A DNA stretch of 63,242 nucleotides, filler included, from Sphacelaria rigidula (lineage: Eukaryota), in assembly GCA_964200075.2 (NCBI GenBank). It is 11 parts of 11 records of this genome, joined end to end, with 100 filler letters (N's around TTAATTAATTAA, not from the genome) between each part and the next. Parts side by side here need not be neighbours in the genome. Positions count along the whole stretch, not along the records: positions 17,278 to 22,936 come from CAXNAA020025484.1; 10 more parts are not named here. The stretch is one strand, 5' to 3'. Of this stretch, positions 1 to 63,242 are shown piece by piece. The notes under the pieces are model-generated. The model made no database searches, had not been told where the DNA came from, and worked only from the letters and a program-made list of their open reading frames with translations. How positions within the stretch are numbered: the stretch's first letter is position 1; every line of letters begins with the position of its first letter. Position numbers and translations under genes: made by a program.

Positions 1-1340
1 CAGTGTGTGTTTACGCACAAACACTACTCTTCACATGCAGCTGCGGGCGCAAGGTACTGGCGGAAAGAAGAACTGGTTAGGTTGGACGGGGAATCGATCC
101 CGGACCTTTGTCGTTGTACAATCTCTGTCTTACACACGGAGCTACGCGTGGTAGTCGGTAAGGATTGGTCAAGTTTTTGTACTTGTGAATTTTGGGGCCC
201 TCGAAGGTCCGTGTCAATAACACTGAAATCCTCCGAATTGTTTTTAGAGGCACAAGTGTAATGGAAATCTGAAATTTGGACAGCCGCTGCTGTTCGAAAT
301 AAATCCTAATTTCAAACTTGGAAGAGGGAAAAAAGGATTCATTCGAAATAAATCCTAATCCCAAACTTGAAATATAGTTGAGAGAGGATTCATTTCGAAG
401 AGCTTCAGTTGTACAGACAATTCCATATACACTGTATATAGCAGACGGAGTTTGTACACCACCAAGAACACCTGAAATTGGGTGAAGAAAAAACTTGCTC
501 GCGAGCAGCTTCAGCTGTTCAAGTCCTATTTACTGCACGCAAGCTTTTGTTGCAGCTGATGTCATGATAACAGATGGCAATTGGCCTCGCTGATAGATGC
601 ATACACCTGATGAAAACCCCGTAGTCCCGCGTCGACGAAACTAACACAATATACAGGGGATAATGAAACATCGATCTTATCGCATACTGCGTAATCGGGA
701 TACACATTCACAACAATAAACTATACTGGACTGTACAATACCATTGCATGCGGGACAGTGCGCTATACCGCCGTGCTTATACGTGCGGCGCCATGTACTG
801 CAGATGGCTGGCTATAAATACAATGTAGATGCCTGCAGCTTATTTTGATATATGGGGCGGGTGTTATATACCGTCACGAACTCCAGTTTTTCACGCCCAT
901 TCCACGTCATATATTTGCGCGCACAGCTGCTGCAGCACAGTAAGTAGGGCGTGAAAGGGAAGGGGAAAAGTATACAGTGTAGACAGCGCAGGACAATGTG
1001 TATATGTATGTTCTCTACCTGCAGTGCAACGTGAAAAGGACTTGAACAACGTGCAGCATATCGTACGCGCGGCCTGTATGCTGCACTACAGTATGTTATA
1101 TCGCGGTGCGTCCGCGATCCGCAGCATGCACATGATGGTGAGTGTGTATATGCATAACATAGGCGGCCGATTGATTCGCACCCGCGCCTGTACACGCACC
1201 CCGCGTATGCCGTCGCCGCGCGATGTCGCGACCATGAAAGAAGTAGGTGCTCAAGTTTCCACCAACGAGAATACATCATATCCACCCGCACGGTAGTGTG
1301 TATGTGTCTAAATCACTGTGCCCAACCCGTGCTCTTTGCT

Positions 1341-1500
1341 GCGGGGTTGTGGTGGTATAGCTGGGCGGAATAATACTGTTCTGCGGGCGGGTGCTTTTCT
1401 TGATGTTCGATTTGTGTGTATCGGGTTGTGGTGGTATAGCTGGGCGAAATAATAACACTGTTGTGCAGGCGCGTGCGTTCATTGATGTTCGATTTGTGTG
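1341..1500. repeat. Diverged tandem duplication, unit about 80 bp
   Basis: cgggttgtggtggtatagctgggcg...ttgatgttcgatttgtgtg occurs twice in tandem. Confidence 0.8.
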
Positions 1501-2599
1501 CGGTGATAAATATACGGAGTGATGGTCCACATATATACTATTCATATACGATTGATTCAGTGATGTTTTCTAAACATGGTTCGTATTAGTAGAGGACGGA
1601 ATACCTTTTTTTTAATGTGAAGATATTGACGAGGTATACCCGATCATCTGGTATCTTCCCACCTTCCCAAGGACTTCAGACGAAGCACAGGTGTGGACAT
1701 ACACACGTACCCAACGTGTGGGATCTCTATTCAGCGAAAGCGGTTGAGAGCTATTAATCCTTTAGCCCTTGTCCACATGGACTGGGGAGCAAAAGGATGA
1801 ACACCTTTCAGCAACTTCTTCTGCGTGTCGGATCCCATGCGCTGGTAACGATGCAGTATGCGGGATTTGCCCAGCAGCTGACGCTGCTCGCCATAAATCT
1901 CTTCTCCCCCAATCTCTGGATGAGCTCGAGGGAAAAGTAAATACTTCTTTCGAGCTTCTTCTGCCGGTCAAATTCCGGATCTGCCAGTGTGCATGGGATT
2001 TGCGCAGCAGAAGGAGCTGTTCGAAATAGATTATTTTTCGCTCATCTCAAAAATGGGCGAGAGAAGGATCGATCTTGAACAGCTTCTTCTGCTGTTCGAA
2101 ATATATATATATATATATATATTGCCGAAATTAATTGGGCGAGAAAATGATCTGTTCTGAAGAGCTTGTCCTTCTGTCCAAAATAAATTCCTTTTCGCTC
2201 GATTCAAATCGGGTGAAGAGGAATTTATCTCGAACAGGAGGACAAGCTATTATTGAAGATATACTAATTTACAGATTTTGTACCAAAATCTTTGGAGTTT
2301 TCGAAAGAAAAACTTGAGGTTTTTCCACCAAAACACGACCACATGACTGTGCAGGGCTTTGCTGACGTGCCTACACAGGGCTGCAAATCCAACCCTGGGG
2401 AAAACCCTATCAAAACCCTACGAGGGGTACAGATTTTGCATTTTACTGTCAGAGTTTTTTCACAAAGACTGTGGAGGACCCTGCACGGACCCTGCACAGT
2501 GCGCCCCACAGGGTGCTATGTGTCCACGTGTGTTCCCCCGGTGCAAACTCCGCTTTGAACAACGGACCGTCCGAGTCCCCGTCTAACACCGGCAACGGC

Positions 2600-3620
2600 C
2601 CGCCTTTCACCAACTCCTCCAGCGCAAACTCTGCCTCGAACACCGGCAGTGAACTCCCTGGAGCTAATTCCCCCAGCGCGAGCAGGCTACCGCTGTTCCC
2701 TGCCTCTAGGTTCAGGTCGACTGGTTGTCGTTCCGCAGGCGCGGCGGCCGCTGGTCGCTTCGCTGCGCTCACTGGTGTATCTACCTGCTGTTGTCGCTGC
2801 TGCTTGCTCAAAATGTGAGATTTGTTCCACCCGCGCACGCTTTGCCTCGTACACTGCTCGCTCCAGCTGGTTTTGATAGATGATACAAAAGTGCCGGCGA
2901 TGCCAAAACTGGCCGCAACCATCGCATTGGACGTGTTCCTGCTGTCCGCTCGTAAAGGACCATGCAGCCTTCCTCTCCAGCTGTTTGTGGTGAACGATGA
3001 ATAATTGCCGGTGATGTCCATAGTGGCCACAACCGTCGCCATTAACCTCGTATCGCCTGGGTGTGTCACAAATCTTGTCCAGATCCCATCAGCAAGTTAG
3101 GCGGAGGTGGAGACTTCTCTTGATACCAACCAGTGGCATTTGAGCCACACCCATACGGTCCCCCGATCCCCCATTTGGGCAATGAGTGATGTGGTTGACG
3201 CTGCTGGTAGAGCTGTTGTTGTTGTTGCTGCTGCGGTTGTATTAACGGCCGTTGTCGCCGCGGATGGAACTGTTGCCGTTGCTGCTGCGGGTGAGCTGGC
3301 TGCCGTTGCTGCTGCGGGCGTAGCTTTTAACGTTGCTGCTGCGGGTAAGCTGTTTGCGATTGGAATTGTTGCTATCGCTGCTGGAATCGTTGCTGCTGCT
3401 GTTGATGTCGTTGTTGGTGCAGCTGTTGATGCCGTTGCTTGTGTAGCTGCTGCTGTTACTGCTGCTGTAGCTGTTGATGTTGTTGCTCCTACAGCTGTTG
3501 ATGTCGTAGCTGCTGATGTTGTTGCTGCTGCAGTTGTTGTTGATGCCGTTGCTGCTGCAGCTGGCGATGCCTTCGCTACAGCCGCTGGTGATATTGTTGT
3601 CGCTGCATGTTGCCGATATA
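2600..3620 (-). mobile_element. Degenerate gag-like retroelement ORF: Q-rich region plus CCHC zinc knuckle(s)
   Basis: A minus frame missing from the ORF track reads ...NGDGCGHYGHHRQLF...VQCDGCGQFWHRRHFC. This is a perfect CX2CX4HX4C at 2885-2926 plus a decayed copy near 3000-3040. The upstream Q-rich frame ends in TGA one frame away (frameshift). Confidence 0.6.
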
Positions 3621-4010
3621 AAAACGGCTCAATGAGGCAACTGGCCGGAATACTAAAAAAATATCCCTGTTACCCCGCTTTGTCTTCTGCCACCTCTCGG
3701 CTCCCTCACACACACACACTGCACATTTCACACTTTTTTTACCACCTCCGGGCTACTTATCTCTTACCCACTCTTACCCTCCTCCTCCTATTCTTCTTCT
3801 CTCTTCTCCAGTTACCGTCTTACCCCAAACCATTCTCCATTCCTTCAGCCTCTCCTCGGCATCTGGTCACGTGACCTTTCCTCGCCCTTTGTTATCTTGT
3901 AGCCGCGACTAGACTTAATTGTTTAATCGTGCTTGTTTGGCAGGTGCTTGGATGAGGCAATATACATCTGTAGAAGGTTACCTCAATTCTTTGTTATTGA
4001 CATTGTATGC

Positions 4011-4256
4011 GACACTTTCTACAAGAGCCCCCCTCCACAAAGTTTGGGGAGGCACGATCTTCACGTAAATCGAAATAGAAAAAGCCGAGCACAACGAGCA
4101 GCTGGGAATTCCCACGCTTGGGTTCGTTTTCACCGATGTCGCCCATATGAGGCGCTTTATGCGGCCTGAACCTAAACATCAGGCGCTGTATGTCCATTTT
4201 TTTCGTGACATTTTTGGGCTGGTTCTTGGGGGGGACTATCGTAGACACAAGTGTCA
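4011..4256. mobile_element. MITE of about 250 bp, TIR GACACTTTCTACGATAGCCCCC; copies at ~11941-12197, ~29927-30175 and ~42590-42812 (partial)
   Basis: Terminal inverted repeats gacactttctac.../...gtagaaagtgtc and a shared interior (tgggaattcc..., gaagcgcctcatat) across four contigs. Confidence 0.8.
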
Positions 4257-4280
4257 TGCATGTGCACAGCGTACACACAC

Positions 4281-4770
4281 ATATATTTTTGCTGTTAAAA
4301 CTTCCCCTAGCTTGCCTTGTTGCGCATGGTTGCTCCGGTCTCTGAAGCAGCATTATGCATCTCCTTTTATACATTCGAAAAGACCTGTAGGGTGAGAGGA
4401 GGACCTTTCGTTAGCTTCCCTCGGGTGTCACGAAAACCTGTTGCAGCGTTCGTGGTACTCTAGCCAAAAGAAGTATAGCGCCGACGCTCGTGTTTCGGAA
4501 AAGAAATTCCGTCGGTGGAAACCATTTACGGGTATAAACTGAGAAATTTCAAGGGTGAAAACTCCCTGACCTTTGCGATATTTCTTAGGGCTCGGATCCC
4601 CGCCCGGCACCGTGTTTCTTCAAAGGTGAGAGAATAGGAAGGAAGCGACTTCCCCCACGTAGTGACAGCCGTTTCGAATGTATAAACGGCTGCGTATATG
4701 GCTTCAGAGACCGGAGAAACCATGTGTGACAAGGCGAGCTAGGGGAAGTCCCAGCAGAGGAGAAATATCC
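4281..4770. mobile_element. Foldback/MITE with ~110-bp imperfect inverted arms
   Basis: 4298-4380 (acttcccctagcttgccttg...ctccggtctctgaagc...tatacattcgaaa) is the reverse complement of 4671-4750. Confidence 0.75.
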
Positions 4771-5659
4771 AAAGTTGCTTGCATTGGTAAAACCTTTCGG
4801 GCAAGAACGTGAAATTTCGCAAGGGGAGTTGAACCCTATTTCAATGTTGAACGCCATCACCCGAAGACTATGTTTCAATATATACGAAGCAAGTTGTTGT
4901 GTCGTTTGCGTTGTGTGCCGTGTTTCTTAACTTGTTGTGCCGTTTACGCGCGCGCGCCTAACAACGGTCGTGCGATATGTCAATCACTCCGCAGGGTCTC
5001 GTTTGTTTGAAGTGGGGATTACCGAAGGCAGGGTTTCGAGTCTTTAGAGTGTAGGAATAGGTTAAAGAAGCGTTGGAGACATCCTTCGACCATTCGATTT
5101 TGTGCCGTGCGGTGGGTTGGACGGCGGCTGTGAAAGGCCGATAGTGGTCAGATAGGGGTACACTTTGGAATTGTGAGGTACACCATAAGACAAGATAGGG
5201 ATACAAGATAACGTTAGTTGTTTCTGGTGCGTACACCTACCCCATTGTCGGACAAAATACGATATCCTGCGGGGACTTAGCTTTCCGCGGTGCTGTTTGG
5301 CCCTAAATCGCGATTTGATTTCGCGAGCATTGGTGTACATGCTCTGCATGGGCTGTGGGCGCCTTGGTTTTGCGTCGGCATTGAGTTTTGAGTGGTTTGG
5401 GCCTGGCACGAACAGTTCTAACTTGCGCGTTTACCTGTACCTACTTCTGGGCTGGAATAGGGGATGATGTACCCACTTTTGAGTGATGCTACGGTAGGGG
5501 TGCAGAAATATTTTCTGAGGCTGGAATTGTTAGGAGCCCTTTATCTCATGCAAAACACGACCTATGAAAATATTTCAAAGTACGCCAGGATTACTTTTTC
5601 AGTGTGCTAGAGATATCCCGAATAAATTTGCAAACGGGGATGCCCTGATCCATATTTTC

Positions 5660-5759
5660 NNNNNNNNNNNNNNNNNNNNNNNNNNNNNNNNNNNNNNNNN
5701 NNNTTAATTAATTAANNNNNNNNNNNNNNNNNNNNNNNNNNNNNNNNNNNNNNNNNNNN
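5660..5759. other. Artificial contig spacer N44-TTAATTAATTAA-N44; identical spacers at 11419, 17178, 22937, 28695, 34453, 40211, 45969, 51727 and 57485
   Basis: Ten 100-nt spacers carrying a six-frame stop linker separate contigs of 5659 bp (first four) and 5658 bp (last seven), i.e. a length-sorted concatenation. Confidence 0.98.
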
Positions 5760-6620
5760 CACGCAGCCCAGACACGTGGAATGGCGCAAAAGTTACGTGG
5801 GTACCCCTTGGACCAGCGATCAACTGGTTTCTCCCTTTTGGGCAATCAGGCCAAAGAAATCGTGAATTTGATGATTTTGAGTCGTGATGATTTATCTGTC
5901 CTAACCGTGAAACGTTTGAGGATGATCGGAGCATTTCTACGACAGGTAGGAGGGATTCATAAAAGTGAAAATCCGACGACGCTAAAACCACACATCACCG
6001 GAATATCACGGCGTGGGGAATGACTCAATCCCCTACAAAGCGTTTTCAGGTCTGCTTCTTGCGTCAGATTCCCGACCTGATGACGGTTTTTCAAGGTCTT
6101 CACTCATCATGAGATGGAGTGAAACATGTGTCAGAAATTCGCATTTTTCATCCCTTTGCGACCGTTGATGTAAAAATGACATTACAATTGACGTTTTCTT
6201 GGGCAAGATATGGCTGTTTCTCTGCAACTGTTGATGATGAATCCCACCGAAACGGTGCTTCACTCCAAAAGCTCAAATATACTCATGTGACAGATTCGTG
6301 CCCCGAACTCGAAGTGGCGTTTTCCCCGTGACGAAAGCTCGCATGTGGGAGTTTGTGCTGTTTTTCGCGAGTTCCAAAAAGGGTTGAAAACAATACGAAG
6401 GCCCCTGACTGGCAAAAACAAAATTGCACTACTAGCGCCATAGCAACGGACACAATAAAAATTTTCTCAATGTCACACTGTTCGCTCGATCATGGCGGTC
6501 ACCATGATACCATGTTGTCTTTCCCTTGTCCCAAAAATAAAATCCAACCATCCATCCTCATCCAATCTTGAATTTATGTATTCATTTATTTTTTCATTTA
6601 TTTATTCATTTATTCAATGT

Positions 6621-6651
<31 letters not shown>

Positions 6652-6932
6652 GGTTTCTGTGGGGTCAGCTTTACGTTCTTCATCTAGTGTGGAATAAAAT
6701 TTCGAGCATTCCCCCTCAACCAGCCTGTAACTACTGTCCAAGAGGTTCATCATAAGCCGCCTCTCGCACTTGAGATCACACGGACAGTTTTCTTCACTCA
6801 CAACAACCAGCGCGCACTGCACGGCAACAACGCCATCCGCGAAATGCTCGCGGAACCAACACATACAACGACTGCACACACAACGCATAACAATAAAAAA
6901 AAAGTACCGTGAGCTAGCGCTAGTTCACTCAC

Positions 6933-7539
6933 CTGCCAATAGGAAGAAGCCTTATCGTCACTACTCGGGTTGGGACGCCCTCCCCCTTCCCCCGACACGG
7001 TCGCCGCCGCCGCCGCTTCATCAGCACCCAGATGAGCACCACCTCCGCCACGACCATCGCCATCGACGGCATCAACAACACGCCGCGGAGCGACCCCGTG
7101 CTTCGACCCTTCAAGAGGCTTCAAAAAATCATCCAGACCGAAAACGGTCGCCTCCTGCGCACCAACACCAACAACCATGCCGGCAGCACCGCCACCGTTT
7201 ACCGCCACACTACTAGACCCCACAGGAGCAGTAGCTTCAGTCAGAGACGACGACGACGACGACGACGACGACGACACTGATGGCACATCGCTGCTGCTGC
7301 CGCCATTGGATCGACCGTACATATTTTGCAGCTCCTCGACGGCCTGACGCCACCGTCCTGCTTTCCCCAGCCCCGCTAGCAAGGCACGTCTCATTTCCCA
7401 CAACGCCTCCGTCGTGACTAGCGGCTTTTCTCCAGCCTGGGAGGTGGATGCCATCGCGCCTTGTGCCTCGGAGAGTAGCACTTGGATCATGCTCCACTGC
7501 CCGGACAAAGCACACGCGTAGGCAGCCGCTACAAATGCG
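6933..7539 (-). CDS. PPR protein, exon 4
   Basis: AFVAAAYACALSGQW...LLAGLGKAGRWRQAVEELQNM followed by an S/G-rich region. CAG acceptor phase 2; CAG|GTGAGT donor. Confidence 0.82.
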
Positions 7540-7598
7540 CTGTACGACCAGCAGGGGTGCGGGGGTCGGGGAGGGGGGAAGGGGGGGAAGGGGGGGGG

Positions 7599-7875
7599 GT
7601 ACTCATGATCTTGCATGCCATAGTCATATGACCATTGGTCTCGCATCCCTACAAAGCCGGGACAGAGCACACCGGGTTTTCGCCGGACCAGGCTCGCACG
7701 CAATCACCAAGCGCGAAGCGCTGTGATGTGTTCGGCGAGTCGCATGAAGGGCGAGCTGCACCCTGCTAAGATTGTTCAGCTCGAAGCCTACTGATTATTT
7801 TGCACTTGGATTACAGCTTCCAATGAGTTGCTTCATCTTCTGGTATCGCCACTTTCAGAGACAGCCGCGGCTTAC
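7599..7875 (-). mobile_element. Poly(C)-terminated element, subfamily A; other copies ~13960-14222(-), 28568-28609(-), ~34560-34600(+), 40311-40449(+), ~46240-46511(+)
   Basis: Shared sequence ...GTCCCGGCTTTGTAGGGATGCGAGRYCAATGGTCATATGACTATGGCATGCAAGATCATGAGTAC ending in a C-rich tract. Confidence 0.85.
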
Positions 7876-8505
7876 ACACTTCCTTAGGAGTGTCTCACCA
7901 TTTAAACACCACGTATTACGATTATCTCTTTTGCGCGCAGTCCACAATATGATCTAGCTTGACCACAATCATGGCAGGGGGGGGGATGGCAATGTTTGGA
8001 TCTGGGTAATTGAGGAGGAACAGCTATCTCTACTATTCACAACAGAGGTGATGCCATCAGCTGACCAGACCGAAGTCGATCCATTCGTAGTTTCTACTTA
8101 GTGCTGGAAGATGACTGACGGAACGAACGACAAAACACCTGGGTACAGGTAACTAACATATATCAAAATCGCAAAACTCGATGCAGAAGTCAGAAGTGCA
8201 AAAAACATCGTATGGACAAAGTACAGAAGCGCATTGCAGACGGTCGATGTACCAATAGTGCGAGTGGAAAATCGTTCTCGATATCTAGGTTACTTACTCC
8301 CTCTGATCGAAGTCATAAGGTCGATTTGGAAATCTACTACATAAGGTCGATTTGTACGTTAGGCCTACAGTGTATTGCGGTCGGCGTACGGACAAGAAAT
8401 GGTGCAAGATATGTTCGGAAATCACCCGATATGAATAAAAAAATCGACCTCAGAGGTTACTGGAATCTGGGGATGCAGGCTCAACATCCCCGGGTTGTGG
8501 AATAA

Positions 8506-8540
8506 CCTTAAGCCTAGCCCTAGCCCTAGCCCTAACCCAC
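8506..8540 (+). repeat. Short interstitial telomere-like repeat (CCCTAG)n-CCCTAA
   Basis: ccttaagcctagccctagccctagccctaaccc. Confidence 0.5.
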
Positions 8541-9053
8541 GTGGTGGGTGATATGAGAGAACCAAGTTGTCGGGAATTTAAAAAATGCCAGAAATGACAG
8601 TCCCGTGTGTGTCTCGAATCCGCTCTATTTTGTTTTTTCCGAAAAGTCATGGGAACGTCTCTCAACGGAGCTTCAATGTTCAGGGGGGTGACTTCGGCCT
8701 ACTGCTGGTGACATGCAAGCACCACTTTTTCTAGCTAATCGCAAAAACAACTGAATTGGCAGTCCTGCACGAGCGTCTCGAGTCTGTGCAAACAAACGAG
8801 CGGAAGAAATCGAAAAAAGGCGAAGATATGCTGGGGCATTTCCAAAGCGACCTTACATCTTGGATCAGACGGAGTATTTTATCAACCTCTGGCTTCCATC
8901 AAAGGGGATACAGTATATGCGCAAAATGACAAGTACCTCCCGTCCTCCATCGTCATGAACAGGAGACATCAAACTTAGATGAAGGGGAGGAGGTCAGACA
9001 CATGTACCTATCGTATAATCGTACCTAGCTCCTCGCAACACGAACACACGTAC

Positions 9054-9287
9054 CTCTCGTCAAACGAGTCTCCGTAGCGCGCCCTCATCACATCCAAGCG
9101 CTCTACCGCCTGTTCCCACTGCCCCACTCGGCCCAGCACCACGATGCACAGCCTTTCCAACTGAAGAAGGTCAGCGGTCGACCACCTCAGCTGTCCTACT
9201 GCTCCGCCTCCTGTCTCTCGACAAGAATGCAGAACGTCGTTGATAGCGTCTAGGGCCAGGTCTGGGCGCCCATCTTCCAGGCAAACC
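9054..9287 (-). CDS. PPR protein, exon 3
   Basis: VCLEDGRPDLAL...LGRVGQWEQAVERLDVMR. CAG acceptor phase 2 matches the previous donor; AG|GTACGT donor phase 2. Confidence 0.85.
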
Positions 9288-9690
9288 CTGTGGCGATTTG
9301 AAAGCCGAAACACGGAAGGATGTCGCAACAAGCATTGAGTAACAACTGGGGTATGCTGTGAAATCGATAACCAAAAAAATGCCCTCTGGATTCATGACTT
9401 GACAATACCGAAAATCACGAAAAAAAAGGGGGTGCGGTAACATGCACTATGGACCACAACTACGCTTTGAAACGTCGTGCTCGGCTGCTGCCAAGGGACG
9501 GAACGTGTTCCATCACAGGCGCGGCCCTTGATACGTACATGACGTTCGCTGTACTGTGGCAACAATCTTCAGTCGTATATTCCCCATCTTCCAGCCAGCG
9601 GCTCAAGGACGTTTGTATCTTCCTTCTCGGGCGCCATAGCCCCCCCCCCCGTCAGTTTTTCTAGCTTTTCATTCAGGCACACAGACACAC

Positions 9691-9863
9691 CTCGCTAAAA
9701 TTTCGAAACTGGTCACGTCCGGGTCAAGCCCCTTGCTCGCCATGCCCTTCACAAGACACTCAGCGGCCACTGCTGCCAGCCCATCTCCCCCTGCGCCGGC
9801 GCGGCATGCTCGTAACGCCTGGTGGTAAGAGGCAGCATCGGGTTCCACTCCATCCAAAGTCAT
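9691..9863 (-). CDS. PPR protein, exon 2
   Basis: MTLDGVEPDAASYHQALRAC...MASKGLDPDVTSFEILAR. AAG acceptor phase 0; AG|GTGTGT donor phase 2. Confidence 0.85.
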
Positions 9864-10189
9864 CTTTCCGGGAGGGGGGAGCGCGCGCGGGGGGGGGAGC
9901 GTACTCATTTACTCATTTGATGCTTGCTATAGTCGTTCGACCATTAACCACGCATCCCTTTCGAGACGGAGCACCGTTCCTACTCCTNNNNNNNNNNCTC
10001 CTAATAGAGCCACCTCCAACATTCCGGCGCTTATTACATTTCTTCCATATATTACACAAAAACCTTTTACATATCATATCCCCGTCCTGTCTTGCCTGGG
10101 GGGGAAGTCGAATGTTCAAGACTGGCGCTGGAGAAAACGAAGACGGGGGATGGTAATACGAAGTAGTCAAGGATGACATTTTTTCTTCT

Positions 10190-10488
10190 CCTCACACTTT
10201 GAACCTCTCCCCTTCCTCGGGATGAGTCCGTGGTCTCAAGGGATCAACCCATCTCTCCCCCGGTACGTGTCTTTCATTTTGACCTCGCGGATTGGATCAG
10301 CACTCCTGCACCGCGTCAACTCACGTCACACAGAGCCAGTCGACTACTTTTGTTTACTTACGCTCTCACGCTTTCCACGGCGGAAATCATACATTACAAA
10401 GAAAAAACCCGACGCATCGGGAATCGAACCCCCGTTCTCTCCACCCTAATGGCAACAGTCGGACCATGACACCACCGGGGCGCGGCAG
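10190..10488 (-). mobile_element. tRNA-derived SINE family S1; copies ~27510-27808, ~27870-28195 and ~34700-34856
   Basis: Minus-strand head with A box (TGGTGTAATGG in the 27.8-kb copy) and B box GGTTCGATTCC, followed by a conserved ~230-nt body. Confidence 0.78.
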
Positions 10489-10659
10489 CATTTCGAAAAA
10501 AACTAGAGAGGCTGCTGTGCGTGCCCGCACGTGCTGTCCCAAAACATCGATAGGTATCACTCTAAAACAGTTGACATGAAGAGATGCGACCTTCACAACC
10601 AGCACCGACTTCTCTTCCCTCCCCCCCCCACCACACCCAGAGTGCCATACATAACGCAC

Positions 10660-11151
10660 CTTAAACCTCACTAGCTCCACGGCTTGTTCCCACTCCCCAC
10701 GCTCTGCAAACGCTCTTATTAAGGAGGCATACATGGCAGCATTTCGCGCAACCCCATCCTCCCGCATGTGCTCCATCAGCCCCAGCACGGCCTGCGGCTG
10801 TCCTGCCTTCGCGCACGCCCTGCACGCGCAGTCGTATGCCGATTGCCCTGGACTCACGTGAACACCACTACTCGCTGCACCCGCCGCCGCCGCCGCCGAT
10901 GATGATGAGGATGGTGATCGTGATATCCACGTCACCTCCCCACTGCCGCCGGAGCCATCAACAGCAGCGCCGCTTCGCATCGATTGGATCAAGGTCACGG
11001 CTTCCTGCCAGGCCCCATTGTCCCCCAGCGCATTGATGACGCTGCAGTATAGCTGCTCGTCTAGGCAAGCGCCCGCGATCGTGGACATCGCCGCCGCCGC
11101 GCGGGGAATGAGAGCCAATGCATCTTCCCACCTACCCGCTAGTCCGTACGC
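10660..11151 (-). CDS. Pentatricopeptide-repeat protein, internal exon 1 of 4 seen
   Basis: PPR motifs LYCSVINALGDNGAWQEAVTLIQSM, AYDCACRACAKAGQPQAVLGLMEHMREDGV and MYASLIRAFAERGEWEQAVEL. TAG acceptor; AAG|GTGCGT donor, phase 0. Confidence 0.88.
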
Positions 11152-11568
11152 CTAGAGACGGAGCAGAGACGGCAACGAAAAAATGTATTCCATTGCACGG
11201 CGGGGCTTAGGGTCTGCTGAGCTGTAGAAATAGTAGGGATCGAGTCAGAGTGATTTTTCCGCAACGAGAGGGAACTGTGAGCTGATTAAGAGAAGGAATT
11301 ACCAAATACTTCTGACTTCTCATTTATTTTAAAATATGCAAAAACTACAGATTTGTTAAATCTTTCAAAAAATGAATATCTCAAGTTAAACGATAAAATA
11401 TTAACGTTTAAGCTAAATNNNNNNNNNNNNNNNNNNNNNNNNNNNNNNNNNNNNNNNNNNNNTTAATTAATTAANNNNNNNNNNNNNNNNNNNNNNNNNN
11501 NNNNNNNNNNNNNNNNNNGGGTGGGTGGGGGGGGGGGGGGGGGGGGTGCGCCCTGGAGCGGGGGGGGG

Positions 11569-11611
<43 letters not shown>

Positions 11612-13159
11612 CGTAATCATTTGTTGCTTGAATTAGTCGTTTGACCATTCATCGCGCATTCCTTTCGACACGGAGCACCCCGAAGGGGAGGTCCGATAGA
11701 GTATGTCAAGAAAGGGGCCTACGGCCCGTCATTGACTCTCATTGAATAAACTTTGTTTACTACTCATGCCTTCATATTTCCCACGACGGAAACCAATTAC
11801 ACGTCAATAAGACGGACCCATTTGCCTTTGTCGGGACCAGTAGAGAACCCGTATTTTTGGCGACCTATTTTTTGGTGTCACTTGTACCGATCATACCATG
11901 GAAGGGCACTGCGGCAGGCCTTCAAAAGTATATATCTTAGAACACTCTTTATGATACCCCCCCCCCCCCCGAAAAAAAACAGCCTAAAACTGTCACGAAG
12001 AAAATGGTCATGCAGCACCTGATGTCTGGTTTCAGGCTGCACGAAGCGCCTCATATGGGCGACATGGGCGGAAACGATTTCAAGCGTTCGAATTCCCAGC
12101 TACTCGTTGTGCCCGGCTTCTTTCATTTTGATTCGTGTGTATATTATGCCTCCTCAAGCCAGCCACCTTTTGTGGGGGGGCTACCGTAGAAAGCGTATTT
12201 AACCCTGTGGGAACCCTCCCCTTCCGTCCCCGGGCCAGACGCCTCATTGTTCCAAGCACTGGCATTCAAGTTCTGGCAAAGAAGAAAAGAGGGGAACAGA
12301 GAAGACCGACGGCAACCATTTTCATGGCGGAAAGCCGCAGAAGAATCCACCAGCGTACGTCATGCGTGCACCAAAAATGTCACCCAGCTGCAGTCAGATT
12401 CATTTTGACCAGTGAGGGACGCAACGGGTCAAGTTTGTTCAAGTTTGTGCTCACAGCCCAAGTCAGCACTTGGGTGCCAGAAGTCTATACAAACTAAAAT
12501 CAGCACCGTGTGTCTATTTTCTATATACGGAGTCCAAAGCGGCGCTAGTGCACATTATTGTACGGGCCTGAAAAACACGGGTCGGGCTAATAGTTTTGCG
12601 TGAAACCTGCAAGCACTCAACCATATGCCGTTGAAAAAACAGCACCTCGAAACCCAGACTTTTCCATTGTCAGTAGAAAAAGGGTTGAAACAAGCGCTTA
12701 AACTTCCACCACACCTCGACCAACTGGGGGAAAGAGGTTTCCTAGTCTCTTTTCTCGACGTCTCTCTTGTTTTATTTCATGTTATTTTGCCTTGTTTTCG
12801 GAATCTCAGAAAAAGCAATGAGTGTTCTGTGTATGTAAGGAACAGAAATGCCGATACTGAAATTGCGAGCCCATGTCTGTAACCACGGGTTCGATATATC
12901 GGGCTCTTGTGCGGAAATAGAATAGTAGTAGTAGTAGTAGCAGCAGCAGCAGTAACAACAACAATGAATAATAAAGATTAATTCAAATGAAAATAATAAC
13001 GATATATGATAATAATGATGATAATGATAATATAGTAGCAATATGTACTACTACTGCTAGTACGACTGATAATACTTCTACTAATACTACTAATACTACT
13101 ACTATTATAATAACAACAACAACATGGGAACGAGCAAATGAGCGAACAGGTAAACTCGC

Positions 13160-13307
13160 CTACGTAAAGGATGGTTTCCGTTTTGGGGGGCAGACTTTTC
13201 TCCACCTCTGCCTTGAGGCGACGAAGCATGAAGGGTCTGAGGATCTTGTGCAGCTGGTGGATGATGTTCTCTTTAGCCTCCTTATCATCGATCTCCAGGT
13301 TAAACCA
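13160..13307 (-). CDS. ISWI: ISWI-subfamily ATPase, next exon
   Basis: WFNLEIDDKEAKENIIHQLHKILRPFMLRRLKAEVEKSLPPKTETILYV(G). Phase-0 CAG acceptor. The exon ends at either 13164 (GT donor) or 13160 (GC donor). Confidence 0.9.
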
Positions 13308-13380
13308 CTGGATTATTTTGACGCACGCACGCACGATGTGAGAAAAAAAAAGTAATAAAGAGAAGAGTGATGACGAAGAC

Positions 13381-13381
13381 C

Positions 13382-13426
<45 letters not shown>
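13381..13426 (+). repeat. (CAA)n microsatellite; further simple repeats at 12920-13125 and 15585-15637 ((ATC)n)
   Basis: Directly visible, intronic. Confidence 0.95.
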
Positions 13427-13427
<1 letters not shown>

Positions 13428-15463
13428 CGGGAGGCGAAGAAAAACTTCAGCAGGCACAATCCGAACGCAAAATAGGCACGCACTTTCAAAATTGAAGAAA
13501 GCCTGTTGTCGTTCATTCTCTGGATCAGAGAAGTCAAAGTAGAACACACACACACACCACCACCATGTACACAAGTATGAGTCGTTTGTTATAGAGTATA
13601 TGTGTACGCGTGCATGTGCATGTGCACTGTCCAAAGCACAAAAATGGCAAAGAAGGAGATAAAACAAAATGAATGCCCAGATAGATCGAAGCCAGGAAAA
13701 TATAGTGGTTCAGACTCCGCAAGAATAATATGCACAACAAATGTAAAACGAACGAACAGAGTAATAGCAGAACCCCGATAACGACAGTCATGGTTATATC
13801 ATGTCATGAGACCGCGAGTAAACAAAACACTCCATGATAGTGGGTGACGGAGTGCTCATCAAATGCTCCATGATATGTTGCAACGTAGGTACTGAAGGCG
13901 AGAGAGTGAATACCTGAATACTACCTGAATACTGCTGACTAATCCCGAGAATATGAGGTGGACCCATGATCTTGCATGCTATACTCATATGAACATTGAC
14001 CTGGCATCTCTACAAAGCCGGGTTTTCGCCGGACCAGGCTCGCAATCGATCACCAAGCGCGAAGCGTCGTGATGTGTTCGGCGAGTCGCATGAAGGGTGA
14101 GTTGCGTCCTGCTAAGATTGTTCGCCCTAAAGAGTACTGATTATCTTGCATATGGACAACAGCCTACAACGAGCTGCTTCATTTCCTGGTATTGCCACTT
14201 CCAGAGACAGAGACGGATACCCACTGCCTCATGGGTGTCTCACCGTGGCGGGGAGGAGGAAAGGGTACTCATTCGTTGCTCGCCTCAGGCACTTGACCAT
14301 TTACCACGCATCCCTTTCGGGACGGAACATCACTCCTACTCCTAATCGAGCACGTCCAACAGTTGGGCGCCCATTACGTGTTTTTCTCCTCGTACATTAC
14401 ACAAGAACTCTTTACTCATTTTCTCGTCTTCATGCCCTGCCGTCTGTGGCCACCATCTATCCTGTATCTCGCTACTATCTAGTGCACCAAACAGTTTTCC
14501 GAGGGGCGGGAGAGGGGATTTAAGCATGATGAGGGGGAAAAACTAGACGAAAACAACATCGTGAGAGGGATACAAGGCTACCAATCCTGGTCAAAATTGA
14601 AACTAGCGGCCAAATATCAACCGCAGGACACTACTCGAACTCAAACTCCCCCAGAACTTCGCCAATTTGGCCCTTTCGCATGCTGTCGCATTCCGTGCGT
14701 TTTCTTTGCAATTTTCTCGAAAGAACCCCCCCCCCCCCCCCCCGAGTTTTCCTTTACAAAATTATCCGTTGATATTCCCCACTGTAGTCAGTATCCATTT
14801 CCACAGAGGCCGCCCTGCACATCAAGGCGGTCGGTCAACGGTATAAGCAGACGGCCAAGTTGATCTGCTTACGCCAAGTTAGTCTGCCTTGGAGCCGTTG
14901 TCAACACAGATGCGAAAATATCCAAACATCGGATGGCTCATGAGCTACCTAGAAAAACTTATCGAAGAGGATTCTCAGCTCCGTCGTCCAAAAACACAAA
15001 ACGCGTGACAGCGGGGTCCGAGAAGCCAAAGCGATAACTTTGCGATACTCCGCGTGCCCTGCGCCCAGCTCCGTACGCAGCAAAATACGAAGAAAAAGGG
15101 GGCAAATGAAAAAGCTAGCTCTTGACCCGAATAAGTACATCAGCCGCAATCTCTTCCCACGACCTTTTGTTTTCTACGATTGGGTATGCGTGTAGAGCCT
15201 GTGCAAGACCTCTTCCACCGAAGCAATGTGGCAGAAGCCGGCCACTTCTGGTTTTGGTTTCTCCCTGTCGTTTTCTTCTACTTCTTTGTTTTCCATTATA
15301 TACTGTATTTCCCACCTTTTTTGTCCTTCTTTACTTTTCTTCAACGAGTGCTTCGGTTTTGTTTCGTCTCGGGTACGTATATCCTGTGGAGAATGACCAC
15401 GGCTGGATCCTTGCGGGATCCGATAAATTGCGACAATGAAAAAATAATTTTAAAAAAGGTTAC

Positions 15464-15541
15464 CTGATCGAATTGCTCCGAAGAACTGAACACGTCGGGC
15501 AGGAGGAAGTTGAGGAGGGCCCACAGTTCGTGCAGGTTATT
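15464..15541 (-). CDS. ISWI: ISWI-subfamily SNF2 chromatin-remodeling ATPase, exon
   Basis: [26 protein letters not shown] (SNF2_N, just after motif III). CAG acceptor; CAG|GTAACC donor; 78 nt. Confidence 0.9.
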
Positions 15542-18500
15542 CTGAAAAACAATCGCAATGAAAGAAACACAGCAGTAGACAACAGCATCATCATAACCAT
15601 CATCATCATCATCATTATCATCATCATCATCATCATCAAAAAGTCGTCATGCACACAGGCTCTGTATGCGAATGATTGGTGGGATGGCCAGGCAACCAGC
15701 CGACGGTGAAAAAATCACATGAAATTTACGTCGCATTTTCACATTTTGGCGTGGAAAAAAAATCAAATGGATGCGGTTGTACGGGGTGACAAAGTTGCTT
15801 CTCCATCATTGCACAACAATAGCATAGTATATCTTGATCTATATGGAGCAAAAACATTCGTTCAGTGCAGACTGAAATCCATATTATTGATCTGTAGAAC
15901 CCTAGATTATGACCTGTACAGTCGCCTGTGTTCTCACTAGTTGAGTATAATTGAAAAAAAAAACTTGCACTCCGGACAGGCTGGGCTAGCCTAAAAACGG
16001 ATTTAAGCTCTAAAAGCAATATCTCAACGACACAGACGAATTGGGCCGTGGTCCGCATATCGTATTAATCGTCTGATCAAGGGGAAGGTGCCCATCTGCT
16101 CAAAAATCTGAGCCAATATTTCCTCGTCGAGTAAACCCCATGTATAGTAATTCGTATACCTAGCGGAGATAGCGTCCACATTAAAACCTATATGAAACCC
16201 CGAACGATCGATCAAGCGGATGATGACGATTTTTGGTGTGTACCTTCCCTGAAACACGGGGAGACGATAGATACCCTCACTTTCATCTCATTCGTTATCT
16301 ATCTCGAGAAATGGCGCACATAAGGTTCGATACTAAAATCAGTATATTACGAGCAGAGGCACTAGATGACCTAAATCTGGATATCGCGTCTCAGTTTTTG
16401 AGAGTTGTGCTATGAAATTTGGTATGGAGAACCGCTGGTGCATAACGAAAAGAAACACAGCTTTTCCGGGGGGGGGATTCGTGTTTTTTTCATTTTTTTT
16501 CGTGTTTTTAGGGGGGTTTTGAGGAGAAATGAACATTGCTCTTGGGTCTTAACTCAATTTTTTTGCTCAATTTTGAGAATTGTGATTTGAAACTTGGCAT
16601 GGAGAACGACAGAGGTATGCTGAGTAAAAAAAAAAATGGGCCTTCATTTTTTTTCTTCATGAGAGGTTCGGGCGTTTCCGTAAATAAATCATCGTTACCA
16701 TACTAAAATGCCCTCAATCAGTTATAAAATAAAATAAAAACCCAACCTCACCCATTTTCTTGGTTCATCACAACCTAGCAAGGTCCCACACAAAGTTTCA
16801 ACCCACAAACACCAAACGTGGGCCGATAAACGGCCTGCAAAATACTGTTCCGAATTTTCACCGCCTCGGTTTTTCAAATGTAAAATCGCAATCTTTTTCT
16901 TGGAGTTGGAAAGTGAAATTTGGTATGGACAATCAACAGTGCGTGAAAAAAAGCTGTCTGTGATGTCCCAATGTTTTTTTTTCCCGTGAATTAAGGGTAA
17001 AAATCAGTTTTGAGGTTTTAGTAAAATGCCCCTAACTAAAAAAAAAAAAAAAAATCGTTGGGACCTCACAGACAGCTTTTCTTCATGCCCTGTTGTCCAT
17101 ACCAAATTTCATTTTCCAACTCCAAGAAAAAAATTGCGAATTCGCCTGCAAAGTACAAATCCACTTGTAGGCTGGCCNNNNNNNNNNNNNNNNNNNNNNN
17201 NNNNNNNNNNNNNNNNNNNNNTTAATTAATTAANNNNNNNNNNNNNNNNNNNNNNNNNNNNNNNNNNNNNNNNNNNNGATTCATTCATCAGTAGTCAACT
17301 TATTATACTAAAATCAAGTAATATCCTGACGAATCATCATTTTTCCTAAGCGTGAAATGTTTGCTGGGATGAGTGGTGGCACGTGCAAACACACTGTAGT
17401 ATGCCCGATGACGAGAAAACTACGAAAACATGTTATTTCAGATGTTAACTACTGTAGTCATGTAAGCGTGAAAAAGGGTGTTGAATGAATTGCGACTTCG
17501 TTAGCCATCACGTGTGCGCATCCCCAGGTAGAATATATAGAAGCAAGAACGAAACCATGGGAGGCTGCGTTCACCATAGCTTCAATGCACCAAGGAAAAC
17601 AGACAACAGCAACTGGAACCGAAAATAGCGAACACCATCTGCGAGATATTGACGTTGCCTGGCTCACCACACCACACCGAACACGACATCAGACTCTTCT
17701 ACTATCACACAATACCACGTCCCGTAATTTTGCACGGTCTCTAAACTGAGCCGAACGCCGTGGAAACAGTTTCCTAAAGAGCGGACGAAGGCTATCGCGC
17801 TGAAACACGTTTTCGTGGGATCGCGGGTAGAGCCCTGATTGATAGTGGATTTCATCACTCGCTTCAACTCCACCAATTTGTCATTCTGTGTGAGCCTTTC
17901 CTTGCGTGCAACACTGGCGTGTACTTACAGCTACACGTCGATATTCTACTCAGGGATATTCAAGGCTTCAGTGGCAAGCTGATACAGAAACCGTATCGGG
18001 CCTCGTGGAGGGGACATTTGGGAACTAAAACGATTCATTAATTACTTGACCGCTTCTCACTCTCAATCGTACCCTCTTCTCTCCATCACACGAGAACACT
18101 GTTTCAACCAGGTGCAAACCAGATTCTCCACCACGTCGCCAGCTGTTTCCCCTTGCACGTTGGCAGTTTTCTTCACGCATTTGTTTTCCTTTTCACTCGA
18201 TACTTCATTACTCTTTGCTGAGATCCGTGGTCAGATACGAGGGCAAAACACGCGCACGCACTATTACCGAACAAGCGCTTCCGAATCCGCTCCTTCTGAT
18301 TCAAGAACACCCGTCTGTAAAACGTGTTTCCGGGTGATTCATTCAACGTTGCTCGAGCAGTTTCTATGGGACGTTTCCGAGAGAGAAAATGTCTCCGAAC
18401 GGGGATGGCCCCCAATACATGTATTTCGCCCCCATTTCGTTGAAGGACACGCCCGTTATCGGAGAGATCAAAATTGTCGACCCAGAGGATCACAAGAACG

Positions 18501-19505
18501 GCCCCATCAAGCATGGTGCGGCCGGCTGTGCAGACGGTACACACACAAACATACGGCGGCTCACGTCGAGAACAGACAGCACAGTGTACAGTGCAGCAAC
18601 GTTACATTGCAGCCGGTGCCGCTGTGTAACTTCACATCCAGTACCCACAGGTGTGGCACATAGTTGTTCAAGCATGCGGCACAACGGCAGCAGCATACTG
18701 TGGGGTATGTGCAGTGCTGCCGTGCAGATGGGGCAGTGTAGAACATAGCTACAGACAACCGACAGTCAGCGGTCGCTTTTTCGCACACCAAGTTGTCAAT
18801 TTTAAGTATCACGGTGGGCGGGCGTACGCGCCAATTTGTTTTCAGAGGTTTACAAAACGGTTCCGAAAACTGCCGTTCTTGGACGACTGTCACTGGGCGA
18901 TCTTTTGATTTGCCGTCGCATTACAGAAAGCGGCCTCAACAACAAGGACTTTGAAGAAAACATATATGATTACTCGGGGAAATCGAGCCATTTTTACATG
19001 GAGCCACACATAGTACAATTGCCGCGGGTTCTCAGGGTGAGTTCATCGTGGGGCACGGATTTTTTTTCAAGTAATGCACTGTTTGGTATGTGTTCTTCAC
19101 GGCACGGTATCACGTGGTCCGCATAATCTGTTTCACGATACGGCACGGCAGGGCGCGACACGGCAACAGAGATCGGCGATGCGGTTCCAATTGTGAACAA
19201 GATAATAGTGTTAGATTTGCATATTTGTGCGTGAACCACGCAAACTTTCAGTATACTGTGGGACACATTCCGGGCAAAGAAGGCTTGGCTCGGTTCGTAT
19301 CATCTCGCTTGAACTTTCACTCCAAGACTCACTTCAGCCATGGGGAAATACTTACACCACCTTTACTCCGGAGTATTTATTTGTCGTAAAATCTGTTATG
19401 CCGAGTTGTGCCGTTTGTGTCATTACGTTGGTGTTCGCGTGTTTCTACAGCTGTTTCTGGAGGTCCGTCTTCACGGTTACATTTGTTCTCCCCCTGTTGT
19501 TCACG

Positions 19506-19586
19506 GTGCTCCGTCTCGAAAGGGATGCGTGGTCAATGGTCAAATGACTAAGGCAAGCAACAAATGAGTACGCCCCCCCCCCCCCC
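19506..19586 (+). mobile_element. Poly(C)-terminated element, subfamily B, with 16-bp TSD; other copies ~9900-10035(-), 11611-11680(-), 14265-14372(-), 22820-22903(+), 23259-23330(+), 28630-28690(-), 38830-38950(+), 42506-42578(+), 49380-49466(+)
   Basis: Core GTGCTCCGTCTCGAAAGGGATGCGTGGTCAATGGTCAAATGACTAAGGCAAGCAACAAATGAGTACG followed by Cn. CCCCCTGTTGTTCACG is duplicated at 19490-19505 and 19582-19597. Confidence 0.88.
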
Positions 19587-20465
19587 TGTTGTTCACGCCT
19601 GCCCCTTCCTTTTCAAGGTAACAGCTTCCGTGTGCGTGTTCCCCAAAGCAGCTCAACTCACCATAGTGTGTTGTCGATTCCTGCTCGTGAATTGATTCAA
19701 TGTTCGCTTCGTTCTCGATATTTTACGATACGTCTCCTTCTTTAGCACACCCGTTTCGTCTTAATCTAAATGAGTCTTGAGAACGGCCAAATACTGTTGG
19801 ATTCTTTTTTTTCTTGTAACGGATCACATCTACCACGGCGTATTACTGCACTGCCAACTCTGCGCATTCATCTTCGAGACACGTTGCTTTGCCCTGAGCG
19901 TCACTCCAGCTTTACCCCAGAAATGGTACGCGCCGATTTCCTCCATTTTCACGATGTGTCACAACTTACGGGAACTCCACCTCTGAACAAATACGGCACG
20001 CTATGGTATTGTCATCCGAAGCGACGAAGACACGAGCAGGTGGTTCGTGCCTTGCATATGCACACAAAAAACTGCCCCCCCAGAGCAGAGTGAGTGCCGA
20101 TAACACCAAGCCCTGTGCTTCTAAACTGCATCACGCGGGAATTGGACGCACGGACCACAGCTATTCGAGTCCCTGGAGATTCACACTTCCGCACGACCAC
20201 CGCATGGCCCGTCGATAATCCCCGTCATGTGTCACGCCAATGGCTTGTGCCACAGAATGTCGGTTGGCGAAAGTATGTGAAGGAGTCCTTGGTGCTATAT
20301 CGAGGTGACGCATCAGAGTTTTTCCAAGCCCAATGATCAGCGAGCTCCTTTGCGTTCATCCCGCCCTGTCAATGCGTCTCAGGTATCAGCGCTTATACGC
20401 TTCAGGCAAGGGGGGGATTAACGGAGTAAGACAATTTTCCGAGAGGGGTGCATTTCCACGACTCT

Positions 20466-22148
20466 CACCACCAGCTGGACCAGCCTAAAAACGGATTTAT
20501 GCTCTCAAAGCACAATCTCATCGACATGGACGACTAGGGCCACAATCCGCATATCGTACTAATCGTCTGATCAAAGGGAATGTGCCCATCTGCTGAAAAA
20601 TCTGGGCCAATTTTTTCTCGTTGATTAAACCCCATGTCTAGTGATTCCTGAACCGTACGGAGATAGCGTCCACACAAAAATCTATATGAAACCCCGATCG
20701 ATGCATTCAGCGGATGACGACGATATTTGATGTGGATCTTCCCCTCAGCACGGAGAGAAGATAAATACCCGCGCCTTCACCCAATTCGTCATCTATCTCG
20801 ACATGTGGAGCACATCATATTTCATACTAGAATCAACATATTACGAGCAGATGCACTAGATGCCCTAAATCTGGATATCGCGTCTCAGATTTCGAGAGTT
20901 ATGCTAGAAAATTTGGCACGGAGAACCGCTGGTGGATTTTGATTTTTGATTTTTTTATATTTTATCTTTATTTCGTTGTTTTTTTCATTTTTTTCCGTGG
21001 TGTTATGGGAGTTTCGAGGAGGAATGAACATTGCTCTCAGGCCTTAGCTCAATGTCTTGGCTCAATTTTTAGAATTGGGATTGGAAACGTAGCGTGGAGA
21101 ACGCCCGAACCTTTCCCGCGAGAACAGAATGGGCCTTCATTTGTTTTGGGATAGGTTGGGGCGTTCTGGTAAAAATATGGCCGTTGCAATACTAGAGCGC
21201 CCTAAGCCAGTGGAAAAAAATAATACTCGTATGAAACAAAATGACCCACCGAGTTTTGTTGAGTATGCCCCAGCGAGGGCGCACACAAAATTTCAACACA
21301 CAAAAACCAAACGTGGGCTGGTGAGTGGCCTGCGAAATACTGTTCTGAATTTCTATCGATCCGGTTTTTGAAAGGCGAATGCGCCGGCCAATATTTAGAT
21401 CCGGAGCGTATAGATTTGTATTGACAATGCATAGGGCATAAAACAATATTCAAAAAGCACCAGATTTTTTTTTTTTCCCGTGAGTTAAGGGCAATACTCA
21501 GTTTTCAGGTATCAGTAAAATGCCCTTAGGCTACTCCTCGTCTATAACGAAATAAATCTTGTTGAAAAGCGCATTTTTTACCCTTTCCCGGCGTTTCCCC
21601 CCAGAAAAGAGGGCTAGGCGGATGTTGACACCTTGGAATGGCTTGCTCTACTCGCTGAGGCCGTTTCAGAGCATCTTTGCGTTTCCCGTAGGTCACGGTT
21701 CCGTCCTTGGCCAAAAGTGCATATCCAATAACAATCAAGTTACCAAAAAAGTGTCAGTTTTCCTGCTGTTTTTTATAGCTTGATCGTTTGTTATAAACAT
21801 GCAATCTTGGCCAAGGACGAAACTGTGACCTACGGGAAACGCAAAGGTGCTCTGGAAACGTCTCGGCGAGTAAAGGAAATCATTCCAAGGTGTCAACATC
21901 TGCCCAGTCCTCTTTTCGGGGGAAAAACGACGGGGATGGGCCAAAAATGCAGTTTCCAACAAGATTCATTTTTTGATACATGAGAAGTAACCTTAACACA
22001 CGAAAAAAACAACTTATGGTGCTTCTCTGGTATTTGTTTTATGGCTTATGCATTATCGATATCAAATTTTACGCTCCAACTCTAAATTTGGCCGGCGCAT
22101 TCGCCTGCAAACTTCCAATCCGCCTCTAGGCTGGCCAAACTCGTAGTT
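20466..22148. mobile_element. Non-autonomous CACTA/EnSpm-like DNA transposon (~1.7 kb) with a large internal palindrome; relatives at 15968-17177, 39623-40210 and 50581-51191
   Basis: Termini from several copies give the consensus CACTACGAGCTGGGCCAGCCTA...CGGATT, inverted at both ends. 20480-21370 aligns with 15985-16875. Confidence 0.7.
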
Positions 22149-23969
22149 TCAAGGTGTGTCTTGTTTCAGCAGGTGGTGACAGGCGCGACTGATGTAGGCA
22201 CAACTGGCCATCATGCCCGCCGGCTAGTTCCGTACGGCGTGTGTATTTGTGTTCACAATCGCCCTGCCACTGGCCACCGCCGCCACCCTAGTGTAGAGCA
22301 CCCTTTGCGTGCCCACACAAGATAAGGTGGTGTCTCCCAACAGCGTATGGCAGTACGCTGAAAACGTGATGGATCGGCGTGTACTGTCCTCCTCCACATC
22401 ACTATCCGCCTGGTGCAGGCTTTCGGCATCATCGTTCATTCTCTGAGGAATATCTCTCACATGAATTGAAGGTTCATCCAGCCTGTGTCACCTCCGATTC
22501 GAGGTGCACAAAGGAGAATGATCGCATGCCCATGATGTGTCACGCAAATCTCGGAGGGGGGGGGGGGGGGGGGGTTTTCACGGAAATGGGGGGGGGGGAA
22601 AACCGAGCTGCGGCAAGGAGGGAAAGGCAGCGGCCGAGACCCNNNNNNNNNNGTTCGGCCGCGGCGCGGGGGCGGCGGGGGGCGGGTCTTCCCGGAACGC
22701 GGGGGGGAGAGAAACCATGCTAGCGACCTCGACACTGTGGATTTCAATGCATCTTCGGACGTCGACACCCCTTTCTTTGCATCAGCGTTGCCGCCACGCT
22801 GCGAAAACACGTGCAATTATCCGTCTCGAAAGTGATGTGTAGTTAATGGTCAAACGACTAAGGCAAGGAACAAATGAGTATGCCCCCCCCCCCCCCCCCC
22901 CCCATGAAACCACAAATACGCCCCTCGCACTGTTCCNNNNNNNNNNNNNNNNNNNNNNNNNNNNNNNNNNNNNNNNNNNNTTAATTAATTAANNNNNNNN
23001 NNNNNNNNNNNNNNNNNNNNNNNNNNNNNNNNNNNNGGGTGATTTCACGAAATTCGGGGGCTCACAGGTGTATCAGACGACATAATTACTCGCGATGCGT
23101 TTGGGTTTGAGTGAAACCGGTGTCACGTGGTATAAATGAGTGTCTCTTATTGGTAACAAGCGCATTGGAACAAACGTTGATGCTTCCAACACCGGTGGGA
23201 TTTCGTGGGAAAAATGGCCCAACATACCCCCCCATGCCCCCCCCGCTGACGCGCGTAGCTCCGTCTCGAAAGAGATACGTAGTCAATGGTCAAATGGCGA
23301 AGGTGAGCAACAAGTGTATGACCCCCCCTTCCTCCCCCTCCCCTGTCGTAGCATCACTCACGTTCAAAACCTCCCCTTTGGGTGGGCTGCTTGTGTGGTC
23401 GTTCGATATCCTGTTCGCTGCCAAACATGTCAAAAGCTCGCTGACCCCTCGTCTTGAAGTTTCTTGCTGGGACCATGGGGCATCTCTCGTCTACAGCAAT
23501 CCCCCCGTTCTCTCTCGGCCCGTACACCGCTCGCTATATATACCAGGAAGAATGCTGGGAAACTGTTGAAAGCGTGACGAAACGATGGACGATCCTACCC
23601 AGCTCCCCCTGGAAACAAAAATGGGATACGTGAGTTTACTCTGAGTCTGCCAGTAGGGTATTCGCGACCCGGTATCCTGAGAACTTGAGCAATTGTAGTT
23701 ACTTTCATCTTGTATAGAATATGGATGCATATATGTGAAACCAATACGAGTGCGTATCGCAAATAGTGATCATCTGCCCCGTGCACAGTTGCGAACAGTT
23801 AACTTCCAAGTTTCGTCCTATCGGCCGCCCGCTTACCTAAAGGATACCTGTTGCTTCTACTTCAAGATCGTCGATGACACGATCAGAAGCTTGGATCACT
23901 TTCGAAGGAGCTTTACTGGGGCCTGACCCGTATCCAGCCCGATTTCGAGCGTAAAGATTATCTTCTCCG

Positions 23970-24143
23970 TCTACTATGTTTGTCTGTTTTACCTTCTCTG
24001 CTTTTCTTCACTTTTCTTCAGGGAGTGTTTCAGTTTTGGTTTGTCTTGGGTTCGTTTATCATGTGCATAATGACCACGACTGGATCATGACTCCTAGGGG
24101 ATCAGTTAAAGTGGATAATGACAATCAATCAGTCAATCAATCA
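23970..24143 (+). mobile_element. Non-LTR 3' end family with (AATC)n tail; copies ~15320-15440(+), 24615-24760(-), 42850-43115(+), 60180-60320(+), 61780-61880(-)
   Basis: Shared ...TCTCGGGTACGT.TA.C.TG...ATGACCACGGCTGGATC...GGATCAGTTAAAG, usually followed by caatcaatc repeats; 5' ends vary. Confidence 0.7.
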
Positions 24144-25908
24144 AAAATGGGCCATGATTCACCCCAAGTCGCGGCATACTCGAACAGCGTGTTCCATTTT
24201 TCGGACACTCGCTCTCGCCACACAGACATCTAACTCGACACAAATGACGGCGTTGTGTTGACGACCTCTCCGCCTCGCCGCCACAACAGACCGCATCTCT
24301 CGGATTGAAGCGCTACACTAAACCCGAACACAAACTGGATAGCCGAAAAACGGTCAAATGCTGTGTGTTGAGGAGGAATGGGTTAGATTACCCGCGGGTG
24401 CTGTCCAATTGTACCCAAGATTATACGCGAAAGGGAACAATACATTGCCGTGTCGAAGGCATCGAGAGGAAGACAGGAACATGACGAGTAAGTAGATATG
24501 CGTTTGATGCTCGGCGGGGCTTCGTGTGGCGAGATCAAAGCGCGACAGTACACTCGAAGCCAATCCGATGCGGCCATAAAAATGGCGAAGTCCTATGTTT
24601 TTTTTTCTTTTTGCCTTGATTGAATGCCGCGCTTTGACTGATCCTCGAGGTATCCAGCCGTAGGCATTATGCACACGGTAGACGTACCCGAGACAAGACT
24701 CAACTGAAACACTCGCTGAAGAAGAAGTGAAGAAAAAACAGAACGGATACAACCGACAAACAAGTGTTTCGGCGATAGAATTGACGCTTTGCTAGCGAGT
24801 GATGTTCCATCATAGCGTCATATTTGAAGAAATACTGAACAATAGGTCGTGCTGAAGATATGTACAGAGAGGCCAGGGTATGGCGAGGACGCAGATATAG
24901 ATATCATGCTCGAATCGGCCTTGTGTCACGAAAACACCGCACTACCGTCAATGGACGTGCGAAACCTCCGGCAAGTGGTGTGCACTCTATTGGCAAGTGA
25001 GAAGAGCATTTCCACTGATCTCCACCTGATCTTCATGGACTAACACGGCGGCGTCTGGGGTACCTTCGCTACTTGGCACCCTGATCGCCGTCGGTGATAG
25101 CTCGCGTCGTAGTTGATCGATTGGTGTGCTTTCAGCGCTGACAGCAAGCAACGTGAACCGTCTGCGCGCTACAGCAAATAAATTCACCGGGGGAATACGA
25201 CATCGCGGGATCGAAACACTGCGACAAACCCGAAAATGGCGGTTTTAAGGTGAAATTTCGTGGACGAAATGGCCCAAATCACCCCCCCATCCCCTATCGT
25301 AGCATCCCTCGATATTGTGCAAAATACTGGAGGCATAGCCATGTTGGAGGTATATTCAGAAAGTCCAGGACACGGTAAGTACACATATATACATATCGTG
25401 CTCAAATTGGCCGTGGGTCGCGAGAACGCTACGCTACCGTCAATCTGACGTTTCATAAACTGTGCGGCCGGCGCGCACTCGTAGAACACGTGATTGGGAT
25501 TTCCCGCTGATTCCAACGGGATCCTCATGGGCTGAAGCGGCGTTTGGGGTGTCTTCGCTCTACAGCTCTTTTATCCGCGGCCGACCATCTCTCGCGTCGT
25601 ATTTGGTCGATCGCGTCCTTTCAGCGCCATCGGCAAGCTGCATGAATACACCCCATACAGCAACAAACCATGTCTCTCGGGATGTACGCCGTCACGAGGT
25701 TGGAGTGTCACAGCAACGTCGCAGGTAACCCAATCCTCGTCCCTATCCTGTGCCACCTGGTTCAATGATAGAAGCACGGCACGCCGTTTCTGGCCGACAT
25801 TTCAAGCGGTAAGGTTGACGGTATTGCTTCGATTTCGCGACATGCAGCCCCACCGCACCCTTCCCATGAATCTATGTGCACACCGTGTCCTGGCCTTTTT
25901 TTACATAA

Positions 25909-26329
25909 CAGCCTGGATCCGCGTTTGAGGTTCAACGTTTGGGTGAGATTCAACTCGAAAACAGTGCTTTCCCTGACCTAAAGTCATGACCAATGAATTT
26001 CATATGGACGACCTCATGCCCCCCGACCTCCTTGAAACTATTTTTGGGAGTTGCCCGTCTTCCATGCACCCAAAGCGTATATGCGAAAGCACCAATTTCG
26101 GGCTTAAAACGTCCCTTCCTTCGCCCCAATATCGAGGCAAAAAGGTGCTTTCGCACATACGCTTTGGGGGCACGGAAAACGGGCAACTCCCAAAAATAGT
26201 TTCAAGGAGGTCGGGGGGCATGAGGTCGTCCATATAAATTTCATGAATCATGACTTCAGGTCGGGGAAAGCACTGTTTTCGAGTTTGGACCCCACCCAAA
26301 TATCGAACCTCAAAAACGGATCCAGGCTG
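25909..26329. mobile_element. Almost fully palindromic MITE (421 bp), probably hAT-type; fragment at ~56655-56780
   Basis: TIR CAGCCTGGATCCG.../...CGGATCCAGGCTG with arms of about 185 bp. Flanks are TTACATAA / TTACATAT (8-bp TSD with 1 mismatch, or a perfect 6-bp TACATA). Confidence 0.85.
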
Positions 26330-28897
26330 TTACATATCGTCAGGATGACCGTGCGTTAAGCATTGCGTGCACTACCGTGCTGCGATGAAATAGCACACAT
26401 CGGCAACACGCTCATTTCTGGCCAATACGTAAAATTTGGCTGCGTTATCGACTGCCCAGGTTGTGGTTGTGTTTGTATCTCATGTAAAAGTAGTGGTTCT
26501 ATCTCGTGACGCCGCACACTCCGAGAGAAATGGTTTGTTGCGGCGGTGAGACAAAAGACTGTCAACGTAACGACCTCACCTGTGCCGTGTTGCGATGTCT
26601 CCGTGCCGAGAGCGGATATCCAGAAAGTGGATAACGTGGTACGATTACGCAGCGAATACGCTGCGATTGCGGTGATTCCTTGTCTATTTTGGATCTTTAC
26701 AGTCGAAGTCGGGCTGCGGCTAGATCGGGATAAGGGCTCAGAACGCTTAATCCAAGGTGATCCACCTGTTACTCGACAGTTTTCGGGACCCGCTTTACTT
26801 TCGCCACGGTCGATTTCCAAGACTTTTTGGTGATTGATACTTGACTGAGACGACTTTCGGAAACACGTTCTTGTCGTCCATAGCCGATCGAAGCCCGCCC
26901 ACCTTGTTGGATGCTAAATGCACGGTCTTTGGGAGGGGAGGGGGTCGGAATAGTGAATTTCAGTGGGGAGAAAACCGCCCACACAGAAGAAGCCGTTATC
27001 ATGCATATGCCGAGCGCATTTGCTACAGTATTCGTGCGGAAGCCACAACCAGCGACTATTGCCACCGCAGTACAGCAGAAAAGGTAGTATAGCGGTGATA
27101 GCGCTAGCAGTACGTATGGGCATGCCTTCACGAAGATGTCAGCACACGTGAGTGCTTCTACGGTGGGGGTGCACTTTTTAGTCCAAACGTTTTCTAAGGC
27201 TGCACACTAAGCCCCACATGCGTGTCGCTGAGAGGCTCCTACAGTGCGGAGCCCCAGGAGAAAAAAAGTGTGCGCACCTGCCGTAGAGTTACTTTACTCA
27301 AAAGGTTGATGCATGAACAGATAAAGCCTTCACCACCCTTTCCCAACAGCCATGACGCGATATGCTGGCGCGGCGCGCATATTGGCTCAAGCGTTTTGTT
27401 TTGCGCTGCAACACTTCTTTCTGCTGAACGCCTCGTCTGCCCATTTGGCGCCCCATACGCGCGCTTTCGAAATCCATCCTCCGAACACTCACGGGGCTGC
27501 CATTTTTTTCCCTCACACTTTGAACCCCTCCCCTTCGTCGGGGTGAGTCCGTGGTCTCAAGGGACCAACCCATCTCTCCCCCGGCACGTGCCTTTCATTT
27601 CGTTTCGCGGATTGGGTCAGCACTTCCGCACCGCGTCCACTCACGCCACACAAACCCAGTCGACTACTTTGTTTACTCACGTTCTCACGGTTTCCATGGT
27701 GGAAATAATATATTACGAAGAGAAAACCCAACGCATCAGGAATCGAACCCCCGTTCTCTCCACCCTAACGGCGACAGTCGGACCATTACACCACCGGGGC
27801 GCAGCGCCATGTGAACACACACCTCTCGGCACCGAATCCATAGGCACTTTTTTGTTGTTTTTTCGTCGCACTTCTAACCCCTCCCCTTCCTCAGGCTGAG
27901 TTCGTGGTCTCGAGGGATCAACCCATCTCTCCCCGCTACAGGCTGTGCATTTTTGGTCTCGTGGATTGGATGATGACCAACACTCCCGCACCACCGCGTC
28001 AACTCCTGCCAAATAGACTCAGTCAACTGCTTGATGTCTACTCACATCTTCACACTTTCAAGAGTAAAAAAAAAATCAGATACTTCAAAGAAAAACAACA
28101 ACACAACATTTGACGGGAATGAAGCCCATGTTCTTTCCACCCTAACGGTGTCAATCGGGTCATTTTAATTTGTACCACCGGGACTCGGCGGCTAGGTATG
28201 CGAAGGCTTAAGGCGGCACCTGAGGCAAACTTGTGACGCTGGGGGAAAGTAAAAGAGGATATTTCAGACTGTCCGATGAATCACGTACTCAGTGTACGAA
28301 ATAATTTGTACATGCATACTGTACACACAAACGAAAAACGTTGCCACGAGATAAAAAAACAAAACAGAGTTGCGGGACCTGCTCATCTGGGAAGCCTGTT
28401 TGTTGTGCGTTTGTTTGCTTCATTTTCGCGTCACTACACCCTAGTGCTAGTTCTTGGCTTCATTACGGTGCTCTTCGTTTCGATCCCTGCTGAGATCCAG
28501 TTGACGAAGAAATTTAGAACTCTTCAACACAAGCACTTTTTGCCACGATATTATGATGGGGGGGGGTGTACTCATGATCATGCTTGCCATAGTCATAGGA
28601 CCATTGACGGGGGGGGGGGGGGGGGGGAATTATTTTTCGCTTGCCTTTGGTGGTCCACCCTTGGGCACCCCCCCCTTTCGAGACACCCCACCCTNNNNNN
28701 NNNNNNNNNNNNNNNNNNNNNNNNNNNNNNNNNNNNNNTTAATTAATTAANNNNNNNNNNNNNNNNNNNNNNNNNNNNNNNNNNNNNNNNNNNNGTCGTT
28801 GCATGTGACACCCACGCCATCAACCGCCCACCTCAAAGGTCTTGTGACTTTCAAGCAACGCTGGCGGCAGTACGGCAGGCAAACCCGATCATAGCTA

Positions 28898-29409
28898 CCT
28901 TTCGTCGCTCTGCTGGACTGACCGGCGTATTTCTCGATCTCTGTAAAAACGAAACAGTTCGCTTATTTCAACTACACAACCATAAGTAAAATGACTCCAG
29001 CGGTCTGAGCAACTGCGTCTTCCCTGTTCTCCCGCCAGGTGAACAAAGAGGCCGGCAGCGATTTTCCAATCGCTGGTACCACTCGCGGGGAAACATATAG
29101 ATTCTCCTCTATGAAATTCCGCGTTATCCAAGCTGCAAACCGTTTGATGCCCATTGCTTTCCAATAAGGACGTTAAACCGTCAATTTCTGTTCCGTTCTT
29201 CTGTATTTTTCGCGGTATTCGCATTTCAGGAAAGTTTGATATTGCTTTTTTTCAGTATCTCCGAATGTGTGGGCGGACCCAAAGCAGCCACTTTCCCTCA
29301 GACCACAAGAGTCACTTTAATCATGGTCGTATAGTTGAAACAAGCGAATTGTTTAGGTTTTACAGAGATCGCGAAATACGCCGGTCAGTCCAGCAGAGGA
29401 ACGAAGGTG
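28898..29409. mobile_element. MITE with ~100-bp TIRs and TA flanks (Tc1/mariner-like)
   Basis: ctctgctggactgaccggcgtatttc...tgactc (28910-29000) is inverted at 29309-29400; TA lies on both sides. Confidence 0.75.
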
Positions 29410-32019
29410 TAATGAAGAGCTGTTGTGCAATATTGCAAGGACACAGGTTGCAATCCAAGGGCACAGGCTCACGAGGCAATTGGATAACAGTCAGGCTGCC
29501 ACAGCTTGCAAGTGCTGCACACAGGCTCAGCAATCAAATGTCAGACGGGTTTTCACGCGATGGTTCTTAACTTCTCCTTGATTGTCTTGTTTCTAACTCC
29601 AGTATCCAATCAATCAATCAATCAAATTCCAAACCAGTCAATAGGTTTCACCGATGTTCAGACTTCTCTTGCTAGAGAGCGATAGGGTAGCGATGGGTAG
29701 TGAGTAAGGGGTGCGGCAGCGTTCCAGGAGAAACGAAGCTGTCACTACCTCTCGCATATACAAGCTCATATCCGTACCCAACCATCTCTGAACAGACCTG
29801 AAGTCTTGGCTACCGAAACACCAGAAAGCAAATAGCCAGACTCGACAACGGGTCTGACGCGGCATGATAACAGGCTAATATGCGTCTTCATGACACTAAT
29901 CCACCCAGACGAACTTTTCCTACGGGACACTTTCTACGATAGCCCCCACCCAAAACCAGCTAAAAGTGTCACGAAAAAATGGACCAACCAGCGCCTGATG
30001 TTCGGGCTCAGGCTGCATGAAGCGCCTCATATTGTCGACATTGACTAGAATGAACCCGAGCGGGAGAATTCCCAGCTTCTCGTTGTGCTCGGCTTTTCCC
30101 ATTTCGATTTACGTCAAGATTTTGCCTCCCAAAACCATGCACTTTTCGGGGGGGGGGCTATCGTAGAAAGTGTCACAGCTGCGAGGATTAATCCTCAAAG
30201 CAGCGAAAGCTAAGGTTTTTCTTTACTCGTCAAGTCATGAGCGGTTAATAAAGCATACCTAAAGGAACACTCCCGTACCTAACACTCCCATACCAACAAT
30301 GCTGTACCCACTCCCACACCTCAAAAGAATGGAAGCACAGACTGCTTCGAGGAGCAGAAAAAACTGCTCAAAAACGCGGAAACATAAACTGCTTCGGCGT
30401 GCTAGCGATCAACGAAGAAGTAAAAATTGCTTCGGCGTCCTAGAAAATTTGAGGGGGGGAAACAGGGAGGTACAACACAAGGAGCAGAGCTCTAACCTGG
30501 GGGAAGCCAAAGGTACAACAGGGAGCAGAGCTTTAACCTGGGGAAATCTGAAGGTACAGCAGGAAGCAGAGCTTCAACCTGGGGGAATCCAAAGGTACTG
30601 AAAACTGCAAGATCGGGAATTTGAAAATCGGTGATCCAACGATATCGAGCGCCAGTTGAAGGGGATACTATAGCTCCAGTAGTCGTAGGTCGTGGTCGTC
30701 TCAGTAATTCTTGATCGTCGTTCGATGTAGGTCGCGCTGTTGTGGTGTCGTGGAAGAGGACCTGGTGGAGAAGGGAGGGCAGACAATCCTTACGGAAAAA
30801 ATGAGGGTGGGGCAACAGTCGCGACAAAGAAGCGTGGTTCAAAGCGGGGCGTGGACGTCGTGGGTGTGGTCGATGTTGCGCTGGAGACCGCGGCGAAGTC
30901 CTTTGGACTTGAGGCACTGGAGACACCAGGATCCGCGTGGTGCAGATGGGCTGGTGGTGTACAGTGCTGGCCGAAGTTTGAGCTGTATGGGCCCAGAGTC
31001 ATCGATGAAGCGCACGACGTATGTGTCGGCCGAACCCAGGTTAGCGGAGTGGATCTGACCCAACCACCAGAGGTTGTCGCTGCCTTTGAACCAAAGGTAG
31101 CTGCCCTTGGGCAGGAGTCGCTGGTTCGCGAAGAACTTTGTCTTACAAGTATTGGTGGATACAAGTTCGTGACCATCGGCGACGAAGCGTAGTCCCTGAT
31201 TGCGGTGAAGTTCGCGGGCTGCTGCGCCACGGCGCATGTTGCGATATTTCTTGTTGTGAGCAAGATGCTGATGTTGGGATTGCGTCCAGTAAAGGAGGAT
31301 TGCACAGCGGTGCAATTGCAGACCGGATTTGCGTTCCCAGGACGCTCTCCGAAGACCGTGCCAGTTTGTCTTATACATGACAGCGGCCTTGCCTCCTCGA
31401 CCACGGGTTATCTGGTGGCCGGAAATGGAGGACAGGGTCAATCAAAGGGGCTGTTCCGTCACGTCGTCGGCTGTAGCGTGGTAGCGCGGGGACTTGACCG
31501 AGTAGCTGTTGAGAACATACTATGTGAGTCCTGCAGGCAGGAACTTAGGCATGTCACTTGTATCATGCGGGTTTGTACAGGGTTTGCATCTGTGCACGGA
31601 GACGCGGGGCTTGGTGTCTTTGCCCTGGAGGTCGCGAGGCAAGTCGAGATAGAGCAGTTTGTCACCAACGGGTTTTTCATCCGGTGATGATGACGATGGT
31701 CCGACTGTCAGGATCTTGAATGGTCCTGTCCAGTTGAGGGACAGTTTTGTCTCCAAAATTGTTTTGTTGGCTGCCTTGCTGGTGCCTTGGCGGATGGTCG
31801 ACAAACTGTTGTAGATCCAAAACCCAATGACCAACTTTCCAGTCAGGGCGTTTGTGCATGAGGTTGTAGAGAGCAATGTTAGATCTTTCTAGGCGCGAGG
31901 CGTTGATATCGTGTTGTTCGCGCACGAGGGTAGGCGCTTTGCGTTATTGCACATGCGCTAGCTCGTGGTAGGATATCTGATCCTGATCCAATCCTTGGTG
32001 GCCGTCAAACGTGTGTCGC

Positions 32020-32720
32020 TCAAACACGGTGATAAGCAGCCGAGGGTAACGTCCAAGATGAAGTTTGAGAAAGGCCTGTGGCGGCATTATCCGAGTTGTT
32101 GTAAGACAACATGATGTGCGAAAGATGTAGGTCCAAGTCATTTTGGCGGTCATTGACAACCATAGAGAGCATCTGGGCCATGGTGTGATAATCTCTTTCG
32201 GTACCACCGTTACCGTTCGGGTGGTGGGCGCTCGTGGCAATCTTGCGGATGCCCAGGAGCTTTTGAAGCTCATCAGAGAGGTCTGAGCAGAATTGCTGAC
32301 TATTGTCTGAAAGTAGTCGCTTTGGGCGACCATAGTGCTTGATGTAATCGTGGACCAGTATGCCGGGCGTTCCGGCGGCAGTGAAATCTGCGGCGGTTAC
32401 CGCGTACATGGACGCGTGGCGGCTAAAGCGGTCAGTGAAGAGTAAGATGTAGGTGTTGCCGCGACCTGTGGTCGATAGAGGGCCAAAGAAGTCAAAGGAC
32501 ACAAGGTGGCCGGGCTCGTCGGGGAGTCCCATAGAGATGACGGGCCAGCGTACTGTCTGTCGTGAAGTTCTTCGGGCTTTACATTTGAATCATCGCCGAA
32601 TCCAGAAGCGGGTTGAGATTTCCGTGCCAACCCACCAGTAAAAGCGTTCCAAGAGCGCGAGGGTGCGGGTGACGCCAAGGTGACTTGACAAGTCTGTGTG
32701 GCAGCCTTTCATGATCCAGG
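32020..32720 (-). pseudogene. Gypsy integrase zinc-binding and catalytic core (disrupted)
   Basis: TGA at 32590-32592 replaces the first Cys of the HHCC motif; a frameshift follows the core near 32080. Confidence 0.88.
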
Positions 32721-33614
32721 GGCGCATTAATAATGGCACATATATGCGCGTTGGTTCGTCATTGAGTAGTCGTGCGGTGCGTCCCGCGGTTGAAGTGGCA
32801 ATTCCGCCTGTCAAAGGCGTGGGCCGTCGCACGAGGAGTTGCACACCTTCATCCGTAGTAAAAAGGGTGCCTTTACGCACTAGCTCGCATACTTCAGAAA
32901 TAACTGGTGGTGGCAGTGTTCCAACCGGGACCAGAAGTGTGGATGGAAAAGGCACTGGACAGTCGAGTTGTAAGTACCGGATGGCTGCGCGACATAGCGG
33001 TTCTGCGTTCTGTTCACGAACCCAATCGCGGTGGGAATAGCTGGCGAGAAACTCGCGTAGTTGACCTTCCGCTGGCGAGCCGCCCAAACATGGTGGGGCA
33101 GGCGGCGGGGGAATAGGCAACGGGGTGGAAATGCGGACATCAATATCTGTCCCGGAGTCCGGAGCTAAGTCGTCAGCGCCGTGCTCGGGAGCGGTGAATG
33201 TTGGCGGCGCCGTGGTGGGCGGCGGGATTGTATCAGTGCGCGGCGAAGATTGTCCGCGGCTCGTGGCGCACGACGCAGAAGTTATCGCGGAGCTTTGCGT
33301 GTTGGTCCGTGGAACTTGTGCTGGGTGGCTCATAGAGGTTGCAGGTGTTGTCGGTGGCGGCGGGGCACTCGGTGTGGTGCTGGCGGCAGACCGGGAGCGC
33401 GTGTTGTCGGAGATAAGGTGGGTGACTGGAGGTGTCTCCGCGAAGAGTTTCGCGCGAGTACCGAAAGTGCGAAAATCGACAAAATCGGAGGTAGTGAGCT
33501 TTACCCCACCCAAGACGGCGTCATACGGTAGAGGGCGAGGTCCTCCCATATGCATACCGGTTTCCGGGCACTGGAGGTCAAGGGCGTAAACGGGCGTTGA
33601 AAAACGTCTAGTAA

Positions 33615-34056
33615 CACGGGATCTTACAAATTGGGGATGAATCTTTTATTGGGGATGGGAAACCCGGAAAATTAAAATCTTCGTATCCACACCAAATCTT
33701 TGAAATATGGTTCCATTTATTAACCTACTGATACCTATTGATAACTACTACACGCGACAGAAATTTGGATATCGATCACCGAAATGTTGGGGTCCTAGGT
33801 GAAAAATCAATTTCGGAACCGTTTTGGCGTCCTTTCGGACACGTGGAATCCCCCACAATTGGTTTTTCACCTAGGACCCCAACGTTTCGGTGATCGAAAT
33901 CCAAATTTGTATGGTGTGTATCAGTTGTCAATAGCTATCAGTAGGTGAAGAAATAGAACCATACTTGAAGGGTTTGGTGTGGATACGAAGATCTTAATTA
34001 TCCGGGTTTCTCATCCCCAATAAAAGACCCATCCCCAATTTGTAACATCCCGTGTT
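33615..34056. mobile_element. Palindromic MITE inserted in Gypsy pol, TAA target duplication (PIF/Harbinger-like); one arm also at 56535-56647
   Basis: TIR CACGGGATCTTACAAATTGGGGATG with arms of about 195 bp. TAA occurs at 33612-33614 and 34057-34059. Confidence 0.85.
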
Positions 34057-34866
34057 TAATCGCGTAAATTCCAGGTTCATCGAGTTCCGTTAAACGGCAA
34101 ACCGGGCTGGAATCTGTGGCCGTAGGCGGGAGAGGTAGGCGGGGAAGAAGGTCAGCGTTCCCGTTGGTTTTGCCTGGACGGTGCTCAATGGTATACTGGT
34201 ATGCTGTTAGAATCTCCATCCATCGTTGTACACGCATCCATCGTTGTACACGAGGTTTGTGTTCGCAAACCTTGGCGAGCTGTTCAAGTGCTCCGTGATC
34301 CGTATAGATTTTGAAGGGCACGTGAAACAGATATTAACAACAAAGTGTGCGAATTGAGGTTTAACTTCCAGATGAGGTTCAAGCCTAAAACAGTGCTTTC
34401 CCCACACATTCAGCGATGGTGCCCGATGACGTGTTCGTCGGCCTAATGCCCCNNNNNNNNNNNNNNNNNNNNNNNNNNNNNNNNNNNNNNNNNNNNTTAA
34501 TTAATTAANNNNNNNNNNNNNNNNNNNNNNNNNNNNNNNNNNNNNNNNNNNNCTCCCGGCCCGGTCCCATGCCTATCGCATGCATATGCATGGGACCATC
34601 CCCCCCCCCCCCCCCCCCCCCGCGCGCGGTTTTGGCTGGATAGGATCAGCGCTCTAGCACCGCGTGAACTCTCGCCAAACAAAATCAGTCAAACTTTCAT
34701 TGCCACCCTCGCCGTCACGCATTCATCAGAGGAAATCAACTACTTCCAACAGAAACTCCACACGGTTCGGTCGGTTCGGGAATTCGACCTGCGTTCCTTC
34801 CACCCTAATGGTGTGTTAGTTGGACCATTTTAATCTAAACTGCCGGGGTCCAGCCCGTGGCAGTGC

Positions 34867-35050
34867 TCCACATCCTGGACAATGACAATACATGGTCAAT
34901 ACATTCAGCAGACCAACAAATATACCGGATTAAGTATAGGTCTATTGCAAGTATTGCCGATCGGTAATACTTGCAACAGGTCTGTACTTGACCCATGCAC
35001 TTTTAGTCTATTGCATCTATCGACCATATATTGTCATTGTCCAAGCTGTG
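34867..35050. mobile_element. Small MITE (~185 bp)
   Basis: cacatcctggacaatgacaata ... tattgtcattgtccaagctgtg inverted termini. Confidence 0.7.
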
Positions 35051-35096
35051 CAATACCCTCAATCCCGTACATAAATATCGCACACTTCATCAAGCC

Positions 35097-35450
35097 AGTC
35101 GCCCCGCTGGTTCAGTTGGTAACCTCGGACACTTCCGACGGTTGGGTCGTGGGTTCGAGTCTCGGACCGATGTGGGATTTTTTCTCACATGACGTCCAGC
35201 ACTCAAGAGCGACTAAGTCGTGGGTACACCAAATACGACCTGACGCTCGACGAGGGAAAGAGACTGCTGACCCCCTCTCGCGATAAAAAAGAAAGGCAAG
35301 CACGGCAGAGGAAAGTTGTAGAACTAGAAATAAATGGAGAAAAAAAAATCTGTGTTGACCTTCCTCCTGCGTAACCCCGGCTGGTGCGCCCAGATATACC
35401 GAAAGGTATAGACCGATGTCCGCAATAAATGGGATGACAACATACACACA
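35097..35450 (+). mobile_element. Full-length tRNA-derived SINE family S2; 5'-truncated copies at ~44026-44217(-) and ~44365-44570(-)
   Basis: A box TGGTTCAGTTGG and B box GGTTCGAGTCT. The body matches the two minus-strand copies, and the tail is (AC)-rich. Confidence 0.8.
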
Positions 35451-35912
35451 CGCGCGCGCGTGCCCCATCCGTACCTTTGTGTGGTAGTCGGACCTTGCAC
35501 ACAGTCACGGACCGTGGCTCAGCAGACCAGCGCGAAACATGTAGTACCAAGGATATACGGAGTACAAACAATGAACCAGGCTGACCTGAACCCAACCCTA
35601 CACTCACCACGCCTGCGGTTACCCTCGTCGCATGCAGAACCTGCCCCCCCAAAATCCAACGTGACTTGGAACCGCATTTCTGACTGCGCAAAGCTTGTGT
35701 GGGATTACTCCCACATAGACCGTACCGTGCCTTGACAGCCATCTCTACTGCAGAGGAACATTCGTAGAAATGTATTGCAAAATAGTTTACAAAGTATTCG
35801 CGTCGGCATACAAACATGGGCACAAAGTGGAGGATGACAGCAGTATTTTTGCACGCGGAATGGATTCCTCAGGACTCGGTGATGGTGATAGTCTCGACAT
35901 AGCGTAACTCAC

Positions 35913-36008
35913 CGTAGGTCGGTAGAACAGGCCGTTGGGGTGTTCGGTGTTCTTCTTGCCTCCCGTAGTGACTTTGGCGCCCTTCGACACCGCGTCGTCC
36001 ACGAGCGC
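35913..36008 (-). CDS. Aldehyde dehydrogenase, next exon
   Basis: ALVDDAVSKGAKVTTGG...GLFYRPT. CAG acceptor; ACG|GTGAGT donor; 96 nt, phase 0. Confidence 0.88.
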
Positions 36009-36289
36009 CTGCAAGTGCCAAGTGTATAATATACGGTACCGTACGGGGACAACGGACTCAAACACATCGACCCCGCGGAAAAATTGGAAAGCCTTACCGG
36101 GCAAGCATTTGCACACTGAAACCAAGCAGCCATAAAACGTCTTGCTACATACGTAATACGTGCATGCATACATCGGTGAATACAAACGTACGCGCACACG
36201 TACGTAATACGTACGTGTGTCTGTGCATGCGTGTATAAATACGTGCGTATATACACATAAATAAAAGGTGCGTATATATACACAGACGT

Positions 36290-36516
36290 GATACGTACGT
36301 CCATACGTCCATACGTCCATACATACATACCTACATACCTACGTACGTACATACGTCCATACATACATACATACATACATACATACGTACATACGTACAT
36401 ACGTACATACGTACATACGTACATACGTACATACGTACATACATACATACATACATACATACATACATACATACATACATACATACATACATACATACAT
36501 ACGAACATACGTACAT
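36290..36516 (+). repeat. Compound (TACA)n/(TACGTACA)n microsatellite in the ALDH intron
   Basis: Directly visible. Confidence 0.95.
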
Positions 36517-37210
36517 GCAGGCATGCAGGCATGCATGCATGGACGTGAAGCTACTACTGCCGCAGTTCAAGGGCTGACGAGCACAAAACGGCGGCGATGC
36601 GCAACGTGTAGCAGGGATGCCAGATACTTCGTGCGGGTGATTCTTCGGGCGACTTGACTACGGGGACGAGGCTTCAACGGGGTCCATCTTGATGGCCGAC
36701 CGTGTGCAGCAACTTCGTTTGTTTTGGTCGGACTCAGCGTGGGAAAAAAAGCACCAACGCGCAGGAGGTCGTTCATTTCAGTAGAGGGGCATTTGCCGGA
36801 GCGATCAATTCGCTGCTCAAGTATTGGAAAGGGGATACTGCATTTCCAAGTCCGCTCAACTGAACTCTAGAAATACTTTTTTGAGCGAATGGCTGCGGAA
36901 TGTCAGGGCGACCAAGGTGGTTCTCAAGGTCATCCATGAACGCACACATGGAAAAGCCACGCAAGAACCAAACGGAGGGGCGCACACGGCTTCGTTCTTT
37001 CAAAAATCGAACGCGACGAAACGGCTATCGTCGAGGTCACCGAAAATTCAAGGAGCACATCATGTTGATGTCGTTGTTGGAATGCCGGGGGCGAAGGGGG
37101 TGGATGGGGCGATGGGAGTTGTCTCCCGGCGAGATGCTTTTTGCAACTGCAAGCAAATCAGCTCAAGGTTTTTTCTGAACCATCCTCCACATCGACAAAC
37201 GATGCATAAC

Positions 37211-37523
37211 AATGTTTTCGTGAGATTGAGAGTAGAGGATACGATTGAGAGTAGAGGATACGATTGAGAGTGAAAAGCGGTCAATTCTTGACCGAATCGT
37301 TTCAGTTCCGAAATAACCCTCCACGAGGCCCGATATGCTTTCTGTAGTAGCTTGCCATTGAGGCCCTTGATATCCCTGAGTAGGATGTCGACGTGTAGCT
37401 GTAAGCACACGGTAGTGATAGAGGCAAAGAACGGCACAAACGGAATGAAAAAATCGCCAAGTGGAAGCGAATGACCAAAGCCACTCTCAATCAGCGCTCT
37501 ACTCTCAACCTCACGAAAACGTT
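37211..37523. mobile_element. MITE with TIR AAYGTTTTCGTGAGRTTGAGAGTAGAG; relatives at ~17880-18100 and ~55410-55700
   Basis: 27-bp inverted termini and a shared interior cagctacacgtcga...gtatcgggcctc. Confidence 0.75.
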
Positions 37524-37553
37524 CTTGCATGCATATCGACTATCTCCGCTCAC

Positions 37554-37679
37554 CTGAACAATATCGAGCTGTGCTGGCATGACCATAGCGCCGCAGTCCA
37601 CCGTCTCCCCCGCCAGCACAGGCCCTTGCCGAAGCTTGGCCGTCAGTTCGGTTACCCTAGCCACAAAACGGTCGTACAC
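37554..37679 (-). CDS. Aldehyde dehydrogenase exon (possibly ALDH22/MSC7-like)
   Basis: VYDRFVARVTELTAKLRQGPVLAGETVDCGAMVMPAQLDIVQ, the segment after the catalytic Cys. CAG acceptor; CAG|GTGAGC donor; 126 nt. Confidence 0.85.
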
Positions 37680-39074
37680 CTGAAAAACAGCAGAGAGCCA
37701 AACCAGAGAGGGGGCTGAAATTCAGGCTAGGGAAATCAGCTCATCTGGAGATTGAGCGGGAAATACACAGGCTAGCGAAACGCTACCCCCTGCAGGACGA
37801 GGTGTGCTTGGTTCAATTCATTGTTCTGCGATGTAATTGATGTCGGTTTAGTCTGGGCGCGGCGTGATTTGTGCCGGTTCGGCGGCACCATCGCGTTTCG
37901 CACCAAAGCGTTTTGAGCACGAGATGACGACCTTCTGCCTCGGAGGTATGCTCGGAGGTATGATCGGTGACGCTTATCCACAACGATCGGGAAGGTTCAT
38001 GACAAGAGTGTAAGTGCCGTATGAAAGTGTCGTACGAAGTATCGCTCATCCCGATCACCGCATCTACAATTTCTGACGCCTGACTTCTCGAAAAAAGATC
38101 ACAAAAGTTGACCGCGGGTCAAGAAAATTTCTGACGCAAATTTTGCCCTGCCCCACGTGGTTGGGGTGCATCGCTGAAGGAAAAAAAAAAAGCCGAGGAT
38201 TGATTCGTACGGTACGAATCAATTACACTAGAAGCTATCACTAATTTTCAGACGAATCACCATTTGTGCGACCCTCGCAAGAGTGTGCAACATATGGCAT
38301 GTACACTTGATCACCACGTATTATGTGCCACGCCATACATACGGTAGGTAATACGTATTCTTTTTCAGACGCCGTGCGTATACGGTGCCGGGTCGTGCAT
38401 GTGATGAAGTTGCCCGATCCCGTTAACAGCGAAGGGGTCGTTTTTGTCCCGACGCTCGGATTAAAAATAGAAAGAGGAAATGAGTGCACACAACATACCA
38501 TGCCATCGGGTGAGACAACCATCCTTTTTCAGGATAACAAATCACAACTGAATGATGTCATCAAAACCTGACCTCACGCACTCCGGTCTTATACATCACG
38601 AGGATCGGATAAGCCGAAACGAAAAAATAATATACTGTTCCCGCGTGATCTGGCAGAAAAACTGCTGAGGGAATGGAATAGAATCATCAGCCAGCTCGAC
38701 AAAAAAAACCCTCAGTAACTGCTACGGTATGGGCGGAGGATGAGAACAGGCTTCTGCTCGGATCGACGCGCCGAAGATATTTTGGCAGCCACCATACGTA
38801 TCGAGCTGCTTCCGCCCCCACCCCCCGAATGAGCGCCAGAATGTTGGAGGTGTCTCTATTAGGAGTAGGAACGGTGCTCCGTCTCGAAAGGGATGCGTGG
38901 TCAATGGTCACACGACTAAGGCAAGCAACACATGAGAACGCCCCACCCCCCATCCCTCCGTCGGAGGGCGAAAGTTGAGAGATAAATATGCCGGTGTACG
39001 TTACTTTGCCACAACATCTTGAGCATCGACGGCTTCGAAGACGACGATTGTCACCCGGGGGACGCTCGAACACA

Positions 39075-39437
39075 GTCAAGGGTATGTTGCGTAGGGTAGA
39101 ATAGCCGGGTATTTTCTTTCCCGAATTTTGTGTTGCGATGGTCTGACTTCCAAACGCTACCCAAATATTGTGTAAGAGTAGGGTACAATCCCAGTACTCT
39201 ACCCAAAAAGTGGGTATTGTCGAGAGCGATCCCAGTATTCTGCCCAAGTTTCGGGTACTTACGAGTGCGATTTTTTCTTGTAAATACCAAAACGTTGGGA
39301 AATTCCCTACCAAACACACCTTTGAAAAATATGATGAATACGATCTCAAATACTTTGCCCATGTTTCGGGTATTCGAGGGTACGATTTATCAAACTACCC
39401 AAACTGTAGGACATGCCCTTCCCAAGACACCCTTGAC
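39075..39437. mobile_element. MITE-like element with internal GGGTATT/TACCCAAA motifs
   Basis: gtcaagggt ... acccttgac termini and repeated internal motifs in both orientations. Confidence 0.5.
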
Positions 39438-40516
39438 ATACATGATGCACAGCCAGCGCCTGCCTGGTGCTATAGTGATGTCCATGTCAAGAAGAGAGAA
39501 AAATAGGATTCGTTGCTACATGCAGTATGGCACCTTCTTGCCACAACTTGGAGGTTCACACACGGCTAAGGGGTTCTTGAACTCGTGGCCACAGACATAC
39601 GCTCGCCTCTACAGTACCGTTATACTACGAGCTGGGCCAGCCTAGAGGCGGATTTGACGTTTGCAGGCCCATGCTCTTTTATACATTTAGAGTTGGACCC
39701 TGAAATTTGGTATGGACAATGATGGGGGTATGAAAAAAAAATACTTCGGTACCAATTTTTTTTTTTTTTCATGAGTTGGAGACATTTTCCTGATAATCGA
39801 AAACTGATTATTGCCCTCAACTCGTGAAAAAACAAAACTTTTGGTACCGAAGTAATTTTTTTTCATGCCCTATCCATTGTCCATACAAAATTTCAGGTTC
39901 CAACTCTAGATGTATAAAAGAGCATGGGCCTATCAAAAACCGGGTCGGTAGAAATTCGGAACAGTATTTCGCGGGCCACTCACCGGCCCATGTTTGGTTT
40001 TCGTGTATTGAAATTTTGTGTGGGCGCTCTCTAAGGCATAACTAACAAAAAAAGTGGGTCAGGTTAATTTTTTTCACTGCTTTAGGGCGTTCTACTATGG
40101 TAAAGACCATATTTCACGAGAACGCCCTAACCTCTATGAAAAAAAAAGTGGAAGGCCCATTTTTGTTCTTCATTCGACACTCTTTTTTGGTTCTCCACAC
40201 CAAAATTCGTNNNNNNNNNNNNNNNNNNNNNNNNNNNNNNNNNNNNNNNNNNNNTTAATTAATTAANNNNNNNNNNNNNNNNNNNNNNNNNNNNNNNNNN
40301 NNNNNNNNNNCGCCACACCACGGCGCTTCACGCTTGGTGATTGATTGCGAGTCTGGTCCGGCGAAGACCCGGCGCGCTCCGTCCCGGCTTTGTAGGGATG
40401 CGAGGTCAATGGTCTTATTACTATGGCGTGCATGATCATGATGACTACACCCCCCCTCTCCCTCCCGGCTCGCCCTCTCCCTCGAAACTTGAATAAAACC
40501 GGAACCGAAAAAGTAG

Positions 40517-40732
40517 GGTACGTTGCCCAAAGCGAAGCTCACGGGAACGACAATCTGCGGATGTGTCTTCAAGGGCGGTGTGGTACTGGGCGCAGACACG
40601 AGGGCGACGGGAGGGTCGGAGGTGGTGGACAAGAACTGCGAAAAAATCCACTACTTGGCACCGAACATCTACTGCTGCGGTGCAGGAACGGCTGCGGACA
40701 CAGAAAAGACCACGGATATGATCTCGGGGCAG
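40517..40732 (+). CDS. PSMB7: 20S proteasome subunit beta type-2 (PSMB7/PBB/Pup1), exon containing catalytic Thr1
   Basis: [58 protein letters not shown] acceptor; CAG|GTGAGG donor. Confidence 0.93.
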
Positions 40733-41676
40733 GTGAGGTGTACTATGTTTGTAGTTTGCGTCATTTTCTTGTTCTCTTTCAGGTAGAAACAGTATCGGAA
40801 ATGAGGGTTTTGGTCCCTTGAGACCATGGACTCGTCCCGAGGAACCGGATGCGCGCGCCCTTAGATCTGAAGAGTAGGTCATCTGATGAATCGACATCGA
40901 TCTCACTTGGAACAAGTATTGATGGCCCATATGGACTACCGTCGCCGTCTCACAGTTGAATGCAGCACAAGTAGACACCTGCCGCCAACACACGAGTGTG
41001 GGGTAGAGGGTCCCCAGAGGGTTAGTAGTAATCAATCGCTCACTCAGTCGGCGGTGTATACACGCGACGATGGTTTCGCAGGGGTGTGTGCCTCGTGCGA
41101 AGGAGCTAGAGGTACGGGAAGGACATCAAATGTGGCACTCTTCTAAAGCTGTGTAGGCTGGTGAATTTCCTCGTGCGAAGTAAGGAAAAAAAAAAGGAGT
41201 ACTTTTTTCCTCTCGCAAAATGATTCCTTATTTGTGTGTTGTAAGCCTCGGCAGTTGAGTTATCTTGCACACCCTGGAGAAAAGATTCCAATGTAAAAAA
41301 ATGTACCGCGTACAGTATGGAGTCTTTTGTCTATTGGAATAGGAGCTATAGTCGATACTATTTGTACGCAGTACAGTTTTTGACCGTGTAGTCTATTGTT
41401 CAGGGTGTGTTTTTTTGCGGGGATATCTGCCTTTTATTCCGTCAGTTCTAAATTTGTAGTGTAGGGTATACATAGTGCGCAGTCAATTCTCCGCCGCCTC
41501 GCCTCTGTTTAGTAGTTGGTACGATCAACACCAATTCAGGTCGGAATAGTGCACACCCTGGATAATGATAACATATTACATCGTCAAAAAGCGAACTGCG
41601 TGCAGTGTCGAATCTATTGTCTATTCCAATAGACACAGTAGCCTATACTCTAAGCATTTAACTTTTCGGAAATTTC

Positions 41677-41821
41677 CAGGGCCCTTCACGTTACACGTTA
41701 CACGCTACGTCACAAATGTGAGGTCTCGAAAGTGATACGTCACGTCACGTCACGTCACGCCCTTGTCACTTGACGTTTGTGGCGTGTAACGTACGTGTGA
41801 CGTACACGGTAAAGAGCCCTG
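41677..41821. mobile_element. 145-bp MITE with CAGGGC termini and 5-bp TSD ATTTC
   Basis: atttc-CAGGGCCCTTCAC...GTAAAGAGCCCTG-atttc; the interior is made of (CACGT)-type repeats. Confidence 0.75.
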
Positions 41822-44577
41822 ATTTCATATAGTCCTTATCTAGCGTGTGCAATAATGCACACCCTGGGCAACATGTGGTCAAGGGTTGCAAGAGGAAAAA
41901 ACTTGTATTCCGTGAAGTACAGACCTTTTGGAACTATCGCACGCCCTGGACAACGGACGGCATCTATTCCAAAAGCAATAGAATCTGCTGCAGTAGATGC
42001 CAATATTGTCGTCCCTAATGGCCATCGATCGGCACGTTTCTATTTCTTTCGTCGTCGACAATGTTTCCCACACTTTTGTCCGGGCCGCAGTCTGTTGTGA
42101 CCCTACACCGAAATCTATTGCGGCCGACCGAAGGCATCAATCGATGGCTTTCCAAATCTAATGATGACGACAATGGCTGTCGATACACCGCATGCCAATT
42201 CTAGAGTGATTACGACGATGGCTGTTGACAGATTGTATACCAAATATATGGATGACGGTAATTGCTATCGATATATGTATATACATCCCAGCCCCGGGTC
42301 CCGTGCGGCTTGTATGTATATGTATATGTATGTGTGTTTTTCATTATTTTTTCCACAGGTTGGTCTTGTGCGCCTGTCAACATACGGCAATATTTCATAC
42401 ACATCTCGTATGTGTGCGCGTGCCTTCTGCGCAAAGAATATTCTTCACCCGAGAGTGATGCCGCGATAGCCCCCCCCTTCCCCCCCCTCCCCCACCCCAG
42501 AGAACCGTGCTCCGTCTCGAAAGGGATGCGTGGTCAACGGTTAAACGACCAAGGCAAGCAACAAATGAGTACGCCCCCTTGGAGACTGCGAGCCTGGTTT
42601 GAGGAGGCAAAATCTCCGTGTATCAAAATGAAGAAAGTCGAGCGCACTGAGCAGCTGGAAATTCCCTCCGTTGGGATTGTTGTCGCCAATGTCGAACATA
42701 TGAGACGCTTCGTGCGGTCTGAATGCCAGCTGTCATGCGATGTGCGGCGATTTTGTTCGTGATAGTTTGGGGGAGGAGGGGGGGGTGGGGGTGATGCTAT
42801 CGCGGTATCACTCCCGAAGCCTTTGCGCATAAACCAGCCATTTACAGCGTTTGTCTATTCGTTTGTTTTACCCAGTCTGCTTTTTGTGTCTGTTTCACCC
42901 TTCTGTTTTCTTCACTTTCCTTCAGCAAGTGTCCTCTGTTTTTTTTTCGTATCTCGGGTACGTCTATCATCTATCCTGTGACGAATCTATCGATACAAAT
43001 CAACATTTTCTGTGTTTCTTCTGTACCTGCTTCCTTCACTGTTGTCCAGCCAGTGTTCGTGTGACAACGGCTGGGTCTGGTTAATGTATGCAACAATCAA
43101 ATCAAATCATTCAATGCCGTGCGCCCCCCCCCCCCCCCCCCCCCCCTCCTTCTCCCCTGTTTTTTTCTCTTCGCTGGGTGTTTGGCTGTTTTTTGTTTNN
43201 NNNNNNNNTTTTGCCACCAGTTTTTGTTTGAAAAAGGGTGGGGTTGTTTTATTTATTCAAAAAACAAAACAAAATACTCAATCCCCCGCCCCCCCCCCCC
43301 CCCCCCCCCAATTTGCTTTTTCACGCGTTTTTCCTCTGCGATTGGTGCTTTTTCTCATATGTTTTGATTCTCCGTGCAGCTCGATCTTCTGCGCCTATCG
43401 ACGGGAACGCAATCTCGTGTAGTCACCGCATGCACCCTGCTCAAGCGCATGCTGTTCCGTTATCAGGTGAGCGTTCACGAAACGACGGGATGTCAGGAAG
43501 CGTTTTACTTTCATTTTTTGGTGTTCGTGACTCTGGTTTAGTTTCTCCACTTTGATGGACTCGAAATCTCCAAATTCGTTCAAGTGTACGTGGACCAACC
43601 CTAATGGGAGCCGTCCAAAATCCCTGATGAAAACTGCCTATTGGGGCGCTTCTCCGTCGTTTTATGTCCGATCAGAGGGTCGGGAGGATGTCGATGCCTT
43701 GGAATGACTTGGTCTACTCAAACACTATATACAAAGGTATAGGAAAAAACGTTTTATGGGAAATTTAATACCCTTCCGGACCGTATCGGAGTGTTGGGAA
43801 CAAGGCTCAATACACTGCCGAATCACACCGAAATGCTCAGTACTGTACAAATCCCGGTGTGGTCTAGTACACCAACCGAAAGTCACCCACCTCTGGGTAT
43901 ACCCTGCAGAGCATGACCCTGGTATTTGCTACTACTCAAGGACAGCGCTCCGGAGTGCAATAGTTGGTACCTGGAGTATCGACCCGCCCGATAAGTTCTG
44001 AGAATTTTGTGGAGTGTACCTAAAATGCCGTCTATTCTGGACGCCAGTCTACACCTTTCGGTGTATGTGGGCGCATCAGTCGGGGTCACGCACGAGGAAG
44101 GCCATTACGGGAGTTTTTTCCTCCGTCTCCTGCTCAAGTACTCCACCTTCCTTATGCGGCGCTTGCCTTTATTTTTTATCACGAGAGGGGTTCAGCAGTC
44201 CTTTTCCCTCGTCGACTGTGAAATCGATTATTTGTGAAATGCACGTAGAAAACTTATAGTACCTGGCATTGTTGACACCCTCCTAGGCACACGTGTTCTT
44301 AGCTTTGTCATATTCTGTTCTAGGCACCTTTGAAAGCGGTCATGATATATCGGGATGCGATGTGTTGTGTGTGTTGTCATGCCATCTATTCTGGACGCCG
44401 GTCTACACCTTTCGGTACATGTGGGCGCATCAGCCGGGGTCACACAGGAGGAAGGTCAACACAGGAGTTTTTTTCGTTTTTTCTTGTGTTAGTACCCCCA
44501 CCTTCCTTCTGCGGTGCGTGCCTTTATTTTTTATCGCGAGAGGGGTTCAGCAGTCCTTTTCCCTCGCAGACCGTTGA

Positions 44578-45612
44578 CTCTTTTGGGACCGGGCCTCAAA
44601 AACGACCGATGAGGCTGGTCAGGAATGGCGTGTCTGGCGTATGCACGAAACAGTGGCATGTTGCTGAAAATCCGCTGATGTAACCACAGGGTCATGACAA
44701 AGACCGAAAGTTCCAATCTATTTTCAGGTTCAGGGTGCGCATTAGGTGGTGTACATCTGATGTAGCAAGCAGTATGGGTCGTGGTAAAGAGCTTCCAACA
44801 GGATGCGATGACCGGCGGGCCGCCCGCCACTTGTGGCTTTGGAGGATGCTTTTGTCCTCACCACCTTGCCGCACAGCCCTCTGTGGTCGGGGTGGGCCGC
44901 CATTTCCCACCTTGTGGCATGCGGCAAATTCTCTTTCAACGGTATTAGCGTTGCGGCGCGCATGCATACAACAGCATAGTACAGTACAGTCTAGTATGCC
45001 TCTCCGACTGAAGCAGCAGCTGCCGCTGCATACTCCGTTGCACGTTCTTGGCAATTCTCAGCTACCGAAATCAGCTGCCTAGATACAGCTTTGTCATCCC
45101 CGTCCACAACATGCATGTGGACTGCACACTGCAAGTCATCCGGCAGAGGGATACGCAGAATTCATGACGGTAGCTCCTGTTGTCTTTCCACAGCCCACCT
45201 GGATTTTGTCCCTCGTGAACATGACCACATGATGGCATGTACACTCCTTCCCGGTCTTTTCCGGCCCACCTTGTGTTGGTGTAAATTACTACGTTTTAGT
45301 AGGAAATTGGGACCCAAAAAACACTCGGGAAAAACTCGGGAACGGTATACTGGGTGCAAGTAATACCATGAAACCAAGCCACGACCATCCTGCACTTGGA
45401 AACCTGGAGAGACTTCTCTCGGCCAGGAATAGGGCCCCCACACGATCTTTGCGGTGGCATCACACTCGACAAAAATCCCTGCGCTGGTCGTTCAGGTCTG
45501 GTCGATAATTTCCGCCTCGCCGTGATTGGGCAGGTCGCTCGAAGACTTATTTTTCATTATTTCACGAACACAGGGTCAACCCTGTGTTAGTGGGGGTCCG
45601 GTCCCAAAAGGG
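44578..45612. mobile_element. piggyBac-like non-autonomous element; a second right end at 46069-46168 and an internal homolog at ~51650-51726
   Basis: ttga-CTCTTTTGGGACCGG ... CCGGTCCCAAAAGGG-TTAA, i.e. CCC-type TIR with a TTAA site. Confidence 0.75.
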
Positions 45613-46538
45613 TTAATGTACTATTCCGTTGAGGTGTTTTGGTGGCCTTATCGCGCGCTACAATCTGTTTTTTTTTTGTTTTGTTGATTTTATTATTTAT
45701 TATTTTCACTTTTCACTTTTCGCTTGATTTTTTTCCTCGTCGAAGTAGCGAGCGTTTTTTCCCCATGTCGGGTGGATGTGTCCTGCGCTCACGGCTGGTT
45801 TCGTGGCGGTTTGATCTGATGGAAGAGTGGAAAATCTATCAGTCTGTGTACAGTGAAACAAAAGCTTGTCAAGCCAGAGAAATGTAAAGATTGCACGGTT
45901 AGGACAAATAATGATTCGTCAGGAAATCACTTGGTTCTAGTATAATAAGGTGACTCGTGATGAATGAANNNNNNNNNNNNNNNNNNNNNNNNNNNNNNNN
46001 NNNNNNNNNNNNTTAATTAATTAANNNNNNNNNNNNNNNNNNNNNNNNNNNNNNNNNNNNNNNNNNNNCGCTGTGATTGGGTAGGTCGCTCGAAGACTTG
46101 TTTTTTTATTATTCCACTAACACAGGGTCAATCCTGTGTTAGTGGGGGTCCGGTCCCAAAAGAGTTAACTCCACGCAAAGGGGATGACCAACCTACGTGG
46201 TGTTTGAACGGTAAGACACTCATGAGGCAGTGCGTAACCCGTGACTGTCTCTGCAAGTAACGATACCAGAAAATGCAGCAACTTATTCGAGGCTGTCATC
46301 CATATGCAAGGTAATCAGCAGGGTTCGGGTGGAACAATCTCAGCAGGATGCAGCTCGCCCTTCATTACGACTCACCGGACACATCACGGCGCTTCGCGCT
46401 TCGTGACTGCGGGCCTGATCCGGCGAAAATCCGGCGTGGTCGGTCCCAGCTTTGTAGGGATGAGAGTTCAACGGTCATGAAACTACAGCATGTAAGAGAT
46501 CATGAGTGAACTCCTCCCCGCGCCAAGCCTGCCCTCAC

Positions 46539-46788
46539 CTTCGAGTTCGGCATGTCTTCGACATCTTGCTCCCCCGCACATCCGTCGCCTGCCCCGTCAA
46601 CCCCCCCGGTTGCCCGACAGGCAGCATTGAAACGGTTCCGGCGAGCGAGGTTCCGGAATGCGATTTGCTGCACGAGGAGCTCCGCAAGCTGCGCCTTCTT
46701 CTCTTCCAGCGAGCGTTCGCGTTGGCTCTTTTCTCTCTGCAGCATCGGAATGCTTGAATGTGCCACGCTGTCAGGCAGACCTTTCCAC
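46539..46788 (-). CDS. TFDP: DP transcription factor, dimerization coiled-coil exon
   Basis: WKGLP...EEKKAQLAELLVQQIAFRNLARRN. Phase-2 acceptor matches; AAG|GTGAGG donor. Confidence 0.92.
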
Positions 46789-47125
46789 CTGTGCGTAAAT
46801 AGACAGGTTCGACGCTGGTTCAAGCACAAGCGTCGACTAAACTGATTCATTTGTCGATGATCGCGTCCATCACAGTGGGCGATAACCGCCCCACGTCAGC
46901 TGGGGGCTGCCAAGAACAAAAACGGATGTCATGGAGTATCCACACACAAGAAAGGATACAACCCTTAATCGATCCACCACGCGTCAGTATATCGCCAGTA
47001 CCCCTATGTGCATCACAAAAATGTGGCACCAATTTTTGAGCTATTTCAGCAAAACGTCGTGCACAGAAACCAAGACAAAACATCTCAAAATCTCGAAGGG
47101 ATTACTATATATCTATCCATCTCAC

Positions 47126-47328
47126 TTGATTTCCTTCCGATCCTTCGAGATGATATCGATGGCCATCAACACGTTCAGCGCGTCGTAAACCCTACGCCGG
47201 ATGTTCTTGTCATCGTATTGCGTCTCCTTGCCAGTGATGTACTCCCGCTCCATCGCCAGCTCCCTGACGAGCTCATCGGCTACCTCATTGTAGCTCGTCG
47301 ACCCCTTCTCTTCCACCTTGCGACACAC
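47126..47328 (-). CDS. TFDP: DP transcription factor, DNA-binding domain/DEF box exon
   Basis: [21 protein letters not shown]...[31 protein letters not shown]. Confidence 0.95.
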
Positions 47329-48652
47329 CTATCGGTGACGGTGATTTCGATGGTGACGAAGGAACAAAGTAAAGTCATCGATTGTATCGTGATCGATCAA
47401 ACAAACACGAGTCTGACAACACGATACCATGGGTCTTGTTTCTCTCGCGGGTATCTCGAGACAAAAGGCTACTGCCATCCATGCCATGTGCTATCTACCA
47501 CTGGTGCGGGGAAAGGAAGGAAGTGGTTGAGCACACCAAGACAGAGGAGCAGGAAGAATATACGCTGCCACCACAGGTAGTGGAAAAACTGACTCCAAGA
47601 GGGGACGCGGGCACGACAGCGGTTGCGAAAACAATAACATGTCACGAAAAGAGATGTCCACTCTCCATTCGCACACAAACACCGCTCCCTGTAATCTCTC
47701 GTCGCTATGCAAGTAAGGTACAAGCTGAGTCCTCCAACACTATGAGGATTGGCCAACATCATTACGCGCAGCTCACCTGACTGAAATGGGACCTTAAAAT
47801 GTGACACGTGATCTGCAAGGTACTCGCCGACACATTCCACCCTCCCCCCTCTCCTCCCGGCAAAGATACGACACACCTTTCGTGGGCTTCGTCCCCAAGA
47901 CTGCTCTCCATACAAACTTTGATACATGAGTTTCGGCTATCTATTCCGATCGACGATGAATCACGGGATGATTCAGCCACAGCTCTCATCCTCGCTTCGG
48001 GGTTTACACGCCCAAACAGTCTAGGGCAAATTCGAAATAACATTTTCACACAGGAAATGTCCAGACCAACGACACAACAACCTGATGAAAAAAAAATCTC
48101 AAGACGGAGACGCGAGTGCCACGACACCAATCAGTCGGACTCCGGAGCTGGGTTGCTGCGCGCTACTGCCTCGTCGAGCTGAGTGCGATGGTATGCCCCG
48201 CTTGCCCTGACTCAGTATCACTCAAAGAATTCGGCAATCTGACAGTATGAGGGTTTTTGTCCGGCCCAGCGCGTATCGTTATGTCCGCATCGCTTGACTC
48301 GTGAAGCCATCGCATTTGACGACGTGTTTGGTACGCTACAAAAATTCCAGCCAGAGCACACACACACACACACACACGAACGCACACTTGCACAGACCAA
48401 GACACGATCGACATACCACAATAACCAGGTCTGCGATGCAAGCATACTTGCCATTTCCCAGAGCTCACCATCCAGAGAACAAAGTTTTTGGCCCAAGATA
48501 AAAACAAAAAGGAGTCCACCGAGACTGCAACAACGGCCAAGAGCAAGGAGTAATGACGCATTTCCACCGGACGTCAGACAGATCACACGAGGCGAGGACC
48601 TGCAGAGACACGACTGCAATGACTGCAATGGGTAGGCCAAGAAGCAACGGAC

Positions 48653-48725
48653 CTTAACGCTGAAGTGTCGGAGCCCCTTGCTGGGTTTCGACTCCGGCTT
48701 CTTTTTTCGGCTTGTCGCCGGTTTT
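48653..48725 (-). CDS. TFDP: DP transcription factor, exon absent from the ORF track
   Basis: (I)KPATSRKKKPESKPSKGLRHFSVK, the start of the DP winged helix. CAG acceptor phase 2; AAG|GTCCGT donor. Confidence 0.88.
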
Positions 48726-49486
48726 CTGCTTTACGGCCAGTGCGTGTGCGCGTGCGCACAAAAACGGAGGTGGGTAAAGGGAGATAAGGAGCAAACAGCT
48801 GCGCGCAGCACAGGTCACACGACATGTCATGCGACACCCCCACAAGGGGTCGGTCCACCAACCCATGCCATGCCGCACACGCGTAGCCAACGAGAGCCAT
48901 AACAGCGGTCACGACACGAGTTTCACGTGAATTCTACACCACTCATCATGCCACGCACAACCCCCCGAATCACCACCTACTCCGGAGGCTTCAAACGTTC
49001 ACAATCGGAATTATCACTTTGGCGCGCGCCCAAGATCGCCGGTTGGGCGTCAGGTGAACCGGACTTTTGAGGGAGGAATTGCTCCGGACAAGGTGCTAAT
49101 TGATCCTTTTGGCTGACAATATACATTATTTTCGATGAAAATCTTGGGAGAACCGGCGTGCAATGTACGGCTGCACCCAAGCAGTAGATCATCTCCAGCG
49201 TCAAATGACTCTACAGGCTGGGCCACTACCACAACAGACAACTCAGGGATAATCAATTGCGATGGTTGCTGAAAGCGAGGAACACCATGAATTGCCTTCC
49301 GACCTCACACTTTTGGTGGATTCGCGGGTCCAAACACTGCTTGACAATTTCCAGAATAGAGGGACCGATCCTCCTCTCGGTCTCGAAAGGGATGCGTGGT
49401 CAGTGGTCAAGTGATTGAGGCAAGCAACAAATGAGTACGCTCCCCCTCTCCTCCTACCCCCCCCCCAATCCACCTGTGGATCTTAC

Positions 49487-50015
49487 ATGTCAGGTGAAGA
49501 CTCTGTTCCGTAGGTACATGAGCGTCTGGCGCGGGCTGCAGCCGGTGGCGGCGGCACAGGGTCGGGCGGCGGGATGTCCCTGTGCGGCGGAATATCCCTA
49601 TGTGGTGGCGGAAGTCCCCCCGACTTTCGATTTTTCTTCTTGTGGGGCTTCACCTCCGGAGGCGTGTCTGGATCAGCGGCCGATGCCGCTTGACGCAAGT
49701 CCGTGGCCCGCATCGCCGTCGATGGAGACTCGTTCAAGTGAGGGGCGAGTAGCCCACCTCCGCCCCCTCCTCCTACGGCCCCGGCCCCGGCCCCGGCTCC
49801 GGCTCCGGCCCCGGCGGCGACGCGTCCGGGGTTAGGCGAGAAGATAGCCGATGCCGTCATCGATATTGGAGGTGTGGGGGAGCCCAAGGCGCGCTTCAGC
49901 ATGAGGGGAGAGTCAAGGGGAGGGCCTGTGCCCCTGGGGTTTGGGGAGAAGATGGCCGAAGCTGTCATCGCCACCGGAGACACATCTCCCGAGGAAAACG
50001 AAGAGCGAACTCTTC
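49487..50015 (-). CDS. TFDP: DP transcription factor, low-complexity N-terminal exon
   Basis: Open S/P/G-rich frame. CAG acceptor inferred; the AT|GTAAGA phase-2 donor fits the next exon. Confidence 0.7.
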
Positions 50016-51826
50016 CTGGGAAGTCATGTTGGTGTGGATTTAGAGGTGAATGCAATTTGGTGGGTCAAGTGATTGGGGTCAGTGGTGGGGGAATCAGAGG
50101 GGGACGGGACGGAAGCGGGGAGGTGTAGTTCATACGCATGACAGCAGAGACAAGCAGCCCACGCATGGAACTGGGAACAAGTTGTGTGCGAAGCGTTGCC
50201 TTGTGCTCGGGTTTCGACACCTTTCCATCTGTGGATGACCAACAAACAAAAGAATCTACTCTGAACGTGTACACGGGGGCAACAGGTGGTCAAAGCAGGT
50301 ACGTGGCCCGTGCGTTTTGCTGTCCAGCACGCCTTTGCTAAGAAAGATGTAACCGTGTATAAAATGTGGCTTATATGGCGTTGTCGGTGAACTACGGCCA
50401 GGATGCTGGAATCAACAAACAAAACAAAAATGATCTTTAATGGTGTAATGAATATTGCTTGGTGATTCCTGTCCGTGAAGCACCAAGACATTCCTGTATC
50501 TACTTTACATTATCTACCCGCCCTTTACCGTAGCATGCCGTAGCATACAGCCAGCTAAACACTATTGCGCATTTCTTCTGCGCTACGAGCTGGACCAGCT
50601 GAAAAGCGGCTAAACTTTGTCCACACTACAGCTTTCCCAGTTTCCCGAATGAACCCGATGTAAGCATATCACTGTGAAGTGCAGACCAACCTGGTAACAC
50701 ACGGCACCGCCGCTGAATGAAAGAAAATAATGAAGAAAAATGTACTGCATAATATATGCCCTCAACGACGGACGAAAAAAAAAAGAGAATCTGTCGGGAT
50801 TCGAGCTCATGACCTCCATAATTGGAGTCTCCTGTATCACTTGAACTATACGGGCGCGGCTATGTCACACGAAACGTTGCACGCACGGCCCAATTCGATG
50901 ACACTTGAACTGAAATTTCACGAAGACCTTCTGCACCCCAGGAAATGATACATGGCGGGAGCAGCTGCAGATTCTCGTATTTTTCCTGGACTCATGACAC
51001 TATATATTGTTTTGCTTAGATTTCAAATCCCCACAACTTCGTTTCTTTTTCTTTTCTTTGCTGCTCTCGAGATGTTCTGCATGTCGATCATAATTAACTG
51101 CTGTCGTATTTCAGCGTCCAGCTCCTAATTTTACGCTGTGCGTCGCCTGAGCGAGAAAACTTCCCACTGTTAGCTGGCCCAGCTCGTTGCAGGCTCTGGG
51201 AATCGCTTCCTTATTCGAATAACCGGATAGCTTGCATTGCTGGCAAAGGACACCGCAGCACCCCGCACTATGTATGTACTGTTCGTGGCGTCACCTTCGA
51301 CAACAAGTTCACAGCTATGAGCCACCCACAATCTGTGCTTTTCCACTGTCGTTACAAGAGTCTACGTAAACTCTACAGCCCAACCAGCACTGCATAGGGC
51401 CTGGCTCCTGAGGGGCTTCAGCAGAAATGCCTTCGAGTTGCTCAACAGTGCCTTACAGCCCGGGTCGTGCTCAGGCGGCCATTTTTTTTTTCTTAGATAT
51501 TTTCCTACTATTGCGATATGGTGCATGATGACGCAGTACCCTGCGTGGCCACCCCCTTCCCCCGGAGGCTTGTTGGGCGAAACGAGATTTGCCGTTATTA
51601 GTCTCGAGGACTGGGTACGAGCTCCCTCATCGGATGTTTTAAATGCTCCAAAAGTGGGCGGGGATGAAGAAGCGGTAAATAGGCAGTTGATCTCGGTAGC
51701 TGAGAATTGCCCAGAACGTGCAAGGGNNNNNNNNNNNNNNNNNNNNNNNNNNNNNNNNNNNNNNNNNNNNTTAATTAATTAANNNNNNNNNNNNNNNNNN
51801 NNNNNNNNNNNNNNNNNNNNNNNNNN

Positions 51827-52517
51827 CCGCGTGGACCCTGCTGGACACCGCGGTCAGGATATAGCGCCAGTGTTGGTAGCCCGAAAAGCACCGAGTCCGT
51901 GGTCGCCATCTGAAAACGCACACGACGGCATGTTCGCCGATGGCGACACGATTAAGTGGGTGGAAGATCCTGAGCGAGTGGCGGAGACGGAGCGGGTAGA
52001 GTACGTCGTGCCGGATGTGGTATCCACCTCTGATAAGTCGCGGGCGGTCCCTCTCAGTTGTATAGCAGGGCTGGGGAATAGTCTTAGTGGGTACATGACA
52101 CCGGTAGCAGCAGGGGAGGACTGCAAGCATTATGCACTACGAAATGGCGTGGTTGAAACTGCGCGCTCGAAGGTTGTCCTTCTGTCAACCACCCCTTCAT
52201 CTGCGTTCAAGGACTTTGATCCGGTACCTTTATTTTCGGGGGATATTGATCGTTGCCCAGTACGGCCGAAGTTGTTCGGCACAGGTACAGTAGTCACTCA
52301 GAAATTCACGGGACCGCGCTCGCCAGAGGGCAGAAGACTTTGGAGGACAAAACAAAAGCTTGAAGCCAACGTGACCGCAGTTCAAACAGATAGAAAGTCG
52401 CGACGTCATCAGTACAAACTGGAGTGGCAAGGAGACCGACGCACAATTTGGGAAGCAGGGGTCGAGTGGATAGTGGACGAGGGATACGTAAAAAGGTACC
52501 GGGTGCAGAGACCGTAA
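51827..52517 (+). CDS. 5'-truncated ORF of unknown function (host terminal exon or TE ORF end)
   Basis: About 230 open codons of complex, globular-looking composition from the contig edge to TAA; no family recognised. Confidence 0.45.
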
Positions 52518-54486
52518 AAGGCGAGCATTCCATGTTCTGAGGGTGGTGCGCAGGCACGGGTTTCTTACTGGCATGTCGTGGTGCAGTTGAGCAAGGGTGG
52601 TTTGGGATGAGACACTAATTATATGAATTTCCTCGCGTGGGGACTGGATGGGGGGTTGCACAGGGGAACGTTAAATCCCGGGGGATACATAACCCAAGTT
52701 GCGCCGAACGTGCGAGCAAGGATGCACGATTCATGCGACATTTCACCGGTCGCCTAACCCAGGGCGGGCAGACCTCAGACACAATTTTGCGAAAAAAGTG
52801 CACCTCTACCGTAGCATGGCTCCGAAGATACTGAGGATGTGAAGCGGCGTCATGTACACGGAGAGTCATCAATCCCTAGCGAGGAAGAGGCGGATGGGAG
52901 TATTGTCCAACCGGAATGTGGGAATCGTCCTGCGCCTCCGTGTACGTGGAGAGCCGCCTAGTGGCGTTCCTCCTTGCCATGGACGCTGACGTCGTGACGA
53001 AAGTTCACGCCGTGCAAGCATCCTGTCCCACGTGATAGGTGAGTATTTCATCAAACATTTCAGCTGAGGTTACCGTTGTCCCGCAGTCGACAATGCGTGC
53101 GTGTTGGGGCGTGTACGGGCGGTCTTCTATGGTTGGAATGGAACACGGGTATACTTTATCTTCATTTTCAATCCCTGGCGTGGCGTTATGTGCCCAAGTA
53201 CAGCAGCAACAGTTTTTCCCGCGTACATATATATATATATATATATTCTCTTCAGCAGTACATGCGATTGCGTGTTTCAGTGCAATTTTTTGCCGTCGCA
53301 GAGCGTGCGGATGGATCACGGGATCGACAGGAGGAAAGAGAGGGAATGCCTCAAAAGCGCTTGCCTAGATCCCTCACAGCGCAGAGGTGCTGTGTAACGT
53401 GCAGTAGTTTGGCGGGCGGGAAAAGCGGCAGCTGCCCTCGTGTAGTGGTCTTTCTTCTCTGCCTTGGGGTCACTTTCCGGTGCTCTTTGCTTCTCTCGAT
53501 TCCCCTTTCCCGTCAAGGTTCCTCTGTCGACCGCTTCTCCATTGTCGACCCCCCCTACCATTTAAGGCACTACGATCTGTGGCAGGCAAACGTTTCCGGT
53601 GCATCTTTTATAATGTTCAGCATAAGCGCGCGGGGTCTACTTGTTTTCCCCTACACCTTTTCCTCATGAATATTTGCTCCTGTAAACTTTTGGGCAACAG
53701 TCTTTTCAGCGAAGGTTTCTTGTTTGTTGTCATTTTGTTTTGCATGGATACCGAGTAGGTCCCCCTCCCCTCCCCCGCCCGGTGTGGTGGTGGTGGAAAT
53801 ATTTTGTTCCCCCGCGCACAGGGTGACCGTAATAAATGTGTGAAAAATATCTCCTACCCGACTGCACGACAAATACACGTACGGTATAATCCTTGTCGTT
53901 TGGCGCAGATGCCATTGATGAAAGACCTCGTGTGCGGGTTTCAGCGTGTCCTAGGCTAATTTCTTGGCGTCGTCACTTCAAACAGAACCAAAAAGGGCTC
54001 GTAGATGCTGTATACTTTCCATATTGTCACATGAGAGCGTGACTCCCATAAACAGCTTTCAAAAACAGTGGAATTGCCGCCTTCCGAGAAGTTGTAGCGC
54101 CCTCTATAACAACAAACGGTGAACGATCAGGCGTTTGAACACACCGTCGCAATATGGTGCACGTTAGGGAAGGAGCTCTCGTCATACCATTCGAACATGT
54201 CATCAATATCCCTCGTCACTGTGCCTTCGATTCATGCACGTGCCCTCAGATGACGGGTCGGGCGGCGACAAGACTGACGAAGAGAGCGGCGAGTACGCCG
54301 GCGAGGGAGACGGCCAGTAGAGGGGTCCGGTTGGCGAAAGACGCGCATAGTCGAGTTTTCTGGGTAGACGTAAACGGCGGCCTCGGCGCAGAATACTTTT
54401 TTTTGTAACGGCCCTTCCGTCGTGCAAATTTATTTTGTGAGGCCACTGCTTTTAAATTTATAGACAAAAATAGTATATAAAGAAGT

Positions 54487-54875
54487 GCCCTTTTGAGGCT
54501 TTTACGTCGTATTACGCTAAAAGAGAGCCAGGCGGAGTTTGACACCTTGGAGTGACTTGCTCTACTCGTCGAGGCGGATCCAGGACATCTTCCCGTTTTC
54601 CGGTGGCCGCTGTTTTTTTTTTTACCAAACAAGAATTTATGTCCAAGAACGGTCAAAAACAATCAAATATCGAAAAAATCGGCACTTTTTTCTGGACTTG
54701 ACCGATGTTGGACAAGAAATTTCCTTCGACCAAAATAAGAACTGCGGCGACGGGAAAACGGGGAGATGTCCTGAAACCGACTCAACTAGTTGAGCAAGTC
54801 ATTCCATGGTGTCAAACTCCGCCTGGCTCTCTTCTAGAGAGTAAACCGACGTCGAAGCTTCAAGAAGGCATTTTT
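54487..54875. repeat. Imperfect ~390-bp palindrome related to the hairpin at 21525-21995
   Basis: aagagagccaggcggagtttgacacc... is inverted as ...ggtgtcaaactccgcctggctctctt. Confidence 0.8.
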
Positions 54876-55869
54876 CCAGTTTTGGTTTTGTTGTCTGTTA
54901 TAGGGAGTGAGGCGGAAGGTTGCGTGAAGACGGGAACGGGGAAAAAATGACGGGGAGAGGGGAGGGCAAGACTGGCGCATGCTTTTCGTTTCACTCTCAG
55001 TATGACGGAAGTCATTGTCCGGATTTTCAATGCCGCACGGACTTTGATGCGCGCGCACCGACATGAGCGTCTGGAGACTTGAGCTCATTTCAATGGCCAG
55101 CAGGTTTCGGTCTGACCTTCGTCGGGATAGGGGCAACGCGTATATTCGAATGAGTCATTTCATGAGTGCGGCGCTGGTCTTCTGGGTGTATCCCTTGTTT
55201 GCCAACGTTGCACGGCAGCAGTTGTCTTGTGTTGAAGGTGTTGTGTTTCTTTTTCTTGAGGTACGCAGGTTCTGAATACTTGGTGTCTCTCTGTATAGAA
55301 AGCATATCGTCGAATTGTGGGTGGGTGGCGCCGCATTCCATATTGTGGAGGCGGGCTCTCGAGCACATGGGCTCGTGCACAAGTATTCAGCCGGTGGACA
55401 AAAGTGTGACTTTGTGCTCGTGATATTGAGAGATCGTTGATCGAAAGTGGGTTTTATCGTTCGCTGTAACTTTACCGATGTTTCAGTTGGTGTGAGCTTT
55501 TCTTTGCTGGTAGCACTGGGGTGTGCTTCCAGCTACACGTCGATATCCTACTCAGTGGTATCAAGGGCTTCAGTGGCAATCTACTAGATGATAAAGCGTA
55601 TCGGGCCTCATGTACGGACATTTCGGAATTGAAACGAATGATTCAGTACTCGGCCGCTTCTCACTATCAATCGTATCCACCACTCTCAATCTCACAAGAA
55701 CAAATTACATTGATATGTCCCTCCTGTTGTGTCGGGGAGTCATATAACCGTGCAGAGGATCTAATATCATGCCATTGGCCTCTGTGGGGCGCCCTCAACT
55801 CCTGTGAAGGGTTTGCTCATGCCCTCCGCCTCCTACGGGATGTAGGGGTCGACATCCCGCTATATTCTT

Positions 55870-56510
55870 GGCTCCCCTTTCGCCTCCAGAGTATTGTCCA
55901 CCCCTCGCCCTTCTAGAGGGATGTTTGTTCTGTATCTCTAGAGGGAACTGGAAGTGAACCCGTCCCTCCAGAGGACAGCACAACCTACCTGCCTGGAGGT
56001 TCGCCTTTTTCGCTCCGTCCCTCCAAAGTGACTTCGTGGATACCCTTTGGAGGGAACAGGGGTGATGTCCTCCCCTCAGAGGGGGGCGAAACTGACGATT
56101 CTGGATGCTCGCCGTCTCCCTAGAGTGACTCCGTAAATACCCTCTTTAGCGAACGGGGGGGATGGCTTCCCTCCAGAGGCAGCAAAGCCTGCCATTGTGG
56201 AGGCTCTCCGTCCCTCCAGAGGGACTCCGTGAACGCCCTCTGCACGGTACAGTGTGCAAGTCGTCCCTCCAGAGGGACTCCGAGGATGCCCTCTGGATGG
56301 TACAGGGGGGAAGTCGCCCTTCCAGAGGGACTCCGTGAATGCCCTCTGGATGGTACAGGGGGGAAGTCGACCCTCCAGAGCGGCAGCGAAATTTGTCATT
56401 TGGAGGCTCGCCGTCCCTCCAGAGGGCATCCACGGAATCGCTCTGGAGGGAACAGGGGGGTTGTCCTTCCTCCAGAGGGCAAAAAAAACTACCATTCTAG
56501 AGGGGCGAAG
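55870..56510. repeat. Array of near-palindromic CCCTCCAGAGGG/CCCTCTGGAGGG motifs; variant CCCTCCGGAGG array at 57585-57870
   Basis: About 20 motif copies, 20-40 nt apart, in both orientations. Confidence 0.85.
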
Positions 56511-56845
56511 AGGCGAGTCAAATGGCCGTGTGTGTAGGTGAAGAAATGGAACCATATTTTGAAGGTTTGGTGTGGATACGAAGATTTTAATTCTCCGGGT
56601 TTCTCATTCTCAATAAAAGATCCATCCCCAATTTGTAAGATCCCGTCTTTACTCTTTGGGGGAACGGAAGGCTCAACCCCCCCCGAAACAGTCTTCGTGA
56701 GGTCGGGAGGGATGAGGTCGTCCTTATGAAAGCCGTTTGTCATGAATTTCAGTCAGGGAAAGCACGGCTTTTGAGTTGACCCTCATTTGTTGTTTCAACT
56801 TCACTTTCGAGAATCCACTGTTGTTTGTTGTCTGGGTACTTAGTA

Positions 56846-57295
56846 CTGCTGGGACGCGCTCACCGCCTTTCGGCGCTGAAGAAACACGCGTCGTAGAAGA
56901 GCTCCATGTATCGGTATGTGGGTGATGTGCGGCAAAAATGAGCCGTGACATCGTGACCCGACAGTCCGAGGGAATACAAAATTTCATAAAAAAAAAAATG
57001 AAAAAGAATTATCGGCGATTCAGCGCTAGTTTTCCCCGGAGTACAATACTACAGTAGTACGGGGCATCCTGCTGGGACGCGCACACAACCTTTCGGCGCT
57101 GAAGAAACACTCGTTGCAGAAGAGCTTAATGTATCGGTATGTCGGTGATGTGTTGGAAAAATGGCTCGTGACATCTTGGCGCGACAGTTCGAGGGAAAGT
57201 AACTTTTCAATTGAAAAATCTGCGAGAAAGAAAAGTTGGCGGTTCAGCGTTGGTTTTCGCCGCAGTAAAGTACAGTAAGTAGTATGGGGCATCTC
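56846..57295. repeat. Diverged tandem duplication, unit about 223 bp
   Basis: ctgctgggacgcgc...cctttcggcgctgaagaaacac...gtatcggtatgt occurs twice. Confidence 0.8.
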
Positions 57296-59748
57296 GGATT
57301 GTGCCACCTCGGAGAGTCTTGCTGTATTTTTTTCCTCAGAAAATATCGCCGCCATGAACGATCTTTTTCGGCCGCACACTAAATGTTGTACGGGTGCGCG
57401 ATCTGGACAATCGCACACGTCAATTTCGGTGCACTACGGGAGGCTCATCGAGGATTTCCGCTGAGATGCCTCAACAAGCATACCNNNNNNNNNNNNNNNN
57501 NNNNNNNNNNNNNNNNNNNNNNNNNNNNTTAATTAATTAANNNNNNNNNNNNNNNNNNNNNNNNNNNNNNNNNNNNNNNNNNNNGCCCTCCGGAGGAGTT
57601 TGGGGGTGTGGGCGGCTCTCCAGAGGCAAAAAAACAAGCCCCCGGAGGCGTTCACTCCCTCTGGGGGAAACCAAACACTACCGACCCGGAGGGGTGCGCG
57701 GCCCTCCGGAGGAGTTCGGGGGTGTGGGCGGCTCTCCAGAGGCAAAAAAACAAGCCTCCGGAAGCGTTTAATCCCTTTGGAGGGAAACGAAAATCTCCTC
57801 CGGAGGGCCGCGCACCCCTCCGGAGGTGTTTATTCCTCTGGAGGCTCGAAAAGTTGACCGACCTGGAGGAATGTTGAAGGTAGCCAAATGGCCGCGCGTG
57901 CATGCTTCCCCCATGACGTTGGGGGGGGCGAAAAAAGGTTTCGTAACACACTCTATGATAGTTGTACCAGCGGCGAGCACCTCTTGACTGAATGTTCACA
58001 CGGAAGCCACAGGCGATCACGGAAGTTACGTACTTGTGTGCTTTTGCTGCTCTCCACGACGTACAAGAGCATAGGTTTGCGTCAAAAGTGACTGGCAAAC
58101 ATGCATCCGGGTTGCTGTATAACCTAGGGTGTGCTTAGGGAGACATGTTCTCGGACGAAAACAAGGTACAACCGCAATATGGTCGATAATATAACAGCTG
58201 TCTGTGGCTCCCCTGCCCGTGTTTTCGGGCTAGATGAGCTTTTTGGCCTGTTCTCCCGAGGATTGCGGGCAAGGGCTTTCCAGGAGACCCGGACCAACAA
58301 AACCTTGGACCCTGAGGGCGCGGCTGTTGTGCTGAGTGAGTCCTCGGCAAATACAGCTGCGAGTATGACGCTGTGCGATACAGGCACCCCAGCAACATCC
58401 AACCGACCCACTCGACCATGACCACAGACTGCCACACGTACTCCGGGGGGAAACATTGGTATTTCCGCCAAATTTATCGCCTAGGGGCCATGGGGAGGCC
58501 ATTGACACATACCGTTGGCATACTCCAAACGCCCGCGGGACTGGCAGGTCGGCTTCTCCGAACACAACATCTCGGGGCACGCAAGCAATTTTTAGCGATG
58601 TTTTTGTGTCGCCGCTGCAAAGATCGTGGGTGAAAGTCCACGTGTCAACAGTGTGATTCCCAAAAATCTGAGTCGCAACCTGCTTCTATAGCCGTATCTC
58701 GTTTCGTTCAGCTTATTTTCATTTTCACTGCGCAGCCTCTCTACCTGAAGCGATGCGGGCCAGCCACTCTTGGTTTCCAATTCTGTGCTTGAATTATTTT
58801 TATCGAAGTCAGTAATACATATTATGTGGCGTCTTGTTTTCTCGCTGAATTCCGTCCCTTTCCCCTCATTTTCCCTCCCCCTTCGTTTTTCCTTCTGTGT
58901 CTCGTTTAAACCCCAGTTTACCCTGTTTTTTTTCGGTTAATTTTCTTGTGAACACGGCAGAACTCCTCGGGGACAAGTTAATGCATGACTGTGAGAGCCT
59001 GATTGTCCTCGACAGACACTTGTGGGAATTGTGTCATGTGGTCGTATCCACATACCCTCCACGTGTTTGGTCGTGCGATGGGTCATCGCAGAGCGCTTCA
59101 TCCGAGCTGGAGTAGGGTGTGGGGTGGCCAAACACTCTGTGAAGGCCCTTCAAATCGCTTTGTCCGCGGATTCAGGGGGAGGTGGGACGAACGACGACGG
59201 CGTGATGCCCGGCTATGGTATCTTAATTCAACTTCTGGCGAGAGTCGAGGGTTCGCGAACCCCACTCATACTCCGGTTCGAATACGGGATGTTTCTCGGA
59301 CCCGACGGACCTCACAAGGGAAAACACCACGAAGAGTGCCGCAACGAGTACGCCGGGCTCAGTAATTGTCGGTAATTGCCCGGGGCGAACCTGAACGGGC
59401 ACGGGCAGCGCCACTCGAAGCTTCCCAAGTTTTTGGCTAGCCTCACCGGTGTGAGTTTCGATGCATTCACGTTCACCACGATCTTGCGGAACGAGTTGGA
59501 GATCGTCTCCATCAACCGGCGCTCATCAGACGTGATGCTTGAACGCACCAAGTATCACGCGACCGGGCGTCAGGCAGCTTGCTGCAATGAACTGTGGACC
59601 TATGGGAGATGCTTTTGTAGTTCGCCCTTGATGAGGTGTTTTGATACATACGGGAAAATGCGCATTACACATCTCAACCCTCCCTAGGATAGCCTTGCGG
59701 GGGGGGGGGAGGGGGGCGGCACGGGGCGACTCGCACCTTGGAAAAAAT

Positions 59749-60030
59749 TTCATGTATTGATCTACTATCGGCCTCACTTCATCTACGGCCTCATCCTACT
59801 TGGCTTGGATATGTAGTCGAGTGTTTTTTTTCGTGTCCGTTGGGGAATTCAATATGTATTGATCTCTCGGCCTCATTTCATACACAGCCTCGTAATACTT
59901 GGCTTTGATATTTACTCGAGTGTTTTTTTGGGTGTCTGTTGGATAGTTTTTTTCATGTATTGCGCTATCGACCTCACTTCATATACGGCCTCGTAGCTTT
60001 GGCTTCGATATTTACTCGAGTGTCTGTTTG
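59749..60030. repeat. Three diverged tandem units of about 100 bp
   Basis: atgtattgatct...cggcctcacttcat...ggctt.gatat.ta.tcgagtgt occurs three times. Confidence 0.8.
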
Positions 60031-63000
60031 GGTTTCTTCGTCAACATTTAGTCGAGGGCTTTCCGGGTGTGTCCGTTGGCATTCAGTTCAAGTGCTTTAT
60101 AGGTGTCTCCGTTGCCATTTTAATTTTATTTCCATTTATTTCCTGGTTCTGAGTTTTACTTTTATCTGCTGTTTGTTTCTTCCTGCTCCTTTTCTGTATT
60201 CGATGTTTATATTTCTCCTTGATCTGGGTCGCGTTTTCTATTTGGTTCGTTACGGCCGTCTTGTGACCAAAGCTGGGTTCGTAGCGGACTGATGAATATC
60301 TGTTAAATCAATCCAATCAGTACCTTCAAGGAAGGGACTTCATCAACTTCGGGTCGGTACGTAGCCCACCCCCGCCTCTCGATCGTGGGGCGAAGTAGTA
60401 TGCATATCTGAGCAACGCCTGCACCGCCCACGGCCCGCCTGTATGTTTAGCTCAAAAATGACGAGCGTTGTCTTTAGCCCAAAACCGACGATGTTGCGCT
60501 GCCTGCGGATTCACCGTTCGGCCGCGGGTCTGAACAAAACGGCTGTTGTAAAAAAACACGTGCTTGTACGTACTGACGACCGACTGTCTGTAGCGGTACT
60601 GTACTGCACTAATCGGCCACAACTTTTACCATACGGGCAAGTGCTTCCCGGTTCGGCAAGCGTCAAATTCGAACTAAAGGTCATACTGACTCTACGGTAC
60701 TGTACTGTATTGTATGCCAGGATATTGAATTATACCGTGATCTTCCTTTGGGTCGGCAGTGACGAAAATACGCTGAAAATGCCCTATTCTTCTCGTGTGT
60801 ATGCCACTACACGCTGTGGGCCAATGACTTCACCAGCCACGGCACGCCTGTCCGTCAGCACCACAACAGTGAGGCGATTTCGCTGCGCCCAGATTTGGCG
60901 GTCGGCCACGGGTCTGAACAGTAGGGCTGATATCAATGCAGTAGATGGTTATGTACGGCTGTTGTACTGTAGTGATCAAAGGGTATTAAATATCTACTAT
61001 AGGGTGTGCACTTGTGTCGTTTTTTGTCATTATCCACCACAGTGTACGAGCGTTTTTGTAGTTAGAACATGACAATGTAGACGGGGCATGGACAACAGTT
61101 TGGCCGATAGGTGCGACCCACTACAGCCGCCAGCAAAGTAGTTGCAGCCAACGAGGGACCGCAAGAAGTGACGAGGAGCAACTGCGCGACGTTTGCAAAC
61201 ATCTCAGCAAGTGGAATCTCCTCATTTCATCCGGTGAGTGGCAAGGTCGGTGCCCCCAGCGGCAGGTGTGAACTCTACAGACAGCAGTCGGCATCCGCAT
61301 GTCCCCTCCGAGAAGCGAGTGCATCCGAGTCCCTTTGATCAAAGGTCTGCAACGCCTGCGCCATCTCGTTCTGTATATAGTTGGCCGACGCTGTGCAAAA
61401 TTTGGGGTCAATCGACCCGTGCAGTGTGGAGAACGGCGTGTAATCTTGAAATTAACCCCTGCAGGATCTTGCGGCATCATCCACGACCCTGCCAAACGGT
61501 GAAACGAGACCTCATTTTCGCTAGTTTGCAGGCACGAGAACTGCAGCCGTACCGTGCTGCGTTTGTGTGCTAGATTGTGAGGGCACAAGTTTTGCAGGCT
61601 TCACGTCCTTGTAGACTTCGTGTCGTGTATCGTGTATGTGTGTTGTATCGTTTACCATTTGTATTGGGGTGGAGTGGTCCGTCTATGTAGTGCTGTAGTG
61701 TACTGTCATGTTCCGTACTGTGCTTTACTGTTGTACTACGGGTGCTGCACCAAACGTGGAGGGCAATTGTCGAAAGACCGGTATTGATTGATTGATTCGA
61801 TTGATTGTCGCACTTTAACTGACCCCCCAGGGGTCCAGGCGTGGTCTCATGATAGAGGTACTCAAGGAAAACGGAATTCAAACACGCTCCAAGGATAAAA
61901 AAAAGGAACAGAAAAAAAGGTATACCGCTCGCATTTTCGCCGACATTCGGTATAGCTAAAGATGCACTTCAGAAATGCAACATGTGCTGCCACCTGATTG
62001 ACGAAATCACGTCGCCAACGGACTCTGGCGAAAATGCAAGCGGTATAACGGTTTCGGCAATTGCCCAAATAGCGACCAAAGCGTCGCCGACTCAGCGCGA
62101 TAGCACCGAAGGTATGTGCTCACGACATCGAGCCGTAGATGTCACACGCTTTCCGATTCATGTCGGTGCATGTCCACGGGAGTTGATTGTTGCTGTCGTT
62201 CGCCCAATTCAGGTGTGAATGATCTCCTCTGCGTAACATGCAGGACATGCTTGAGCACTGATTTACGCACATCCGAGCTGGACTGGGTTCGCGCAGGAAC
62301 CCTACGAAGGAGCAGGCCATGTCCGCGGGGCGCCATGGCAACTTGTTGGGTACCTTTCATGAGGAACAGCGCCAGAATGCACCCCGTAGGGACCCGAACC
62401 GGGGCAACACCGGCTTCCTGGTTGACCTGGGAGGGACGGGAGCGGTATTGGTGTTGTCTAACCAAAGCTGCCGAGGGAAAGACGCCGCTAACATCTCCGA
62501 CTGGGACTGTGTCGCCCATGTGACTAGACCCAGGGGGATGGATTAGTTAACACCGGAGGACACGTCCCGGTCCCCACGGGCCAGCAGTCGTAGTGGCAAC
62601 TTGTGATGGGGGAGGCATCTTGGCCGGCAAGTGCGTTTGGATACAAGTGGAGTTCACGCATAGTTCGCCATAGCGCGTGGACTACGAGTGCGTTGTCGAT
62701 ACAGATTTGCCGACGCAATCTGTCTTTTTTTTGTGATGCCAGGGTTAAGGGTTCCATTGGTGTGGTTAGACGACTTTTATGGGGACGAATCTCGATTCTG
62801 TCCGGACCCCAATCTGTGAGGAATTGGGGGGAACATGTTTGCTCAAGTCAGATCCGTGGGCACCTTTTCTAGTCTTGAAGATTTGTGAGGTAGTTTTGTA
62901 CACGGACGGTCATTTTTGAATGAGTGTGGTATCACGTACTAGTGAAGCCGAAGAACAGACAGACGGTGAATCAACCTTCGAGTACAGTGTCGGACCATGG

Positions 63001-63242
63001 TACCCTCCATCACCACCGTAATACACGGTAATGCCGTGTGGTAATAAATGATGGCACAGTCGCGGTAATACGAGAAGAGTAAACAGTGTGCAACAAAGGT
63101 TCAGTAGTGCAATGCCGTACATCACCCTGCACGTACAGCGACAACGGAGAGAACAGTATAGTACTGTTGGTTATGGTGATACAGTAGTCAGCGTCAGAAG
63201 TATGCAGAATCCGTAATTTCTTAGTTTCTCAAAGATTGTTCA

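Follow-up and report, generated by a model that had tools for sequence, protein, structure and literature searches.

The abundant C-tailed repeat of Sphacelaria rigidula is probably the 3' end of an autonomous LINE of a brown alga, accompanied by a non-autonomous partner, with both spread by target-primed reverse transcription at C-runs. We analysed a window of 63,242 nt including filler (assembly GCA_964200075.2), the whole stretch of DNA under study, which joins 11 linker-separated pieces; all copy counts refer to these 62 kb and to a few foreign contigs. This assignment would settle the identity of a very abundant repeat and explain many of the long G/C runs of this alga. It also yields an annotation rule: ...ATGAGTAC(G) followed by a C-run identifies an RTE-X-like LINE, or its partner, by the 3' end.

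The reference insertion is a 67-nt unit that terminates in ATGAGTACG and runs directly into C14. An exact 16-bp direct repeat lies on both flanks, and the C-run grows from 5 to 14, just as a preliminary description of this DNA had read it. Positions 19503-19572 match L014, the full-length LINE described below, at its 3' end with 100% identity by blastn. The insertion is made up as follows (TSD, target site duplication).

19490-19505, plus strand: TSD, 5' copy, 16 bp, CCCCCTGTTGTTCACG
19506-19572, plus strand: subfamily A copy, the last 67 nt of the LINE (ORF end, stop codon, GTACG)
19573-19586, plus strand: poly(C) tract C14, consisting of 9 added C and the C5 that opens the 3' TSD copy
19582-19597, plus strand: TSD, 3' copy, 16 bp

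A blastn search with this unit recovers the family in the window. An nhmmer profile of the last 64 nt, built from the same 14 copies that it reports, returns 14 solid copies at E <= 2.4e-9 and no other match in the window up to E = 10. Lax blastn alone detected three additional degenerate look-alikes (28611-28684, minus strand; 34563-34599 and 43039-43123, plus strand). The preliminary description had counted about 16 copies, 40 to 280 nt long, on 8 of the 11 contigs. The family itself stands, but its members occupy 7 of the 11 pieces and their lengths run from 42 to ~377 nt. The fixed terminus ...ATGAGTAC(G), which had been said to join a C-rich tract, does so in 12 of the 14 solid copies when read by eye, the exceptions being 46170-46517 (weak tail) and 13962-14246 (none). 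ATGAGTAC occurs 7 times against 1.33 expected, and none of 100 shuffles held 7 or more. The copies fall into two subfamilies that have only the last ~50 nt in common. Subfamily A comprises nine copies of 63-230 nt with one identical 3' terminal base and varying 5' ends. The remaining members are listed here.

38828-38940, plus strand: A copy, 113 nt, C-rich on either side, with CCCCACCCCCC repeated
11612-11681, minus strand: A copy, ~70 nt; tail C42 in element orientation, seen as a 42-nt G-run at 11570-11611
42499-42573, plus strand: A copy, ~75 nt, inside a TIR-bearing element, in its sub-terminal C-run; followed by C5 (42574-42578) as tail
22816-22882, plus strand: A copy, ~63-67 nt; tail C21 at 22883-22903
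49374-49439, plus strand: A copy, ~64 nt; C/T-rich tail reaching C10 at 49457-49466
9900-10096, minus strand: A copy, ~190 nt, spanning a 10-N gap (9988-9997); tail includes C9 (G-run 9889-9897)
14264-14492, minus strand: A copy, ~230 nt, the longest A in the window, in an intron-like gap of an SNF2 gene; C/T-rich tail 14247-14263
23255-23321, plus strand: A copy, ~65 nt, end diverged; C/T-rich tail, with C-runs upstream at 23227-23244
7600-7976, minus strand: B copy, ~377 nt, non-coding; C-rich tail 7560-7599, with C9 (7977-7985) abutting the 5' junction
46170-46517, plus strand: B copy, ~350 nt; weak C-rich tail
13962-14246, minus strand: B copy, 285 nt, 5'-truncated; begins in the C-rich tail of A 14264-14492 and lacks a C tail of its own
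28567-28608, minus strand: B copy, 42 nt; flanked on the element strand by C19 (28609-28627) and C9 (28558-28566)
40311-40449, plus strand: B copy truncated by the piece start, then a C-rich tail
43039-43146, plus strand: diverged A-like 3' end, weak (65% identity by lax blastn), then C23; it may be another LINE subfamily
34563-34621, plus strand: degenerate B-like end, weak, at a piece start, then C22

The family is highly repeated, and is no artefact of a single assembly, because in independent public runs the summed contig depth of the bin 19426-19604 exceeds that of unique bins nearby by a factor of ~10^4-10^5. Most of its copies are dead.

Under one alternative, the fixed end would belong to a cut-and-paste DNA transposon with G/C runs at its ends, as its terminal inverted repeat. 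The window does contain another family whose termini are inverted and carry C/G runs in sub-terminal position (...CTACGATAG + C-run ... G-run + CTATCGTAG...), and one A copy lies inside such an element. However, no inverted A/B pairs, which the preliminary description had named as the sign of such a transposon, were seen among the window copies by blastn or nhmmer, and on all five pieces with at least two copies these share a single orientation. Moreover, the copies differ in where they start on the 5' side but not in their 3' end, which is the part of an EN-RT ORF that codes for the C-terminus. We rejected A and B as a TIR transposon on the lack of bounding inverted repeats and on this co-orientation, and we regard the idea as scarcely credible.

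The preliminary description had proposed extending the longest copies in the 5' direction to find an RT/endonuclease ORF, and that ORF was found in public contigs. The window itself holds no full-length LINE, and its 222 frames of at least 90 aa gave no LINE RT and no endonuclease against Pfam; the full-length element is known from metagenome and contaminated-MAG contigs. The pattern GGTCAATGGTCANNNGACTANGGCANGCA, taken from the window, matched two metagenome contigs and two contigs binned into bacterial MAGs, with 0 matches in viral contigs. In all three long copies (L001, L002 and L014) an open RT frame runs to ...VVNGQ(M/T)TKASNK and its stop, then GTACG, followed by (C)8, (C)10 and (C)13. 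The whole contig L014 carries a single ATG-to-TGA ORF of 1333 aa without internal stops, with Pfam matches to PF03372 Exo_endo_phos (residues 144-366, 7.7e-11), PF14529 Exo_endo_phos_2 (253-388, 1.3e-7) and PF00078 RVT_1 (714-963, 6.4e-32). The AP-type endonuclease region thus covers residues 144-388, and a CCHC motif is C-terminal. The stop codon is the TGA within ...AAATGAGTACG, 5 nt from the tail of 8-13 C. L014 has no convincing TSD (a 7-nt match only), and the 5' end of the element is undefined.

Between L014 and L002, dN/dS is 0.12 with dS 0.95 over 677 codons, a ratio that indicates purifying selection on the LINE ORFs. In this pair identity reaches 97% over the last 75 nt, against 67-89% in the remaining 75-nt windows, and none of the 3 differences there is synonymous. 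A template-recognition signal may therefore lie inside the coding sequence, overlapping the last 22 codons of the ORF. Folding energy of the 3' end gave no signal (z-scores -1.15 to +0.82). Two small hairpins are conserved in the 3'-end alignment. By blastn and tblastn, every A copy maps to the LINE terminus alone, within <= 77 residues or <= 230 nt of the end. Identity is 87-100% over the terminal 56-113 nt, whereas the two longest A copies are ~80% identical. Judged by these alignments, the A copies of the window are extreme 5'-truncated LINE copies, and a LINE with a predicted AP-type endonuclease is the source of the family.

Some Penelope-like elements and some LINEs with a restriction-like endonuclease target microsatellites, and two-colour sequencers can yield poly-G reads. 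It is nevertheless very improbable that the family belongs to such another retroelement class inserting at a simple repeat, or that its runs are a poly-G/C artefact of sequencing or assembly. The endonuclease at the N-terminus of the LINE ORF is of AP type, a GIY-YIG domain is lacking, and only ~70 residues follow the CCHC motif, presumably too few for a restriction-like endonuclease. As for artefact, the runs are internal to contigs, are flanked by unique sequence and a TSD, and recur in contigs from three studies and in four unrelated public contigs. The domains of the L014 ORF and the recurrence in independent runs contradict both ideas.

Alignment of subfamily B with A is confined to the last 34-52 nt (83-85% identity, blastn), and, read by eye, a TAG stands in the LINE frame of B shortly before the common 3' end. 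It is at least 377 nt long in the window and longer still in related copies (G002). We considered B as a SINE and rejected it, a Pol III promoter head (tRNA, 5S or 7SL) being absent by ARAGORN and Rfam. ARAGORN found 0 tRNA-like genes in the window, and Rfam gave only chance-level matches on 7560-8000, with none to tRNA, 5S or 7SL even at E <= 10; an Rfam scan of the whole window at gathering thresholds had 0 matches. B is likely best named a LINE-dependent non-autonomous element, in a LINE/SINE-like partnership. With the 1333-aa EN-RT LINE ending in ...AAATGAGTACG + (C)n and its B partner, the poly(C)-tailed LINE/SINE system that the preliminary description had proposed is borne out.

Insertion sites point to C-runs as targets. 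With 5' junctions taken as alignment ends, 10 of 12 copies have a run of at least 4 C in the 25 nt that precede the junction, against a background of 7.5% (binomial P = 3e-10). There is one unambiguous TSD, the exact 16-bp repeat opening with C5; other TSDs are inseparable from the tails because the sites are C-rich. Nested sites occur too, B 13962-14246 in the tail of A 14264-14492 and A 42499-42573 in the C-run of another element. The C-runs at 5' junctions fit target-primed reverse transcription begun at G/C runs, and they support, as does the C5-opening TSD, the earlier suggestion that the element primes on G/C homopolymers. The small copy described as lying between two pure G-runs is there as well (28567-28608, minus strand, between G9 28558-28566 and G19 28609-28627), placed head-to-tail behind the degenerate A-like copy 28611-28684.

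Contigs from public runs of three studies served as independent data. LINE sequence continues 5' of 19503 in 444, 159, 460 and 73 contigs of runs X1, X4, X5 and X6, respectively, and poly-C immediately precedes 19507-19509 in 215, 48, 199 and 20. Head-to-tail joints, in which the sequence "goes back 76/84", occur in 13 and 12 contigs of X1. X6, guessed to be an RNA run, covers the repeat; expression is not inferable from it. Joints between a C-run and 22553-22555, also present in public contigs, were set aside as probably an effect of contig assembly at long homopolymers.

In the mechanism we infer, target-primed reverse transcription, the endonuclease would cut the bottom strand next to a short G-run, at its 3' edge; on the element strand this run reads as C's. 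The freed G's would base-pair with the C-run that ends the element RNA. The RT would recognise the conserved terminal ~70 nt and begin synthesis within the C-run, where slippage is possible; reverse transcription would usually halt early. A second nick 0-16 bp downstream would then give a TSD that opens with C's. Since every insertion deposits a new C-run, tails would become targets in their turn, and this could account for the arrays of head-to-tail copies as well as for some of the surplus of long G/C runs.

The same LINE could instead acquire its tail other than by copying poly(C) in its RNA, through untemplated G's that the RT puts on the nicked bottom strand before or during template engagement, or through later growth of short tails by replication slippage. 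Tail length is indeed highly variable (5 to 42 C) with no evident relation to copy divergence, template jumping after untemplated addition would be expected to leave head-to-tail arrays separated by C-runs, and the stop codon stands only 5 nt from the tail. However, the clean TSD opens with C5 and 10 of 12 sites are C-rich, as expected if target G's pair with an RNA C-run, and the full-length and long copies all encode 8-13 C, which would be transcribed. We therefore consider this alternative unlikely, and favour priming on a C-run in the RNA.

The preliminary description had also suggested that this system generates the many poly(G/C) tracts of the genome. The window has 11 G/C homopolymers of at least 14 nt against 2 of A/T. 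Some of these tracts can be assigned to the family and not all, since 5 of the 11 have no recognisable adjoining A or B copy when read by eye, and the TIR-bearing element carries sub-terminal C/G runs of its own. It is possible, if somewhat doubtful, that the LINE is a self-seeding generator and, over replication slippage, the main source of G/C tracts of at least 14 nt in brown-alga genomes. Each insertion would plant a preferred target, giving rise to head-to-tail arrays. The favoured ~67-nt "tail-only" mini-copy would then be the RT-binding module alone, overlapping the last 22 codons, and mini-copies would stem from template jumps among C-tailed RNAs, not from one insertion after another. 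If this is true, these tracts are potential G-quadruplex or i-motif DNA made by the element.

Elements of the same kind are already annotated in Ectocarpus, so the claim that no poly(C)-tailed family had been described does not hold. The present family is a confirmation in a second brown alga, with mechanistic detail. In the annotations of supplementary file 1 of PMC12477816, RTEX-1_Ec32 and RTEX-2_Ec32 resemble the present LINE in having a "single EN-RT ORF; (C)n 3'" and TSDs given as "C-rich". The annotated RTEX-N1 (607 bp) has a common "60 bp 3' end", "can be present in tandem", and is likewise classed by its authors as a LINE-dependent non-autonomous element (PMC12477816). RTEX-N1/N2_Ec32 (~600 bp) are thus like B (at least 377 nt), abundant partners with only the ~60-bp 3' end in common, and in both algae tandem copies are seen and the elements rank among the most plentiful repeats of the genome. 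All features annotated for RTEX-1/2 there are present here: single ORF, C tail, C-rich sites, partner and tandem joints. The family thus appears to be an RTE-X-like LINE, by annotated features rather than RT phylogeny. PDB matches of its RT (human L1 ORF2p 2e-21, R2 8e-21) do not discriminate between clades, nor do protein Atlas clusters.

In a comparison made without the RTEX-1/2 consensus, Ectocarpus proteins are 58% identical across 99% of a 678-aa RT fragment (P0124, a 73-member cluster) and end in the same peptide, ...NAPS.RG.VVNG.TAK. The present family differs from Ectocarpus RTEX-1/2 in species and in sequence family. Gene homology makes the host a brown alga, and its SNF2 exon matches that of Ectocarpus at 74-93% identity. 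The available part of PMC12477816 gives no Ectocarpus counterpart for the 5-nt spacing between stop codon and tail, the constraint at nucleotide level within the final 75 nt, the C-run targeting statistics or the preferred ~67-nt mini-copies. Ectocarpus RTE-1/2 have a (CAA)n 3' tail according to the same source. Our literature search on poly(C) or C-rich retrotransposon tails, with Repbase, Dfam and PDF or bioRxiv supplements beyond its scope, returned nothing relevant outside brown-alga TE work.

To our knowledge, homopolymer-C tails are rare among LINEs. Simple-repeat tails are found in eel UnaL2, CR1 and the I-factor, as in RTE-clade "stringent" LINEs, for which pairing of the nicked target with the tail repeat is the accepted priming model. 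Like the present LINE, RTE-clade and "stringent" LINEs end in a short repeat rather than poly(A), have a very short 3' UTR, are heavily 5'-truncated, and have their terminal tens of nucleotides in common with SINE-like partners. Unlike theirs, the repeat unit here is the single base C; tail and preferred targets are therefore G/C homopolymers, and each insertion is a new target. C tails thus offer a natural test of how tail, target and priming must match in target-primed reverse transcription.

L1-type LINEs resemble the present LINE in their AP-type endonuclease, target-primed reverse transcription, variable TSDs and 5' truncation, and in a homopolymeric tail whose pairing partner at the nick is likewise a homopolymer. 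They differ in having poly(A) tails and T-rich targets, whereas the present LINE has a C tail and a single ORF with no separate ORF1. Because the tail is C and not A, it does not come from ordinary polyadenylation. The conserved 3' sequence held in common with the partner fits strict rather than relaxed template choice, unlike that of L1-type elements. The sole retroelement match to Pfam in the window is a fragment of an LTR-retrotransposon integrase/RNase H at ~32.0-34.3 kb.

The repeat unit that the preliminary description had placed at 19490-19597 is present there. Re-reading the sequence at 19490-19597 and 28567-28608, we find that the unit at 19506-19572 has the 3' end ATGAGTACG followed by C14, with the exact 16-bp repeat CCCCCTGTTGTTCACG on both sides; ATGAGTAC occurs 7 times in the window versus 1.33 expected. 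Blastn and profile searches of the window yield 14 solid copies, spread over 7 of its 11 pieces. The family stands as described earlier, except for its placement on 8 contigs. The profile was built from the same 14 copies that it recovers and finds no others in the window; lax blastn adds three degenerate candidates. The copies form two subfamilies, A (9 copies, 63-230 nt) and B (5 copies, 42 to ~377 nt), alike only across the last ~50 nt (83-85% over 34-52 nt). By our reading of alignments and flanks, a C-rich tail of C5 to C42, commonly interrupted by T, follows 12 of the 14. In public runs from three studies, contigs pile up over bin 19426-19604 to 10^4-10^5 times the depth of its unique neighbours, with an identical 3' end that passes into poly-C. 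The family is therefore very abundant, and we reject an artefact of one assembly.

A degenerate pattern drawn from the 3' domain common to A and B matched four public contigs, two from metagenomes and two binned into bacterial MAGs. In three contigs (L001, L002 and one with two handles, L004/L014), the A sequence is the terminus of a long open frame. The RT/endonuclease ORF sought 5' of the family's 3' end was found in L014, where 1333 aa from ATG to TGA carry an AP-type endonuclease, a reverse transcriptase and a CCHC motif. The frame terminates in ...RSRNGAPSRKGCVVNGQMTKASNK; its TGA, within ...AAATGAGTACG, lies only 5 nt from the tail, which is (C)8, (C)10 or (C)13 in the long copies. The LINE ORFs are intact and constrained (dN/dS 0.12, dS 0.95, L014 versus L002). 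Mapped on the 1333-aa ORF, all window A copies fall within its final 230 nt or less (≤77 residues) and none reaches the RT region; A therefore consists of LINE copies with extreme 5' truncation. The copy at 19503-19572 is 100% identical to L014. In six of the nine A copies the 5' end lies 63-72 nt from the tail, and poly-C directly precedes that point in about one third of the public contigs extending there. DNA-transposon and Penelope-like readings of A/B were also considered and rejected.

Over the last 75 nt, L014 and L002 are 97% identical, versus ~20% of positions differing overall, and none of the three changes is synonymous, against an ORF-wide dS of 0.95. This stretch is the part common to B, and the commonest A copies, of ~67 nt, consist of it. 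We infer that it is an RNA module recognised by the reverse transcriptase. Its sequence allows two small hairpins, with undistinguished folding energy; a hairpin structure for the module is conjecture. In B, a stop interrupts the LINE frame right before the common domain. We found no RT near B, and no tRNA, 5S or 7SL signature in the window B copy tested; related B copies run on for several hundred nt. B is a non-autonomous element dependent on the LINE and is not a proven SINE.

The target site duplication (TSD) at 19490-19597 is clean, with C5 in the target and nine extra C's accompanying the element. A 5' junction could be defined for 12 copies, 10 of which have a run of at least four C's no more than 25 nt upstream, versus 7.5% of random positions (P = 3e-10), the junctions being approximate because they were taken as alignment ends. 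B copy 13962-14246 begins inside the tail of A copy 14264-14492, B copy 28567-28608 comes after the C19 of an A-like copy, and A copy 42499-42573 lies within the C-run of an unrelated element; contigs of public runs contain head-to-tail units with a C-run between them. The TSD, C-rich sites, nested copies and tandem units fit target-primed reverse transcription. The bottom strand would be nicked next to a G-run, at a presumed site, and the target G's would pair with a putative C-run of the element RNA. Synthesis would begin within the C-run, and the resulting TSD would start with C's. That the C's instead arise untemplated or by slippage seems to us improbable. C tails then become fresh targets. 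Runs of at least 14 nt in the window number 11 for G/C versus 2 for A/T, and tails serving as targets are a simple account of the arrays and of part of this excess. A LINE with an endonuclease-RT ORF and (C)n tail, its B partner and C-rich targets support the LINE/SINE interpretation offered earlier.

A literature search by poly(C)-tail wording for retrotransposons found nothing. The earlier remark that no described poly(C)-tailed family was known nevertheless no longer holds: the curated Ectocarpus TE library, in the portion available to us, describes such LINEs (PMC12477816). In that portion, RTEX-1_Ec32 has a 'C-rich' TSD and a 'single EN-RT ORF; (C)n 3'', RTEX-2_Ec32 is annotated '(C)n termini/TSD', and the non-autonomous RTEX-N1_Ec32 (607 bp) 'can be present in tandem' and has a '60 bp 3' end 83% RTEX-1/RTEX-2'; among LINE groups there, RTE-X is the most abundant, with 16,418 copies and 3.41% of the genome (PMC12477816). 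The window family has every feature annotated there for the group, a likeness in annotation. Ectocarpus proteins 58% identical to the LINE ORF, with the same end peptide, may or may not be RTEX-1/2. Tail, TSD type, partner and tandem habit were thus known from Ectocarpus, in these excerpts as annotation notes only (PMC12477816). Our analysis extends the record to a second host and adds an almost absent 3' UTR and nucleotide-level constraint on a coding 3' end; it also provides statistics for C-run targeting and the ~67-nt mini-copies.

The window's 11 pieces, ~5,658 nt each, are separated by artificial N linkers and include three real 10-N gaps; GC is 45-60%. The DNA is eukaryotic: it carries exons for PPR, SNF2 and DP-transcription-factor proteins and an LTR-retrotransposon fragment, and long ORFs are few. 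One SNF2 exon best matches brown algae (Ectocarpus spp., 74-93% identity, then Ascophyllum and Discosporangium), and an 'algae metagenome' is among the public runs containing window DNA. Our reading is that the host is a brown alga, though not Ectocarpus. Algal LINE sequence occurs on L014 (G001:C43), L003, L006 and L015-L025 (all G002), L001 and L002. Of the LINE-bearing assemblies labelled as bacterial MAGs, one bears the label Sulfitobacter sp. and one 'uncultured bacterium'; the same MAGs contain more LINE and B-like copies, the B-like repeat being on at least 11 G002 contigs. These contigs are probably algal host contamination of bacterial bins. L014 also has a direct repeat of ~80 nt (5114-5254, 82.5% identical) ~1 kb upstream of the LINE start codon and, near 4735-4790, an inverted stretch similar to the LINE's own 3' domain.

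G/C runs have a second carrier, of DNA type: a MITE-like family of ~270 nt with inverted termini ...ACACTTTCTACGATAG plus a C-run on one side and a G-run plus CTATCGTAGAAAGTGT... on the other.

MITE-like copies in the window
4030-4250, minus strand, MITE-like copy
11957-12200, plus strand, MITE-like copy
29935-30175, plus strand, MITE-like copy
42450-42816, minus strand, MITE-like copy whose C-run contains an inserted LINE 3' end

One piece opens with an unusually dense G-rich block (11519-11611) that packs G20, G9 and G42 into 93 nt. G42 forms an A copy's tail; the runs next to it may be what is left in the piece of other insertions, their tails, with bodies beyond its edge. The LTR-retrotransposon fragment (32023-34333, minus strand) has integrase core, integrase zinc-binding and RT-RNase H domains (Pfam). 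Interspersed repeats 73-80% identical pair 15980-16857 with 20474-21352, 16632-17177 with 39635-40164, and 17807-18098 with 37243-37522 and 55428-55702; public-run depth is also very high in bins 17815-18172 and 20321-22289. A 304-nt match (10180-10483 versus 27503-27802, 89% identity), one copy of which overlaps the 5' part of a PPR-repeat ORF (10390-11151, minus strand), could represent a duplicated part of a gene, or else a repeat. Self-comparison also reveals tandem or near-tandem duplications with 50-230 nt units at 44025-44566, 56122-56426, 56846-57293, 57585-57830 and 59748-60037.
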